Part shown: positions 1-55,199 of the stretch, one piece after another
How positions within the stretch are numbered: the first letter of the stretch is position 1
Layout: each line of letters opens with the position of its first letter
The notes under the pieces: model-generated
Databases searched by the model: none
Told to the model about the DNA's origin: nothing
The model's input: the letters and a program-made list of their open reading frames with translations, nothing else
Program-made: the position numbers and the translations under genes
Virus record (IMG/VR): IMGVR_UViG_3300020445_001189
Span: 1-55,199 of that record
Length of the DNA: 55,199 nt
Reading direction: 5' to 3' (one strand)
Origin: a virus
Lineage: Duplodnaviria; Caudoviricetes

Positions 1-1
1 C

Positions 2-835
2 AATCGTTTTATGAATGTCTTCTCCAAAGTGTTCTCCATCGATTGTTTGTTTAGTTATATCTACTTTCTTTTCACGGAGGAACCATTCCTCAACGTGATT
101 TGGTGCTACTTGGATTAAGTCAAAATTATAAAATGAATTTCGCAATTTAGGAAGAATCATTTCGTCTGGTATCCAAGTCCATTTGTTCAAACTGAATAAT
201 TTAAGTTCAGCCCCATTATTTCTGCAAAGCTCTTGCAGTACATACATCTCTTTAAACCACTCTCGTTGCGCCTTAAGAGACATAATTTCCATCCAAGTCT
301 TAACTTTCATATATGGTTCAGCTCTTAAGTCTGGAGCTCCCATCATAAACCTTGGATCAAATTTTACGTTAAAATGTAATCTTTCTTCATAGTCTTGTGG
401 ATAACATTGTAACGGAATATCAAATACATTTCTTTTTTCGTTGTGTAATCTTTTTAACCACAAGTCTATATTACCTTTTTTATGTTCTAAATGATATAGT
501 TCATCATGTGGTATTACATTTTCATAGTCGGGTGGATCTATCATACTTAATCTAAAACGATTCCAGTATGTATTTTGTACAATAACTTCATCAATGTCAT
601 CATACTTTTTAAATAAGAAACTTAACCATTCACTATATTCCCACCAACCATTTGATGAGTTAGCAAAGATAACTCCGTCTTTATCTTTATCGTTAATATA
701 GTATTCTGCCCAGTTGTTGTCATTCCACTTGCCACTAAACGGCCAGCTATTAATGTCTAATACTTTATCTTCCGGCATATCCTTTACGTGATATCCGCAA
801 GTATGACTACAACCTAGTGCGGCTACTCGTCCCAT
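2..835 (-). CDS. SGNH/GDSL-like hydrolase/acyltransferase (3' partial, runs off the window)
   Basis: Not in the ORF track. Hand translation from ATG at 835 gives MGRVAALGCSHTCG...TIDGEHFG, with a block I-like G-C-S and a block V-like DxxH. The frame is open to the window edge. Confidence 0.65.
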   Translation of the reverse strand, partial: MGRVAALGCSHTCGYHVKDMPEDKVLDINSWPFSGKWNDNNWAEYYINDKDKDGVIFANSSNGWWEYSEWLSFLFKKYDDIDEVIVQNTYWNRFRLSMIDPPDYENVIPHDELYHLEHKKGNIDLWLKRLHNEKRNVFDIPLQCYPQDYEERLHFNVKFDPRFMMGAPDLRAEPYMKVKTWMEIMSLKAQREWFKEMYVLQELCRNNGAELKLFSLNKWTWIPDEMILPKLRNSFYNFDLIQVAPNHVEEWFLREKKVDITKQTIDGEHFGEDIHKTI

Positions 836-1179
836 AATCTATAGTTTCCCTTCTCTGGTATTACGTGTCTTACACCACCTCTTGGATCTTTCATATCGCC
901 TAAACGTCTTGGTATTAAATGTATGTGCGGGTACATAACAGTTTGTCCTGCTTCTTTACCTACGTTTTGTCCTATGTTAAATGAATCACAGTAACCACGT
1001 TCTACCCAATCATATCCCCATTTGTAAGCCGCCTTGAAACATTCAGTTAAGTGTTCCCAGTCTTCTACCTTCGGTACAAAAAGAACGTGTCCATCTGTAA
1101 CCGGATACCCGTCTTTAAACACAGTAAATTGTTTTGTGTCTACAAGTATATCTTTCCAAGGTATGTCTTTAAACTCCAT
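823..1179 (-). CDS. HIT family hydrolase
   Basis: HIHLIPR histidine-triad motif, GHVLFVP, AGQTV. Confidence 0.92.
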   Translation of the reverse strand: MEFKDIPWKDILVDTKQFTVFKDGYPVTDGHVLFVPKVEDWEHLTECFKAAYKWGYDWVERGYCDSFNIGQNVGKEAGQTVMYPHIHLIPRRLGDMKDPRGGVRHVIPEKGNYRLWDE

Positions 1180-1408
1180 CGATAAACTCCGTTACATTAT
1201 TCAATAGCTTTTGTAATTTCTTTTTAGCTTCTGCTATGTTCTTTGCAGGTACCCAGGCTTGACCTATTCCTTCTTTAATTTCTAATGCTATATCATTATC
1301 TACAGTTTTAGTCATTTTAAGAACCGGTGGTGCTATAAATTTAACCTCAAGTACTTTGTCCTTTATATCAGGAAACTTTACTACATTATCTTTTATTTTA
1401 TCACTCAT
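1169..1408 (-). CDS. hypothetical protein
   Basis: 79 aa ORF overlapping both neighbours in operon fashion. Confidence 0.6.
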   Translation of the reverse strand: MSDKIKDNVVKFPDIKDKVLEVKFIAPPVLKMTKTVDNDIALEIKEGIGQAWVPAKNIAEAKKKLQKLLNNVTEFIDGV

Positions 1409-2109
1409 AATTTTGGTTTTAGTCTAATTAATTTTTTTGGTCTTAATTTCAATGCTCTAGTCATTAAGTTTATTATACCACCTTTTTTAAAGTCTGTCAA
1501 GTGTCTTTTCTTATCTAATTCGTGTATAATGTCATCTGTAAGTATACATTCTGTTAAATTAACTTTTGATGTTAATTCTGGTGTAGTAAATTTAACATAA
1601 CATAATGGATCACCACGTTTAATTTCTAACTTTTTCTTTGTATCATTAAACACAAATCCCCAACTACAACTTCTTACCCAACTATGTATATTAAAGCTAC
1701 CACCAATTACTTCTCCTGGAAACTTATCTTTGTGCATAAACGGAGGAAGTATTTCCATTAAACACGGTTCATCTGCTACAAACAAATAGTTTAAGTTAAA
1801 CTGAAACATAGGTTTGTTTATATCATACATCTCTTCAGGTTGATGTAATGTAACTATACTTTGTAATTGATGTGTACTTACTTCTGTGCTTTCTATATCA
1901 ACTCCACCCTCTTTAGGAATTGCAGTAAAAGATACAGGAGACTTTAAAAGAAATATATTATTGTAAAAGCCTTGATAAGAAGGACAATCAATTACGCCTC
2001 TTTTATTATACTCTTTATTTTTTACTTTAGGTGTTTTAAATCTTTCTGGTTCTATTACTAATAAATTTGGTATAGTCCCTGTCCAACACCATCCTATTTT
2101 AGCCGCCAT
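1405..2109 (-). CDS. DUF6065-like / dUTPase-like fold protein
   Basis: CP...F.LKSP N-terminal motif and C-terminal IKRGDPLCYVKF; resembles 32223..33020. Confidence 0.5.
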   Translation of the reverse strand: MAAKIGWCWTGTIPNLLVIEPERFKTPKVKNKEYNKRGVIDCPSYQGFYNNIFLLKSPVSFTAIPKEGGVDIESTEVSTHQLQSIVTLHQPEEMYDINKPMFQFNLNYLFVADEPCLMEILPPFMHKDKFPGEVIGGSFNIHSWVRSCSWGFVFNDTKKKLEIKRGDPLCYVKFTTPELTSKVNLTECILTDDIIHELDKKRHLTDFKKGGIINLMTRALKLRPKKLIRLKPKL

Positions 2110-2647
2110 ACTCGCCTACGTTTTCCCAAGGATAAACAAGCCAACAATCTTCTTCAGCTTTATTAACTTCATCACAACTGTAAGTTACTCCATCAAACTC
2201 ACTAGCTAAATTTTCAGTTAGTACTGCAAACTTAACATTATGTCCCCAAGTCCTTGCCCACTTCTCAGGATCGTTATGTCGTGATTCCCAATCGTTCTTA
2301 ATCCAATTAAATGTAGCACCAGTATCATTGATGTCATCTACAATTAAAATCTTTTTGCTAGTTGGACTACCTGTTGCTATTTTACCATCTAAGATACCAA
2401 ATGCATCATCAGACATCCAATCAACACTATCTCCTGCTCTACCTGATTCGTTATCACGTAGACTTACTTTAATAGCTTCACAACGTATGCCAGTCATATT
2501 ACTAATAATAGTTGCTGGAATATTGCCTCCTCTAGTAATACCTACAATGTAGTCAGGTCTCCAATAGTCAGCATACATATCGTTTACAATGCTTACACAC
2601 ATCTTTTCTACGTCCGACCAACTATAGAACTTTTTCTTAATTTTCAT
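2099..2647 (-). CDS. type I phosphoribosyltransferase (purine PRTase-like)
   Basis: IVGITRGG and PRPP-binding ILIVDDINDTGAT, VYPWE. Start placed at 2647 after an AGGAG. Confidence 0.9.
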   Translation of the reverse strand: MKIKKKFYSWSDVEKMCVSIVNDMYADYWRPDYIVGITRGGNIPATIISNMTGIRCEAIKVSLRDNESGRAGDSVDWMSDDAFGILDGKIATGSPTSKKILIVDDINDTGATFNWIKNDWESRHNDPEKWARTWGHNVKFAVLTENLASEFDGVTYSCDEVNKAEEDCWLVYPWENVGEYGG

Positions 2648-3818
2648 TATTGCTCCTAATATTAAAGTTTCCACTAATAGAATACCTATCAGTATCTGTT
2701 ATATTTTTCCCAGTATAATGAGAAACCCTGGAATCGAATACTAAAAGCATACCAGCTTTAGGCTGAATAACTTTTTCAAAGCGAGGCATATCATTTACAA
2801 AAACTGTAAAATGTAAGTCACCTTGACCATCTTTGTGTTCAGGATAATACACAAAAGAATATAAACTGTTTGTATGACTGTGAAAGGCAGTACTGCCATT
2901 CGGTTCAGTCTTATGTGTCCAGATACCCGTCAGCTCGACGTTTTGTTTTGCATACGCCATAACTGATCTCTCTACTTCCCCCATGAAGTGCATACAGGTA
3001 TCTGAACCGGGGAACTTAATGTCTTCATAGTGGGTATCTTCAGGGTTAGCGTCAATTCTTTCTTGATGTTGTGTAATGTCATTCATTAACAAATCGTTAT
3101 TAACATTAGATAGATTTGTTTCATATACATCAATACTTGCAATATTATGTTTGATATCTGTAACTGGCAAAGGTGGTACATATTCTTGATGCCATGGATA
3201 AGTCTTTTCATCACCCATAACAATTCCGCCTTCTCCTTTGCCGTGTTTTTCTTTTAAAAATTTAATAAATTTAAATGTTGGTGTAAACCTATGAGTATTT
3301 CTCAAAGGTGTTGCAGTATGTAATATGTTACTTTTCCATAGTATCATTCTGCCTGGAATAGGTGGAATAGCAATTATTTCTGGAAAGTCATCTCCTCCAT
3401 CTGTATTTGCTCCTTGTCTTAAGTTTGTAATAAACTTTGTTTCTCCACCGTCATTAATATCCCAATTATTATTTGCATAAAACATAAATGTCCAGGCTTC
3501 GTCACTTTCATCATCAACGTGATAATGAGCTGTTTCCTTAGGAGCAAATATATTTGCCGCACTTCTTTTTAAAATACAACCATGTGTTTGTGGTAAGTAT
3601 TCTTCGCAAACTTTCCATAATGCATGAAAAGTTTTTGTATTCGTGTATTCACCTGTTGCCATTCCTGTTGGCGGTAAATCTTTGTCGTCTACTTCACCAT
3701 ATAGATAAGGCCAACTTTGTACATCTTGTACAAGTTCATTAAGCTCTGGTGGGCTAAAATAATTATCTATGATAATCATATCGCCATTTAGCTTTTGTGT
3801 TATCTTAGGTGTAGTCAT
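2637..3818 (-). CDS. tandem two-domain 2OG-Fe(II) oxygenase
   Basis: Domain 1: HVD...GGET...LHTA...R. Domain 2: HSH...SFVYY...VSHY...RYSISGN. Confidence 0.82.
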   Translation of the reverse strand: MTTPKITQKLNGDMIIIDNYFSPPELNELVQDVQSWPYLYGEVDDKDLPPTGMATGEYTNTKTFHALWKVCEEYLPQTHGCILKRSAANIFAPKETAHYHVDDESDEAWTFMFYANNNWDINDGGETKFITNLRQGANTDGGDDFPEIIAIPPIPGRMILWKSNILHTATPLRNTHRFTPTFKFIKFLKEKHGKGEGGIVMGDEKTYPWHQEYVPPLPVTDIKHNIASIDVYETNLSNVNNDLLMNDITQHQERIDANPEDTHYEDIKFPGSDTCMHFMGEVERSVMAYAKQNVELTGIWTHKTEPNGSTAFHSHTNSLYSFVYYPEHKDGQGDLHFTVFVNDMPRFEKVIQPKAGMLLVFDSRVSHYTGKNITDTDRYSISGNFNIRSNNEN

Positions 3819-4287
3819 CTTGTTTCTTATCTTTCAAATAGGCTTCGTGGTGTATCCAACGAAAACCTTGGTTATATACGTGTCGCATAAATCCCCATTC
3901 TTTAGATTTCTTACCCATATAGAATAAACTCCAACACGGTATCTCTTTTCCATTTTCATCCTTTTCTAATTCTAACCAATGCAAATCATCTGCCTTTCTA
4001 AAACGTATTGTACCTGGTCCCCACCATTTTTTAGTAGATCCAACTACATAACCTTCTTGTGAACGAATTGGAATATGCTCCCAATATCCACCTTTAATAA
4101 TAAGTGTTCCCCAAGACCAAGGATGATCGTGAAGTGTTGGTTCATCACTTACTAATATTTTATGCAAAGTTATGTTAAAAGGAAACCAAGAACGGTCCTT
4201 AAGAAAGATGTAATAACGAACTAGATAAGGTATTTTACCATCTCTATCGTATATAGTTCTTTTTCTATTCTTAAAAATTGATATCAT
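3805..4287 (-). CDS. cupin-fold protein (HDHPW type)
   Basis: LHDHPW...GGYWE...H metal-binding cupin pattern; start moved to the MISIF ATG. Confidence 0.7.
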   Translation of the reverse strand: MISIFKNRKRTIYDRDGKIPYLVRYYIFLKDRSWFPFNITLHKILVSDEPTLHDHPWSWGTLIIKGGYWEHIPIRSQEGYVVGSTKKWWGPGTIRFRKADDLHWLELEKDENGKEIPCWSLFYMGKKSKEWGFMRHVYNQGFRWIHHEAYLKDKKQDDYT

Positions 4288-4726
4288 TATCGTTCTTCTT
4301 CTCCATAGCATAATCATCTTTACATAGATTATAAACTTCTAAAAATCTTAAGTATTGCAATTTTAATGCAGGATACTTTTCAATCATATCTTCAATTTTA
4401 TATTCTGATGGCCATTTGTCTGTACCATCTAAACCTGTGTCCCAAGTATCATTCATAGTATCAAATGTTACTGTACCTAAATTAGTATCAGTATAAGATA
4501 CTCCTGAAAAAGTAGGTGCAGTACCTGAACCACCTTGTACTATACCGCCAACTGTTTCTCCACCTGCATAACTATATTCTATGTCTGGTGCTTCTATACA
4601 AGGGTAAGCATGACCAGGACTATCTGGATCAGGACCACTAACCGTAACTGTTTGATTACCAACTGTAATTTTAAAGTCGTCTGATTTTAATTCGCCAGTT
4701 ATACTTTTATCATCATCAGGATTCAT
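4271..4726 (-). CDS. hypothetical protein
   Basis: 151 aa, low-complexity N-terminus, helical C-terminus (KYPALK...YNLCK). Confidence 0.6.
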   Translation of the reverse strand: MNPDDDKSITGELKSDDFKITVGNQTVTVSGPDPDSPGHAYPCIEAPDIEYSYAGGETVGGIVQGGSGTAPTFSGVSYTDTNLGTVTFDTMNDTWDTGLDGTDKWPSEYKIEDMIEKYPALKLQYLRFLEVYNLCKDDYAMEKKNDNDINF

Positions 4727-5789
4727 TACTCAATGCTCCATAAAGTTTTTCACCACTAAAGAAGTCTGCTTGAAGTTTTACAACTTGTTTTCTTAAAGCA
4801 GGAAGATATGTGTCGTAGTTTTCCATATAGTCTTTAATTTTGTTTATTAACAAAACTCTATTATGTTCATAACTACTAAAACTTTCAGTCCATTCACTTG
4901 GATACTTAAATTCATCTAACGCCATTTCTTTATAGCTTAATCTATCTGGAACCATTGGTAATGTATCTACTAAAGCACCTTCGTACCAACTAATACCTAG
5001 TGTTTCTTGTAAGTTAGCACTAAACACTAGCTTTGCTCTACCTAGTAGATTGTGATATTCAATTTTAGTTAAATCTTGTTCTTGACATACAATTAATTCG
5101 TAGTCAGGTAAATGTGTTCTTAAATCTCTAAATATATCTGGTTGTTTCTCAGGAGCAATCCTATGTGGAAATAATATAACGTTTTCCTTAGGCATATTCC
5201 TATAACTATCTAAACTATTCTTTAGATACTCCATAGGCCAACCAACACGTTGTACTTTAGTTTTATCTGTTGTAAGTCCTACGTAGTTGCCTACTTCTTT
5301 AAATGCATCTACAAATATGTTTATATGAAAGTCACTTGCAAAGAAGTTGTTATCATAACATTCAAACATAGAACGTTCTGCATTTCTAACCCAGGGTTTA
5401 TCACCTATTAGTCTGCCAAGAAAATCTTGCGGATCATAACTACCTGCGTGCCACAAACCACCAATGCGAATATTAACACCCAATAGTTCTGCCATATACC
5501 GTAGTTGAATAACTGTAGGGTTCCAGGCATCGGTGTAGAGAAAATAATCACCGTCTTTAATTTCTCCATTGCAGAACTTTTCTCCTATAATCTCTAACTG
5601 CTTACTCTTGTAAACATTAGTTCCGCCAAAGTTTAAAAAAGCACCAGGTGTAGTTGCTTGTGGAGTATCACCCCCACTTATAACTTCAACAGATTGATTA
5701 GTTGAACGTTTTAATTGCTTTGGAAGATAATCTTTCCATTGCTTTGTATAACGTGTATCAACTGCTTCAATGTCTACAATATATATCAA
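4716..5789 (-). CDS. GT-B fold glycosyltransferase (putative DNA base glycosyltransferase)
   Basis: WHAG, FPHRIAPEKQP, QETLGISWYEG (E-x7-E GT4-type motif), PDRLSY. Confidence 0.8.
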   Translation of the reverse strand: MIYIVDIEAVDTRYTKQWKDYLPKQLKRSTNQSVEVISGGDTPQATTPGAFLNFGGTNVYKSKQLEIIGEKFCNGEIKDGDYFLYTDAWNPTVIQLRYMAELLGVNIRIGGLWHAGSYDPQDFLGRLIGDKPWVRNAERSMFECYDNNFFASDFHINIFVDAFKEVGNYVGLTTDKTKVQRVGWPMEYLKNSLDSYRNMPKENVILFPHRIAPEKQPDIFRDLRTHLPDYELIVCQEQDLTKIEYHNLLGRAKLVFSANLQETLGISWYEGALVDTLPMVPDRLSYKEMALDEFKYPSEWTESFSSYEHNRVLLINKIKDYMENYDTYLPALRKQVVKLQADFFSGEKLYGALSNES

Positions 5790-6001
5790 CTATGTCTCCT
5801 TTTCTTAAGACGTGCTAACCTTTTTTCACGTCTTTCTTTTCTTGCCTTAGCCGGATCAAGAAATGCTCGATACGACTTCGAATTTTTATTATACAGATCT
5901 CTTTCATTAAATCTGTATCCTTCGAACCTACAAAAATCACGAAACTTATCTAGGTCGTCAAAAATTTGAACGACTTCAGGGGTATCAGCAAAATAAGACA
6001 T
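5786..6001 (-). CDS. hypothetical protein
   Basis: 71 aa, GGAGG RBS, basic C-terminus. Confidence 0.7.
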   Translation of the reverse strand: MSYFADTPEVVQIFDDLDKFRDFCRFEGYRFNERDLYNKNSKSYRAFLDPAKARKERREKRLARLKKRRHS

Positions 6002-6017
6002 TTAAAGTCCTCCTTCA

Positions 6018-6500
6018 TTATTTGCTATATTCGATGTGAGCACCATTCTCACCATCTTCTGAAACATCAATGTGAACTTCTCTACCTGGGTAACGTTTAG
6101 AAATAGTTTCATATAAATCGTCACTTATCATTTCACACGACTTATAATCAAGTTCTAAAGTTTTGTCATCATAGCATTTTTCCAACCATCTTTTAAATTG
6201 TATAAACTCTATATCACGATCATCGTGAAATACTTCTATAGCAACTTTAAAGTGGAAAATATGTCTATGCGGATAACCTAAAAAACTAACATCATATTCA
6301 TCACCTGTTGCTAGTTTAGGATCATCCAACGCCGCAGGGTATTTGTGTATACCTTCTTTTCTAAAAGTAACCCAAATCATTCTCTTTGCCGTCGTCATTA
6401 TTTGTCCTTCTCTTTCTTGTTTAAAATTCTTCATAATCATTTCATCAAAATAAATATGATCTTTTTCTTTTATTGTAGCATCACCTTCCATATTAATCAA
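6018..6500 (-). CDS. QueD/PTPS-like T-fold protein (DpdL-like)
   Basis: EGIH...LGYPHRHIF, i.e. LxxxHRHxF in place of the QueD CxxxHGH; SCEM and VSEDGENGA match the T-fold C-terminus. Confidence 0.75.
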   Translation of the reverse strand: MINMEGDATIKEKDHIYFDEMIMKNFKQEREGQIMTTAKRMIWVTFRKEGIHKYPAALDDPKLATGDEYDVSFLGYPHRHIFHFKVAIEVFHDDRDIEFIQFKRWLEKCYDDKTLELDYKSCEMISDDLYETISKRYPGREVHIDVSEDGENGAHIEYSK

Positions 6501-7020
6501 CCTCTTTTATTGGTGTATCTCTACCATATTCTTCCCAATTTGTAAATTGGGTCTCCAGTTTAAGATCCTTAACGTGATGGATCCAAACACCCTTATTGCT
6601 ATGTTTAAAATCGTTATCATCAATTTTAATACAAGCCTTATTATTCAATTTTTCTATATTGGGTACTTTAACACTAATCTGTGAAATAAAATTATCAAAA
6701 CGATTGTAATCAAAAGCAATTACGTGTTCATGATATTTGATATCATAGTCCAAAGTTACTAACCAACCTTCTTCCAATAATGGCATAATCATATCGTCCC
6801 AATCTTCTTTTTGATCATCATTTGTAGGATTGAAACTTTGATTAGCACCCAAATAAATGTGTTTACAATCATTCTCTCTTGCTTGGTCCATAACATCAAC
6901 TGACATTTGTGTACCTACAACAAACAATGTTCTTTCTAGATGTGCAGGAGTTTTCTCTACTTCGTTACCAACAAAGTATTCTACATTATCCTTTACACCA
7001 TTATCGTAATCACGTTTCAT
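6493..7020 (-). CDS. hypothetical protein in the modification cluster
   Basis: 175 aa alpha/beta pattern, overlapping neighbours. Confidence 0.65.
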   Translation of the reverse strand: MKRDYDNGVKDNVEYFVGNEVEKTPAHLERTLFVVGTQMSVDVMDQARENDCKHIYLGANQSFNPTNDDQKEDWDDMIMPLLEEGWLVTLDYDIKYHEHVIAFDYNRFDNFISQISVKVPNIEKLNNKACIKIDDNDFKHSNKGVWIHHVKDLKLETQFTNWEEYGRDTPIKEVD

Positions 7021-7594
7021 TTATATCTCCGTTAAAAGCAATACTAATTCTATCTCTGCTACTTCTATTTGCATTTGCATTATGCAATAAGTAACTTGGA
7101 AAGCAAACTAGCTTACCTGTCTCTGGTTTAATTCTAAATCTTGTACTATTCCATTCATTAGGTTGTTTAATATATCTATACGGAACTGCATAATCATATA
7201 ACTGATGTGGACTAAACAAAGTTAGTTCTCCACAGTTATCATCTGCCTGTGCATAGTATACACAACTTAAAACATTTCTATCATGCATATGAACTTGATT
7301 AATGTTAGTTGTTGCACCTTGTGGATAGTTAATATTAATCCATTCGTTTTTAATACTAATAGGACAATTAATATGGTAGTATTCTTTTTCTACCTTTGTC
7401 ATCATTTCTTGTACTTTAGTTTTTAATTCAGTAAAACGATCATCTTCGATACGCCAATCACTTTGCCAGCCACCTTCTTGCTCACCCCAAATTATTTCCT
7501 TTTTCATATTATAACAAGCCTCTACAATAGTTTTGTTATCTATGTCAAGATACTCTTCTACTAAAAGAGTTGGAAATAACGAAGTTGTTTGCAT
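7010..7594 (-). CDS. 2OG-Fe(II) oxygenase (TIGR02466-like)
   Basis: LFPT, WININ, HMH, LSCVYY, FPSYLLH, RISIAFN. Confidence 0.9.
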   Translation of the reverse strand: MQTTSLFPTLLVEEYLDIDNKTIVEACYNMKKEIIWGEQEGGWQSDWRIEDDRFTELKTKVQEMMTKVEKEYYHINCPISIKNEWININYPQGATTNINQVHMHDRNVLSCVYYAQADDNCGELTLFSPHQLYDYAVPYRYIKQPNEWNSTRFRIKPETGKLVCFPSYLLHNANANRSSRDRISIAFNGDINET

Positions 7595-7788
7595 TACATT
7601 CTCGCTAACTTATCTTTGATTGCTAATTTAATTTTCTTTATTCTTTGTAATACTTCTTTACTTTCCCATGATCTATTTGTTTTACGTTCTTCAGTCATTT
7701 CAGAAGTTTTACTATCGTACCACTTGTGATCATATTCAAGTTTCTTTTTAGCTCTACTTGGTTTCTTTATTTTTTTAGCTTTGTTCAT
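7594..7788 (-). CDS. small basic coiled-coil protein
   Basis: 64 aa, GGAGG RBS, C-terminal KKIKLAIKDKL. Confidence 0.6.
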   Translation of the reverse strand: MNKAKKIKKPSRAKKKLEYDHKWYDSKTSEMTEERKTNRSWESKEVLQRIKKIKLAIKDKLARM

Positions 7789-9313
7789 TTTCTAAATCCT
7801 CCAACTTACTGTCATCTAAATCCTCAACTTCAGTTTCTTCAGCAACAGGAACACTATCAGCATCATCAAATAAATTATTAAATTGTGTTTGTGCATTAAC
7901 AATTCTTTTACCTGTGTTACCTCTTGTTCCAATGATAGTATCCCAGAATCTTGAAAACTCTGCAATAATCATATTTGCTTTATCTCTATCATCTGTTGCA
8001 AAAATGGCATCAATTACATCTCTAAAATATAACCTGTCAAATTTTTCTTGTACTAACATATTAGGATAAACACCTGCGTCATATTGTCTATTAGCTTCTT
8101 GTACTGCATTAATATGACTCCATACGTTATGTGCCATCTGTATAGCATAACTAAAGCTATCCCAACTTGTTTTACCTTCTTTACCTATTTTATTTAGGTC
8201 TCCTGGAGCATATATGCATATATCTTTTACTGTTAATCCTTTACTTACAGGACTATCTGTAAAGTTTTTAAATATACCATCTGCTAATACTCCATCTCTA
8301 AAGTTACGTGTATCTTGTGCATACTTCTTATCGTCTATGCTAGGTACCATTCGATACACCCATTTAGTTCTATCTACTGTTTCTGTTTGAATATAAAGTT
8401 GTCCATTAGCAGTTGCTAAAAACGGACTTGCACAATCAAATGTTACAGTAAAGTTTGGATTGTGATACTTACGAACTGCTCTTTGAATGTCAGTTAATAG
8501 TACTGCCCACTCTAGTTTACTTGTTCCTAAGAAGTGCATAAAGTCATGCAATCCTTTTTCTAACAATCCATCAAAACGTAGTGCAACTAATCTTTTCAAT
8601 ATTAAGTGAATGTCGCACATATTCTGGCCACCCATTGACCAACCATTAAAGTGATCTGTATATTTCTTAGGATCACAATAGTCTTTCATTTGCTGATACC
8701 AATCTTCTGCGTCAGCATGGTTTTCACCTTGTAATACATTTAAGAATTTACAATTACCATTTCTATTTTTCATAAAGTAATCGTTATTAATTCTTGTAGC
8801 ATTTACGGCATCCTGGTAATTGTCAATACCCGTTGCTTTTGCACCAGCAGGGGATCTTGCCACCCAGGCAGGAATATCAAGTATCATTCCATAGTCCATA
8901 TAAGCATCCATCCACGTAAGGACTTGTTCACGTTTCTTTTTAGCTTTAGGACAATTAGGATCTTTCCAATCACCTTCCCATACACCCTTACCAATCTGGA
9001 AACCACCTGAGTCTCCTAGTAACCAAGAATTGTTACGATCCCTATTACGAACCATATCTTCTTTGGGTGCATTTTTATTAACGTCTAACTCGGCGTGTCC
9101 TGCCGAATATAGACTCCAGTGATAGTTGAACATACTAGCTTTAGGTTCAAGCCAGTTTAAACTTTCTACTTCTGTTGGAAAGTTCTTAGGTATTCTACTT
9201 TTTTCAACATATTCCTCATACCTTTGTTTACCTACAAACGTAGCGAAGAATCCACTAATGGCAGGGAGAAATACTGCATAGTCTTTTTGTGCATTAGTTA
9301 GATCTGTATTCAC
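7775..9313 (-). CDS. tRNA-guanine transglycosylase-like protein (DpdA-like DNA 7-deazaguanine transglycosylase)
   Basis: TGT motifs in order: DSGGFQ, LDIP, VLQG, MGG, HFLG, FDCASP, HN. No CxCxxC zinc site. GTG start with GGAG RBS. Confidence 0.82.
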   Translation of the reverse strand: MNTDLTNAQKDYAVFLPAISGFFATFVGKQRYEEYVEKSRIPKNFPTEVESLNWLEPKASMFNYHWSLYSAGHAELDVNKNAPKEDMVRNRDRNNSWLLGDSGGFQIGKGVWEGDWKDPNCPKAKKKREQVLTWMDAYMDYGMILDIPAWVARSPAGAKATGIDNYQDAVNATRINNDYFMKNRNGNCKFLNVLQGENHADAEDWYQQMKDYCDPKKYTDHFNGWSMGGQNMCDIHLILKRLVALRFDGLLEKGLHDFMHFLGTSKLEWAVLLTDIQRAVRKYHNPNFTVTFDCASPFLATANGQLYIQTETVDRTKWVYRMVPSIDDKKYAQDTRNFRDGVLADGIFKNFTDSPVSKGLTVKDICIYAPGDLNKIGKEGKTSWDSFSYAIQMAHNVWSHINAVQEANRQYDAGVYPNMLVQEKFDRLYFRDVIDAIFATDDRDKANMIIAEFSRFWDTIIGTRGNTGKRIVNAQTQFNNLFDDADSVPVAEETEVEDLDDSKLEDLENEQS

Positions 9314-9322
9314 TCGCCTCTC

Positions 9323-10054
9323 CTATTTAGATTGTGCAGGTAAAATATAGTTATAAGTTGCTAATCCCGAATCAACACTAATTTGCATAGCACCTTGATC
9401 TGAGATTTTCATAGTTAGCTTACCATCAAGTCCAAGTATTGCTTGTACCTGTGCTACCGGCCAACTCCATGCGTGTTTTAGTTCACCTGTAATACTTTTA
9501 GCAAAATCAAATGATCCTGCGTGTGTACTGTGATCACCAAAGTAAAATACTAAATTATTATTTTCAGTTTTTACTGTAAACACAGTTTCTTCTGTATGAG
9601 CCGCACTTTGCAATTTCATTCTAGTAATACTTGCAATAGACGGTTCAAGTTCTACTTCCCACGTAGCACCTTTAAACTTAACACTCTTAAGTTTCTCGTT
9701 AATAATTTCCTGATTCATAAATCTATAATCATTTTGGAAATCACCTGCTTCGTTTTCAAAGTGAATATGTGTTGGAACTTCTGCTCCATTACGAGTTGCT
9801 TTCTCTACAGAAAGTTTTGCGTTCTTTTGATACTCTGGATTCTTTAAGTGTAAAGCCAGTTTATCTAAATTAGGCATACCAAATGTTGCCGCAAACTCTG
9901 TTACAGGATTTTTAGTATCAGCAGTTAGAATAACACTTCTGTCTTCTGCCATACTTTCGATTTGTGTATTTGCGTCATCTCCTGTAACTTTCACTAGATT
10001 TAAAAAGCCTAGCGAATGTGTATGTGCAACTACATCTTGTAAGATATCTTTCAT
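9323..10054 (-). CDS. DNA sliding clamp (PCNA/gp45-like)
   Basis: 243 aa, AEDRSVIL and FGMPNL, C-terminal YNYILPA like the PCNA YYLAP. PolB and a clamp loader occur in the same window. Confidence 0.7.
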   Translation of the reverse strand: MKDILQDVVAHTHSLGFLNLVKVTGDDANTQIESMAEDRSVILTADTKNPVTEFAATFGMPNLDKLALHLKNPEYQKNAKLSVEKATRNGAEVPTHIHFENEAGDFQNDYRFMNQEIINEKLKSVKFKGATWEVELEPSIASITRMKLQSAAHTEETVFTVKTENNNLVFYFGDHSTHAGSFDFAKSITGELKHAWSWPVAQVQAILGLDGKLTMKISDQGAMQISVDSGLATYNYILPAQSK

Positions 10055-10077
10055 TAGTTTTTCTCCATTGATCTCTT

Positions 10078-10106
10078 ATTGTATATTAATTTAATCATAA
10101 AGTCAA
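10078..10106 (-). promoter_or_regulatory. sigma70-like promoter for the clamp/modification operon
   Basis: TTGACT-N17-TACAAT upstream of a GGAG RBS. Confidence 0.75.
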
Positions 10107-10826
10107 GTCCTTTTGCGATTTTAAGTAGTCAAATAAATTGATTTTACTTGTCCAACCCAAATCCTTTAATTTTGAAACGTCAGCTTTATTACAAAGTCTT
10201 TCCGTTTCGTCACCAATTCTTTCTTCGACTTGCATATCGAAAAAATCAGTAATCTCTTTTAATGGTGTACTTACACCCGTTCCTATATCCATAATGCCTT
10301 TTGCATCTCGATTCATAAGAAACGAAATGGCACTACAAATATCGTCTATGTGGATAAAATCTCGTTTGTGATTTGTGTGTATATAAGAAAGATCCTTACG
10401 AAGTAAACGAGGAATAAACATTTTTGGCCTTTGCTGACTATTACTATATATAGTGCAAAAACGCAGGCCTAAACTTGTTTGTGGCGCAATACGTTCCATT
10501 GTGTGTTTACTCATTGCATAAGGATTTCTAGCAGGTTCTTTTGCAGTACTTGAACTAGCATATATTATCCTTGTGCCTTTAAATTGGTCAAAAATTCTTT
10601 TAGATGCCATTACGTTATTGTCCCAAAAGTGTTTAGGATCTTTTAAACTTAAAGGCAAGCCAGTTGCTCCAGCTAAATGGATTACTAAATCTACATCATA
10701 ATTTAAATCACAAGTTAGTAGATCGTTTCCATCTTCTCTATCAAGACAAGTAACTTGGTGAGCAGATAACCATTTAAGTAGGTGTGAACCTACAAACCCT
10801 TTGCTACCAGTTAAAAGTATTTTCAT
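10095..10826 (-). CDS. NAD-dependent epimerase/dehydratase (extended SDR)
   Basis: TGSKGFVG, HLAG, ASSS, YAMSK (YxxxK), RDFIHIDD. Confidence 0.92.
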   Translation of the reverse strand: MKILLTGSKGFVGSHLLKWLSAHQVTCLDREDGNDLLTCDLNYDVDLVIHLAGATGLPLSLKDPKHFWDNNVMASKRIFDQFKGTRIIYASSSTAKEPARNPYAMSKHTMERIAPQTSLGLRFCTIYSNSQQRPKMFIPRLLRKDLSYIHTNHKRDFIHIDDICSAISFLMNRDAKGIMDIGTGVSTPLKEITDFFDMQVEERIGDETERLCNKADVSKLKDLGWTSKINLFDYLKSQKDLTL

Positions 10827-11083
10827 TATTGTTCCTTAATTACTGGTTCATCACCAAATGCATCATTTGATTCTTCTAATTGTTTTTCAAATGATTTCTT
10901 TTGGTCTTCAGTCATTATATCCTTGCATTTAGAACTATCACCTAAACATTCAAAGAACTTATCCATAGCATTCATTGTTTTTTGTTCAGGAGTAGGTTTT
11001 GTAGTGCAATTTGTTATTAACACTAAAACAACTATAAGGCAAGAAATCAATAATAACTTTTTACTTAATTTTATTTTTTCCAT
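10826..11083 (-). CDS. putative lipoprotein
   Basis: Basic N-terminus, hydrophobic stretch, ITNC lipobox-like motif. Confidence 0.55.
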   Translation of the reverse strand: MEKIKLSKKLLLISCLIVVLVLITNCTTKPTPEQKTMNAMDKFFECLGDSSKCKDIMTEDQKKSFEKQLEESNDAFGDEPVIKEQ

Positions 11084-11628
11084 TGTCTTCCTTTCACTCC
11101 AAAGTGTTTATAAGTTGACTGTATACACTTTGCTTGATAATAACAGTCTGCTAATGCATTATGCATTTCTTCTTGAATAGCTTTACGTGGATCGCTTGGC
11201 ATCATACCAAACACAGTTCTACTATCTCTAATTTGCCAGAAGTTCCATGGAGTAGGTTTATTAATATTTTTATATAGGTCTTGTAATATAGCATAGTCAA
11301 ATAAAGGACCTTGGCACCATAATTCATCAAGACCTACACAAAATTTATTAATAGCTTTTGTAAGCTGATCCATATTAACACGATCTTTATGTTCACCGAA
11401 TGCTTCGTCTTGAATTTTTTGTGGTTGTTTAGTCCACCACTCCATTGTGTTGTCATCAATAGTTCTACCTAACTGTTCTGATTGTTCTTCTATATCACAA
11501 CGTAGGTACAAACCACTATGTGGTTCTTCATTACTAAATGGATCAAACTTAATTGCTCCTAAAGTAATAATTACACTATTAGGTTCAACACCTAAAGTTT
11601 CCAAGTCTATCATTCCGTGTGTAGCCAT
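11071..11628 (-). CDS. DEDDh 3'-5' exonuclease
   Basis: IDLETLG, FDYAIL, RDSRT, HNALAD. Confidence 0.9.
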   Translation of the reverse strand: MATHGMIDLETLGVEPNSVIITLGAIKFDPFSNEEPHSGLYLRCDIEEQSEQLGRTIDDNTMEWWTKQPQKIQDEAFGEHKDRVNMDQLTKAINKFCVGLDELWCQGPLFDYAILQDLYKNINKPTPWNFWQIRDSRTVFGMMPSDPRKAIQEEMHNALADCYYQAKCIQSTYKHFGVKGRQWKK

Positions 11629-11632
11629 ATGC

Positions 11633-11761
11633 CTATATTAACCTCATTAAAATAAAAACCTGTAAAATAAGTACTGCGATTGGAACGATGGTTCTAATAA
11701 ATTCCATAGTATGGTTATACTCGTCCATCTTCCTTTCAAACTTGTTTCGTTTATTCTTCAT
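11633..11761 (-). CDS. small membrane protein (42 aa)
   Basis: Hand translation MKNKRNKFERKMDEYNHTMEFIRTIVPIAVLILQVFILMRLI; GGAGG RBS; fills the gap between genes. Confidence 0.65.
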   Translation of the reverse strand: MKNKRNKFERKMDEYNHTMEFIRTIVPIAVLILQVFILMRLI

Positions 11762-14432
11762 TGTTACCTCCAAAATCAAATAAGTTATTAAAAGTGTTCT
11801 TTTGTAAGGTACTCTGGATGTCGTAATCTAACACCCCTATTAAATTACCGAGCTTATTATCGATAATTGTTTCTTCCATTGCTTCGTTATCAAACGGAAG
11901 AGCTTTAAACCATTCAGGCAATCTTAATTCATCTGTAGGATATGCAACAGATGTATAGCCTAATGGGTTTTGTTTTAGTTTACATACTACAACTTTCATA
12001 CCGTCAACAATCTCTTGACTGTACTTGTCGCCGTTCATACGTTTAAGTGTATTCCAATTAATACTAGCTCGAACGTGTCCGGGCATATTTGCTTTACCTT
12101 CTCTTTGTTCTTTACGTTGATAGTCCCCGATTCTATTTGCACGTTTAGGTGATCCTTTTTCGTGTCCAGGACGTAGTTTAAATTCTGTTCTAAATTCACT
12201 AATACGTTCTAAAATCTCTTTTTCACTTTTCTCTTGTAACACCATCATTAATAGTTCACTTAAAAAGTCTTGCATAAACACAGGTGTATCAGAACGTTTA
12301 AGATCTAATCCCATAGCTTTTACTTTACCTGGCTTACCATCTACATCTGTACGTTGTCCTTCGTTATCATATATTAAGGCCGCATATCTTTTCTTTGTAA
12401 TATACAAACCAGATTCTGCAACAATTTCTCTACCTGCCGCAATTACATCTGATCTACTCTTAGGACAATGAAATGCCTCCATCATAAACTTACCAAACGT
12501 TTTGTTTGCTTCTCCACATACTTGATCATAAAGTTTAATAACACTATCTTTAGTCCAAGGTATTGTTCCTGCTTCTATTTCTTTTTTAAGTATTGGAAAA
12601 GCACTAAAGTAAACTGAATCTGTATCACCGTATATTATACTATCTCCTACGTGATCATATGTGCCTGTAATAACTTTATTAACCTCGGCGCTCATGTGCT
12701 TTGCAATAGCACGACCAGTAAGTGTAGTACTTTGGCCAATACGTTTATCAAAAAACCTACAACCAGGGTTAAGAATAGCACCGTATAAACTGTTAAGATT
12801 AATTTTTTTAACAAGCTGACGTTTATCCCAAAACGCAATTTCTGTTTGATTTCCTGCATCGATGGCTTTTCCTTTCATCGCTTGTAGCTCTTTACGTTCT
12901 TGATACCAACGTTTAAGCAATCCAGGTATAACACCATCAAACTCATTTGTAAGTATTGTTCCGTTAGCAGTAAGCATCCATGGTTGGTTGCTATCATAAA
13001 TTAGTTTATATACTTCCGCGGCACTTAACATTTCGCTATCGCCATTTTCAAAGTCAACTGTTATGTCAAAGTCTTTTCTCTTTTCCATAACTGCTTCATA
13101 TTCTAGTGTACCAAACTTACCTTCCCAAGCACCTGCAAATGACTTCTTCTGAAGTGTCATTTGATCTTCTACAAAGGCGTTAGTATGATCTGGACGAAGT
13201 TGTCCTATAATAGTTGCTGGATCCATATTCAAAGCTCTAATAACAGATGGATATAGTGAATTTAAGTCCATTGAACCTATCCACTTATGTACACCCTTTT
13301 TAGGAAATGCAACATAGGCACCAGCCGCCGCCGTGTTTTCTTCATCACGTTTCGGCCTATTAGGAACTTGTAATCCTCTGTGATGTGCTTCGTTAATAAT
13401 TGCTTGTTCTGTAACTGCTACTGCACCCATTGTTGTTTGTAGCAAAACAGTATTTGCATGAGCTAGTTCATTTGATAAATCTATAAACTTTAATTTTTTA
13501 TCCAGCTTGTCCAGTAGTGCAACGTCTTGTCTGTTGTACTCAATGAACGTTCTGAAGTCATTGTTATAAAGTTGATCGAGTGTACCTTCATACACAGTTT
13601 TCTTTTCACCAACTTCAAGTTCACCAATAGCATCAAGTCTGTAAGTATGTCTTTCTTCATATGTATATTTACGATATAGTTCTAAACTATCTAAATGTAC
13701 TCTACCTATTAGGTCATACGTTTCAGCTTTTTTACCATACTTTTCATATTCACGTTTTTTAGGAAGTTGTTTCCATAAACAAAAACGTCTTGTATCATCT
13801 TTACTTAAAACTCTTGATACACGATTTACTGTATAAGGAATATCATAACCTTCACTGTTCCAACCAGTAAGTACATCACTATCTTGTATTAAGTCGAGAA
13901 ATGCTTGTAACATATCTCCTTCTTTTGCAAACAAGTGTGTATTAGGAAAATCTTTTACTTGTTGTTCTGCTTGTTCCATTGTAAGTGTCTTAGGTGGAAT
14001 AGCAAGTGTAACTAAAGTATCTAACCATTGTAAGTGTACTGTGATTGCAGTAATTGGCATAAACGGATCGCTAGGATCAGCAAATCCTCTTTCAGGATCA
14101 AAGTCTGTTTCAATATCAAAAAATGCTATATTAAGTTTAGGTGCATCAACATTTAAGTACTGTTCACTTAAACATTGGAATATTGGATTAACGTCTGATT
14201 CGAATAATTCTTTGTTTTGATTTATTGCAAGTTCTTTTCTAAACTGCTTTGTATTTCTAGCTACAATTCGATTTAAAGGATCACCATATATACTTTTATA
14301 TTTTCCTCTTTGGTCTTTATAAAAGAATGTATACTTAACTGGATATTCTGTAAAATGTCGTTTACCATCTTTACGTTCTACTACTCTGATAACGTCCTGG
14401 TCTCGATCAAATTGTGCGTCTACGTAACTCAT
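11751..14432 (-). CDS. family B DNA polymerase (gp43-like)
   Basis: ExoI FDIET, DLNSLYPS, KINLNSLYG, YGDTDS, KKRYA. Confidence 0.97.
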   Translation of the reverse strand: MSYVDAQFDRDQDVIRVVERKDGKRHFTEYPVKYTFFYKDQRGKYKSIYGDPLNRIVARNTKQFRKELAINQNKELFESDVNPIFQCLSEQYLNVDAPKLNIAFFDIETDFDPERGFADPSDPFMPITAITVHLQWLDTLVTLAIPPKTLTMEQAEQQVKDFPNTHLFAKEGDMLQAFLDLIQDSDVLTGWNSEGYDIPYTVNRVSRVLSKDDTRRFCLWKQLPKKREYEKYGKKAETYDLIGRVHLDSLELYRKYTYEERHTYRLDAIGELEVGEKKTVYEGTLDQLYNNDFRTFIEYNRQDVALLDKLDKKLKFIDLSNELAHANTVLLQTTMGAVAVTEQAIINEAHHRGLQVPNRPKRDEENTAAAGAYVAFPKKGVHKWIGSMDLNSLYPSVIRALNMDPATIIGQLRPDHTNAFVEDQMTLQKKSFAGAWEGKFGTLEYEAVMEKRKDFDITVDFENGDSEMLSAAEVYKLIYDSNQPWMLTANGTILTNEFDGVIPGLLKRWYQERKELQAMKGKAIDAGNQTEIAFWDKRQLVKKINLNSLYGAILNPGCRFFDKRIGQSTTLTGRAIAKHMSAEVNKVITGTYDHVGDSIIYGDTDSVYFSAFPILKKEIEAGTIPWTKDSVIKLYDQVCGEANKTFGKFMMEAFHCPKSRSDVIAAGREIVAESGLYITKKRYAALIYDNEGQRTDVDGKPGKVKAMGLDLKRSDTPVFMQDFLSELLMMVLQEKSEKEILERISEFRTEFKLRPGHEKGSPKRANRIGDYQRKEQREGKANMPGHVRASINWNTLKRMNGDKYSQEIVDGMKVVVCKLKQNPLGYTSVAYPTDELRLPEWFKALPFDNEAMEETIIDNKLGNLIGVLDYDIQSTLQKNTFNNLFDFGGNNEE

Positions 14433-14442
14433 CTTTTCTCCT

Positions 14443-14490
14443 GTATGTCATTTGAGGCTGACAAATACCAAAATGTCGTTTATGGCCGAC
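14443..14490 (-). promoter_or_regulatory. twin hairpins in the polymerase 5' leader (putative translational operator)
   Basis: mRNA GUCG-GCCAUAAA-CGAC and UGUCA-GCCUCAAA-UGACA directly 5' of AGGAG. Confidence 0.65.
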
Positions 14491-14501
14491 TATACCTTGC
14501 T

Positions 14502-14798
14502 TCATAACGTTGCTATTATTATACCACAAATCCCAACTAAAGTCAAGACTGCGTTTGTCAATATCAACGCCGGTTCTTTCCACATTACTGAAACTATTAA
14601 CCAAACTGCTCCGCCCAATGCTAATAAGCCCGGGCCTATTGGATATAACTCAGGATAACCTGCGTTAATAAAAGTTCCAACAATTAAAATAAATGTTGCT
14701 ACCCATTTAAGTACATCAGGTATGGTGAAGTGGATCGTTTGACCCCTCATCAATCCCATGCTTTTTAAAATATTCTCTATCGTTTTGTGCCTTGTCAT
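14502..14798 (-). CDS. small multi-TM membrane protein
   Basis: Three hydrophobic segments (LKWVATFILIVG...); true start uncertain. Confidence 0.65.
   Translation of the reverse strand: MTRHKTIENILKSMGLMRGQTIHFTIPDVLKWVATFILIVGTFINAGYPELYPIGPGLLALGGAVWLIVSVMWKEPALILTNAVLTLVGICGIIIATL
14518..14546 (-). promoter_or_regulatory. sigma70-like promoter of the DNA polymerase gene
   Basis: TTGACT-N17-TATAAT. Confidence 0.8.
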
Positions 14799-15054
14799 CT
14801 ATCCAAATATCGTACAACTGTTTGCCTGTTTTAATGCTTGTTGCCTTTACTCCCCAATCGGTTAATTGCTTTACAGTAAAATCTTGGTAATCTGTACCAG
14901 ACTTACTGCCCCTTGCAGTATAATAATGTATTTCATTACCTTCGTCAAATAGCCCGTTAAAGTGCTCTATGCGGTCTTTATACGGTCGACTTTCTGCATA
15001 ATTACTGTTTACAGTATAGCATATAGTACCGTCTATGTCAACCATATATCTCAT
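14716..15054 (-). CDS. HAD-superfamily phosphatase (minimal)
   Basis: MRYMVDIDGT (DxDGT), YTARG, K, IDDKA; start reassigned to 15054. Confidence 0.85.
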   Translation of the reverse strand: MRYMVDIDGTICYTVNSNYAESRPYKDRIEHFNGLFDEGNEIHYYTARGSKSGTDYQDFTVKQLTDWGVKATSIKTGKQLYDIWIDDKAQNDREYFKKHGIDEGSNDPLHHT

Positions 15055-15323
15055 ATAAACATTCTCCAAAGTGCAATAGAATTCATAGTAGTAAACCAAC
15101 CGGTTAATACCATAATCCAAGCTGAATCTCTGTAATAGGCCGCCCAAAAACCAGTAACACTTCCAATAAAGTAAAATGGAATAAAAATGTCTGGTCTAGG
15201 CTCTAATACTGTCCAAGTTAATATAGCACTTCCAATTATAACGGTAACTGCTGACGCGAATTCCAATCCAAATGCTAAAGGGTGAGAGTCGTAACTTCTT
15301 TTAAAAAAACTCGCGATACTCAC
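15051..15323 (-). CDS. small multi-TM membrane protein
   Basis: 90 aa, three hydrophobic helices. Confidence 0.7.
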   Translation of the reverse strand: MSIASFFKRSYDSHPLAFGLEFASAVTVIIGSAILTWTVLEPRPDIFIPFYFIGSVTGFWAAYYRDSAWIMVLTGWFTTMNSIALWRMFI

Positions 15324-15583
15324 TACTTGTCTTTACCAACTGTGACAACTAGTGTCTCCAAGTCATCAAATGCGTCTGCAACTTTGGCCCAATCGCCTTT
15401 ATGTGCAACTTTGATGGCTTTGTTAATAATAGCAGGTTTAATATTCAATTCTTCTGCTACTGCTTTTACAGTATCTTTAAGTCCTGTATTTAGATCTTCA
15501 ACTTCTTGAAGTACTTGAGCACCTTCGTTGACTAAACGTTCTAGCTTTTGCTTTTCGTCTTGTCCGTAAGTTCTATCACTCAT
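15323..15583 (-). CDS. dsDNA-binding protein (T4 DsbA/GapR-like)
   Basis: LERLVNE...LKDTVKAVAEELNIKPAIINKAIK helical pattern; AGGAG RBS. Confidence 0.65.
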   Translation of the reverse strand: MSDRTYGQDEKQKLERLVNEGAQVLQEVEDLNTGLKDTVKAVAEELNIKPAIINKAIKVAHKGDWAKVADAFDDLETLVVTVGKDK

Positions 15584-15607
15584 TTCATTCTCCTATTTTA
15601 TATTTGT

Positions 15608-15637
15608 ATTATACACTCTTTGCCTGCGGTCTGTCAA
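15608..15637 (-). promoter_or_regulatory. sigma70-like promoter
   Basis: TTGACA-N18-TATAAT. Confidence 0.8.
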
Positions 15638-16154
15638 TAGAAATATTGCCGGCAATTACAATTCTTTCTTTATCCAATTTTTGTTCTGGTACTCCGTGTG
15701 TTACCCAACCTGGAAATACAATCATTAATCCTGGATTTGGATATATTGCATTACCGCTAGTTGGAAATACTAATGGAGCATCATCTGGTGTTGCGTCTAC
15801 GTAGTAAACGAAACTCCACGTGGCCGGGTGATGTGCGTGTGCATTTGTGCTATCACCTTTCCTATAAACTGCTCCCCAGCAATCTGTAGGATAATATCTG
15901 CCCAATTCTTTATGTGCTAGACCACCTTCGATACATTCGATAGCAAAATTAACAATCTTTTCAAAATCAACATCTTCAAACATAGACCATTTAGTCATAT
16001 CAGCTTGAACATTAGTTTTTCGAAACTGTTGATCTCCTTCAGCTTTTATTTTGTTTGCAAGAATTGGATTCAAACTTTCTGCATCAGGATAGACAGCAGT
16101 AAATACGTCTGCTTTTTCTTTGAATTCTAAATTTTGTACGTTAGGCTCTAACAT
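15609..16154 (-). CDS. 2OG-Fe(II) oxygenase (TIGR02466-like)
   Basis: HAH, WSFVYY, FPGWVTH, RIVIAGN. Confidence 0.88.
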   Translation of the reverse strand: MLEPNVQNLEFKEKADVFTAVYPDAESLNPILANKIKAEGDQQFRKTNVQADMTKWSMFEDVDFEKIVNFAIECIEGGLAHKELGRYYPTDCWGAVYRKGDSTNAHAHHPATWSFVYYVDATPDDAPLVFPTSGNAIYPNPGLMIVFPGWVTHGVPEQKLDKERIVIAGNISIDRPQAKSV

Positions 16155-16159
16155 ACTAC

Positions 16160-16165
16160 TATTTA
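16160..16165 (-). promoter_or_regulatory. T4-type late promoter, leaderless spacing
   Basis: TAAATA-N5-ATG(16154). Confidence 0.7.
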
Positions 16166-16402
16166 ATCTTTAACTTTTTTGGTCTTATTTAAGGTGGCTT
16201 TGTATGCCTCTTCAAACCCTTCTTCGTATATATATGCTTCTTCGTTATACCAAACTCGTTTGAAATAACTATCGTAACAATCTAAAATACATTGTTCTGT
16301 GGCGTTGAAATGTCCTTTTACTATCCAAAAGAGTCGGTATGCTTCTTTGCGTCTACTACTCTGATCCAACCTCTTCGTCCTTACTCTTATACTGCCATTC
16401 AT
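16163..16402 (-). CDS. hypothetical protein
   Basis: C-terminal part of track ORF 16163..16507 (AYRLFWIVKGH...YFKRVWYNEE); start uncertain. Confidence 0.6.
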   Translation of the reverse strand: MNGSIRVRTKRLDQSSRRKEAYRLFWIVKGHFNATEQCILDCYDSYFKRVWYNEEAYIYEEGFEEAYKATLNKTKKVKD

Positions 16403-17006
16403 CTGTATGACCCACAGACCATTTTGGGTTATTCTCGACTGTATAATTTTGTGAACAAACTTTGAAGTCTGGCATCTTTCTATCAGGATGGACCAAACTT
16501 TGATCATTGAATATTACTCTGTTATTAGGTTGTGCCGCGAATTGACCATTTTTACACTTAATGATATTAAAGGACTTATGCTCTGGGTCATGCTCGGAAT
16601 AATTAACGTTAAGGGCGTGATCAGTATGGCAACTATCTATAGAAAACATATATTCACCTTGATGCATCTTTTTATCTTTTCCAAAGAACTCACACTCGCA
16701 TAGCATTTGTTTTTGTATTACTGTAATATCGTAATCAAAACAATCCCATATTTGTAATGTATCTAAAGGAAGTTGATCTTCAAGGTTTATGTTTGTTTTC
16801 CAAACAAACGCACTAATAGGAAGTTTGTCGTATAATGCACCGTACTCTGTAAGAAGTGTTTCGAAGTACAGAGCCTTGCTCATTATTGACTTGACGGAAA
16901 TCCATATACCAGGAGTGTATTCTCCATGACCTTTTTCAAGATCGTATAAGTATTCTTTCTTGACGAATACTTCTACCGGTGGTAAATTATGGACTAAGAA
17001 CGCCAT
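16356..17006 (-). CDS. hypothetical phage protein
   Basis: 216 aa, GAGGAG RBS, WDCFDY, NGQFAAQPNNR. Confidence 0.8.
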   Translation of the reverse strand: MAFLVHNLPPVEVFVKKEYLYDLEKGHGEYTPGIWISVKSIMSKALYFETLLTEYGALYDKLPISAFVWKTNINLEDQLPLDTLQIWDCFDYDITVIQKQMLCECEFFGKDKKMHQGEYMFSIDSCHTDHALNVNYSEHDPEHKSFNIIKCKNGQFAAQPNNRVIFNDQSLVHPDRKMPDFKVCSQNYTVENNPKWSVGHTDEWQYKSKDEEVGSE

Positions 17007-17040
17007 AGCACTCCTCAGTGTTAATTATTTTTAATGTATG

Positions 17041-17047
17041 TATTTAT
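17041..17047 (-). promoter_or_regulatory. T4-type late promoter
   Basis: Intergenic ATAAATA. Confidence 0.65.
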
Positions 17048-17048
17048 C

Positions 17049-17468
17049 TTAGGCGATGAAAGCCTTGCCTGATTTGCTGGCTTTTACGAAATTTTTGTAA
17101 CCGTCTTGTGTGGATATTGATTGTGTTCCGGAGTTCCATTTAGTACCGTCAAATTCCCAAGTAGCTTTACCATCGTTGTAAGCTGATCCTGGGTTAACAT
17201 CATCTATCTTTGGAACTTTTACTGGATCTACTTTTTGTGGAGCAGGTTTTTCTGCTGGTTTCTCTGCTTTTGCTGGTTCAGGTTTAGCGTCTTTGCCAAG
17301 TCCTACTGCTTTACGTAGTCTATCACCACCAGTTGGTTTTTGCATCTGTCTTTTGCCACCAAATGTAGCGGCCATTTTATCACCTAAATCATTCATCCAT
17401 GCGTCCATGCCGGCTCTTACACTACCGTCATCTCCACCCTTTTCGATGATAAAGTCTTTAGCTCTCAT
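17049..17468 (-). CDS. putative head-internal protein
   Basis: N-terminus MRAKDFIIE resembles the T4 internal-protein targeting leader. Confidence 0.55.
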   Translation of the reverse strand: MRAKDFIIEKGGDDGSVRAGMDAWMNDLGDKMAATFGGKRQMQKPTGGDRLRKAVGLGKDAKPEPAKAEKPAEKPAPQKVDPVKVPKIDDVNPGSAYNDGKATWEFDGTKWNSGTQSISTQDGYKNFVKASKSGKAFIA

Positions 17469-17471
17469 TGG

Positions 17472-19112
17472 TTACGCCTTTAAGCTAGATGCTAATTTAT
17501 TTGCTAGATCGTCTTTGTAGTTGTCTGCTTTAGTTTCTTCTACTTTTGGTGCTTCATCTTTTTCAACAACTTCTGTAGGAACTTCTTCAGTTTTAGTTAC
17601 TTCAGCAAACTTATGTTCGTAGTCCATGTTGTGATATACTGCACCAATGTAATCTGCAGATTTAGTAATTTTAGATTGTACCCAACCTTCTAGGCCTTCT
17701 TGTTCTGAAACGTTTTTAAGCATTTCATGTAATTTAATAGAGTACTTTGCAATCTTGTACAATTGAGCTCTTGCCATTTGTACTTCGTGATCTTGCTCTA
17801 CTTTAGAAGCCTCATCGGCTAAATTTTCTGCTATAACTTCTTTTTTGTCTGACATTGTTTGTTCCTTACTATTATTTAGTCGTTTTAAAGGTTGACCGAA
17901 TAGTCCGTGACTCTTGTTATCAAGTGCATTATCAGTTGGCTTCTGTGTTTTAGGCTTCTTTTTGCTGTTTGCTATATGTGGATTTGCCACAGTAGCTATA
18001 TTGCCGGCACTTGTAGCCCCTGGTGTAGCAGTTTCCATTGCTTCTGCTGGAGCAGGTGCTTGAGCTGATTTCATTAACATTTTAAACTTATTAAACAACT
18101 GTGGATCAGCCATAATGTTTTGTAACGCCTGTGCATATGGTGAAATTGCTTTAACTATATTAGGTGGTAACATTCCACCCTGACTTAATTTTCCTAATCC
18201 TTTAGCAACCATTGAACCACTTGCTTTACCACCGCCTACACTTTTTAAACTAGCGGCTCTTTGAGCAACTTTAGGATCTACTTTAGGTTGTCCTTGTGGT
18301 TTAGCTGGTGCTGGTTGTTGTCCTGCTGGTGCACCTGGTTGAGCTCCTGGAGCCTCTTTCATTCTTACGTTTTTAATTCCTAATTTTTCTACTTCAGGTG
18401 GTACTTTAGATACAACAAATCTACCACTTGTATCTTTATCATCAAACTCATATCCTAATATTTGCATTAACTCTTTAATAGCAAAGTTATGATCAGATGA
18501 TCCAAAGCCTTCTCCATCTGGCCAGTCATCGTAGTTATCTTCTATTTCTTGTGCCGCATCTTTCATCTTATGTTTTAATGCATTCCATTCTTCAATAGTT
18601 ATCCACTTATTGAATACCATTCTTTGCACTAAACCCATACCATCAAATGGTGCGTCTTCGTTTATTGATTCTTTCTTTAATGCTTTTCTAATAGCTTGAA
18701 GTTCTTTATACTCAGGGTCGTTAATATTAACTTTGCCACCCTCATCTGAAACTCTATCTAATTTTTTTAAAAGTTCTTTCTTACGAGCTTGTAGTTTATC
18801 TTTAGTTTCTACTACTTCTTTCATTTCTTTAATAAAATGACAGTTACAATGTTCACATTCTGGTCCGCATTTACATTCACTTACTGGAACACCACAACAA
18901 GCATCTGGGCACATTGGTACACCATCCTTGTTAACTTTTTCATTAATATCGTATGCGTCTTTTTTGTGTTTTGCGTTACGTGGAATTTCTTTAGTTTTGT
19001 CACCATGAGAACCGCCAGCACCACTTTGTGCTATTTTCATCATAGTCTGAAAGTTAGGATCTCTAGGCTTGATGGTCTTCTTTTTGTTCTTTTTAATTTC
19101 TCTAATACGCAT
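17472..19112 (-). CDS. mosaic putative head-internal polyprotein with a Cys-rich segment
   Basis: 546 aa of short modules; CPDACC...CKC...CEHCNCH; follows a late promoter. Confidence 0.6.
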   Translation of the reverse strand: MRIREIKKNKKKTIKPRDPNFQTMMKIAQSGAGGSHGDKTKEIPRNAKHKKDAYDINEKVNKDGVPMCPDACCGVPVSECKCGPECEHCNCHFIKEMKEVVETKDKLQARKKELLKKLDRVSDEGGKVNINDPEYKELQAIRKALKKESINEDAPFDGMGLVQRMVFNKWITIEEWNALKHKMKDAAQEIEDNYDDWPDGEGFGSSDHNFAIKELMQILGYEFDDKDTSGRFVVSKVPPEVEKLGIKNVRMKEAPGAQPGAPAGQQPAPAKPQGQPKVDPKVAQRAASLKSVGGGKASGSMVAKGLGKLSQGGMLPPNIVKAISPYAQALQNIMADPQLFNKFKMLMKSAQAPAPAEAMETATPGATSAGNIATVANPHIANSKKKPKTQKPTDNALDNKSHGLFGQPLKRLNNSKEQTMSDKKEVIAENLADEASKVEQDHEVQMARAQLYKIAKYSIKLHEMLKNVSEQEGLEGWVQSKITKSADYIGAVYHNMDYEHKFAEVTKTEEVPTEVVEKDEAPKVEETKADNYKDDLANKLASSLKA

Positions 19113-19117
19113 ATCTA

Positions 19118-19124
19118 TATTTAT
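19118..19124 (-). promoter_or_regulatory. T4-type late promoter, leaderless spacing
   Basis: TAAATA-N5-ATG(19112); the TAA is the stop codon of the upstream gene. Confidence 0.7.
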
Positions 19125-20863
19125 CTTTTCATCAATTCCATAATTTCTTTTAAAGTACCGTCGATCATATGCACTTTAGCTTGTTTATGGTCTAATAAAC
19201 GTAGTGCATCGTATCTATGATGCCCGTTAACTATAAATCCTTCTTTATCTATTACGATAGGATTATAATCTCCGTCATTTACACGTTCCATTTGCTTTGA
19301 TAGTTTATCCCAGTTTCTAGCTTTTTGTACTGGAGTAATTCTTTCTAGTTTTATGCTACCTTTACGTGCAATAAACTTATGTATATCTTTTTCTTTAACT
19401 TGTGGAGGTGCATTTCCTTCTATAATAGTATTAAAGTTCTTATGCTCATATCCTGATTCTGTAACTGCATAATCTTCTTTAGCCATTTTAGTAGCAGTTG
19501 CATACATAACGTTCTTCCACTCATCACCATAACGTTTTTTAAAGTCCTTGGAATTCTTTTTCATTCCTTTAACATATTTTTCTTTATCTTTTTCTTCACC
19601 CTTTGTAAGATCTCTTTCGTCTACATCTTTTTCAAAGTATTGTTTTAAGTTCATTGCTGTTCTTTCAAATTTGTGATCTTTATGTTTAAATCCTACACCA
19701 CCTGAGGCTTCCCATTTAGCAACGTTCTGACCAAAGTCATCTATTAATATGTTTGGAGTTCCATCTGGTTGTGTAGCATACTTGCTTTTCGCCGCAGTAA
19801 TAATTACATCTTCGGGTGGAAAAGATGTTAAGTGTTTTTCAACCCATTCTTTTTTACTAGGCTCTACTCTAGGATCATCAGCCATTGGTGCTGATAGTAT
19901 TTTATACTTTCCTTTAATCTCTTTAATAATACCTAAAAGGTTATTTGCATTTGGAGTAGGTTTTAAGTCTATCCAAAAGTCTTTTGTATCTCTAATTTTT
20001 TGTAAGGCCGCATCTATGTCTTTAATATCTCTCCAACTATCTACACCCATCATTTTAGTCCATGGTGTAAAGAAGTCTACAAGTACTCCGTCCATATCTA
20101 CATATATTTCACTTGCACTAGATATCTCTTTGGCTTCGTTGGCTTTGTTATTGCCCTTGTTTTTAAAATCAAATCTATTATTAGGACCTTTACCTGCTTT
20201 GTGTATTAATCCCATTGGCTTAATAGTTTGTGGCATAATTTTCCATTCGTTCCATATTTCTTTTCTTTCACTAACAATTTCATCTGGTACATCAAATTGC
20301 CATACTTTACCTTTACCAGTTGCTTTCATTACCGCAGTAAGTCTTGTGTTACCACCTACTAGTTCTAAATGCCCATCGCTGTAACTTGCAACTATAGGTA
20401 ATTCAATGGAACCTTTTTCTAATTGTTTTAAAGCTCTTTCTTGTTTACTTTTATCTAGGTTATCAAAGTCTTTTACATTAACAGCATCAGTATTACTCAT
20501 CTTTTGAACTGTTTTAGTATTGTATTCAACTACCTTGCCTTTATTAACAAGATCAATCCATTTATCTTTACCTATTTTTTTAAATTCTTCATAACGTGTT
20601 GCTTCGTCCCACTCGGTATCAAGATTAGGTTTTGTATATGTTATATCCTTTCTAGACTCTGCCATTCCTAAATTAAACAATGTATTAGGACTAGAATTTT
20701 TATGAGCCTTCTTGTGCATATTATAAGCTGGAATTCCTTTTTTGTCAACCTTTAAACCCAATTTAGCGGCTTCAATAGGAATTTGATTAGGACCTACATC
20801 TTTTGTAGTGTTAACCCCTGGAACAATTAATCCGCCATTTTCATATAGTTGACGTACTTTCAT
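19121..20863 (-). CDS. multidomain protein: ParB/Srx-like, HAD 5'(3')-deoxyribonucleotidase, ParB/Srx-like
   Basis: PIVA...LVGGNTRL; YVDMDGVLVDF...LIDD...W...GG; PIVID...IVNGHHRY. Confidence 0.75.
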   Translation of the reverse strand: MKVRQLYENGGLIVPGVNTTKDVGPNQIPIEAAKLGLKVDKKGIPAYNMHKKAHKNSSPNTLFNLGMAESRKDITYTKPNLDTEWDEATRYEEFKKIGKDKWIDLVNKGKVVEYNTKTVQKMSNTDAVNVKDFDNLDKSKQERALKQLEKGSIELPIVASYSDGHLELVGGNTRLTAVMKATGKGKVWQFDVPDEIVSERKEIWNEWKIMPQTIKPMGLIHKAGKGPNNRFDFKNKGNNKANEAKEISSASEIYVDMDGVLVDFFTPWTKMMGVDSWRDIKDIDAALQKIRDTKDFWIDLKPTPNANNLLGIIKEIKGKYKILSAPMADDPRVEPSKKEWVEKHLTSFPPEDVIITAAKSKYATQPDGTPNILIDDFGQNVAKWEASGGVGFKHKDHKFERTAMNLKQYFEKDVDERDLTKGEEKDKEKYVKGMKKNSKDFKKRYGDEWKNVMYATATKMAKEDYAVTESGYEHKNFNTIIEGNAPPQVKEKDIHKFIARKGSIKLERITPVQKARNWDKLSKQMERVNDGDYNPIVIDKEGFIVNGHHRYDALRLLDHKQAKVHMIDGTLKEIMELMKR

Positions 20864-21084
20864 TACTTTTTCTTTCGACCTCTAAAGTTTGGAACACCTG
20901 TTAAAAAAGGTTTACCAAACCAAAGTTTAAACCAATCTTTGTCTCCGGGTTTAACACCCATCTTTTTTTCTTTGGCCTTAAGTGCTGTTGCAGTAATACT
21001 TGGATTCTCATCTACTTTGTACGGAGTAAAACCTTGGAACTCACCTATGCCTGCTAATCTCTGTAAAGTTTTTATATCGTCCAT
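20863..21084 (-). CDS. hypothetical protein
   Basis: 73 aa, LQRLAGI, KPGDKDWFKLWF. Confidence 0.7.
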   Translation of the reverse strand: MDDIKTLQRLAGIGEFQGFTPYKVDENPSITATALKAKEKKMGVKPGDKDWFKLWFGKPFLTGVPNFRGRKKK

Positions 21085-21085
21085 A

Positions 21086-21937
21086 TTAGTCTGCTTCGTA
21101 TTCGTATTTGAAACCTAAATTCTTAAAAAGATTTACAGTTGTCTTTGCACTTCTTAATGCTTTTTGCATTAACTCTTGTTCGTCCTCTGATCTAGTATCA
21201 TAGAAACGTAAAAATTTATTTGCTTCAGCTGGTGCAATATATACTTTACCGCCTACTGATATTTCATTTGAATCTGCATTCCAACTTAATGGAAAAGGTT
21301 TGCCATCAGTTCTACTTGCTATATTATTAAGTACATCTAGTTTAGGCTTTTGTTGTTTAACTTGTAATTCATCTAAATTTTCTAATTGCATTCCTTTACG
21401 TACTTTACCAAACATCATTTGAGCTAGTTTTTCATCTCCAGCAACACCTGATTTAAAAGTATCAAAGTTATTATCAACTGCCGCGGCTTTCATCTTACTA
21501 GCACTCATGCCTTCAGCACCATCGGCATCAGGATCACGTTGTCCTGCACTTACAATATTAATGCTATTGAAGTTATAATCTTTTCCGTTGTATGTATTAA
21601 GTAATTGTTCGAACTGTGCAACTCTATCTGATCCTGCTACATATATAATATCTGAATAACCTTTAGTTTCTAAGAACTGCATAGCATCTATAATAGTTCT
21701 TACTTTGTTATCACCTATTGTAATACCAGTAAAACTTTTTTGTGCAAAGAAAACTTTCTCTGCAAATGATAAAGGATCTGTTTTAGGTTTTTGTGTGTGA
21801 GTTAAGAATAGAAAAGGATCGCCTTCTTGGTTTTTAATTACATCAACCAGTTTCGCGTGTCCTATTGTTGGAGGATTCATCCTACCAAAAGCAAAGACGG
21901 CAGTTTTAGGGGCTTCGAATAATTCCCTAAGAAACAT
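21086..21937 (-). CDS. HIGH-superfamily nucleotidyltransferase (cytidyltransferase-like)
   Basis: FGRMNPPTIGH, GSDR, MSASKMK. Confidence 0.85.
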   Translation of the reverse strand: MFLRELFEAPKTAVFAFGRMNPPTIGHAKLVDVIKNQEGDPFLFLTHTQKPKTDPLSFAEKVFFAQKSFTGITIGDNKVRTIIDAMQFLETKGYSDIIYVAGSDRVAQFEQLLNTYNGKDYNFNSINIVSAGQRDPDADGAEGMSASKMKAAAVDNNFDTFKSGVAGDEKLAQMMFGKVRKGMQLENLDELQVKQQKPKLDVLNNIASRTDGKPFPLSWNADSNEISVGGKVYIAPAEANKFLRFYDTRSEDEQELMQKALRSAKTTVNLFKNLGFKYEYEAD

Positions 21938-22275
21938 TAGTAGTCTCCGTCTCTGATCTGCTCCATCTCTTCTCCATAAATCTTTTCACAAATTTCAACT
22001 ATTTCTTCTTTAGTTAAAAGATCTTCTGGACTTCTTGGAATATCGTATTTAGAACAATAGTGTTTCGTAGCTTTTTCTATCATTGGACCCATACATTCCA
22101 TAGTATCAATAGGTTCTCCCTTTTTCAACTTGTCCTGCATATGAGCCATAGTTGGATAGTATTGCTTACGGTAGAAGATAGGGTCGTTTCTCATGTGTTG
22201 ACATAGATCGTCAACTACATTGAATCCTAAGCCTGGATCTTCATATGTATGTTCATCAAATTCAACTAATTTCAT
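21937..22275 (-). CDS. hypothetical protein
   Basis: 112 aa, AGGAG RBS, late promoter upstream. Confidence 0.75.
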   Translation of the reverse strand: MKLVEFDEHTYEDPGLGFNVVDDLCQHMRNDPIFYRKQYYPTMAHMQDKLKKGEPIDTMECMGPMIEKATKHYCSKYDIPRSPEDLLTKEEIVEICEKIYGEEMEQIRDGDY

Positions 22276-22296
22276 AGAGTACTCCTATACTAGAAG

Positions 22297-22303
22297 TATT
22301 TAT
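22297..22303 (-). promoter_or_regulatory. T4-type late promoter
   Basis: Intergenic ATAAATA. Confidence 0.65.
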
Positions 22304-22315
22304 GCCTATTTAAAG

Positions 22316-22588
22316 CTAGACGGAAATTTCGATATCGAAGTTATTATGGCCTAAATCAAACAATTTGTTAGCTAAACGTTCAGCAATAACTGTTGATTCG
22401 TCATCATTTAGGGGTTTGTGTAGTTCTACTGCTAATACAGTACCACCTTCTATGGTGTCGTATGTTTCGTAGTTAGTTTCATCTTCAGTTAAGGCCTCAT
22501 CTGCACACTCTAATACAGTATCAACTAGGTATTCATCTACTTCGCTAACTTCTTTGTTTTCCCACACTATATTGATAAAGTTCTTCAT
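22316..22588 (-). CDS. acidic hypothetical protein
   Basis: 90 aa, AGGA RBS. Confidence 0.7.
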   Translation of the reverse strand: MKNFINIVWENKEVSEVDEYLVDTVLECADEALTEDETNYETYDTIEGGTVLAVELHKPLNDDESTVIAERLANKLFDLGHNNFDIEISV

Positions 22589-22597
22589 GGCTTGTCC

Positions 22598-22936
22598 TTA
22601 ATGATTTAATTGTATACTTTGTACAGTACCGCTTGTATACGTTACTACTGCTCTTACCCATACAAAGTTACCTGTAAAGTTGTAAAAATAAGAACCTTCT
22701 GATCCGCTTGATTCAGTTCCTGCTATGTCAAAGTAATCAGCTTCTACAGGACTAGTTGCAAGTGTTCCTTGCATTTTTATAGTACCGTTAAAATCAGCTA
22801 CATTGTATTGTACTGTATGTAACCCATCTGCTCTACCATAGTAACCGTCACCTTTGAATTTCTCACCTGTAACAGTCGCTGAAGTTGAGTCTCCTGCGTG
22901 TACTTGATTTGACATTATTGTTTCTGAACTGGACAT
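22598..22936 (-). CDS. putative virion structural protein (beta-rich)
   Basis: GDGYYG...GLHTVQY, FTGNFVWVRA; late promoter. Confidence 0.6.
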   Translation of the reverse strand: MSSSETIMSNQVHAGDSTSATVTGEKFKGDGYYGRADGLHTVQYNVADFNGTIKMQGTLATSPVEADYFDIAGTESSGSEGSYFYNFTGNFVWVRAVVTYTSGTVQSIQLNH

Positions 22937-22940
22937 ATAA

Positions 22941-23099
22941 CTATTTATCCGAATAGTCCATACCTGGATATTGGTACTCTTTTGGTACTTTTCCCCATCC
23001 TACTACTCTGTCCCAGTCCCTTTGTGTATAATAATAGGGCTTTGGTTCAAAAGGTATGTCTTTTTTCTTCTTTTTTCCAAATTTCTTCTTTTGTTTCAT
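22941..23099 (-). CDS. small basic protein (52 aa)
   Basis: Hand translation MKQKKKFGKKKKKDIPFEPKPYYYTQRDWDRVVGWGKVPKEYQYPGMDYSDK; preceded by TAAGTA-N5. Confidence 0.6.
   Translation of the reverse strand: MKQKKKFGKKKKKDIPFEPKPYYYTQRDWDRVVGWGKVPKEYQYPGMDYSDK
22942..22948 (-). promoter_or_regulatory. T4-type late promoter, leaderless spacing
   Basis: TAAATA-N5-ATG(22936). Confidence 0.7.
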
Positions 23100-23100
23100 A

Positions 23101-23769
23101 TTAGTACTTATCTGTCTGTGGCTCGTAAACTAGCTTATCGATTCGCATAATATTGTTATGTAAAAATAGCCTAACTATTGTCAGGATTTTGTCATCTTTA
23201 ACATACAAATATTTGCCTTTTAAGTTTCGACCTTGTTGCAGATCACGTATAAGCCTATCACCAGCTTTAACTTTGTGGCTATTCTTTAAACAGTATTCTG
23301 CAAAGTTTCTATCAGCAGTTCCATTTAAGTTTATTTTGTAATTGTACTCGGAAGGTTTATCTAAATATATTGTATTCTTTGCTAAATCAGTATCAACATT
23401 AGGTTCCCAATACCAAGGAACATCATTTAACTTTCTTGCTATCTTTTTAAGCCAACTAGTATCATTAGAATATATACCAAGTCTAGATCCTTCACATCTT
23501 AACATATAGTCTACGTCATCTTGGAAAGCATTTACTAATATCTTTAAATCTTCAAAGTCTTTGTTTTGTATTTCTTGATCTTTTTGCGACCATCTATGTA
23601 ATTTAAAAGATAATGGTTCGCCTCTGGAGTGTTTATTTTGTAATTGATCTATAATAGTTCTAGCATTAGCAAGACGTTTGTTTCTAAAGATGTGTGTGCC
23701 AGAATTATACACGCCTAGCTTGTAGGCATACTTGTCCCAAAACAGTTTATTAGTTTGTTTTTTGATCAA
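23101..23769 (-). CDS. hypothetical protein
   Basis: 222 aa, GGAG upstream of a TTG start. Confidence 0.7.
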   Translation of the reverse strand: MIKKQTNKLFWDKYAYKLGVYNSGTHIFRNKRLANARTIIDQLQNKHSRGEPLSFKLHRWSQKDQEIQNKDFEDLKILVNAFQDDVDYMLRCEGSRLGIYSNDTSWLKKIARKLNDVPWYWEPNVDTDLAKNTIYLDKPSEYNYKINLNGTADRNFAEYCLKNSHKVKAGDRLIRDLQQGRNLKGKYLYVKDDKILTIVRLFLHNNIMRIDKLVYEPQTDKY

Positions 23770-26011
23770 CCTTCTCTTGCTCCTTAACCTTGGTAGTATT
23801 TAATACAAATTCTTTTTCATTTATATCGATATTTAAAGTACCGCCGTCTTTTAAGTCACCAAACAAGAGTTTTTTAGATAATGGTGTTTTAATTTCCTTG
23901 TCGATTACACGTTGTAAAGGTCTTGCACCCATTTTAGCATCAAAGCCTTTATCAACTAACAAGTCTATTGCACTATCAGAAACAGTAGTTACAACACTTT
24001 TCTCCGTAAGCATATTTTTTAGTTCTAATAAGAACTTGCCTACTATCTTGATCATAGTGTTCTTCTCAAGTTTGTTAAATGTCATTGTTCCGTCTAATCT
24101 ATTTCTAAATTCTGGTGCAAAGAATTTTTTAAGTTCTTTATCTTCGTATTCTTTTTCAATATTACCAAAGCCAATAGCATTACTTTCAGCTTCTTGTGAA
24201 CCTAAGTTAGTAGTTAAAATTAAAACAATGTTTCTACAGTCAGCAGTTTTACCATTTGATCCTGTAACAAAACCATTGTCCATAATTTGTAACAATAATG
24301 AACTTACGTCAGGGTGTGATTTTTCTATTTCATCTAACAATAGTACACAGTTAGGATGTTCTTGTAATTTAGTAATTAATAGTCCTGCATTTTCTTCAAA
24401 GCCAACGTAACCCGGAGGTGAACCTATTAGCTTGGCAACACTATGTTTCTCTTGATACTCTGACATATCAAATCTAACTAGCTTAACACCTAACTGACTA
24501 GCAAGTTGTTTTGCTGTTTCAGTTTTACCTACACCAGTTGGACCCATAAACACAAATGAACCAATTGGTTTATTCTCTTGTTTAAGTCCTGCCTGTGCAA
24601 CAAGTATTTTATCAACAATTTGGTCTATTGCTTTATCTTGTCCGTATATCTCGCCTTTTAAATTCTTTTCTAAATGTGCTAGATTTTCAGTTTCACGTTC
24701 TGCTACTTGTTCTTCTGGCAAGTTAATTGCTTTAGAAAGTTCAAACTGAATTTCAGTATCATTAATAACCTTTTCTACATTAGGATCTTTTAAATTAAAT
24801 CTAGAACAAGCACAATCAATTAAATCAATTGCTTTATCTGGAAGTTTTTTATCTGCTTGATACTTAACACTTAATTTAATTGCACTTTCAATAGCTTCTT
24901 CTGTAATAGTTGTACTATGAAACTCTTCGTAATAACGTTTAATACCCATTAAGATATCTTTAGTTACTTCTCTAGATGGTTCATCAACAGTTACTCTAGC
25001 AAACCTACGCATCAATGCACGGTCTTTTTCAAAGTACTTTCTATATTCTTCCCAAGTTGTACTTGCTACAACTTTAATATTACCTTTAGTTAGTATAGGC
25101 TTTAACATATTAGCTAAATCATTTGAATTAGCACCTCCGCCTGCACCAGCACCATTCATCATATGTGCTTCGTCTATAAACACGATTGTTTTACCACGTT
25201 TTTTAAGTGCGGCCATAACTAATTTAAAACGTTCTTCAAAGTCTCCTCTGTATTTAGAACCTGCTAACATGGCTCCTATGTCTAAATTATAAACACTATA
25301 CTCTTTTAAAAACTCTGGTACTGTTTTATTAACGATGTTCCAGGCAAGGCCTTCTGCAATAGCAGTTTTACCTACACCCGGATCACCGACTAGCAATACG
25401 TTGTTCTTACTTCTTCTACCCAATGCTAAAGCAATGGAATCTAATTCATCTATACGTCCTATAACAGGATCTATTTTACCTTGATCAACTTCTACGTTAA
25501 GATTAGTTGTAAATGACCTTAAAGCTCTAGTAGCCATACCAGCCATTTCTTCATCTTCGTAAGTGTCAGCTAATTCGTTGTTCAAGTAATCAGCAAACTT
25601 TTCTTTATCAATATTACATTTAGCAATATGGTAGTATGACCAGCTTTTCTTTTCATTCATAATGCTTAAGAATACATCTGAACAATCTATATGACTTCTA
25701 CCACTAAACAATACTTGCGTAAATGCTCTGTTTAAAACTCTTTCTACTGCGTGTGTTTTTTTAGGCTTATATTTCTTAGCCGCCGCAGGTTCCATCTGAA
25801 TCTTTTCAGTCTGCGTTTTTAAATAATTTTCAATGTTCTTTTTAAGGTACTCTGGATCAGCACCGTAACCTTCTATAATCTTTGCAAAGCTATCTTCACA
25901 TAACATCGCAAAAAGTAAATGTTCTATAGTAACGTACTCGTGTTGTAACTTCTTCGATACGTCTACGGCTTTATCAAAAACCAACTGTAACTGTTCACTT
26001 GGTTCAACCAT
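23750..26011 (-). CDS. clpA: ATP-dependent Clp protease ATP-binding subunit ClpA
   Basis: Clp-N (HEYVTIEHLL), two AAA+ modules GDPGVGKT and GPTGVGKT, IGF loop, no M-domain, 753 aa. Confidence 0.93.
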   Translation of the reverse strand: MVEPSEQLQLVFDKAVDVSKKLQHEYVTIEHLLFAMLCEDSFAKIIEGYGADPEYLKKNIENYLKTQTEKIQMEPAAAKKYKPKKTHAVERVLNRAFTQVLFSGRSHIDCSDVFLSIMNEKKSWSYYHIAKCNIDKEKFADYLNNELADTYEDEEMAGMATRALRSFTTNLNVEVDQGKIDPVIGRIDELDSIALALGRRSKNNVLLVGDPGVGKTAIAEGLAWNIVNKTVPEFLKEYSVYNLDIGAMLAGSKYRGDFEERFKLVMAALKKRGKTIVFIDEAHMMNGAGAGGGANSNDLANMLKPILTKGNIKVVASTTWEEYRKYFEKDRALMRRFARVTVDEPSREVTKDILMGIKRYYEEFHSTTITEEAIESAIKLSVKYQADKKLPDKAIDLIDCACSRFNLKDPNVEKVINDTEIQFELSKAINLPEEQVAERETENLAHLEKNLKGEIYGQDKAIDQIVDKILVAQAGLKQENKPIGSFVFMGPTGVGKTETAKQLASQLGVKLVRFDMSEYQEKHSVAKLIGSPPGYVGFEENAGLLITKLQEHPNCVLLLDEIEKSHPDVSSLLLQIMDNGFVTGSNGKTADCRNIVLILTTNLGSQEAESNAIGFGNIEKEYEDKELKKFFAPEFRNRLDGTMTFNKLEKNTMIKIVGKFLLELKNMLTEKSVVTTVSDSAIDLLVDKGFDAKMGARPLQRVIDKEIKTPLSKKLLFGDLKDGGTLNIDINEKEFVLNTTKVKEQEKVDQKTN

Positions 26012-26528
26012 TCATATATCCTTTAAAACGTTTCAATAATTTCATTTGTTTCCTTTTCGCCATATCTAATTTCAATTTACTAACTCTATCAATATAGTTG
26101 ATTCCGTAAAGATGATCATATTCATGACCAAAGATTCTTGCATTCCAACCTGTTAACTCTATTGTACACTCTTTTCCGCTAGAGTCAAGACACTCTGTTA
26201 CCAATCCTACTGGTCTTTTAACCTTAAAGTATAAAAGTGGAAAACTTAAACAGCCTTCTTCGCCTAATACCATCTCTTCTGATACTGCTGTAATTTTAGG
26301 ATTGATAATTGCAAAAGGTTTATCATCTTCGTAGTCCTTTAAACCGTTTGGCTTAATAATAAAAATTTGTGCATTAAGCTCAACTTGGTTTGCCGCCAAA
26401 CCTACACCCGATTGCTTCTCCATAATAGCAATCATTTCTTTTTCTACTTCTTTAGCATCATGCTTTTCAAAGTCGAAAGGATCTACTTTCTTTTCTAACC
26501 AATCATTTGGGTGATATATCAATTTCAT
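26004..26528 (-). CDS. def: peptide deformylase
   Basis: GVGLAANQ, EGCLS, HEYDHLYG. Confidence 0.96.
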   Translation of the reverse strand: MKLIYHPNDWLEKKVDPFDFEKHDAKEVEKEMIAIMEKQSGVGLAANQVELNAQIFIIKPNGLKDYEDDKPFAIINPKITAVSEEMVLGEEGCLSFPLLYFKVKRPVGLVTECLDSSGKECTIELTGWNARIFGHEYDHLYGINYIDRVSKLKLDMAKRKQMKLLKRFKGYMNG

Positions 26529-27369
26529 CTTTTATCTTTGCTAGTCTTTCTCTTATTTCTTCGTTAGTAATGTTTGGTGTTATTCCTACAACCTTAACAA
26601 ATAAATTTCCCGTTTGTCCTGACCTTTGATCTGGTAAACCTTGTCCACTAATGCTGAAAGTTGTATTGGAATTTGTGCCTGGAGGAACGTTAACACTTAA
26701 TTGCCTTTTATGTAAAGTATCAATTCTTATGTTTGTGCCTAATAGTAAGTCGAACACACTTACATTTCTTACTATATATAAATTTATGCCATCTACTTCA
26801 TAGTCGGTATGTCTTCTGACTCTTACTTTAACCAATAAGTTACCTCTTGGCATTTGTGGTACTTGATCACCACCCATTCCTGGATAACGTATTGTATCTC
26901 CTGGACGTACACCTTTTGGTAATGTAATGTTTACTGTTTGTTGTTTGCCACTAGGTAGTCTAAAGTTAGCTATTAGGTCTTTACCATTTATAATATCTTC
27001 TAATTCAATATCTGCGGCAATGGTAATGTCTGAATTACGCATCTGTCTTTGCCCAAATGGACTATTTGGTTGTGCAAATCCTTCGCCGAAAAATGTAGAA
27101 AATATTTCATTAAAGTCACCACCGTTAAAATGGAAACTTTGAGAGCTATTACGGAAGCCTTGTTGTTGTGGGTCAGCAGTTCCAAACTGATCGTACATTT
27201 GACGCTTGTTAGGGTCTTTTAAAGTTTGGTATGCTTCGTTAATTTTTTTGAATTCTTCTTGGTCACCACCGCGGTCAGGATGACTTTCCATAGACTTTTT
27301 CTTAAAAGCCTGTTTAAGTTCCTTATCTGATGCTCCTCGGGATACGCCGAGAGTATTGTAATAGTCCAT
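26503..27369 (-). CDS. DnaJ-class (class B, CbpA-like) co-chaperone
   Basis: J-domain with HPD, G/F region and C-terminal domain; no zinc finger. Confidence 0.92.
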   Translation of the reverse strand: MDYYNTLGVSRGASDKELKQAFKKKSMESHPDRGGDQEEFKKINEAYQTLKDPNKRQMYDQFGTADPQQQGFRNSSQSFHFNGGDFNEIFSTFFGEGFAQPNSPFGQRQMRNSDITIAADIELEDIINGKDLIANFRLPSGKQQTVNITLPKGVRPGDTIRYPGMGGDQVPQMPRGNLLVKVRVRRHTDYEVDGINLYIVRNVSVFDLLLGTNIRIDTLHKRQLSVNVPPGTNSNTTFSISGQGLPDQRSGQTGNLFVKVVGITPNITNEEIRERLAKIKDEIDISPK

Positions 27370-27374
27370 ACTAT

Positions 27375-27380
27375 TACTTA
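27375..27380 (-). promoter_or_regulatory. late promoter variant, leaderless spacing
   Basis: TAAGTA-N5-ATG(27369). Confidence 0.55.
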
Positions 27381-27392
27381 TCGGCTCTTAGG

Positions 27393-27770
27393 TTACTTTT
27401 TACCTGATCTTGAACCTGTGTATAAACCAAACCATGCCGCACCTGCACCAACTACTATACTAACAAGTCCTGATTGTTCCATAGTAGGTTGTGGAATTGC
27501 CATGTACCAAATTACAACTTTATATAACAAGTATATGTATGTTGTAATAAAAATACGAGGAAAAATTCTCCAACTATCTACAGCTCTTGCCATGTGTATT
27601 AATCTAGCATACGGGTTGGGACCTAAATCCTTTACCGAAGTGTCAACTTCTAACTCTACGTTTACCTTCTTCGTAACATCTGCCACTTTCTTGCCCCCTT
27701 CTGGTTTAAGTTCTGGTTTAATATTTTTTTTATTTTCTACTTTTTCCATTTTTAATCTCATGAATAGCAT
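27393..27770 (-). CDS. two-TM membrane protein (holin candidate)
   Basis: WRIFPR followed by two TM helices; located in the lysis region. Confidence 0.55.
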   Translation of the reverse strand: MLFMRLKMEKVENKKNIKPELKPEGGKKVADVTKKVNVELEVDTSVKDLGPNPYARLIHMARAVDSWRIFPRIFITTYIYLLYKVVIWYMAIPQPTMEQSGLVSIVVGAGAAWFGLYTGSRSGKK

Positions 27771-28131
27771 CGCTATTCTTCTTTATCTTATGTTCATTAG
27801 ATTTAGGTCTTGCATTAAACACGACCTTCTCTAATTTTAAGAACGGTATTCTTTCATTTGGAACATATCTCCAAACATAGTCCTCGTTTTCTTTGTGTAT
27901 GCCAAATACAGTATTTGAAATGCCTATCTTAACTATTATTGCCTGTTCGCCATCTAGTATTACGTGGTCACCTTCTTGGAAAGCACTATTCATTCTGAAC
28001 TTTAGTCCTTTAATTAAAGACGCCACAAAGTCTTTAAACCAGAATGCTAACGATATTGAAATTAATATCGCTATCCATGGTACTAACATTTCTGTTAGGT
28101 CCATAGATAATGTGTTTAAATCCGGGTTCAT
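27730..28131 (-). CDS. minimal MscS-like protein
   Basis: TM + KDFVASLIKGL...FQEGDHVILDG...IVKIGISNT...VPN. Confidence 0.7.
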   Translation of the reverse strand: MNPDLNTLSMDLTEMLVPWIAILISISLAFWFKDFVASLIKGLKFRMNSAFQEGDHVILDGEQAIIVKIGISNTVFGIHKENEDYVWRYVPNERIPFLKLEKVVFNARPKSNEHKIKKNSDAIHEIKNGKSRK

Positions 28132-28346
28132 TTCTTCTCAACAAGATCTATTAAGTCTTGTACCTTGGTTACATTATCTCCATCGGATTCTGAAATTTTT
28201 ACACCAGTTGCATTTTCAACTGCTATACATAATTCAATAGTATCGAACGGATCTGCATTTAAATCATCTACTAGATGTGACTCTGGTGTTACTTTACTTT
28301 CGTCTATACCTAAATGCTCTGCGATGCATTTTATAACTTCTTGCAT
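28128..28346 (-). CDS. acyl carrier protein homolog lacking the phosphopantetheine serine
   Basis: IAEHLGIDESKVTPESHLVDDLNADPFDTIEL aligns with AcpP LGADSLDTVEL. Confidence 0.85.
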   Translation of the reverse strand: MQEVIKCIAEHLGIDESKVTPESHLVDDLNADPFDTIELCIAVENATGVKISESDGDNVTKVQDLIDLVEKK

Positions 28347-28347
28347 T

Positions 28348-28626
28348 TTACTTCTTCTCCAATTTTTTAATTCGTTGTTCTAATTCGTCTATCTTTTTAG
28401 TTACGAATGGATACTTCTTTCTCCACAATTTAGGATCTTGTTCAAACCAAGTCCAACCCCATCTTGTTACTAGAAAATCTAATGTACGATCAAAATAACC
28501 ATATAACCAGATCCCTAATCTTGTTCCTTTAAAGTAGGTTGAAAAAGCTAACCCAAACAAAGACCCAACCAGAGCTGTGTAAATCCACAGTCGATCTGTA
28601 GCCATACGTTCAATCATTTCCCACAT
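28348..28626 (-). CDS. single-TM membrane protein
   Basis: 92 aa, GAGG RBS, late promoter at 28652-28658. Confidence 0.7.
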   Translation of the reverse strand: MWEMIERMATDRLWIYTALVGSLFGLAFSTYFKGTRLGIWLYGYFDRTLDFLVTRWGWTWFEQDPKLWRKKYPFVTKKIDELEQRIKKLEKK

Positions 28627-28661
28627 ATAATTTCCTCAGTTATTATATGTGTATTTATTCG

Positions 28662-29057
28662 TTATTTCTTTTTGTCGGAGGGTTTGTTATCAGTAGATTC
28701 GTAGTACTCTTTGTACGACTTGATAATTTCGTCTTGTTGTAGCATATATGCACGTATTTGTGCGAAGTTTTTAGCTAATGCTTCGTATCCTTCGTCAGTT
28801 AAGCCGAATAATACAGGGTCTACACCCCCTTCTTTAAGTTTAGCAAACACTTCATCAGCATTGTCGCTGGTTATAATAGTCCATTTGATTTCTTCTAATT
28901 TAGGAGTTAACGGCTCGGGTAGTGCAAGAGGTTGCCTATCTTCTTTTACTGAGAATATCTCTAATTGCTTAACTGCTGTTCCACAACTAGTAAGGAACGT
29001 AGTTAGGATTAGCAATACTAGGACACTCAGAATTGATTTCAGACTTCTTAGTTGCAT
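28662..29057 (-). CDS. putative o-spanin (lipoprotein)
   Basis: LTSC lipobox, Pro-rich region, overlaps the 3' end of the i-spanin candidate. Confidence 0.7.
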   Translation of the reverse strand: MQLRSLKSILSVLVLLILTTFLTSCGTAVKQLEIFSVKEDRQPLALPEPLTPKLEEIKWTIITSDNADEVFAKLKEGGVDPVLFGLTDEGYEALAKNFAQIRAYMLQQDEIIKSYKEYYESTDNKPSDKKK

Positions 29058-29472
29058 TTTTCTCTTTCTCCGTTAATGGACTTCCCATTGCAATTTCTTG
29101 ACATCTCATTGCATTCTGGGTTCCTTTGTTAATTATCTTCTCGACGGACGATGGTCTCTTCGTTGCGAGATCACCAACATCACGTACTTCGCCTTTTCCG
29201 TTTATTTTATTGAATTTTTTATCTAGAGCGGCAAACTCGGCTTTAAGAAGTTTGTTTTGTTTTTCTATTTTTTCGTTAATTTCAGTTATTGCTTTAAAGT
29301 CTGCTTTCATTTGTGTAATAACAGCTTTTTGACTTTCAACACTTTGTTCTAACTTGGCATTATTTGCTTCTGATGTAGCCAAGTCTGCTTTTAGATTTTT
29401 TACATACATAAATCCTCCGCCAGCACCTGCTAACATAATTACAATCATTGCTATTTTAATAGATCCAAACAT
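28987..29472 (-). CDS. putative i-spanin
   Basis: N-terminal TM and long coiled coil, downstream of the endolysin. Confidence 0.7.
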   Translation of the reverse strand: MFGSIKIAMIVIMLAGAGGGFMYVKNLKADLATSEANNAKLEQSVESQKAVITQMKADFKAITEINEKIEKQNKLLKAEFAALDKKFNKINGKGEVRDVGDLATKRPSSVEKIINKGTQNAMRCQEIAMGSPLTEKEKNATKKSEINSECPSIANPNYVPY

Positions 29473-29473
29473 A

Positions 29474-29605
29474 TTATTCTTCGTCCTCGCTATAACGCGG
29501 TTCGCTACAAACCAATATCTCTATAGGTTTATTATCTCCATCTTTAAATTCTTCGACTAATCTGCCTTCGTGCTGTCTACCGCAGTTCTGGCAGTATTTA
29601 ATCAT
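29474..29605 (-). CDS. small CxxC protein (43 aa)
   Basis: Hand translation MIKYCQNCGRQHEGRLVEEFKDGDNKPIEILVCSEPRYSEDEE; ATGA overlap with the endolysin stop. Confidence 0.6.
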   Translation of the reverse strand: MIKYCQNCGRQHEGRLVEEFKDGDNKPIEILVCSEPRYSEDEE

Positions 29606-30111
29606 ACTAACTGTTTGGCTAAATCTGTAGTTTCTTCAACTCTTCTTGTCCAACCTCTTCCAAATGTTGAAAAAGTAGAAAGACTTTCGTAATACTTTTG
29701 TCTTTCACCTTGGAAATTTTCAATAGTTGACTCAATGCCGTGTGCATCAACATACTCAGCCACCTTTGCTAGTGTATTAGGTCCAATGCCTCCGTCAGCA
29801 ACTGTACCAATCATAGTTTGTAAGTATTTTGCTGAACGTCCTGGGCCTGCATTAACACCAAAGTCGAAAACACATAAGTCTAATCCACCTGGTAAATCAT
29901 CACCCTTCATTTTATCCCAATAATTCTTTTTGTAAATAGGAGCAACATCTTCGACTAATAAGTCTTTCATGTCTTTTGTTCCACCCCATTCTTCGTAAAC
30001 TCTTTTTGTAACACCTAAGTTTGTTTCTCCACCTGGATCTTGTGGATGGTTTACATATCCACCTTCATGGTGCAGAATTGTTTCTAAACATTTATCGTAA
30101 TTTGATTGCAT
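29602..30111 (-). CDS. endolysin, glycoside hydrolase family 108 with peptidoglycan-binding domain
   Basis: HEGGYVNHPQDPGGETNLGVT, FDFGVNAG, DGGIGPNT, FGRGW. Confidence 0.93.
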   Translation of the reverse strand: MQSNYDKCLETILHHEGGYVNHPQDPGGETNLGVTKRVYEEWGGTKDMKDLLVEDVAPIYKKNYWDKMKGDDLPGGLDLCVFDFGVNAGPGRSAKYLQTMIGTVADGGIGPNTLAKVAEYVDAHGIESTIENFQGERQKYYESLSTFSTFGRGWTRRVEETTDLAKQLV

Positions 30112-30113
30112 TT

Positions 30114-30827
30114 TTAATTCCTTGTTGCTACGACTGTATATCCATTATTGGAAATAAGTATCTTATCTCCATACTTTTCAATATCATAGTCGCCTAAGTA
30201 TTTAGTAAGGTAAATTGTTTCAGGCCAAGAATTGATATTGTAGGACTCTGTAACTGCTTTGTTTATATCTTCAGTTTTACCAAAATCAACAACATTTAGT
30301 TTTAAATCACCACTATATTTTTTCTTAAATGTAATGCTGTCCTGCAACATTTCAATACTATCCAAATAACTCTTATTAAAGAAGTTTTTGTAGTTCTCCA
30401 TGTTGTTTTCATTAACCTTAATTTCATAAGCATCATTGTCTAATGGAACTATACTTGTAAGCGATTCTAGGTTAACTTCCTCGCTTTTAAAACTCTTGTA
30501 GTATCTGTATTTCATCTTACCTATATCTGACAGTTTTTGTACACCATCAACTATTTCAACTATTTGTTCTGGAACTTCTTTAGTTCTTTCCATCTCAACA
30601 AATACTTTATATGTTGCATCAGGTTGTTCACCGGAAGTTACATCAGCATCTAATACGAAAGGATAACCTTTCTCTATAAAATTCATTAAGTCGTTTGCTG
30701 ATTCTTTAGTTCTAGTTGAAAAACTTAATACAACTATATTCTTATCGTCACCCATTTTACTTTTAAATGAGTCAACTTCAAATATATCGTAAACTAATTC
30801 TCTAAGATCGTTTGTTTGTAATCCCAT
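30114..30827 (-). CDS. hypothetical phage protein
   Basis: 237 aa, DSFKSKMG, FIEKGYPFVLDADV. Confidence 0.75.
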   Translation of the reverse strand: MGLQTNDLRELVYDIFEVDSFKSKMGDDKNIVVLSFSTRTKESANDLMNFIEKGYPFVLDADVTSGEQPDATYKVFVEMERTKEVPEQIVEIVDGVQKLSDIGKMKYRYYKSFKSEEVNLESLTSIVPLDNDAYEIKVNENNMENYKNFFNKSYLDSIEMLQDSITFKKKYSGDLKLNVVDFGKTEDINKAVTESYNINSWPETIYLTKYLGDYDIEKYGDKILISNNGYTVVATRN

Positions 30828-31345
30828 TATACTGCTCCAGCTTCGGCACTAACTTCTGCGTCTTGTGGAACATCATCTATTGCTGGTTGTGTTGATGCTA
30901 CTGCTGGTTCTTTAACAAAGTCTAATTGTTCTTTGTATCCACTGTATATATTAAGTATTAAATCCTTAGGCATTTGTATTTCTACTATCCACATAGGCTT
31001 ACGGTCTAACTTACCTTTTTTAGAACCAGGTCTAATATCGTCTGGTTTACGTATTTTACGTGGAGTTAATATAGAGCTTTTTGCATATGATACTTTGCAG
31101 TCGTAATCTAGTAATCTTTTACCACCCATTGGGTCTGGCATTTTATCTCTAGGCCACATAAACTCGCAAGTAACCCAATGTCTATCGATCTTAGGTCCAG
31201 ATGCTAATTCGCCATCTTCCCAATTATCGTACACATATAAGTCTAATTCGTCTAAAACACGTTCAAAGTCTTTTAATATGCTAAAAGCGGTGTCGCTTTC
31301 ATATATTCCTTCTACGTTTTTAACTATGTCCATTACATCATGCAT
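30827..31345 (-). CDS. hypothetical phage protein
   Basis: 172 aa, DFERVLDELDLYV..NW..GEL..GP, MPDP.GG.RL; late promoter at 31371. Confidence 0.75.
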   Translation of the reverse strand: MHDVMDIVKNVEGIYESDTAFSILKDFERVLDELDLYVYDNWEDGELASGPKIDRHWVTCEFMWPRDKMPDPMGGKRLLDYDCKVSYAKSSILTPRKIRKPDDIRPGSKKGKLDRKPMWIVEIQMPKDLILNIYSGYKEQLDFVKEPAVASTQPAIDDVPQDAEVSAEAGAV

Positions 31346-31370
31346 ATACGTTCACCCATTCTTATACACT

Positions 31371-31430
31371 TATTTATCCGAGTTAAGTTTGAATAGTAGC
31401 ATATTTGTCTTTAGCTATACCAGGTAAATA
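31371..31430. promoter_or_regulatory. divergent late-promoter pair
   Basis: ATAAATA on the minus strand (31371-31377) and TAAATA on the plus strand (31425-31430). Confidence 0.6.
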
Positions 31431-31509
31431 TTTGTGTAGAGACGCATTTTAGTTGTGTTAATACAATTAAGGTGTTCCTTTGCGTGATTAACTCATAAGG
31501 AGATACTTA

Positions 31510-32226
31510 ATGGGTGCTAAAAGAAGCAAAAGACGTTACGAACAGCAACGTTCGAATATTATTAACTTTCAACCACACAAACACAAACAAGTACAAATAC
31601 TACCTAGAAATAAAAATCAAGAAACATATATGCTAAAACTGTTGGACGCCCGAAAAGACATAGTCTTTGGCATTGGTCCTGCGGGAACCGGTAAGACCCT
31701 ATTAGCGGTCCAGGTGGCTATTAAGAATTTTAAAGAAGGGTTGTTTGACAAGATTGTGATTACAAGACCAGCTGTGTCAGTAGATGAAGATTTAGGATTT
31801 TTACCAGGAACTATGGAAGATAAAATGGCTCCTTGGACAAGACCTATATTTGATGTATTCAAACAATACTACCATCCAAAGGAAATATCTAGTATGCTTG
31901 AAGATGACATAGTAGAAATTGCTCCGCTGTCTTATATGCGAGGGCGTACTTTTAAAAAAGCATTTATTGTTGCAGATGAAATGCAGAACGCAACACAAAG
32001 TCAAATGAAAATGCTATTAACAAGAATAGGAGAAAGATCACAAATGGCTGTGACAGGAGATTTGCATCAAGCAGATAGAATGTCAAACAACGGTCTTTTA
32101 GATTTTGTAAAAAAATTAGAAGGGCACAGAGACGAAACTTCACATATAGACATTGTCCGTTTCCAACACGGAGACATAGAAAGGCACAAGGCAGTTAGTG
32201 AAGTGTTAGATATTTACGGAGACTAG
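31510..32226 (+). CDS. phoH: PhoH-family ATPase
   Basis: GPAGTGKT, LGFLPG, MRGRTF, DEMQN, GDLHQAD; AAGGAG RBS. Confidence 0.96.
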   Translation: MGAKRSKRRYEQQRSNIINFQPHKHKQVQILPRNKNQETYMLKLLDARKDIVFGIGPAGTGKTLLAVQVAIKNFKEGLFDKIVITRPAVSVDEDLGFLPGTMEDKMAPWTRPIFDVFKQYYHPKEISSMLEDDIVEIAPLSYMRGRTFKKAFIVADEMQNATQSQMKMLLTRIGERSQMAVTGDLHQADRMSNNGLLDFVKKLEGHRDETSHIDIVRFQHGDIERHKAVSEVLDIYGD

Positions 32227-33020
32227 TCGCCTAGTTTCCACTTTTTAGTGTAATCGCCAGGAAGGTCTGTGTCGTGGGCATCTACAATATAGTCTTTCTT
32301 GGCGTGTTGCCACTTAGACCATCCGTTAAAAGTAATCTTATTAGTTTGAATTATAGCATTGTGTCTATCAACGGCAGTTTTAGTTAACTCACTTGTACGA
32401 GCAACAATCTTTTCACGTTTAATAGGTACTACTTGTACTAACGGTTCGCCTAACTTAATAAACGTAGGCTTAATTTCTTTTAACATAATATTAAGAGGAC
32501 TCATTAAAGCACCTAAGTCATGATCAATTATACCTGGCGGTGCTGTGTAGTTTCGATCTTCATAATAAAACATTGGCAAGTACATTAGACTCCAGTTTTT
32601 AGGTTGCCATATTTTCCAAGGACAATCTAATTTTACTGCTGACCTAACACCAAACTCTTGCATAACAGAACTTGCTTCATTATGTACTTGATCAGCTGGG
32701 TGAAACGCACTATTATAACTAGGGTCTGAATATCTAGTTTCTACATTTAGTCCATCTTGACTAGGAATAATATCCATATCACACCAAGCTGGAATAATAA
32801 AGCCTGTCTTCATATAGTCGCCTATACCTGGACAAGCTCTAATAGTTTGATCGCTATCTATTTTATGTTTTTGTTTATCAGTAAAAGTAGGCATTTTCTT
32901 CCATGCACTAGGAAGAAATTCTGAAGCAGGTCTTATTGGTGCGTATTTTCTTACAGCCCAATTTTCTGTTTCAAAATAAACTTTTGGTTCGTCTGATTCC
33001 TTTTTCCAATTAAACATCAA
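32223..33020 (-). CDS. DUF6065-like / dUTPase-like fold protein
   Basis: TIRACPGIGDY...GFIIPAWCD, PGIIDHD, IKLGEPLVQVVPIKR. Confidence 0.6.
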   Translation of the reverse strand: MMFNWKKESDEPKVYFETENWAVRKYAPIRPASEFLPSAWKKMPTFTDKQKHKIDSDQTIRACPGIGDYMKTGFIIPAWCDMDIIPSQDGLNVETRYSDPSYNSAFHPADQVHNEASSVMQEFGVRSAVKLDCPWKIWQPKNWSLMYLPMFYYEDRNYTAPPGIIDHDLGALMSPLNIMLKEIKPTFIKLGEPLVQVVPIKREKIVARTSELTKTAVDRHNAIIQTNKITFNGWSKWQHAKKDYIVDAHDTDLPGDYTKKWKLGD

Positions 33021-33669
33021 GTTCCTTTATTAGTGGAAATATTTTAGTAATAGCTTTGGCACATTCACGAGCAATTTCCATGTGTTCTTTTTGTGTACCA
33101 TTTGCTCCACGTAATTCAATATAATGGACCCAACTTCTTAAAGTACCATTCATATATAATTTAGTCACAGTTAAGCCTTCAGGTAGTACGACTCTGGCTT
33201 GTTCTTTTGCAATACCCTGTGCAATAGCCCAATCATATGTTTCTTTAGCTTGTTTAATAATTGCTTTTTGTCTATTACCCCAAGCCATTTCCAATTCAAC
33301 ATCATGGAACTCAATACTATTTTGTCTATTACTTGGATCTTGTAATCTTGCTTCTCTATATGTAAATGATTCTTCCATATCTGTTGGCTTTGCATAACGT
33401 TGACTAAATTCTTGAAAACTAAAACTTCTATGTCTTACAATTTGGTGTGCAATATCTCTAGTTGTTTCTATTTCTAAACAAGCACTAACCATTTCTAATG
33501 GTGACCAATGCTTATGCTTAATCAAGTATTTGATTAATTTACCACTTGTTTCGTGATTCATTTGATTAGCAGGATTACTTACCCTAGCACAAAAGGCAAT
33601 TAGCTCTTGACAATCAAATAACTCTAAATCATCTGGTGCCTTACTATATGAAATTAATTTAACTTTCAT
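33010..33669 (-). CDS. thyX: flavin-dependent thymidylate synthase
   Basis: HWSPLE, RHRSFSFQEFSQRY, EQARVVLP, TQKEH. Confidence 0.96.
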   Translation of the reverse strand: MKVKLISYSKAPDDLELFDCQELIAFCARVSNPANQMNHETSGKLIKYLIKHKHWSPLEMVSACLEIETTRDIAHQIVRHRSFSFQEFSQRYAKPTDMEESFTYREARLQDPSNRQNSIEFHDVELEMAWGNRQKAIIKQAKETYDWAIAQGIAKEQARVVLPEGLTVTKLYMNGTLRSWVHYIELRGANGTQKEHMEIARECAKAITKIFPLIKELDV

Positions 33670-33672
33670 TTT

Positions 33673-33996
33673 TTATCCTGTTCTGTAAATAATGTGTACA
33701 CCGAACTCGGTGACTATTGGGTGAACACCCATCTCGCCTTTAGGAATAGATTGACAGGCAGTAGTAAATTCTACTACCATATCTTCTGGTAAAAACCAAC
33801 CTAAATCTCCACCTGATCGCTTACCACTCGGACAAGCACTATTTTCTTTTGCGGCGATCTCAAAAGAAATTTTTCCATCTTGAATTTCTTTTTGTACACG
33901 TTCAGCGTCTTTCATTGCAAACGCAATACCTCGACTATGCGTACTGTTTTTCGCACCGGCATAAGAAAATAGAATATGTGAAGCTCTCATTTTCAT
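33673..33996 (-). CDS. parvulin-type peptidyl-prolyl isomerase
   Basis: ASHIL, SACPS...GGDLGWF, TEFGVHII. Confidence 0.93.
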   Translation of the reverse strand: MKMRASHILFSYAGAKNSTHSRGIAFAMKDAERVQKEIQDGKISFEIAAKENSACPSGKRSGGDLGWFLPEDMVVEFTTACQSIPKGEMGVHPIVTEFGVHIIYRTG

Positions 33997-34000
33997 ATCA

Positions 34001-34324
34001 TTAATCTCCTTTACCTGGTTTTTCCGATATACCTATATGTACTACCGGAATTTTATCAGCCAATACATCTTCGGGTCTTGCCTTAGTAATGTTGGGCCAT
34101 TCATAACTATATTTACTATTGATATCCAGCCACTTACCATCGTCTTGACTGTCAGGAATAATTGCATCTACAGGGCATTCAGGTTCGCAAACACCACAGT
34201 CTATACATTCATCAGGATTAATAACGAGCATATTCTCGCCTTCATAAAAACAATCCACTGGGCACACTTCCACACAGGTCATATGCTTACAGTTGGTACA
34301 CTTGTCGTTTACGAGATATGTCAT
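34001..34324 (-). CDS. FdxA-type dicluster ferredoxin
   Basis: CxxCxxxxCxxxCP and [12 protein letters not shown]. Confidence 0.95.
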
Positions 34325-34329
34325 ACAAC

Positions 34330-34335
34330 TATTTA
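34330..34335 (-). promoter_or_regulatory. T4-type late promoter, leaderless spacing
   Basis: TAAATA-N5-ATG(34324). Confidence 0.7.
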
Positions 34336-34578
34336 CATTGTCCAGCTAAGAATACCACGTACTGCTAAAACTAGATAAAATAGTTCCATTAAAGCACGTG
34401 GAGTATCCTTGTCCTTTACTCCCATGTAAATCCAAATTAAACAACTGAAACAAGCAACCGACCAACCTACCCATTGTACAGCAGGATCACCCCCACTTAA
34501 TATGAAAGCTGAAGCCATTGCAAGAATAAATCCTAACCATCTCCACCCGTCTATTTTGTGGTAGTACCGGATCTTCAT
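34333..34578 (-). CDS. small three-TM membrane protein
   Basis: 81 aa, hydrophobic. Confidence 0.7.
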
Positions 34579-34579
34579 T

Positions 34580-35494
34580 TTACAACCTTGCTAGTTTGAT
34601 TAATGTTGCCGCTAAATTTATTTCTGGATCTACAACTAATGTATGATCCACTAATCCTTGTTTGATTATGATTGTTGCTTTATCTTGATTTTCCTCATTA
34701 CCAAACAATTCAATATTGTCATAAAGCCATCTGTAAACTTCTTCCATCTCTTCTGCTCTAGCACTTGCACAAACAAGTTTCCTTGCTTTTGTAATATCTC
34801 CTGCTTTAAACAGTTCGACCATTTCAAGTTTCCAGTCAGCTTCGTTTTTATCGCTTTCGTTTGGTTTAAGAAGTTTGCCGTCTTGTGAATTCATTTGTAC
34901 AGTATTAATACATTTACGTAAATCAGGATAACTTGCTTTTACATAAGTGTCAAGTGTATCTAAGTCTGGTTGTACACCTTCTGCAATTAAAATTTCTGCC
35001 ACTCTTGCTGTAAATTCGTTTGTGTCTACTTTTGCAATATGAAAGCCTTGACATCTACTATGAAGTGCAGGAATAATTCTGTTTGGATAGTTACAAGTTA
35101 ATATGAATCTACTTGTAGTATGATATTCTTCCATCACACCACGTAATGCCGCCTGTGCATTTGGACTTAAATAATCTGCCTCATCAAGTAGTACTACTTT
35201 AAATGGACCAAAAGGTATCATTTGTACAAAGTTTACAATTTTATCTCTTACATCATCAACACTATTTGTTCTACTTGCATTTATTTCAAGTACATCTAAG
35301 TCGTTAATTTCTAGTTCATTAAATAATAATTTTGCTAATGTAGTTTTACCTATACCTGCATTACCACTAAACAACAAATGCGGAATTGTCTTTTCTTTAA
35401 TCCATTGTTGTACTTGTGATTTTTGGTGTTCATCTCTAAACACATATCCGTCTACTGTTTTCGGACGATATTTTTCTACCCAAAGTTCTTTCAC
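34580..35494 (-). CDS. clamp loader AAA+ subunit (RFC small/gp44-like)
   Basis: WVEKYRP, GNAGIGKTT, INAS, LDEAD, SRC. Confidence 0.95.
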   Translation of the reverse strand: MKELWVEKYRPKTVDGYVFRDEHQKSQVQQWIKEKTIPHLLFSGNAGIGKTTLAKLLFNELEINDLDVLEINASRTNSVDDVRDKIVNFVQMIPFGPFKVVLLDEADYLSPNAQAALRGVMEEYHTTSRFILTCNYPNRIIPALHSRCQGFHIAKVDTNEFTARVAEILIAEGVQPDLDTLDTYVKASYPDLRKCINTVQMNSQDGKLLKPNESDKNEADWKLEMVELFKAGDITKARKLVCASARAEEMEEVYRWLYDNIELFGNEENQDKATIIIKQGLVDHTLVVDPEINLAATLIKLARL

Positions 35495-35904
35495 TTATCT
35501 GCCTCCACTATCCTTGTTCTCAAATTAGTTGTACTAAAAGAGTGTTGTCTTTTATTATAGTACAATTCTATGTCTTTGTCAACACATAATTGCTTACCTG
35601 TGAACTCTTTTGTCTTATATTCTTCTCCAATAAAACGTTTATCAATTTTATATGTTAAAAGTATATCTTCAATTTCTTTTTCTGTAGCATAAGGGACAAT
35701 TTGATCAATATATTTGCAACCTTCTAATTGCACATATCTTTCAAATACACTTTGGATTGGTTTATTTTTATCTGGGCGATCAATAGTTGGATCAGTTTGT
35801 ACTCCTACTATTAAATGATCGCAATTAGCTTTTGCTTCTTTAAGCATAGCAACGTGTCCGGAATGGAACAAGTCAAATGAACTAAATGTAATGCCTATAA
35901 TCAA
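35491..35904 (-). CDS. glycerol-3-phosphate cytidylyltransferase-like (TagD family)
   Basis: FDLFHSGH, RQHSFSTT. Confidence 0.88.
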   Translation of the reverse strand: MIIGITFSSFDLFHSGHVAMLKEAKANCDHLIVGVQTDPTIDRPDKNKPIQSVFERYVQLEGCKYIDQIVPYATEKEIEDILLTYKIDKRFIGEEYKTKEFTGKQLCVDKDIELYYNKRQHSFSTTNLRTRIVEADK

Positions 35905-36227
35905 TGCGTTCTCCTTCCATCAAAAACACAAACAAAATATGCTCCTAATGGTCCTGCGTGTACTTTATGAAATACTCCATCTTCAATTAATACTACATCA
36001 TTTTCTACAAATGATATTTCTTTATCGTCTAATTCCATTCTGCCACTGCCTTTAATAAAGTAATATACTTCTTCTTGTCCGTTGTGTTTATGTCCACTAG
36101 TAGACTTATAAGGTTTTAGATCGGTACTGCTTAAAACAAGATTTTTTAATGATGTATTATCTTTTACAATATATCTTTCATCTTCTTTGGCAACTTCTCC
36201 GCCAATATCTTGTATGTTTACCTTCAT
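35901..36227 (-). CDS. cupin domain protein
   Basis: GHKH...EEVYYF...G.G...FHKV. Confidence 0.85.
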   Translation of the reverse strand: MKVNIQDIGGEVAKEDERYIVKDNTSLKNLVLSSTDLKPYKSTSGHKHNGQEEVYYFIKGSGRMELDDKEISFVENDVVLIEDGVFHKVHAGPLGAYFVCVFDGRRTH

Positions 36228-36394
36228 CTTTTATTGGCGCCACGTTCTTGTCCAATACCCATTAAAATCAAAACAACGTATAAAGGTATCCAATACCAAG
36301 TTGTTAAGTAACCTGTAATATGTAAGGTCATTAACACTATACCGGTTAGCCCAGTTGTTCCAATTCCTTGTAATTCAGTTGTTGGAAGTTTCAT
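36224..36394 (-). CDS. small two-TM membrane protein (56 aa)
   Basis: Hand translation MKLPTTELQGIGTTGLTGIVLMTLHITGYLTTWYWIPLYVVLILMGIGQERGANKR; AGGAG RBS. Confidence 0.7.
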   Translation of the reverse strand: MKLPTTELQGIGTTGLTGIVLMTLHITGYLTTWYWIPLYVVLILMGIGQERGANKR

Positions 36395-36414
36395 ATATAC
36401 TCCTATTTTGTATT

Positions 36415-36443
36415 ATTATACAATAAAGATTAATAAAAGTCAA
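36415..36443 (-). promoter_or_regulatory. sigma70-like promoter
   Basis: TTGACT-N17-TATAAT. Confidence 0.8.
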
Positions 36444-36991
36444 GCATATAATCCACTAAAAAGGAAAGATACACTAAAACGGGGAGTTACTTCTTTTGGT
36501 TTAATTTCTCTATGTAATGTTCGAGCGGGAAAGGCCACACATCTACCTGGTTTAAATTCTACAGTTTCAAAAACAGTTTTACCATCTCTTTGATAGAATT
36601 CTATTGGACTATCACCTTGTAACATATAATAGAATACCCAATTAGACTTGTCAGAATAAACCATTTTACCTGAGCCGTCATGATCATAAGGTTCGTCCAT
36701 TGCAATCATATCAGGAAAGTGTTCTTCTGTTGACATATTTGTTTGTACATTTAATAAAGTTAAGAATCCTGCTTTTCCAAATATAGGAGGATTAATCTTT
36801 GCTTTTACATCATGACGTCTATAGTTAAATGCACACCATATAGCTTTTAATTCCCAAGGTAACTCGTTTAAATCGTGCCAAGTAGTATTAAATCCTTTTT
36901 GACTAAAAACAATTTTTTGATGTGGTAAAGCCGCCTCACATTGTTCACGTAACCAAACAGGTACAATATCGTCTATTACTATTATACTCAC
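36440..36991 (-). CDS. divergent 2OG-Fe(II) oxygenase-like protein
   Basis: IDDIVP start, KPGRCVAFPARTLH...PRFSVSF; paralog of 36988..37839; the HxD motif is not clearly retained. Confidence 0.6.
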   Translation of the reverse strand: MSIIVIDDIVPVWLREQCEAALPHQKIVFSQKGFNTTWHDLNELPWELKAIWCAFNYRRHDVKAKINPPIFGKAGFLTLLNVQTNMSTEEHFPDMIAMDEPYDHDGSGKMVYSDKSNWVFYYMLQGDSPIEFYQRDGKTVFETVEFKPGRCVAFPARTLHREIKPKEVTPRFSVSFLFSGLYA

Positions 36992-37839
36992 TTATGTCTC
37001 CTGTCTTGTTGCATTCCATGACTACCATGATCCATACCTGGTGCAATAGCTTGTTCTTGAATAGCTTGTTGTTCTTTTTTAAATATAGGCATAATAACTT
37101 GTCTGTCTCTTGCAAACTTAGAAGTTTTTCCACTAAAAATATAACCTATTGTTACTCTAGGACTTACTACTTTAGGTGGTAAACCTTGGTGTATAAACTT
37201 ACTAGGAAATACTATACATCTTCCATCTTTATAATCTACTGAATGCCATTTATAACTATCTAACTCACCTTCGTGATTACTAAAATCATCTTCGTACCAC
37301 GTTTCGTCTTTTGTTCTCATTTCGCCTTTTGCTTTTGCACGTTCTTTTGTCTTACGCATTTCTTCTTCTACTTCTTCTTGCGTAGCTTTTCCTTTACCAA
37401 CTGCATCAGCCAACTCTGCAATACGTGGATTAATATGTTCTGGGTTATTACTCCAGAAGTCCATACCAGTATCTCCACATACAGAATAAACCATTGTATA
37501 TGCTTCTGTGCCGTCATGAATATCTACATGAAGACCTCCTATATGGTCCTTAGTCGTCAAGTTAATTTGAATCTGGTTAAGCTGTATGTCACCAACATCG
37601 GGATCGATCTGGTGTTTTTGTTCTTCAAACGCCATCCATATTGCACGTAGTACCCATGGTGCGTCTTCTATTTCTTCGTGTTTCCATTGATCGCTAAAGA
37701 ACTGATAACCTTGTGAAGGTCCTAATCCTCTATGTCCCCAATGTAGTGGAAGGTATGGTACTGTTTCTACTGCTTGTTGATGTAACCATTGCGGTATAAC
37801 ATCATCTAGTACTTTGATTTTTTCTAATTCGAGGTCCAT
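36988..37839 (-). CDS. 2OG-Fe(II) oxygenase with charged helical insert
   Basis: LHVD...GRCIVFPSKFIHQG...PRVTIGY. Confidence 0.75.
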   Translation of the reverse strand: MDLELEKIKVLDDVIPQWLHQQAVETVPYLPLHWGHRGLGPSQGYQFFSDQWKHEEIEDAPWVLRAIWMAFEEQKHQIDPDVGDIQLNQIQINLTTKDHIGGLHVDIHDGTEAYTMVYSVCGDTGMDFWSNNPEHINPRIAELADAVGKGKATQEEVEEEMRKTKERAKAKGEMRTKDETWYEDDFSNHEGELDSYKWHSVDYKDGRCIVFPSKFIHQGLPPKVVSPRVTIGYIFSGKTSKFARDRQVIMPIFKKEQQAIQEQAIAPGMDHGSHGMQQDRRHK

Positions 37840-37844
37840 GACAG

Positions 37845-37850
37845 TATTTA
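37845..37850 (-). promoter_or_regulatory. T4-type late promoter, leaderless spacing
   Basis: TAAATA-N5-ATG(37839). Confidence 0.7.
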
Positions 37851-37863
37851 ATCTGCCGTAATC

Positions 37864-38277
37864 TTATAGATCTCCGTCCTGGCGGTTTTCCGAATAATAT
37901 GCATCAAATTCACCACCTGGATATCTGGATTTTAATTTGTTTACGTTCTCTGCTATGACGTCGTTAGGGTCCAAGCCAAGAGCACGGCAACTGTTAATCC
38001 AATACCAGATAATATCACCAAGTTCTCGTTTGCAATGAAATACAGTTTCATCATTAAGTGGTTTACCTTGGAAGATACATTTTTTAATAATTTCATTAAA
38101 TTCTCCTGTTTCTGAAGATAGCCCTATACCACCAGTTAGTAGTAATGCTACATTAACATCTTTATTCTTAATATTCATTTCACCGAGCTTAGATATTAAT
38201 GCTCCTGGTTTTCCACTTTCATCTGAAGTTACTTCAGACACAAAGTCTTGGTATTTGTTGAGGTCTATATTAGGCAA
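37864..38277 (-). CDS. mazG: MazG-like nucleotide pyrophosphohydrolase
   Basis: GLSSETGEFNEIIKK, ELGDIIWY, NVNKLKSRYP. Confidence 0.9.
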   Translation of the reverse strand: MPNIDLNKYQDFVSEVTSDESGKPGALISKLGEMNIKNKDVNVALLLTGGIGLSSETGEFNEIIKKCIFQGKPLNDETVFHCKRELGDIIWYWINSCRALGLDPNDVIAENVNKLKSRYPGGEFDAYYSENRQDGDL

Positions 38278-38289
38278 AGGATATCCTTT

Positions 38290-38721
38290 CTATTCTTCCC
38301 TAACGAAACTGCTAGGGTCTATTGTTGGCTGTGATAAATCTGTGTTAGTTCCAATAACGCCATCTTCTGGTTGTTCTTTTGACATTAATAAAACATCTTT
38401 AGTGTCAATTAGTCTAACCTCAATTTTTCCTAATTCAGGTTCGTCTAACATAACACCTCTACTCCAACGACCATGGTCTACGTAGATCCAATCACCTACT
38501 TCATAGTCATCTTTGTTAGTTGGTCCTTTGGCGTATACTTGACACCAACGAGAACGTATTCCACGTTCCTGTCCGTCGTCACTAGTTATAATGATACCGC
38601 CTTTTGTCTTACGTTCACCAAAGTTCATGTTGTATGCTAACACACGATCTTTGATAGGCCTAAGTGTTCCCTTCAGTTGAGGTTTGAGCTTTGGCCCAGC
38701 ACCTAGTGTCGTTGCGTCCAT
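38290..38721 (-). CDS. groES: GroES-like co-chaperonin
   Basis: LRPIKDRVL, ERKTKGGIII, V.A.GP, VGD. Confidence 0.85.
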   Translation of the reverse strand: MDATTLGAGPKLKPQLKGTLRPIKDRVLAYNMNFGERKTKGGIIITSDDGQERGIRSRWCQVYAKGPTNKDDYEVGDWIYVDHGRWSRGVMLDEPELGKIEVRLIDTKDVLLMSKEQPEDGVIGTNTDLSQPTIDPSSFVREE

Positions 38722-38724
38722 TGA

Positions 38725-39141
38725 CTACTTGTCCTTTTTTACAAAATTACCATCGGCGTCTTCAACCCAAGCTGTACCTGTTTCATCAGCTTCAGCATCG
38801 ATTTCAGCCATCTCATCTACAGCTTCGTCCTTAACAACCTGTGGAGCAACTTCTTCTGCAACTTTTTTAACTGCATCTTTAGTTTCTTCATCAGCTTCTA
38901 CAGTACCTTGTCCAGGTACTTCGTTCGGAACGGCTTGTGGATGATCTCTATAGTACTCACCTAAAACATCTTCACGTTTTTTAATGATCTTACCACCTGG
39001 GCCTAATTCATCACCACGTGCATTTACACGAGCATTTCCTACGGCTGGAGTAAGTTCATTTCTTTGACGTAGTAAATCCATATCGACTTGTTTACCTTGC
39101 ATAGTCTTATATGTTTTACGTCCGCTTTGTTTTACTGCCAT
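38725..39141 (-). CDS. hypothetical late protein
   Basis: AVGNARVNARGDELGPGG; AGGAG RBS; late promoter at 39164-39170. Confidence 0.75.
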   Translation of the reverse strand: MAVKQSGRKTYKTMQGKQVDMDLLRQRNELTPAVGNARVNARGDELGPGGKIIKKREDVLGEYYRDHPQAVPNEVPGQGTVEADEETKDAVKKVAEEVAPQVVKDEAVDEMAEIDAEADETGTAWVEDADGNFVKKDK

Positions 39142-39166
39142 TTTCTTCTCCTAATTATATACGTAT

Positions 39167-39724
39167 TTATCTAAGGAACTCACGCCAGTCTAGTCCAAAC
39201 TGGATTGAGTTGATCTTGTGTACGCCAATCAAAAATAGTACATAACTAGCCGTACTAGATCCACGTCCTACACCCCATAATATATTATTTTCTCTCATAT
39301 AGCTTACCAAATATGCCATATATTTGAGCAAGTTAGTCATGTCACGTCTTTTAAATTCTTCTAATTCTTCAAATGCCCTATTCCATTCAGGACTTTTTGT
39401 AACTTCATCTACATCGTCATTTTGTAAGTGTTCCATTAGACGTGTAAGTATGTGTGTATTAATATCCAAATTTTTATATTCCTCAGGCATAAACCATTCA
39501 CTTTGACATACACCGTCAAATGTTTTTTGGTCCACATCTAATGGAACATATTTTTTGAGTTTGTCTATACCATTTTCTTCTGCAAGTGTATTAAATTTTT
39601 CTATGTCATCATTTGGATCACATAATACAACATGACATTTATCAATATGACCTGTATAGATCATATCAATAAGATCTTTATTTGAAAATCGTGGTATTCC
39701 TAATTCGTCAGTTTTCATCAGCAT
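39167..39724 (-). CDS. stand-alone DnaE (Pol III alpha)-like fragment
   Basis: R..EEL...GVGRGSSTASYVLFLIGVHKIN...L...EFL matches the DnaE GPGRGS region. Confidence 0.75.
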   Translation of the reverse strand: MLMKTDELGIPRFSNKDLIDMIYTGHIDKCHVVLCDPNDDIEKFNTLAEENGIDKLKKYVPLDVDQKTFDGVCQSEWFMPEEYKNLDINTHILTRLMEHLQNDDVDEVTKSPEWNRAFEELEEFKRRDMTNLLKYMAYLVSYMRENNILWGVGRGSSTASYVLFLIGVHKINSIQFGLDWREFLR

Positions 39725-39731
39725 TAATTGT

Positions 39732-39760
39732 ATTTTACTTGATGTTAGTTAAAAAGTCAA
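39732..39760 (-). promoter_or_regulatory. sigma70-like promoter
   Basis: TTGACT-N17-TAAAAT, 7 nt before the ATG at 39724. Confidence 0.7.
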
Positions 39761-39768
39761 GTATTATT

Positions 39769-40002
39769 TTACTCGATGTTAATTAATTTGTCAAGATCGT
39801 TACCTTTATGGTCTTTACCTTTTGCTCGTTTTTTCAATATACGATCTTTATACTCAAGTTTATACATATCGAGCAACAAATTTAATTGTGATTTGGTTTG
39901 TGGGTTTCTAGTTTGGAAGAACTTCTTAGTTAATAAAGTTATTTTTTGATCTAACTGTTCATCTGATAAAACCGAGGTATCTTCACCTAACGGATGATCC
40001 AT
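39769..40002 (-). CDS. hypothetical protein
   Basis: 77 aa helical ORF. Confidence 0.7.
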   Translation of the reverse strand: MDHPLGEDTSVLSDEQLDQKITLLTKKFFQTRNPQTKSQLNLLLDMYKLEYKDRILKKRAKGKDHKGNDLDKLINIE

Positions 40003-40014
40003 AATACTTACCTA

Positions 40015-40581
40015 TTAAGTAAATACGCCAACGTATTCAGCATACACAGTAGTACCACCATCGCTAGTCCAAAAGTCAACTACGACAGGGTTTACATTGG
40101 ATTCAACAACGAACGGACTAGGCCAACCTGGACCTGTTTTAATAGTTCCGCCACCTGATGTTGCCCAAGTAACAGTTCTTGTTGTACTGTCACCTAGTGT
40201 ATCTAATAATACTAATCTTATTTTTCCTACTTTATTTGCTGTAGGCCAATCTGCAAATGTAAGTGTTAACGAAGCACCTATTGTGAACGTTTGATAATTA
40301 CCATTTGTAAAGGATACGTTTTGTGGACCTGTAATAGTTCCACCTGCGTATAATTTTGTAGTGTTTGCAATTAAGTTCGCACCACTAACATCATTACCTA
40401 GAAAGTCGTTACCAGCATTTAATTTAGCAGAGTTAGTTTGAAGTGATTCAATTTCACTCTTTGCCGCAGTAAAGTTATTTTTAATAGTATTGAAGTTATT
40501 TCTAAAACCCTGGGAATCGTTATCTTGTCCCGCTATCGGATATGTTGCGTCAATACCTGTACTGTCTATATTACTTGCCAT
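40015..40581 (-). CDS. virion structural protein (tail/baseplate)
   Basis: YPIAGQDNDSQGFRNNF, short coiled coil, beta-rich C-terminus; late promoter at 40604-40610. Confidence 0.65.
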   Translation of the reverse strand: MASNIDSTGIDATYPIAGQDNDSQGFRNNFNTIKNNFTAAKSEIESLQTNSAKLNAGNDFLGNDVSGANLIANTTKLYAGGTITGPQNVSFTNGNYQTFTIGASLTLTFADWPTANKVGKIRLVLLDTLGDSTTRTVTWATSGGGTIKTGPGWPSPFVVESNVNPVVVDFWTSDGGTTVYAEYVGVFT

Positions 40582-40614
40582 TTTTGTTCCTCTCTAGTGT
40601 ATATATTTATCCTG

Positions 40615-43600
40615 CTAAACATTAAAGCTGTAATTCCCGAATGGAATATATTGCTCGTTGCTGTTTCCTTTAGTATTGTCTATGACATATCTGTCAATTT
40701 CGAAGTCTAATTGACGGAAATCAAAGCCATTATTCTGGATATTTAACAGTATTTGAGCACTTGTTCCTGGTTTACAGTAGCATAGTGGAATAGCAGTAAC
40801 ATACCCTAATTCTTCTACTGTATTTGATTGTGCAGTAGACATCCATAGTGGTAAAAAGTTCTGTTCTGTAACTCCTACTTGGCTTAAATTAGCTCTCATA
40901 TTAGTAATATTGCTTATGTATCTAGTTTGGCTGTTTGGATCACTAATTTTAACAGCATTACTTGATACTTTAATAGGTGTGTCATTTGGTCTAAATCTAA
41001 ATGGATCACTTGATGTTGTAGCTATCTGAGCCGCCTGTAGTTCAGCACCTGTTCTTGTAGTTACGTTAATAATACCATCAGCGTCAATAACTATACTTCC
41101 ACCATTTCTAGCCATAATGGCTACATCATTACCTAATGCTCTAACTAGAATAGTTTGACCAATGGAATTTGTAACCATGAATACTGCCAAGCCTGATCCT
41201 TCTTTAGAAGCGTCATCACTTGTTTCATATTCAACACTATCAACAGTAAGTTTTTTAGGATTTATAATAGTATCTTTAGATCTTACTTTTGTAACACCTG
41301 ATGTAACATCAACTGGGTCAATTACTTCAACATAAACTACTTCATAGATAGATGTTGTAGTACCTGCCTTTTTAGCAGTAGCAGTTTTTATAGAACCCAT
41401 TTTAAATCTTTTTCTTTTGTGATTTAATCTAGTTGCCGCAATATATTCTCTAATCTCTTTTGTTTCCAATCCTGAGTATACCAACATCTTAACTTCTTTT
41501 TGTAAACCAAATTCTGGATCGTTTGGTCTATAAATTGAGCTGGGTGTAAACACGTTAGGATCACCAATGAAGTTGCTGTATGCAGACCTCTGTGTGCTTT
41601 TAAGAAGTGGTTTTACGTAGAGATTACTATACGTTACGTTGTCTGGATCGCTTACTACTATATTGAATTCTCTAGTAGTTGCACTAAATCCAAATCTATC
41701 TCTTGCTCGAATTGTGAATTTGAATTTTCTATCTGTAGTAGTTGTACCACCGTCCATACTAAAACTATTGTCATCAATAGTTGTTAAACCTAAAAGTGTA
41801 CCACTAGCAAACTGTCTTACTTTACCTACAATTTCTCCATTGTAATTTAGTATAAGTCCTGGTGGTAAAGTTCCTGCTGTTATATCATAAAGTAAACTTG
41901 AGTCACTTACAGTTGTTGTTGCATTAACAGAAAACGTACTAATAAAGTTTGCATTAATACTACCAAGTGCCGCCGGAGTATTCCAAGTAATTGTACTTTC
42001 AACTTCACCTAATATTTTAACTGTAAACGTTTTTTGTTTTTCTGCTATTAAAGATTCTTTACTAATACTTGTATATCTTTTAGCTGATACAGTAAATTTA
42101 TATTCTTTAGTTACCGCAGGCATATAAGGAACACGACCAGCAATTTCACCTGTAGTAGGATCTATAACCATTCCTGGTGGTATTGTACTTGCACTACCAT
42201 CATCATTAGTTGCTTGTAATTCATATGACATAACACCTACTAGTGTTTCAGAAACATAAGTTTCTAAAAATATTGTTACGTAGTTGTTTGCTCTTTTGTA
42301 ACCTAAGTCTGCTGGAGTTAACCAAAGCGGAGTTCTTAAGTATGTGTTATCAGCAGTAAATAATCCTGTACCTATTTGCATAATAGTATTATCTGCACGT
42401 AGGAAATCATCTCCAACTAAAAATATTTGAAACTTACGTTCTTCAATAGTATCGCCATCACTTACACTTACAGTAAATTCATATATTCTGTTTAATTTCT
42501 TAGGACTTTGTGTAGGTATTGCGTAGTCATAACCTTGTGTGTCATAGTAGTAACTTTCAAAACCATTTGCACTTCTCATACCAAAGTCAAACGCAAATGA
42601 ATCGTATTGTGCCATATCATAATAGCCATTACCACTTCTTTCGTCTAATGCCATAATTGGATCAACGATACCAACTAACTTACCATCTGTGGTTAGCGTT
42701 ATTCCTGGAGGTAGCGTACCATCTCCATCTGATATAAAGTATTCTAAATTTTGTCCTGTTGGTAAATCTGCATCAATGGCAGATAATTGGAAGTCTACTA
42801 TACTATTATCTAGTATATAAAAACTGTTATTAGGTCCTAATGGTAACTTACCTGCATTAGTTGTCCATACTGGTTTATCAGGTCCTTGTATTTCAATTTT
42901 GTATGTTCTATCTCTAGTACCATCATTATTCTTTGCTCTTAAAACAAATTCGTAATCTGTATCTCTTGAAACTTCAAATGGCGTACCTACAATCTTGTTA
43001 TCTTGTAAACGCATACCTGGTGGAAGTTCTCCACTTATAAGTGTAATGATATCTGTGTTTAAATTAATTTCTGTAACAGAACCAAATTCTAAAAATATAT
43101 CTGGAGCACTTGTAGTTGTGTAACCTAAATAGTTACCAACAATAGTTCTCATATAATCTTCAACACTATGTCCAGCACTAGTTTTATAATGAATAACTGA
43201 ACCAGCTAGATAACTGTAATAATAAGTTCCTGATACACCATAAAATATTCCTCCAGCATCTGGAATAATTGCTCCTGTGTAACCTTGTGATTTTGCTACT
43301 TGGTATACACTATCTTGAGCTTCTAAAAATGAATACCCAAATGCGTGTGCCCCACCGGCATAAGGAATAGTTGCATCTGCTGTACCTTGTATGTTTAAAA
43401 ATCTTCTTGGCTTTATAGGAGTCTTTGCAGTATTGTATTCTGCTGATGTAATACCTGTTTCTCCTGATGGAATATAAAATGTATCGTTTCTAAACATAGG
43501 ATCAAAAAACTGTGAACCTATTGTACATATACTATCTAAAGCTACATCATCTATTTCTACGTATGCTCTATTAGCCAATGCCGCACCGTTACTAAATCCA

Positions 43601-44106
43601 ACTAATCTAATCTTACCACTATCAACGTTTGAATAAAATTTTAAGTGTGTAATTAAATCTTTTAAAAATTCTATGTCTGGTGCTTTTGTTGTTTCGTGTG
43701 CAACGTTCCAAGCATTGTTATAACCTGTTGGTGCTATAAGAATATGATCACCTAAATAGTTTTGCCAATCGTTAATTTCATTTGCACCATTACCACCATC
43801 ACCATGCAATAATATTGCAACTGGAACACGTTTATTTGTTAATGCAGGTATTGTTGGAATTCTAACAGATATAGGATATGTGTAAGTTGTAGCTACACCA
43901 CCTTGTGTCCAAGTTTTAGTAATTGAAATAGTTGTACTATTTTGTATTCTACCTTGAGCAGGTAAACTGACAGATGTTTGTGCAGGGTCAAACCCTGTTC
44001 CACTCGCTGATCCTGGAGCAATAGGTAACGTGATAGAAGTAGTAACTCTTTCTTGTAGAGTTCCTAGTTTATATCCCGAATTTTGTGTCCACTGTGGTAC
44101 TGCCAT
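40615..44106 (-). CDS. baseplate-wedge-like Ig-repeat structural protein with an inserted alpha/beta-hydrolase (esterase)
   Basis: Repeated G.LPPG(M/I/L).L...G.I.G Ig-like units; LHG, GFSNG, GTAD, GH esterase motifs; late promoter at 44128-44134. Confidence 0.7.
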   Translation of the reverse strand: MAVPQWTQNSGYKLGTLQERVTTSITLPIAPGSASGTGFDPAQTSVSLPAQGRIQNSTTISITKTWTQGGVATTYTYPISVRIPTIPALTNKRVPVAILLHGDGGNGANEINDWQNYLGDHILIAPTGYNNAWNVAHETTKAPDIEFLKDLITHLKFYSNVDSGKIRLVGFSNGAALANRAYVEIDDVALDSICTIGSQFFDPMFRNDTFYIPSGETGITSAEYNTAKTPIKPRRFLNIQGTADATIPYAGGAHAFGYSFLEAQDSVYQVAKSQGYTGAIIPDAGGIFYGVSGTYYYSYLAGSVIHYKTSAGHSVEDYMRTIVGNYLGYTTTSAPDIFLEFGSVTEINLNTDIITLISGELPPGMRLQDNKIVGTPFEVSRDTDYEFVLRAKNNDGTRDRTYKIEIQGPDKPVWTTNAGKLPLGPNNSFYILDNSIVDFQLSAIDADLPTGQNLEYFISDGDGTLPPGITLTTDGKLVGIVDPIMALDERSGNGYYDMAQYDSFAFDFGMRSANGFESYYYDTQGYDYAIPTQSPKKLNRIYEFTVSVSDGDTIEERKFQIFLVGDDFLRADNTIMQIGTGLFTADNTYLRTPLWLTPADLGYKRANNYVTIFLETYVSETLVGVMSYELQATNDDGSASTIPPGMVIDPTTGEIAGRVPYMPAVTKEYKFTVSAKRYTSISKESLIAEKQKTFTVKILGEVESTITWNTPAALGSINANFISTFSVNATTTVSDSSLLYDITAGTLPPGLILNYNGEIVGKVRQFASGTLLGLTTIDDNSFSMDGGTTTTDRKFKFTIRARDRFGFSATTREFNIVVSDPDNVTYSNLYVKPLLKSTQRSAYSNFIGDPNVFTPSSIYRPNDPEFGLQKEVKMLVYSGLETKEIREYIAATRLNHKRKRFKMGSIKTATAKKAGTTTSIYEVVYVEVIDPVDVTSGVTKVRSKDTIINPKKLTVDSVEYETSDDASKEGSGLAVFMVTNSIGQTILVRALGNDVAIMARNGGSIVIDADGIINVTTRTGAELQAAQIATTSSDPFRFRPNDTPIKVSSNAVKISDPNSQTRYISNITNMRANLSQVGVTEQNFLPLWMSTAQSNTVEELGYVTAIPLCYCKPGTSAQILLNIQNNGFDFRQLDFEIDRYVIDNTKGNSNEQYIPFGNYSFNV

Positions 44107-44150
44107 CTTAAATCCTTCACTTTACAGTATTTATCGGATCTTGGTGGCTA

Positions 44151-45026
44151 TTAAAATGCTCTTTGTTGTTTTGTGCTAGGTCCAACAATATATGGGTATA
44201 CAGGCTGTAAACTTGCGTCTACAGTTAAGTGATAACAATATGTTCCTGATGTATATTCTGGGGTTTTTTCAAATCTACCATTATACTCATCTAGTTTACC
44301 AGTACCAATTTGATATTCATGATCGTTAATAAACGTTCCTGCTGTTTTGGCACCATACAAGTATCCTCTACCTGTTGGTTCTGTTGAGTAATATTGATAA
44401 GAGCTTGTCATTCTAACTACTGCTGATGCTGGATCATTGTAGTCTGAATAACCATAAGGTCCGTATATAGGATAACCGTCAAAACAATATCCTATAATTT
44501 TACTGTGTCCGTCTGCGTGTCTAAAGTGATCTCCACTAAAGTTACTTCCTGTGTAATAAGTTGCCGCCGGACTTGCTCCTGTAACCATTGCTGTATTCCA
44601 GCCTGCACTAGCTTCACTTGAACCTGTTGGTAAGTTTAATATCATACCTGACATATAGTGATACTGTCCGCTGATTTCTGGCCATCCCCCTGCGTCATCT
44701 CCTCCGTAGTTTGTTCTAAACTGAACTGCATTATATTCAAAGCCTGTTCCTGGTGCGTCTGAACTTGGATCTAATCCTGGAGGAACTGCACCAACTCCTG
44801 CTGATGGACTATAAAATACAACACCGTTGTTGAAAATTCCTAATGGTGTAAGAGCTGTAACCAACTGTGGGTTACTAGTATTCTCTCCACCTCTGTATGT
44901 AAATGAATAATTATATGATTGTGCCGATGCCACATTCGCACTTGGCGAAAAAGCATTATTGCCAAAAGGTTTTCCAAATTGAGCTGGATTAGGTAAACCG
45001 TTTGATGTTATTGTTAGTGTTGCCAT
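44151..45026 (-). CDS. YHYH-domain protein
   Basis: GIFNNGV, GQYHY, DGYPIYGPYG, LDEYNGR, YPYIVG. Confidence 0.8.
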   Translation of the reverse strand: MATLTITSNGLPNPAQFGKPFGNNAFSPSANVASAQSYNYSFTYRGGENTSNPQLVTALTPLGIFNNGVVFYSPSAGVGAVPPGLDPSSDAPGTGFEYNAVQFRTNYGGDDAGGWPEISGQYHYMSGMILNLPTGSSEASAGWNTAMVTGASPAATYYTGSNFSGDHFRHADGHSKIIGYCFDGYPIYGPYGYSDYNDPASAVVRMTSSYQYYSTEPTGRGYLYGAKTAGTFINDHEYQIGTGKLDEYNGRFEKTPEYTSGTYCYHLTVDASLQPVYPYIVGPSTKQQRAF

Positions 45027-45730
45027 TAGCTTATTACTCCTGCGTCAAATGATCTTGCATCTGGCGACATTATGCCACCAAAGTCGATGTCAGTTTGATA
45101 TATTAACCAATCTGATAAACCTCTAACGTCATTGCTCATTTGACCAAAGTCAAAACCAGCTGTGTTAGGCTCAATGTTTCTAATATCAACACCGTAAACT
45201 AACCCTGAAACGTTACCAGTTAATGCACCGTTAAAATTACTTGCTGTAAGTGTATTTACATTAGAAATATCATTTCCTAATGCGTTTAGATTTCCACCTA
45301 ATTCGGGTGATGTATCTGACTTAACTTCAGCATTGGAATTTACTGATAAAACATTTCCGCTTACACTTGTACTAGCACCTGTGCCACCAAATATATTTAA
45401 TGTTTGCCCGTCTGCTAATTGCATACTTCCTGCATCAGAAACAACGTTTAATTGTTGTAATCCGCCAGTAGCATTAATAGTAATTCCTGTTGTAGAACTA
45501 GTTAGTGTTACATTAGAACCTGATACTAGTTTCTTTAATTGTAAAGCTGACCCTACTTTTTGTGCAAAAACACCTTCTCCAGTGTTTCCTAAATTAGATA
45601 CAGTAGTTGACTCAGGTGAACGAAGATCTAAATCATCAAAGTTTTGATTAACTTTAATAAATGCTTCACGCAGATCATCACCTGTTCCGTCGTTTGCTAG
45701 TGTTCCTATGTTTATTGTTTGTAAAGCCAT
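45026..45730 (-). CDS. tail/baseplate structural protein
   Basis: INIGTLANDGTGDDLREAFIKVNQNF (T4 gp9/gp10-like N-terminal motif), PELGGNL; late promoter at 45747-45753. Confidence 0.75.
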   Translation of the reverse strand: MALQTINIGTLANDGTGDDLREAFIKVNQNFDDLDLRSPESTTVSNLGNTGEGVFAQKVGSALQLKKLVSGSNVTLTSSTTGITINATGGLQQLNVVSDAGSMQLADGQTLNIFGGTGASTSVSGNVLSVNSNAEVKSDTSPELGGNLNALGNDISNVNTLTASNFNGALTGNVSGLVYGVDIRNIEPNTAGFDFGQMSNDVRGLSDWLIYQTDIDFGGIMSPDARSFDAGVIS

Positions 45731-45753
45731 ATCTTATCCTATACTGTATTTAT

Positions 45754-47364
45754 CTATTGGTCATTCCCACTAGTGCCTCTAAATTTTAATGGATTTGGGC
45801 TATTATAAGGCCAATACGCCATTCTATTTGGAGCACCGTATAAACGTGGGTAACTGTTACCATAACTAAAACTTTCTGCTGTACCTGAATCGTATATTTG
45901 TCCTTTTAACGAATGATTTTTTAAAAAGTCTTTAAATTGTTGTGCAGTTCCACCTGGGTTTGCTTGTAACCATAAAGCACCCATTCCTGTTATTTGTGGA
46001 GCCGCCATACTAGTTCCGCCAATCTTAGCCATATAATGCGTAGAACTTCCTGGGTATAATTCTTTACTGCCATATAAACTTACTTGGCTAGTTGCACTAG
46101 AAATATCATCACCTGCGGCAATAATATCTATTCTTGGTCCACGTTCACTATCTGATCTAACTTTTTCTTCTGTTCCGTATTGTTGTGTGTCCATATTTGC
46201 TACCCATAAAGTATCTTCACTATGTGGTGAACTAGGACGATTATAATAAATTTCTAATGCTCCATACGAAGCTGTTCTATAATAACTGTTATAGATATCA
46301 CTACCGTATTCACCTGATCCTGCTACTCCATACGCACAAGGGTGATATGCGTTACCGGCCGCTTTGACACAAATAATACCTGCGTCTGTTAATTGTTGTT
46401 GTTCAACATCATTAGAACTACTTACTAAAGGGTGTTTACTTCCAGTCATTCCGTAGTTTACTAATGCACTTGAATAATTTTGTGCTGTGATACCTTGATC
46501 AACACCTTTGTAATAAACGTGTGTAATTTGTCCGTTAAGAGAATATGTACTAGAATAACCCCAACTTTGATTTACAATAGTAGGACGTCTAAATCCTGTG
46601 TTAGGATCAATTGGCTTTTTCAAATGCCATTCTCTAATAACATCATAAATGTCATTCATATTCATAGCCGCCGTACCACCAAATAATCTTACAGAATAAA
46701 GTGTTGCATTTTTGGCCCAACCGTATGTCTTACCTGCGGCAATACCACAACAATGACTTCCATGAGCACCTGCGGCATTTGAATCTGTATAATTATTTGT
46801 ATAAAAGTTTGCTGGCATTGTACCTGCTACACCTGATGCCGCATACCAATCTATTTGTTGAAATCTTGTTGTACCATTAGCATCTTCCCATTCAGGATGT
46901 CCTGTTGGATCAATACCGTCATCTTGTATAACAATGTCAACACCTGTTCCGTCTAATGTGTAGTTGTAATCTCCTGAAAAAGTAGTACTAGCCGCTTGGT
47001 CTGTTTGCCAAGAATCTCGTATGTGTCTATACAATCCCCAGTTCTTATCATCTTGGTTAGCAGTTGTTGTTCTTTGGAATTGTGCAGTTTGCGTTTCAAA
47101 AAGTTCTGCATATTGATCTATGCTTGAAGCTTCTACGTCTAAAATTCTTCCGTCAGCTTTTAATTTTTCAGCTTCTTCTGGTTCAAGCATATAACAAGTA
47201 ATTCTATTGTTAGTTGCTTTTGCGTGTGAAACATCACAAGTTCTATCAGGAATAATATTTGAGTCAACACTTGAATCACCTGAAGTGTCTTTTTGTAGTA
47301 ACTGATCTATTTCTGCAATATCAGTTCCTTTATTTGTTATAACTCTATATTCTTCTTGTGCCAT
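45754..47364 (-). CDS. subtilisin-like S8 serine protease
   Basis: IQDDG, HGSHCCG, AAGN, GTSMAAP. Confidence 0.9.
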   Translation of the reverse strand: MAQEEYRVITNKGTDIAEIDQLLQKDTSGDSSVDSNIIPDRTCDVSHAKATNNRITCYMLEPEEAEKLKADGRILDVEASSIDQYAELFETQTAQFQRTTTANQDDKNWGLYRHIRDSWQTDQAASTTFSGDYNYTLDGTGVDIVIQDDGIDPTGHPEWEDANGTTRFQQIDWYAASGVAGTMPANFYTNNYTDSNAAGAHGSHCCGIAAGKTYGWAKNATLYSVRLFGGTAAMNMNDIYDVIREWHLKKPIDPNTGFRRPTIVNQSWGYSSTYSLNGQITHVYYKGVDQGITAQNYSSALVNYGMTGSKHPLVSSSNDVEQQQLTDAGIICVKAAGNAYHPCAYGVAGSGEYGSDIYNSYYRTASYGALEIYYNRPSSPHSEDTLWVANMDTQQYGTEEKVRSDSERGPRIDIIAAGDDISSATSQVSLYGSKELYPGSSTHYMAKIGGTSMAAPQITGMGALWLQANPGGTAQQFKDFLKNHSLKGQIYDSGTAESFSYGNSYPRLYGAPNRMAYWPYNSPNPLKFRGTSGNDQ

Positions 47365-48908
47365 TATAAATTACCACCTAACGTAAATCCATCACGTCCT
47401 GTTGTATCTAAACCTTTTTTCTTACTAAAAGTTCTTTTAGTTGATTGACCTAAGTATGCAATTCTATTAGATGTTGCATCTGGACTCATTAAATTTCTAT
47501 TGTTATTAAAGAAAGTAGCTGGTGTACTTTCGTCTACTGAACCTTGATATAATAATCCTTTAAGACTATTCTTATGCCACCACTCTCTTAATTGTGCTGG
47601 AGTAAATCCTGGATTTAGTTGTAATACTAAACAGCTCATTCCTGCTACATTAGGAGTACTCATTGATGTTCCACTTAAATTAAGAACTGCTGTTGAACTT
47701 GTATTATACGCACTAACAATATTTGTACCTGCCGCATATACATCAACTCTTGGTCCTTTATCACTTCCACTTTCACAGGCTTCTGAACTTGAATACAATG
47801 CACTATCTAAGTTACCACAAACAATAGTGTCTGGTCCAATATTACCTGCACCTCTGTTGTAGTATATAGGATTACCTGCTGTAATATTACCTGAGCTTAC
47901 ACTTCTTGTAATATAGTTATTGTAATCTACATCTCCTTCGTAACATAATTTTTGTCCTTGGTTACCTGCACTCTTATGATAGTGTACACCTTCGTCTTGC
48001 ATTTCTTCTACTTCTGCCATCAAGTTATAAATCTGTGCATTGAATCTATTTGAACCATCTCCAAGCATTCCGTAGCTAGAACTTTTAACAGAGCCTACAC
48101 TTGATCCTCTAAAATTAATATCTGTTATATTAGCAAAATAAGATTTGTAACCCCAACTTGCACTTACTACTGTTGGTCTTTTAAAACCTGTTAATGGATT
48201 AACATTTTTTGCTTTGTGAAATTCTTTAATAGCATCAAACCAAGCACTTTGACCTATAGCTCCCATATCTAAACAATATATGTTTGCATTCTTGGCCCAG
48301 CCATAAGTTTTACCTACTGCTGTTCCGCAACAATGTGTTGCGTGATAGTTTGATCCTGAACTGTTACTATAATCTATAGTTGGTAATGACCCCATGTTAG
48401 GAAGTGTGTTCCATTGAAACTGTTGTAAACGACTGTTGCCATCTTTGTCTTGCCATTCTTCGTGGTCAAATCTAAATTTATTTTCTTGGTGTATATAATC
48501 AATACCTGTACCGTCTAAATGATAATCGTATGTTCCTGCTAGGTCACTAGTTTGTGCACCAGTTCCCCATGGATTAGTTTCTACTATGTGTCTTTTGAAA
48601 GCCCAATTATCTCTTGAAGTAGATGTGTTATCTCTAATAAATGTTCCTGACTGTTCATAGTCTAACCATTCATCGGACCATACTAAAGGTTCGTTAACAC
48701 CACCTACTCTTGAATCTTTTAATAATGCTGTTGCTTCTTCGTCTGTTAAAGAAACTTCTAACATACGTTTACTGCTTGGTCTAGTGTTTACATTGTCTAC
48801 TACTCTATCTGGAATATCAGTAATAGATGTTGAAGTGTTCAGTTCGTTTAAAAACTGTTCCTTATCTACTCCCTTTTTTAATGAAACGACGTAGTGTTTC
48901 TCTGACAT
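47364..48908 (-). CDS. subtilisin-like S8 serine protease (Glu at the catalytic Asp position)
   Basis: I9-like prodomain (HYVVSLK), HQEN, HATHCCG, SAGN, GTSMSTP. Confidence 0.88.
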   Translation of the reverse strand: MSEKHYVVSLKKGVDKEQFLNELNTSTSITDIPDRVVDNVNTRPSSKRMLEVSLTDEEATALLKDSRVGGVNEPLVWSDEWLDYEQSGTFIRDNTSTSRDNWAFKRHIVETNPWGTGAQTSDLAGTYDYHLDGTGIDYIHQENKFRFDHEEWQDKDGNSRLQQFQWNTLPNMGSLPTIDYSNSSGSNYHATHCCGTAVGKTYGWAKNANIYCLDMGAIGQSAWFDAIKEFHKAKNVNPLTGFKRPTVVSASWGYKSYFANITDINFRGSSVGSVKSSSYGMLGDGSNRFNAQIYNLMAEVEEMQDEGVHYHKSAGNQGQKLCYEGDVDYNNYITRSVSSGNITAGNPIYYNRGAGNIGPDTIVCGNLDSALYSSSEACESGSDKGPRVDVYAAGTNIVSAYNTSSTAVLNLSGTSMSTPNVAGMSCLVLQLNPGFTPAQLREWWHKNSLKGLLYQGSVDESTPATFFNNNRNLMSPDATSNRIAYLGQSTKRTFSKKKGLDTTGRDGFTLGGNL

Positions 48909-48916
48909 AGTAACTC

Positions 48917-51535
48917 CTAGACTATTGTTAAGTTACCTACCATGCCTGCGTGAATTGTACACTGGTATACCAATGACGTATCACTTGCTTCATGTGGTAC
49001 TGTGAATATCTGTGTTCCTGTTGTTGATCCGCTAACACCTTCTGTAAATGAACTTCCACCTGCGGCTGTTCTAATTGCAAATGGGTGTGATGCTCCAGTA
49101 GAGTTAACAAAAATATATGTAGCACCTTTATACAATGTAAAGTCTGGATTATCTTTTGTTGATTCTATTCCAGGTCCTGCAAATCTATATGAACTTGATC
49201 CATTAGCTGAAACTGTGTAGTAGTAAACTGGTCCTTGTGTTGCCGCCCAAGCACTACCATTGTAATAAACCATATCACCTGCGGCTGGTGTACTTATACT
49301 AATAGCTGATAGTGAATCGTTAACCCAAGCACTACCATTCCATTTTAAATATTGTCCTGAAGCTGGTGTTGTTATAGTTGCGTCTGCAAGATCATCAAGG
49401 TCCATATTACCACGTGTAATAGTAATGTTACCTTCCGTATCACTTGAAGTTGTAATACCTGTTCCACCTGCAATCTTAATTGACTCGTTGCTGTTAACAA
49501 CTTTCATTGAAGAGTCATCAGCACCTATGCTAAAACTAAATTGTGCTCCTGCACCTTTCCAAGTACTTCCATTCCAAAATACCATTTCATTGGAATTTGC
49601 ATCATATATTAAATCACCTGGGTTACCAGTTAATCCGTTAATACCATCTTGATCGTAACTTCCTAATCTTAAAGGAGTTCTTTGTAATACAACGGCATTC
49701 GCGGCATCAAATATAATATTACTTGCACTAGTAAATGTTGGAATACCTGTTCCTGAAGTTTGTATTGTATCAGCTTCAATAGTTGTTGCTGTTACAGTAG
49801 TTGCATTTATATTAATTGTTGTTAGTGTATCACTTGTTTTATTATAAACTAAACCTGCGTCACCACCAAATGTGCTACCACCATCATTAAATTGTACCTG
49901 TGTATCAGAACCACCTGGGTTACCTGCTCCACCGCCACCTGTTGAATTAATTGTAATTGTATCAGTGCCGTTATCAGTAGTAATTGTTACGTTTGTACCT
50001 GCAACTAAAGTTAATGTATCTGTTGTAGTATCTGCTGTAACTGTACCTTGTCCTGCTACTGCTATATTCTGGAATACGTTTTGACTTCCTCCGCCACTTT
50101 GAGCGACCCAACTTAATACTCCAGCACCGTCTGTTTTTAAAACTTCATCAGCATTACCATCACCGTCTGGTAAAATAAATGTTGTATCAGTTGTTAGTGT
50201 TGCTGGTGCTCTAACGGCAGTATAGTTTCCGTTGTCACCTGCATAGTATCTAGTTTCTGCGGCACTTGCCATTTTAAAGTGTGTGCCAACATTAATTTCA
50301 CTTGTTCCATTATCTAATGTACCAGTAACATTTACGTTTGTTGCATTTAAAGTTGGTACTACTAAAGTATTTGTACTTGGATTATAATTGAAGTTAGCAT
50401 CTGTTCTAGCTACTTGTTGAGCTCCGCCTTCAGTTCCAACAAATACTGGAAACTGTGCCGCCGCTGTTGAATCAGTAGTTACTGAAACTGTCGCCGCGTC
50501 TACATTGTTTAATGCACGAGGTCTCCATTCATTACTTGCCGCTACCCAACTTAAAGCATAATCATTTTGTGGTGTAATTGTTGTAGTGTTTACATCATTT
50601 AAATCACCAATGTTACTAATTGAACTTGATACTGTTCCTGGTTCCCATCTACTTTGTGCATTATCCCAAATAAGTGCTTGTCCGTTTGTTGCACCTGTTG
50701 TAAAAACATCGTTAATGTCACCTAAATTTAAACTTGAGGTAATTGTTATTTTACCTTCTGCATCTGAGGCAGTAGTTATTCCGCCACCACCTGCAATTTG
50801 TAAAGTTTCACCGTAGCTAATATTTCTTACTGTTGAATCGTCTGCCGCTACTTGTACTAATGTTCCACTACCACCTTCGTTTGCTAAAGGTATCCAATCT
50901 CCGCTATGTGCAAAGTAGGCTTTACCTGTTGCGTGTACGTGTGCAAACATACCATGATATGTTGCCGCACTTGGTAAATCATTAACAGTTGCAAATACGT
51001 TTGAGAAGTAAACTTTACCTGTTGAATTAAAATCTCTAGCAGTAGTTCCGCCTCTAGCTAATACTGAATCAATAGTATCTACTTCTGTTACAGTAGTTGT
51101 AAATTTAAAAGTTTGTGATGCATGATCGTAATAAACAACTTTTCCATCATCACCTGCACTTGGTGTTGAAAAGTTATGTAAACTTTGAACAGTCGCCGCT
51201 TGTATACGTGCATCTGTTCTTGCATTTGAAAAGAATAAGTTAGTTACACCTTCAGCTATTTGATCTGAAGTTGTTCCTGCCGCCAAGTATCCTACATCAT
51301 TAGCAAATGAACTTAATGCACTTGGTACTGTAGGTATAACTGGTTTATTAGTTAAGTCGTTATAATCACCACTGAACGGATTGTTAAATGATACGTTGTT
51401 AATTCTTACGTCTGTTGCGTTTACTGTTCCTACGTTAGTAAGACCAGATCCGCCAAGATCTAAATTATCACCGACTGGTAATTCTTTAATCTTTTTATCC
51501 GTTGTATCTACTACTAGTGGTATTCTATTTGCCAT
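48917..51535 (-). CDS. tail fibre-like protein with C-terminal cupredoxin-like domain
   Basis: G/T/S-rich fibre repeats (L.DV...GQ.L.W....W), C-terminal HPF...YQCTIHAGMVG; TATAAATA promoter at 51554-51561. Confidence 0.75.
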   Translation of the reverse strand: MANRIPLVVDTTDKKIKELPVGDNLDLGGSGLTNVGTVNATDVRINNVSFNNPFSGDYNDLTNKPVIPTVPSALSSFANDVGYLAAGTTSDQIAEGVTNLFFSNARTDARIQAATVQSLHNFSTPSAGDDGKVVYYDHASQTFKFTTTVTEVDTIDSVLARGGTTARDFNSTGKVYFSNVFATVNDLPSAATYHGMFAHVHATGKAYFAHSGDWIPLANEGGSGTLVQVAADDSTVRNISYGETLQIAGGGGITTASDAEGKITITSSLNLGDINDVFTTGATNGQALIWDNAQSRWEPGTVSSSISNIGDLNDVNTTTITPQNDYALSWVAASNEWRPRALNNVDAATVSVTTDSTAAAQFPVFVGTEGGAQQVARTDANFNYNPSTNTLVVPTLNATNVNVTGTLDNGTSEINVGTHFKMASAAETRYYAGDNGNYTAVRAPATLTTDTTFILPDGDGNADEVLKTDGAGVLSWVAQSGGGSQNVFQNIAVAGQGTVTADTTTDTLTLVAGTNVTITTDNGTDTITINSTGGGGAGNPGGSDTQVQFNDGGSTFGGDAGLVYNKTSDTLTTININATTVTATTIEADTIQTSGTGIPTFTSASNIIFDAANAVVLQRTPLRLGSYDQDGINGLTGNPGDLIYDANSNEMVFWNGSTWKGAGAQFSFSIGADDSSMKVVNSNESIKIAGGTGITTSSDTEGNITITRGNMDLDDLADATITTPASGQYLKWNGSAWVNDSLSAISISTPAAGDMVYYNGSAWAATQGPVYYYTVSANGSSSYRFAGPGIESTKDNPDFTLYKGATYIFVNSTGASHPFAIRTAAGGSSFTEGVSGSTTGTQIFTVPHEASDTSLVYQCTIHAGMVGNLTIV

Positions 51536-51556
51536 TTTGTTTTCCTACTAACATAT

Positions 51557-52048
51557 TTATAGTGCCGCTATCCTTGTTTTAAAGTCAGCGAAATCTGTAC
51601 TTGCCGCCACCTCTGTTTTTAATGTTGTTAAAGTAATTGTTTCAGCAGTTAAGTAACCAGCACCGTTTGTTAACTGATTATTGTTTGTTGGTATAGTTGG
51701 TACACCACTCAATACTGAGAAAGGAATAGTATTACTAACACCATCAATAATTACTGTTGAATCATCTCCTACAACTGAACCTTTTAAATTTCCTACAATG
51801 TTTTGTGCTGTAACTGTACTTGTAGCATGGTTAACTATTACAGTTGAATCTGCACCTATAACATCTCCAATGATACTTTGTTGTATTGTAGCACCACCTT
51901 GGTTTGAAACACCTAACTGGCCTTCAGCAACAATTAGTCTTGTGTAAATGTCTGTAAAGTTATTCTGTGCTTTAGTAAAGGCTGTTCTTATTGGATCGCC
52001 ATCGCCTTTGTTAGCACTAGAACCTATGTTTATATTTTGCTGTGCCAT
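51557..52048 (-). CDS. tail/baseplate structural protein
   Basis: INIGSSANKGDGDPIRTAFTK..NF motif; G(D/S)V.G.DSTVI repeats. Confidence 0.7.
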   Translation of the reverse strand: MAQQNINIGSSANKGDGDPIRTAFTKAQNNFTDIYTRLIVAEGQLGVSNQGGATIQQSIIGDVIGADSTVIVNHATSTVTAQNIVGNLKGSVVGDDSTVIIDGVSNTIPFSVLSGVPTIPTNNNQLTNGAGYLTAETITLTTLKTEVAASTDFADFKTRIAAL

Positions 52049-55000
52049 TATACTCTACCTACTACCATTTCAATTACGCCATGTCCAGGTTCGTTATGAT
52101 CCTGTAATGCTTTACCAAGTACTGTTCCTACTTTAGGATCAACACCTTTTGATGCGTGTCCTGGTACACTTGAAGTTACTAGCATATCACCTTTTGATAT
52201 CATTCCTGCTACTTTAACTTTAACTCTACCTGTTAATGCAACTGGAGTAACAAACTCACCTTCTTGTGTTGAGTTCATTAAGTAAGCTGGATGTTCTGAA
52301 ACAACCCCTGCTACTCTTGTATCCTTGTGCATTGTGTTTTGTGTTACTTCTTTATCTCCACCAAATATAACAACTGTACCTACTTCGTACTCTGCATCTG
52401 CTTCATAATTCTCTGCCAAGTCAGCATATTGAGCCTGTGTTGCTGTACCACTGAATGTTGTTGCGTAAACTGTATTCCATTTTTTCAAGTTAGTACCTAA
52501 AGTATAAGTGTTATCTATACTTGGTATAACTGCTGTTGATGTTGCTGTTAATACTGTTGCTCCATCGGCCACAAGTGAAATTTGTCCTGCCGCACTATAA
52601 CCTGTATTAGCACCTATACTAACACCTGTTGAGTTTGCATCAAGCTCGCCTGGTGCTTCAACAAATGAACTGTGTATCCAGTCAACTGCTAATCTTGATT
52701 CTCCTGCCAACGCCGAGTTAGCCTGGAAGTTACCTTCTGTTACGCCTGTTGCTCCAATGTTAACACTTCCTGGAATTGCTACTGTTGGAGTAACTGTACC
52801 AGATGCTGTCATAAACTGTGCCGCACCTGGAGTTGTAAATTGTACTTCTGTACCTGCTGTGTCAATAATTAAGTAACTATCAACTTTTAATCCTTGCATT
52901 GATGCATTTCCACTTGCATCTGTTTTAACTAGAGCATTCGCGGCACCTGTTGTTGAAACTGTTTCAATAACACCACCACCTTCTGCAATAATAGTTGCAA
53001 ATGGTACTTCAGCAACGTCACCTGTACTAGAGTCACCTGCGGCTCTACCTAATACTGTTCCGTCTGCTATATTAATAATTTTCTTATAATCTAATGCACC
53101 ATGTTGAATAGTTGCCCAACCGTCTGTAGTTGTAAACATATCACTATCTAAACTAACAACACCTAAATCATTCTGTGTAATTCCTGTTGCGTTAGCTCTA
53201 GTAGTTGCCGCATTTAAATTTAATTTACTTTGTGCAATCGCGGCGTTTGTATTAACGTCTGCGTTAACAATACTGTCTGCCGCTATTCTCCAGTCAGCTG
53301 TTACAGTAGTTTCAGCTCTATCAACTACTAAACTAATGTCTGAGTCAACGTGTGCATCTGCTTGAGCCCATTCTAATAATGGACCGTATCTAACTTGTCC
53401 TGTAATACCACCTGCTTGTTGACATATATCAGCTGTTGTAAATATATTTGAAACTGCTGTATAAATTAATAAGTTTTCTGCTGTACCGTTACGTGTAATG
53501 TTTTTAACTTCTACAATAGTACCTGTTGCATTTGATACACTACCAGTTATTGTTGCTCCAGCAGTAAAGTTTCCACCACTTGCTGGTGCTGTAAATAATC
53601 TGTATTTGCCAGTTGTTACAAGTGCTCTATTACCTGCTTCGTTTTTAGTTTCAACATCAACTAGTTCTTTAACAGTATCACCTGCTATAATTAAACTATC
53701 AACATAAGATTTAGTAGCGGCATCTTGATCACTAGTTGGATCACTCATGCCTGTTATTTTGTTACCACCCATCGGTATACTTGCCGTTGCGGCAGTTGTA
53801 CCATCTCTTGCTATTGCACCTGGGCCTATTGCTCCAACTGTTACTGGATTACCAGCATGGTCGAAACCTAATCTTTTATTAACATATCCTCTAACTGCTG
53901 ATTCAGTTGGAACAGCATCAGTGGCATTATCAACCATTGTATCGTCAGCACTAAATTCACTAACAACAACACCACGTTTAAATCCTATACCGTCCAAGTT
54001 ACTTAAAGCAATTGAAGCCGAGAACGTAACTGTTCCTGTACCTTGGTCTACTGTAAAGAACTTACCAACTCTAAAGAAACCATCTTGGTCAGTACTTACA
54101 TAGAATACTCTACCTTTATCTCTTTCGTCAGTTTCTTTATTTTGATCTTTTGTTTGTGTTGCTGGACCAAATGTACTGTTAGGGAAGTTACTAGTATTAA
54201 ATCCACCAGTACCAATATTTAAGAAGTCGTGTCCTGTTGCTCTGTTAGTTGAAATGTTAACAGTAACGTTGGCACCTTCTGCACTTGGTAAACCAGCTCT
54301 TAATGTTACAACAGAGTTTGTATTTCTTACTGTACTATGAATACCTGTTACTAAACTTGAACTGTTAATTTCTTTTCCTGCAACGTCTGTAATTGCAATA
54401 GTACCAAAGCCAGTTCTTTGTGTGTATCCTGTAATTTTGTGTGTCTTACCATCCCAGACAAATATCATATCACCTGAGTTAAGTCTATCTTTTTGTGCTT
54501 GTGATGTAATTGTAACAATCGCGATAACATCGTCACCTGCTGTGTTACCCATTGTAGTACCACCAGCACCTGCATAAGTTCCTAAGGCCGCGTTAGTGTT
54601 ATCAACAACAAGTTTAATATAATCATATGGACTATCAAATCTAATGTGTTTAACACCAGATGATAAAGTGTTACCTAATGCATCTGTAGTATTAAATGCT
54701 AATGTTCTGTATACTCTATCTGATTCATCAAATACTAAAGCTGAACTTGGTCTTGTTGTTTCTGCACTTACACCACTAAATTGGAATGAAGAACTTGATC
54801 TTATCATTACCTTCTGGTCGTTTGCCAATACTGCTTTAAGTCCTGTTGAACTTGTAGTGTTAGCACCAGTTGTTGCCAAGTTTAATTTGTAAACTGTATT
54901 ACTTCTTTGTCCTGTTGGAGGTGAACCAGGTTGTGTTGGCTCTTCAATAGTTGTAATTTCGTATCTAGTTGTAGCAATTAATCCACCGTGATCGATTTCA

Positions 55001-55197
55001 ACTTCTGATCCAACTAATGGAACGTATTCTGTATCGTAAACATAAATGTATAATTGGTCAACAGCATGATCAAATGTTGCACCACCATCGTCAAAGATTT
55101 TAGCAGTCTGTACCATGTTATTATCTGAAACAATAACATCTGCAACTTCATTTGGATCTGATCCTGTTGATACAAGTCCGTAAGTACCATAAGCATT
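52048..55197 (-). CDS. large tail fibre/structural protein (5' partial) with C-terminal chaperone-like domain
   Basis: Frame is open upstream of 55116 to the window edge; DAATKSYVD fibre motif; C-terminal YADLAENY...GTVV...PVALTGRV.VKV...KGD.LV. Confidence 0.8.
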   Translation of the reverse strand, partial: NAYGTYGLVSTGSDPNEVADVIVSDNNMVQTAKIFDDGGATFDHAVDQLYIYVYDTEYVPLVGSEVEIDHGGLIATTRYEITTIEEPTQPGSPPTGQRSNTVYKLNLATTGANTTSSTGLKAVLANDQKVMIRSSSSFQFSGVSAETTRPSSALVFDESDRVYRTLAFNTTDALGNTLSSGVKHIRFDSPYDYIKLVVDNTNAALGTYAGAGGTTMGNTAGDDVIAIVTITSQAQKDRLNSGDMIFVWDGKTHKITGYTQRTGFGTIAITDVAGKEINSSSLVTGIHSTVRNTNSVVTLRAGLPSAEGANVTVNISTNRATGHDFLNIGTGGFNTSNFPNSTFGPATQTKDQNKETDERDKGRVFYVSTDQDGFFRVGKFFTVDQGTGTVTFSASIALSNLDGIGFKRGVVVSEFSADDTMVDNATDAVPTESAVRGYVNKRLGFDHAGNPVTVGAIGPGAIARDGTTAATASIPMGGNKITGMSDPTSDQDAATKSYVDSLIIAGDTVKELVDVETKNEAGNRALVTTGKYRLFTAPASGGNFTAGATITGSVSNATGTIVEVKNITRNGTAENLLIYTAVSNIFTTADICQQAGGITGQVRYGPLLEWAQADAHVDSDISLVVDRAETTVTADWRIAADSIVNADVNTNAAIAQSKLNLNAATTRANATGITQNDLGVVSLDSDMFTTTDGWATIQHGALDYKKIINIADGTVLGRAAGDSSTGDVAEVPFATIIAEGGGVIETVSTTGAANALVKTDASGNASMQGLKVDSYLIIDTAGTEVQFTTPGAAQFMTASGTVTPTVAIPGSVNIGATGVTEGNFQANSALAGESRLAVDWIHSSFVEAPGELDANSTGVSIGANTGYSAAGQISLVADGATVLTATSTAVIPSIDNTYTLGTNLKKWNTVYATTFSGTATQAQYADLAENYEADAEYEVGTVVIFGGDKEVTQNTMHKDTRVAGVVSEHPAYLMNSTQEGEFVTPVALTGRVKVKVAGMISKGDMLVTSSVPGHASKGVDPKVGTVLGKALQDHNEPGHGVIEMVVGRV

Positions 55198-55199
55198 AG

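Follow-up and report, generated by a model that had tools for sequence, protein, structure and literature searches.

A divergent transglycosylase-superfamily enzyme of a marine jumbo phage shares a tail peptide with the phage DNA polymerase and is predicted to dock on the sliding clamp

The 55,199-nucleotide stretch of DNA analysed here (the window) covers roughly 16% of the genome of a marine jumbo myophage belonging to the Rak2/PA5oct/Atu_ph07 group. In it, the peptide FNNLFD is found both in the C-terminal tail of the DNA polymerase and in the tail of an enzyme resembling tRNA-guanine transglycosylases (TGTs), encoded next to a sliding clamp. The question raised by this locus is whether the second enzyme, like the polymerase, is held on the phage clamp and thus acts on phage DNA. 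The features concerned are the following:

11751..14432, minus strand: PolB, a T4-type family B DNA polymerase of 893 aa (Pfam DNA_pol_B and exo1; phrog_262, E 2e-197)
11775..11792, minus strand: FNNLFD in the PolB C-terminal tail (aa 881-886)
9323..10054, minus strand: PCNA-fold sliding clamp of 243 aa
7775..9313, minus strand: TGT-superfamily (DpdA-like) enzyme of 512 aa, with a TIM barrel (aa 1 to ~465) and a disordered tail after it
7865..7882, minus strand: FNNLFD in the TGT-like ORF (aa 478-483), a short linear motif proposed to dock on the clamp

The tail peptide match between the two ORFs is real. The PolB C-terminus reads ...LQKNTFNNLFDFGGNNEE, and the TGT-like ORF carries ...NAQTQFNNLFDDADSVPVAEETEVEDLDDSKLEDLENEQS, with an acidic tail after FNNLFD. 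The degenerate DNA pattern for this peptide has exactly two matches in the window (expected 0.01), a number reached in 0 of 100 shuffles; both positions given by the initial annotation, which had first reported the shared peptide, were reproduced. Among window ORFs of at least 50 aa, PolB and the TGT-like gene are the only long, annotatable minus-strand genes with a hydrophobic-x-x-L-F sequence in the C-terminal tail, the remaining matches lying in short plus-strand ORFs or inside folded ends. The PolB tail is built like the end of T4 gp43 (...SLDFLFG). The T4 motif is terminal, whereas that of the TGT-like protein, in the context TQFNNLF, is internal and followed by 29 aa. The TGT-like gene does lie directly downstream of the clamp gene, as had been stated, with a gap of 9 nt.

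Sequence searches of Pfam, PHROG and PDB with the 512-aa protein gave no matches, and a PDB profile search with its family found no TGT. The AF2 model of the protein (pLDDT 90.5) was more informative. The top Foldseek matches were all tRNA-guanine transglycosylases, and VIA Z scores were 19.4 to T. maritima TGT (2ash_B), 18.4 to ArcTGT, 15.8 to DpdA 7ui4_A (310 aligned residues) and 14.8 to Cap10; non-TGT TIM barrels scored at most 11.8, compared with 19.4-14.8 for TGT, ArcTGT, QTRT2, DpdA and Cap10. These scores leave tRNA enzymes and DpdA unseparated (Z 18.4-15.8). Alignment with E. coli Tgt by hhalign (prob 86.9, E 4e-6) located three catalytic aspartates, each invariant in 92 family members:

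9011..9013, minus strand: codon of Asp101, in GDSGGFQ, aligned with E. coli Tgt D89 (DSGGFQ)
8876..8878, minus strand: codon of Asp146, in ILDIP, aligned with E. coli Tgt D143
8435..8437, minus strand: codon of Asp293, in TFDCASP, aligned with E. coli Tgt D264 (MFDCVMP), which we take to be the covalent nucleophile position in TGTs

The TGT label proposed earlier is supported by the fold and by these three residues. By sequence, however, the protein is not recognisable as belonging to any described DpdA subfamily: PADLOC DpdA matched 1 and Pfam TGT 2 of the 92 members (best E 0.043), and DUF6610, the Pfam family of DpdA4, was absent from the families reported for them. TGTs have a Cys-rich zinc site, which is apparently absent here because only one Cys of the 512-aa protein lies beyond residue 300. 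We consider it fairly probable that the product of the ORF is a divergent base-exchange enzyme of the TGT superfamily, similar to DpdA in function and docked on the clamp.

The 9323..10054 product had no Pfam match and only a PHROG match of unknown function. Its AF2 model (pLDDT 89.5) placed PCNAs at the top of the Foldseek results with a probability of 1.00 (e.g., 7tib_G, E 1.7e-10, TM 0.67), which upholds its earlier designation as a clamp; comparison with T4 gp45 by hhalign gave no profile similarity (prob 0.2). PA5oct, Vibrio phage 2.275.O, Phosso and Atu_ph07 each have a homolog in synteny with PolB. The PA5oct one is annotated as 'structural protein (ESI-MS/MS)'. The window also encodes a loader:

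34580..35494, minus strand: clamp-loader large subunit, a gp44/RFC-like AAA+ protein (phrog_168, E 1e-78; Pfam AAA, DNA_pol3_delta2 and Gp44_lid)

Beyond the barrel, the TGT-like protein shows the following:

7778..7903, minus strand: disordered C-terminal tail (aa 471-512; pLDDT < 50 in the AF2 model)
7781..7813, minus strand: terminal acidic amphipathic helix (KLEDLENEQ; aa 501-511), helical in the model and the second conserved element of the tail

Across 37 homologs, L481 and F482 were invariant and F478 was at least 90% conserved; the flanks varied, leaving these three as the only conserved residues of the tail. Conservation of the motif in TGT homologs, a check suggested by the initial annotation, was confirmed: [FY]xxLF was kept in 120/120 close homologs, many of which stop 2-4 residues past it, and the strict core in all 80 IMG/VR loci of the window clade. 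The core was also present in 5/10 loci of the P0266/P0297 clades and in 53/75 of a distant IMG/VR scan. On reading the 27 listed misses, all except L126 held a looser variant (LF, FF, HF or VF with an acidic or aromatic residue). Distant carriers of the motif include PA5oct, Vibrio phage 2.275.O and some 85 other IMG/VR loci; as a rule, PolB, the clamp gene and the TGT-like gene are syntenic in them, and the tail is like that of the cognate PolB. Among 96 full-length representatives at 50% identity, 28 had [LMF]F within 4 aa of the C-terminus, compared with 2.4 ± 1.4 (maximum 6) in the control, an enrichment of about tenfold. Endings of the D/E-x-L-x-x-L-E type, corresponding to the second element, were found in 35/80 window-clade ORFs, 53/75 distant ORFs and PA5oct.

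The resemblance to the polymerase tail recurs from lineage to lineage. The paired tails of the two proteins read HFDSLFGW-stop and SFNSLFDVD in PA5oct, NNTDLFDW-stop and NNNDLFGW-stop in Vibrio phage 2.275.O, TTFDDLFDF-stop and VVNNLFDFS-stop in the P0266 clade, NTFNKLFDFE-stop and NEFNKLFDFDD in locus L140, and LQAFFEF-stop and LNEFFEF-stop in locus L154. In the 349 kb genome of Vibrio phage 2.275.O, [LF]F[GDE]W-stop terminates no proteins other than PolB, the TGT-like enzyme and a protein of 74 aa; of the extra [LF]F[GDE]W matches, one is antisense and one has no stop after it. In PA5oct (287 kb), F[DN]xLF[GDE] has four matches, with only PolB and the TGT-like protein in frame, the other two being antisense in one case and interrupted by an internal stop in the other. 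Across 10 P0266/P0297 loci, 22 of 263 genes end in [LM]F plus at most 3 aa, and 18 of the 22 are PolB or TGT-like. The order PolB–clamp–TGT-like is common to the window, PA5oct and Vibrio phage 2.275.O, and in the distant scan a clamp match was present in 78/80 loci, with the PolB end 0.7-2.6 kb upstream in 72/80.

Conservation thus answered one half of the proposed check on conservation and co-variation; residue-level co-variation was weak. At the variable motif positions, it reached 1.505, barely above shuffled pairings (1.385 ± 0.071; 258 of 5000 shuffles reached the observed value), in 97 distinct pairs after four mis-picked motifs had been dropped and with a statistic that ignores relatedness. 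Only a handful of outlier lineages showed it strikingly. We read the tail as bearing a short linear motif of the form (F/Y)-x-x-L-F plus acidic residues, which copies the C-terminal clamp peptide of the cognate PolB.

As the initial annotation had suggested, a complex was predicted, here for the clamp trimer and the TGT-like tail (aa 462-497), using our own alignments and three controls, and the motif was placed in the canonical clamp pocket. The ipSAE values were 0.69, 0.74 and 0.69, compared with 0.01 for the best of the controls, although this result may mirror likeness to known structures because PCNA–PIP and gp45–peptide complexes have been solved. The runs shared at least 65% of contacts, with partner pLDDT of at least 56. 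The mark of the prediction tool is reached by 58/80 solved complexes and 2/110 mismatched pairs, counts that are only roughly valid here because of the alignments and the trimer used. Tail aa 472-486 contacted clamp residues 38-42, 119, 123-130 (the connector loop), 157-158, 197, 199, 220-222 and 237-243, and these contact residues were invariant more often than the clamp overall (18/27 vs 107/243, p = 0.011). The earlier picture of an enzyme riding the clamp thus holds as regards the clamp fold, the TGT fold, the tail motif and the predicted docking; from these we infer binding in the interdomain pocket of the phage clamp.

In the proposed mechanism, the tail motif would enter the trimeric clamp at a hydrophobic pocket that lies beneath the interdomain connector loop, and the enzyme could therefore take a free protomer of a loaded clamp. 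The phage loader would put the clamp on at replication forks, and the enzyme, occupying its free protomer, would then slide along fresh duplex and swap guanine for a 7-deazaguanine-type base. Tethering may bring a gain in efficiency or in selectivity for phage DNA. Such an arrangement would suggest that the phage chemically disguises its own DNA while riding the replication machinery.

That DNA is the substrate, and which base is inserted, is suggested by genomic context. In five related partial contigs, which are 19-56% complete, FolE was found in four, PTPS in three and QueC in none. The Vibrio phage 2.275.O homolog is adjoined by genes for QueF-like, QueC, Gat-QueC-like, FolE and YhhQ-type transporter proteins, QueE is 3 kb away from the homolog in PA5oct (QCG76197), and relatives carry many radical-SAM genes. 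According to the part of a preprint considered here, PA5oct DNA is resistant at G-containing restriction sites and G modification is suspected (PMC12191111). In the sections considered of Iyer et al. 2021 (PMC7824862), PA5oct, a phage of the same group as the window, is assigned a deazaguanine synthesis and incorporation system, and group 2 jumbo phages are described as having RFC-like loaders and PCNA-superfamily clamps; these sections make no mention of a clamp-binding transglycosylase tail.

The nearest precedent for the docking is T4/RB69. The tails of gp43, gp33 and gp55 are known to bind gp45, and gp43 and the gp45 clients gp33, gp55 and T4 ligase have, like the window proteins, hydrophobic-x-x-L-F at or near the end of a disordered tail. 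A T4-type polymerase and a docking site predicted in the pocket between the domains of a clamp trimer are further likenesses. In contrast, the client here would be a base-exchange enzyme, whereas those of T4 are a polymerase, transcription factors and a ligase; the clamp is PCNA-like by fold, and the enzyme's motif is internal and followed by an acidic helix. The same tethering logic is known from cells, where DNMT1, UNG2, FEN1 and ligase I work on PCNA and MutS/MutL on the beta clamp: an enzyme needed on all new duplex follows the fork on the clamp, to which a PIP-like peptide attaches it. Those systems, however, belong to eukaryotes or bacterial hosts and carry out methylation or repair, whereas in the phage the proposed link would be between a viral clamp and a base swap that hypermodifies DNA.

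With the DpdA enzymes (bDpdA, DpdA1-4), the family shares the TGT-superfamily fold and the catalytic Asp residues; its genes are phage-encoded, and homologs in relatives are associated with FolE, QueD, QueE and other pathway genes. It differs in having no sequence-level match or visible Cys-rich zinc motif, in its greater length (~510 aa) and in the clamp-type tail. A scan of Campylobacter phage CP220, a DpdA3 carrier, with the family profile gave no matches. In the portion considered of Cui/Hutinet et al. 2023 (PMC10516641), phiST DpdA3 likewise lies between pathway genes and polymerase genes, DpdA modification is called post-replicative, and the word 'clamp' does not occur. The initial annotation knew of no description of a clamp-binding DpdA, and our literature search found no publication on a clamp-docked one.

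Could the tail bind the phage clamp while the enzyme is something other than a 7-deazaguanine DNA insertase? It might be DNA glycosylase-like, exchange a different base or conjugate a base to protein at the fork, as Cap10 does. Cap10, a TGT-family enzyme that joins deazaguanine to protein, is indeed near in fold, and the absent DpdA/TGT sequence membership, the apparent lack of the zinc motif, the missing QueC in all five contigs and the abundant radical-SAM genes point the same way. We nevertheless regard this as unlikely, given the three invariant aspartates, FolE and PTPS in relatives, the nearly full preQ pathway beside the Vibrio homolog and the suspected G modification in PA5oct. It is also rather doubtful that the motif docks PolB and the enzyme on another common partner (the host beta clamp, the clamp loader, or a phage single-strand-binding protein or helicase), which would still bring the enzyme to the replisome, though not through the phage clamp. 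The host beta clamp consensus is Q-L-x-L-F-like; Q often precedes the aromatic residue in our family (at −1 in 29 of 97 distinct pairs, TQFxxLF being commonest), and the second conserved acidic helix could also serve such a partner. Yet the phage has its own clamp and clamp loader genes, the PolB tail has the gp43 form, the prediction sets the motif in the canonical pocket of the phage clamp, and the TGT-like gene adjoins the clamp gene in most lineages.

A clamp-docked enzyme acting on DNA also accounts better for the locus than a queuosine-type, tRNA-modifying TGT that tunes translation and whose tail motif is unrelated to catalysis. The best fold matches are tRNA transglycosylases, and jumbo phages often carry tRNAs; however, DpdA is inseparable from tRNA enzymes by fold score, the window lacks tRNA genes, the gene sits among replication genes, and the polymerase-type tail is conserved, which together make a tRNA substrate very improbable. 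Least credible of all is an effect of chance or composition, with a tail that has no docking function. The motif is short, and its variable positions do not co-vary convincingly, but against this stand the shuffles, its retention in all 120 and all 80 close relatives, its enrichment at C-termini across the family and its genome-wide exclusivity in two phages.

The initial annotation proposed that a transglycosylase and the family B polymerase (PolB) of this phage share a C-terminal FNNLFD peptide, which would tether base exchange to the sliding clamp. Our analysis indicates that the 512-aa protein carrying this peptide (the TGT-like protein, or query) is probably, with some reserve, a divergent DpdA-like DNA base-exchange enzyme recruited to new phage DNA by a polymerase-like clamp-interaction peptide. 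The features concerned are listed below.

11751..14432, minus strand: PolB, encoded by a single ORF
11775-11792, minus strand: FNNLFD in PolB, aa 881-886
9323..10054, minus strand: 243-aa ORF, predicted sliding clamp
7775..9313, minus strand: 512-aa ORF, TGT-like protein, starting 9 nt downstream of the 243-aa ORF
7865-7882, minus strand: FNNLFD in the 512-aa protein, aa 478-483
34580..35494, minus strand: gp44/RFC-type clamp loader

Both FNNLFD sites were confirmed. A degenerate DNA pattern for the peptide matched the window at just these two sites, with an expectation of 0.01, and two or more matches were obtained in 0 of 100 shuffles. When the last 50 residues of the 179 window ORFs of at least 50 aa were scanned for hydrophobic-x-x-L-F, these were the only two long replication-region genes to carry the motif in a tail; all other matches fell in short ORFs on the plus strand or where folded domains end.

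Sequence searches with the 512-aa protein returned nothing from Pfam, PHROGs, PDB by phmmer, or a PDB profile search. The Pfam TGT model (PF01702) did not match the query and matched two of 92 family members, with a best E-value of 0.043 that does not reach the cut-off; applied to the window in six frames it gave no match, and all 14 control genomes matched. The family was compared with DpdA by three routes: the PADLOC DpdA model, the genome of Campylobacter phage CP220, and the fold of 7ui4. The PADLOC model matched one of the 92 members (E = 2e-4) and not the query. The family profile found nothing in the whole genome of CP220, a DpdA3 carrier, an empty result from which nothing follows. An exhaustive HMMER search yielded 1001 family clusters at 50% identity, and the diverse 92-member alignment contains nine invariant columns, including D101, S102 and G104 (within GDSGGFQ), D146 and D293. 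The AlphaFold model built on this alignment reached a pLDDT of 90.5 and is confident for residues 1 to ~465. Its best structural matches were tRNA-guanine transglycosylases, with T. maritima TGT (2ash_B) at Z = 19.4, rmsd 4.3 and 306 aligned residues. In a search against ~48,000 cluster representatives, ranks 1-5 were taken by ArcTGT (Z = 18.4), QTRT2 (17.8), Z. mobilis TGT (17.1), the DNA preQ0 insertase DpdA 7ui4 (15.8) and Cap10 (14.8); generic TIM barrels ranked below the TGT-type structures (Z ≤ 11.8). Profile comparison by hhalign with E. coli Tgt gave a probability of 86.9 and an E-value of 4e-6.

Motifs of the 512-aa protein aligned with E. coli Tgt by hhalign
Query motif; E. coli Tgt motif; aligned Asp (query to Tgt)
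GDSGGFQ; DSGGFQ; D101 to D89
ILDIP; IFDEC; D146 to D143
LNVLQG; GIIQG; none
TFDCASP; MFDCVMP; D293 to D264

These conserved, Tgt-aligned Asp residues indicate that the base-exchange catalytic machinery is retained. TGTs carry a structural zinc site of the form Cys-x-Cys-x2-Cys...His. Judged from its sequence, the query has a single Cys (C366) after residue 300, so the Cys-rich zinc cluster is not visible there. On its modelled fold and its catalytic and substrate Asp residues, the protein is assigned to the TGT superfamily, which upholds the original TGT-like label.

The 243-aa protein had no Pfam match, a PHROG match only of unknown function, and nothing in a PDB sequence search except a chance match (E = 0.8). 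Its AlphaFold2 model (pLDDT 89.5) shows a two-domain DNA-clamp fold of ~240 aa, and the top 50 Foldseek matches were PCNA or 9-1-1 clamps (probability 1.00, TM 0.58-0.71), with PCNAs from yeast, Sulfolobus, human and African swine fever virus. The clamp gene adjoins PolB in the window and in four isolated lineages (PA5oct, Vibrio phage 2.275.O, Phosso and Atu_ph07). Comparison of hhalign profiles found no similarity between the clamp family and T4 gp45, which points to a PCNA-fold clamp of its own lineage. With this predicted fold, a loader in the window and an adjoining polymerase, the product is identified as a sliding clamp, in agreement with the initial annotation, whose placing of the TGT-like gene immediately downstream of it also holds.

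A complex of three clamp copies with tail residues 462-497 was predicted with an alignment given for each. Tail-clamp ipSAE values were 0.69, 0.74 and 0.69, compared with 0.00, 0.01 and 0.00 for three controls, so the docking foreseen for the TGT-like peptide is reproduced by the model. Of 80 solved complexes, 58 reach the mark of the tool, as do 2 of 110 mismatched pairs; these counts hold only roughly here because the alignments were our own and the clamp was entered as a trimer. At least 65% of contacts were common to the runs, and the partner pLDDT was at least 56. Tail residues 472-478 and 480-486 contacted clamp residues 38-42, 119, 123-130, 157-158, 197, 199, 220-222 and 237-243. In the clamp model the two domains are joined by a loop at residues 122-131, which places the predicted site in the canonical pocket under the interdomain connector, beside the C-terminus. 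Among 29 clamp homologs, 18 of 27 contact residues were invariant, compared with 107 of 243 overall (p = 0.011). Since similar complexes have already been solved, the positive prediction shows likeness and is no proof that this pair binds.

Residues 471-512 of the TGT-like protein are predicted to be disordered (pLDDT < 50), with a short terminal helix at 501-511. Across 37 homologs, conservation in the tail was limited to F478 (≥90%) and to L481 and F482, both invariant. The [FY]xxLF core was kept in 120 of 120 close homologs among the matches listed, many of which stop two to four residues past it (e.g., ...QFGNLFEEV-stop, ...KYGELFE-stop). In IMG/VR loci the strict core was found in 80/80 window-clade ORFs, in 5/10 ORFs of the P0266 and P0297 clades (named after family proteins) and in 53/75 ORFs listed from a scan for distant members; read by eye, all of the 27 misses listed except locus L126 carry a looser variant (LFDW, LFYEE, VFDFGED, HFESEE, FFEF-stop, NFDFT-stop). 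Full-length representatives at 50% identity numbered 96; of these, 28 stop no more than four residues after [LMF]F, compared with 2.4 ± 1.4 (maximum 6) for random truncations, and [LM]F falls among the final 50 residues in 52, compared with 14.3 ± 3.3 for internal windows. With a disordered terminal region, a conserved core and variable flanks, the motif behaves at the sequence level like a short linear docking motif.

A subgroup of the family (P0318, P0335, P0336, P0363, P0377 and L126) lacks the LF tail, and another conserved motif, W-x-T-(T/D)-D-L-E-E-F, stands at the end in its place; the 12 kb of L126 contain no PolB or clamp match. A search of viral contigs for relatives of P0290, P0335 and P0287, each a single distant protein, found none. 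The tail also holds a second conserved element, a terminal acidic amphipathic helix (D/E-D-x-L-x-x-L-E), seen as KLEDLENEQ in the window (7781-7813, minus strand), as EKLTELEQGL in PA5oct (L001), as DDDELRALEE in many loci, and in tails across L127-L205. It was present in 35/80 window-clade ORFs and 53/75 distant ORFs listed, and is missing where the protein stops right after LF. This helix could provide a further handle, e.g., one used when the polymerase hands over to the enzyme, or one that inhibits the enzyme while it is off the clamp.

The TGT-like tails resemble those of the cognate polymerases. T4 gp43 ends in ...SLDFLFG, the peptide known to bind gp45, and the window PolB ends in TFNNLFDFGGNNEE.

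Paired C-terminal tails of PolB and TGT-like proteins
Source; PolB tail; TGT-like tail
PA5oct; HFDSLFGW-stop; SFNSLFDVD followed by an acidic tail
Vibrio phage 2.275.O; NNTDLFDW-stop; NNNDLFGW-stop
Phosso; TFNDLFTF-stop; IVEGLF-stop
P0266 clade; TTFDDLFDF-stop; VVNNLFDFS-stop
Locus L140; NTFNKLFDFE-stop; NEFNKLFDFDD
Locus L154; LQAFFEF-stop; LNEFFEF-stop
Locus L204; MDAFFEF-stop; SMFFDEE

In 97 distinct PolB/TGT-like pairs, compiled after four mis-picked motifs were dropped, the core was present in most tails on both sides (PolB: F 88/97, L 94/97, F 97/97; TGT-like: F/Y 79/97, L 92/97, F 96/97). Conservation of the motif, a check that the initial annotation called for, was borne out; co-variation with the polymerase, a further check named there, was weak, with an identity at six variable positions of 1.505 vs 1.385 ± 0.071 after shuffling, a value reached in 258 of 5000 shuffles by a test that ignores kinship. 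Residue-level co-variation was consequently dropped as support, and the likeness of the tails lies mainly in the common core, plus a few parallel departures in outlier lineages.

Within individual genomes, such ends are largely confined to the two proteins. Five matches to [LF]F[GDE]W-stop occur in the 349-kb Vibrio phage record, three of them at the ends of annotated genes: PolB, the TGT-like gene and a 74-aa Cys-rich hypothetical protein (...SSLFEW-stop). The other two were one antisense match inside dnaB and one without a following stop. In the 287-kb PA5oct record, F[DN]xLF[GDE] gave four matches, in frame in genes only in PolB and the TGT-like gene. Across ten loci of the P0266 and P0297 clades, 22 of 263 genes end in [LM]F plus at most three residues, and 18 of these 22 are PolB or TGT-like. 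The 74-aa protein (NVP2275O_204, L091:2214-2438) is the sole further gene of the 349-kb genome with this end, a candidate third clamp client. Outside the two families, only one match of the C-terminal [LM]F scan recurred: a 188-190-aa ORF ending in ...KIVEE(K/R)MF(P/G), which two loci (L111:9624-10190 and L112:12603-13175) carry ~1 kb downstream of the TGT-like gene.

By PHROG and Pfam annotation, the window carries a T4-like myophage gene set, with genes for baseplate, tail fibres, a clamp loader, thymidylate synthase, PhoH and MazG, numerous 2OG-Fe(II) oxygenases and one fragment of a split Pol III alpha. The nearest isolated relatives of PolB and the 243-aa and 512-aa proteins are jumbo phages, namely Sinorhizobium phage Phosso, Agrobacterium phage Atu_ph07, Vibrio phage 2.275.O, Pseudomonas phage PA5oct and the Rak2/121Q group. 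CheckV completeness of the record is 16%, so the whole phage is probably ~350 kb. Marine metagenomes are rich in close relatives, with nearly 8000 sequences per protein at E ≤ 0.001 among 8000 candidates scored. The window, PA5oct and Vibrio phage 2.275.O share the gene order PolB-clamp-TGT-like, as does the P0266 clade, whose identity to the window is ~55% for PolB, ~40% for the clamp and ~35% for the TGT-like protein. Among the 80 loci listed from the distant-member scan, the clamp was matched in 78, and in 72 a PolB gene ends 0.7-2.6 kb upstream of the TGT-like one. Phosso departs from this order, with its TGT-like gene located elsewhere, beside primase and helicase genes. PolB is split by a homing-endonuclease gene in PA5oct (L001:1-4831) and forms two adjacent ORFs in Atu_ph07 (L005:4001-6970); in both, the clamp-type tail is on the C-terminal piece.

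No recognisable deazaguanine-pathway gene was found within the 55-kb window. Among five related contigs, 19-56% complete, FolE was found in four, PTPS/QueD in three and QueC in none. In a 93%-identical relative, FolE is situated just past the left end of the window, at a distance of ~9 kb downstream from the TGT-like gene. QueE is 3 kb from the TGT-like homolog in PA5oct, and the Vibrio phage homolog is followed by a QueF-like reductase, QueC, an amidotransferase-like protein, FolE and a YhhQ-type transporter. The family thus co-occurs with 7-deazaguanine precursor genes in relatives. Radical-SAM clusters of four to nine genes occur in four records of relatives (G001, G002, G003 and G005; e.g., G001:C1:72561-95188), and one of these genes may be QueE. 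A preprint (PMC12191111) reports that several enzymes whose sites contain G fail to cut the DNA of PA5oct, and Iyer et al. 2021 (PMC7824862) state that the phage has a deazaguanine synthesis/incorporation system; the preprint portion names QueE and PTPS in PA5oct and no transglycosylase. DpdA1-4 were defined, and all such modifications argued to be post-replicative, by Cui et al. 2023 (PMC10516641), in whose text the word "clamp" does not occur.

Several other readings of these data were weighed. The likeness of the PolB and TGT-like tails could be due to chance, as the weak co-variation would allow; the rarity of the peptide in the window and the excess of [LMF]F ends over random truncations argue against this. 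A different shared partner, e.g., the host beta clamp, could also dock both tails; the adjoining phage clamp gene and the modelled interface favour the phage clamp.

The substrate and the chemistry are subject to similar alternatives. The enzyme could act on tRNA, and T. maritima TGT and ArcTGT do rank above the DNA insertase among its structural matches; tRNA genes were sought in the window and none found, and the restriction resistance reported for PA5oct gives indirect support for modified G in virion DNA. The chemistry could also differ, the protein being a glycosylase or conjugating proteins as a Cap10-like enzyme; Cap10 follows closely behind 7ui4 in fold similarity, and the Asp residues aligned with Tgt and the precursor genes in relatives are more consistent with base exchange. 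We retain the clamp-recruited DNA base-exchange enzyme as the preferred reading. The stronger proposal, that the family is a new DpdA-like subfamily of obligate viral PCNA-type clamp clients whose polymerase-mimicking tail mechanically couples hypermodification to replication, is put forward tentatively, with confidence falling a little short of even.

Clamp clients with PIP-like peptides are a well-known principle, and the proposed coupling resembles the way eukaryotic DNMT1 is tied to PCNA; what appears to be new is the class of client, its viral setting and the subfamily of the enzyme. A literature search, judged by titles and abstract openings, found no publication on a clamp-docked DpdA. 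Modification of DNA with 7-deazaguanines is widespread among phages as a counter-defence. A clamp-docking tail would give a concrete, testable answer to how a post-replicative enzyme finds and converts a large share of the guanines in a fast-replicating genome, namely by scanning the nascent duplex processively in the wake of the fork. If correct, the coupling would explain how base-exchange enzymes can attain very high or complete guanine replacement and leave non-replicating host DNA unmodified, and would extend viral clamp clients past replication and transcription factors. It would also identify the missing "insertase" of PA5oct-like, Rak2-like and many uncultured marine jumbo phages, in which the homologs are currently annotated as "hypothetical proteins". 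The system is tractable, as PA5oct and Vibrio phage 2.275.O are cultured relatives and the motif comprises six residues.

Some further observations concern neighbouring genes. The PA5oct clamp homolog EST35_0314 (L001:4912-5658) is annotated "structural protein (ESI-MS/MS)", i.e., reported from virion mass spectrometry, which is odd for a replication clamp. The match of the 185-aa ORF at 39167-39724 (minus strand) to Pol III alpha is limited to the NTPase part (PF07733), which fits the split minimal Pol III alpha described for group 2.2 jumbo phages (PMC7824862). Five 2OG-Fe(II)-oxygenase-like ORFs lie within the 55 kb, all on the minus strand (2637-3818, 7010-7594, 15609-16154, 36440-36991 and 36988-37839), one of them directly downstream of the TGT-like gene with a 64-aa basic ORF (7594-7788) between. 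The window also encodes a protein-quality-control set (23750-27369 and 33673-33996, minus strand) consisting of an ATP-dependent protease (phrog_4871, 753 aa), a peptide deformylase, a DnaJ-like protein and a PpiC-type rotamase.
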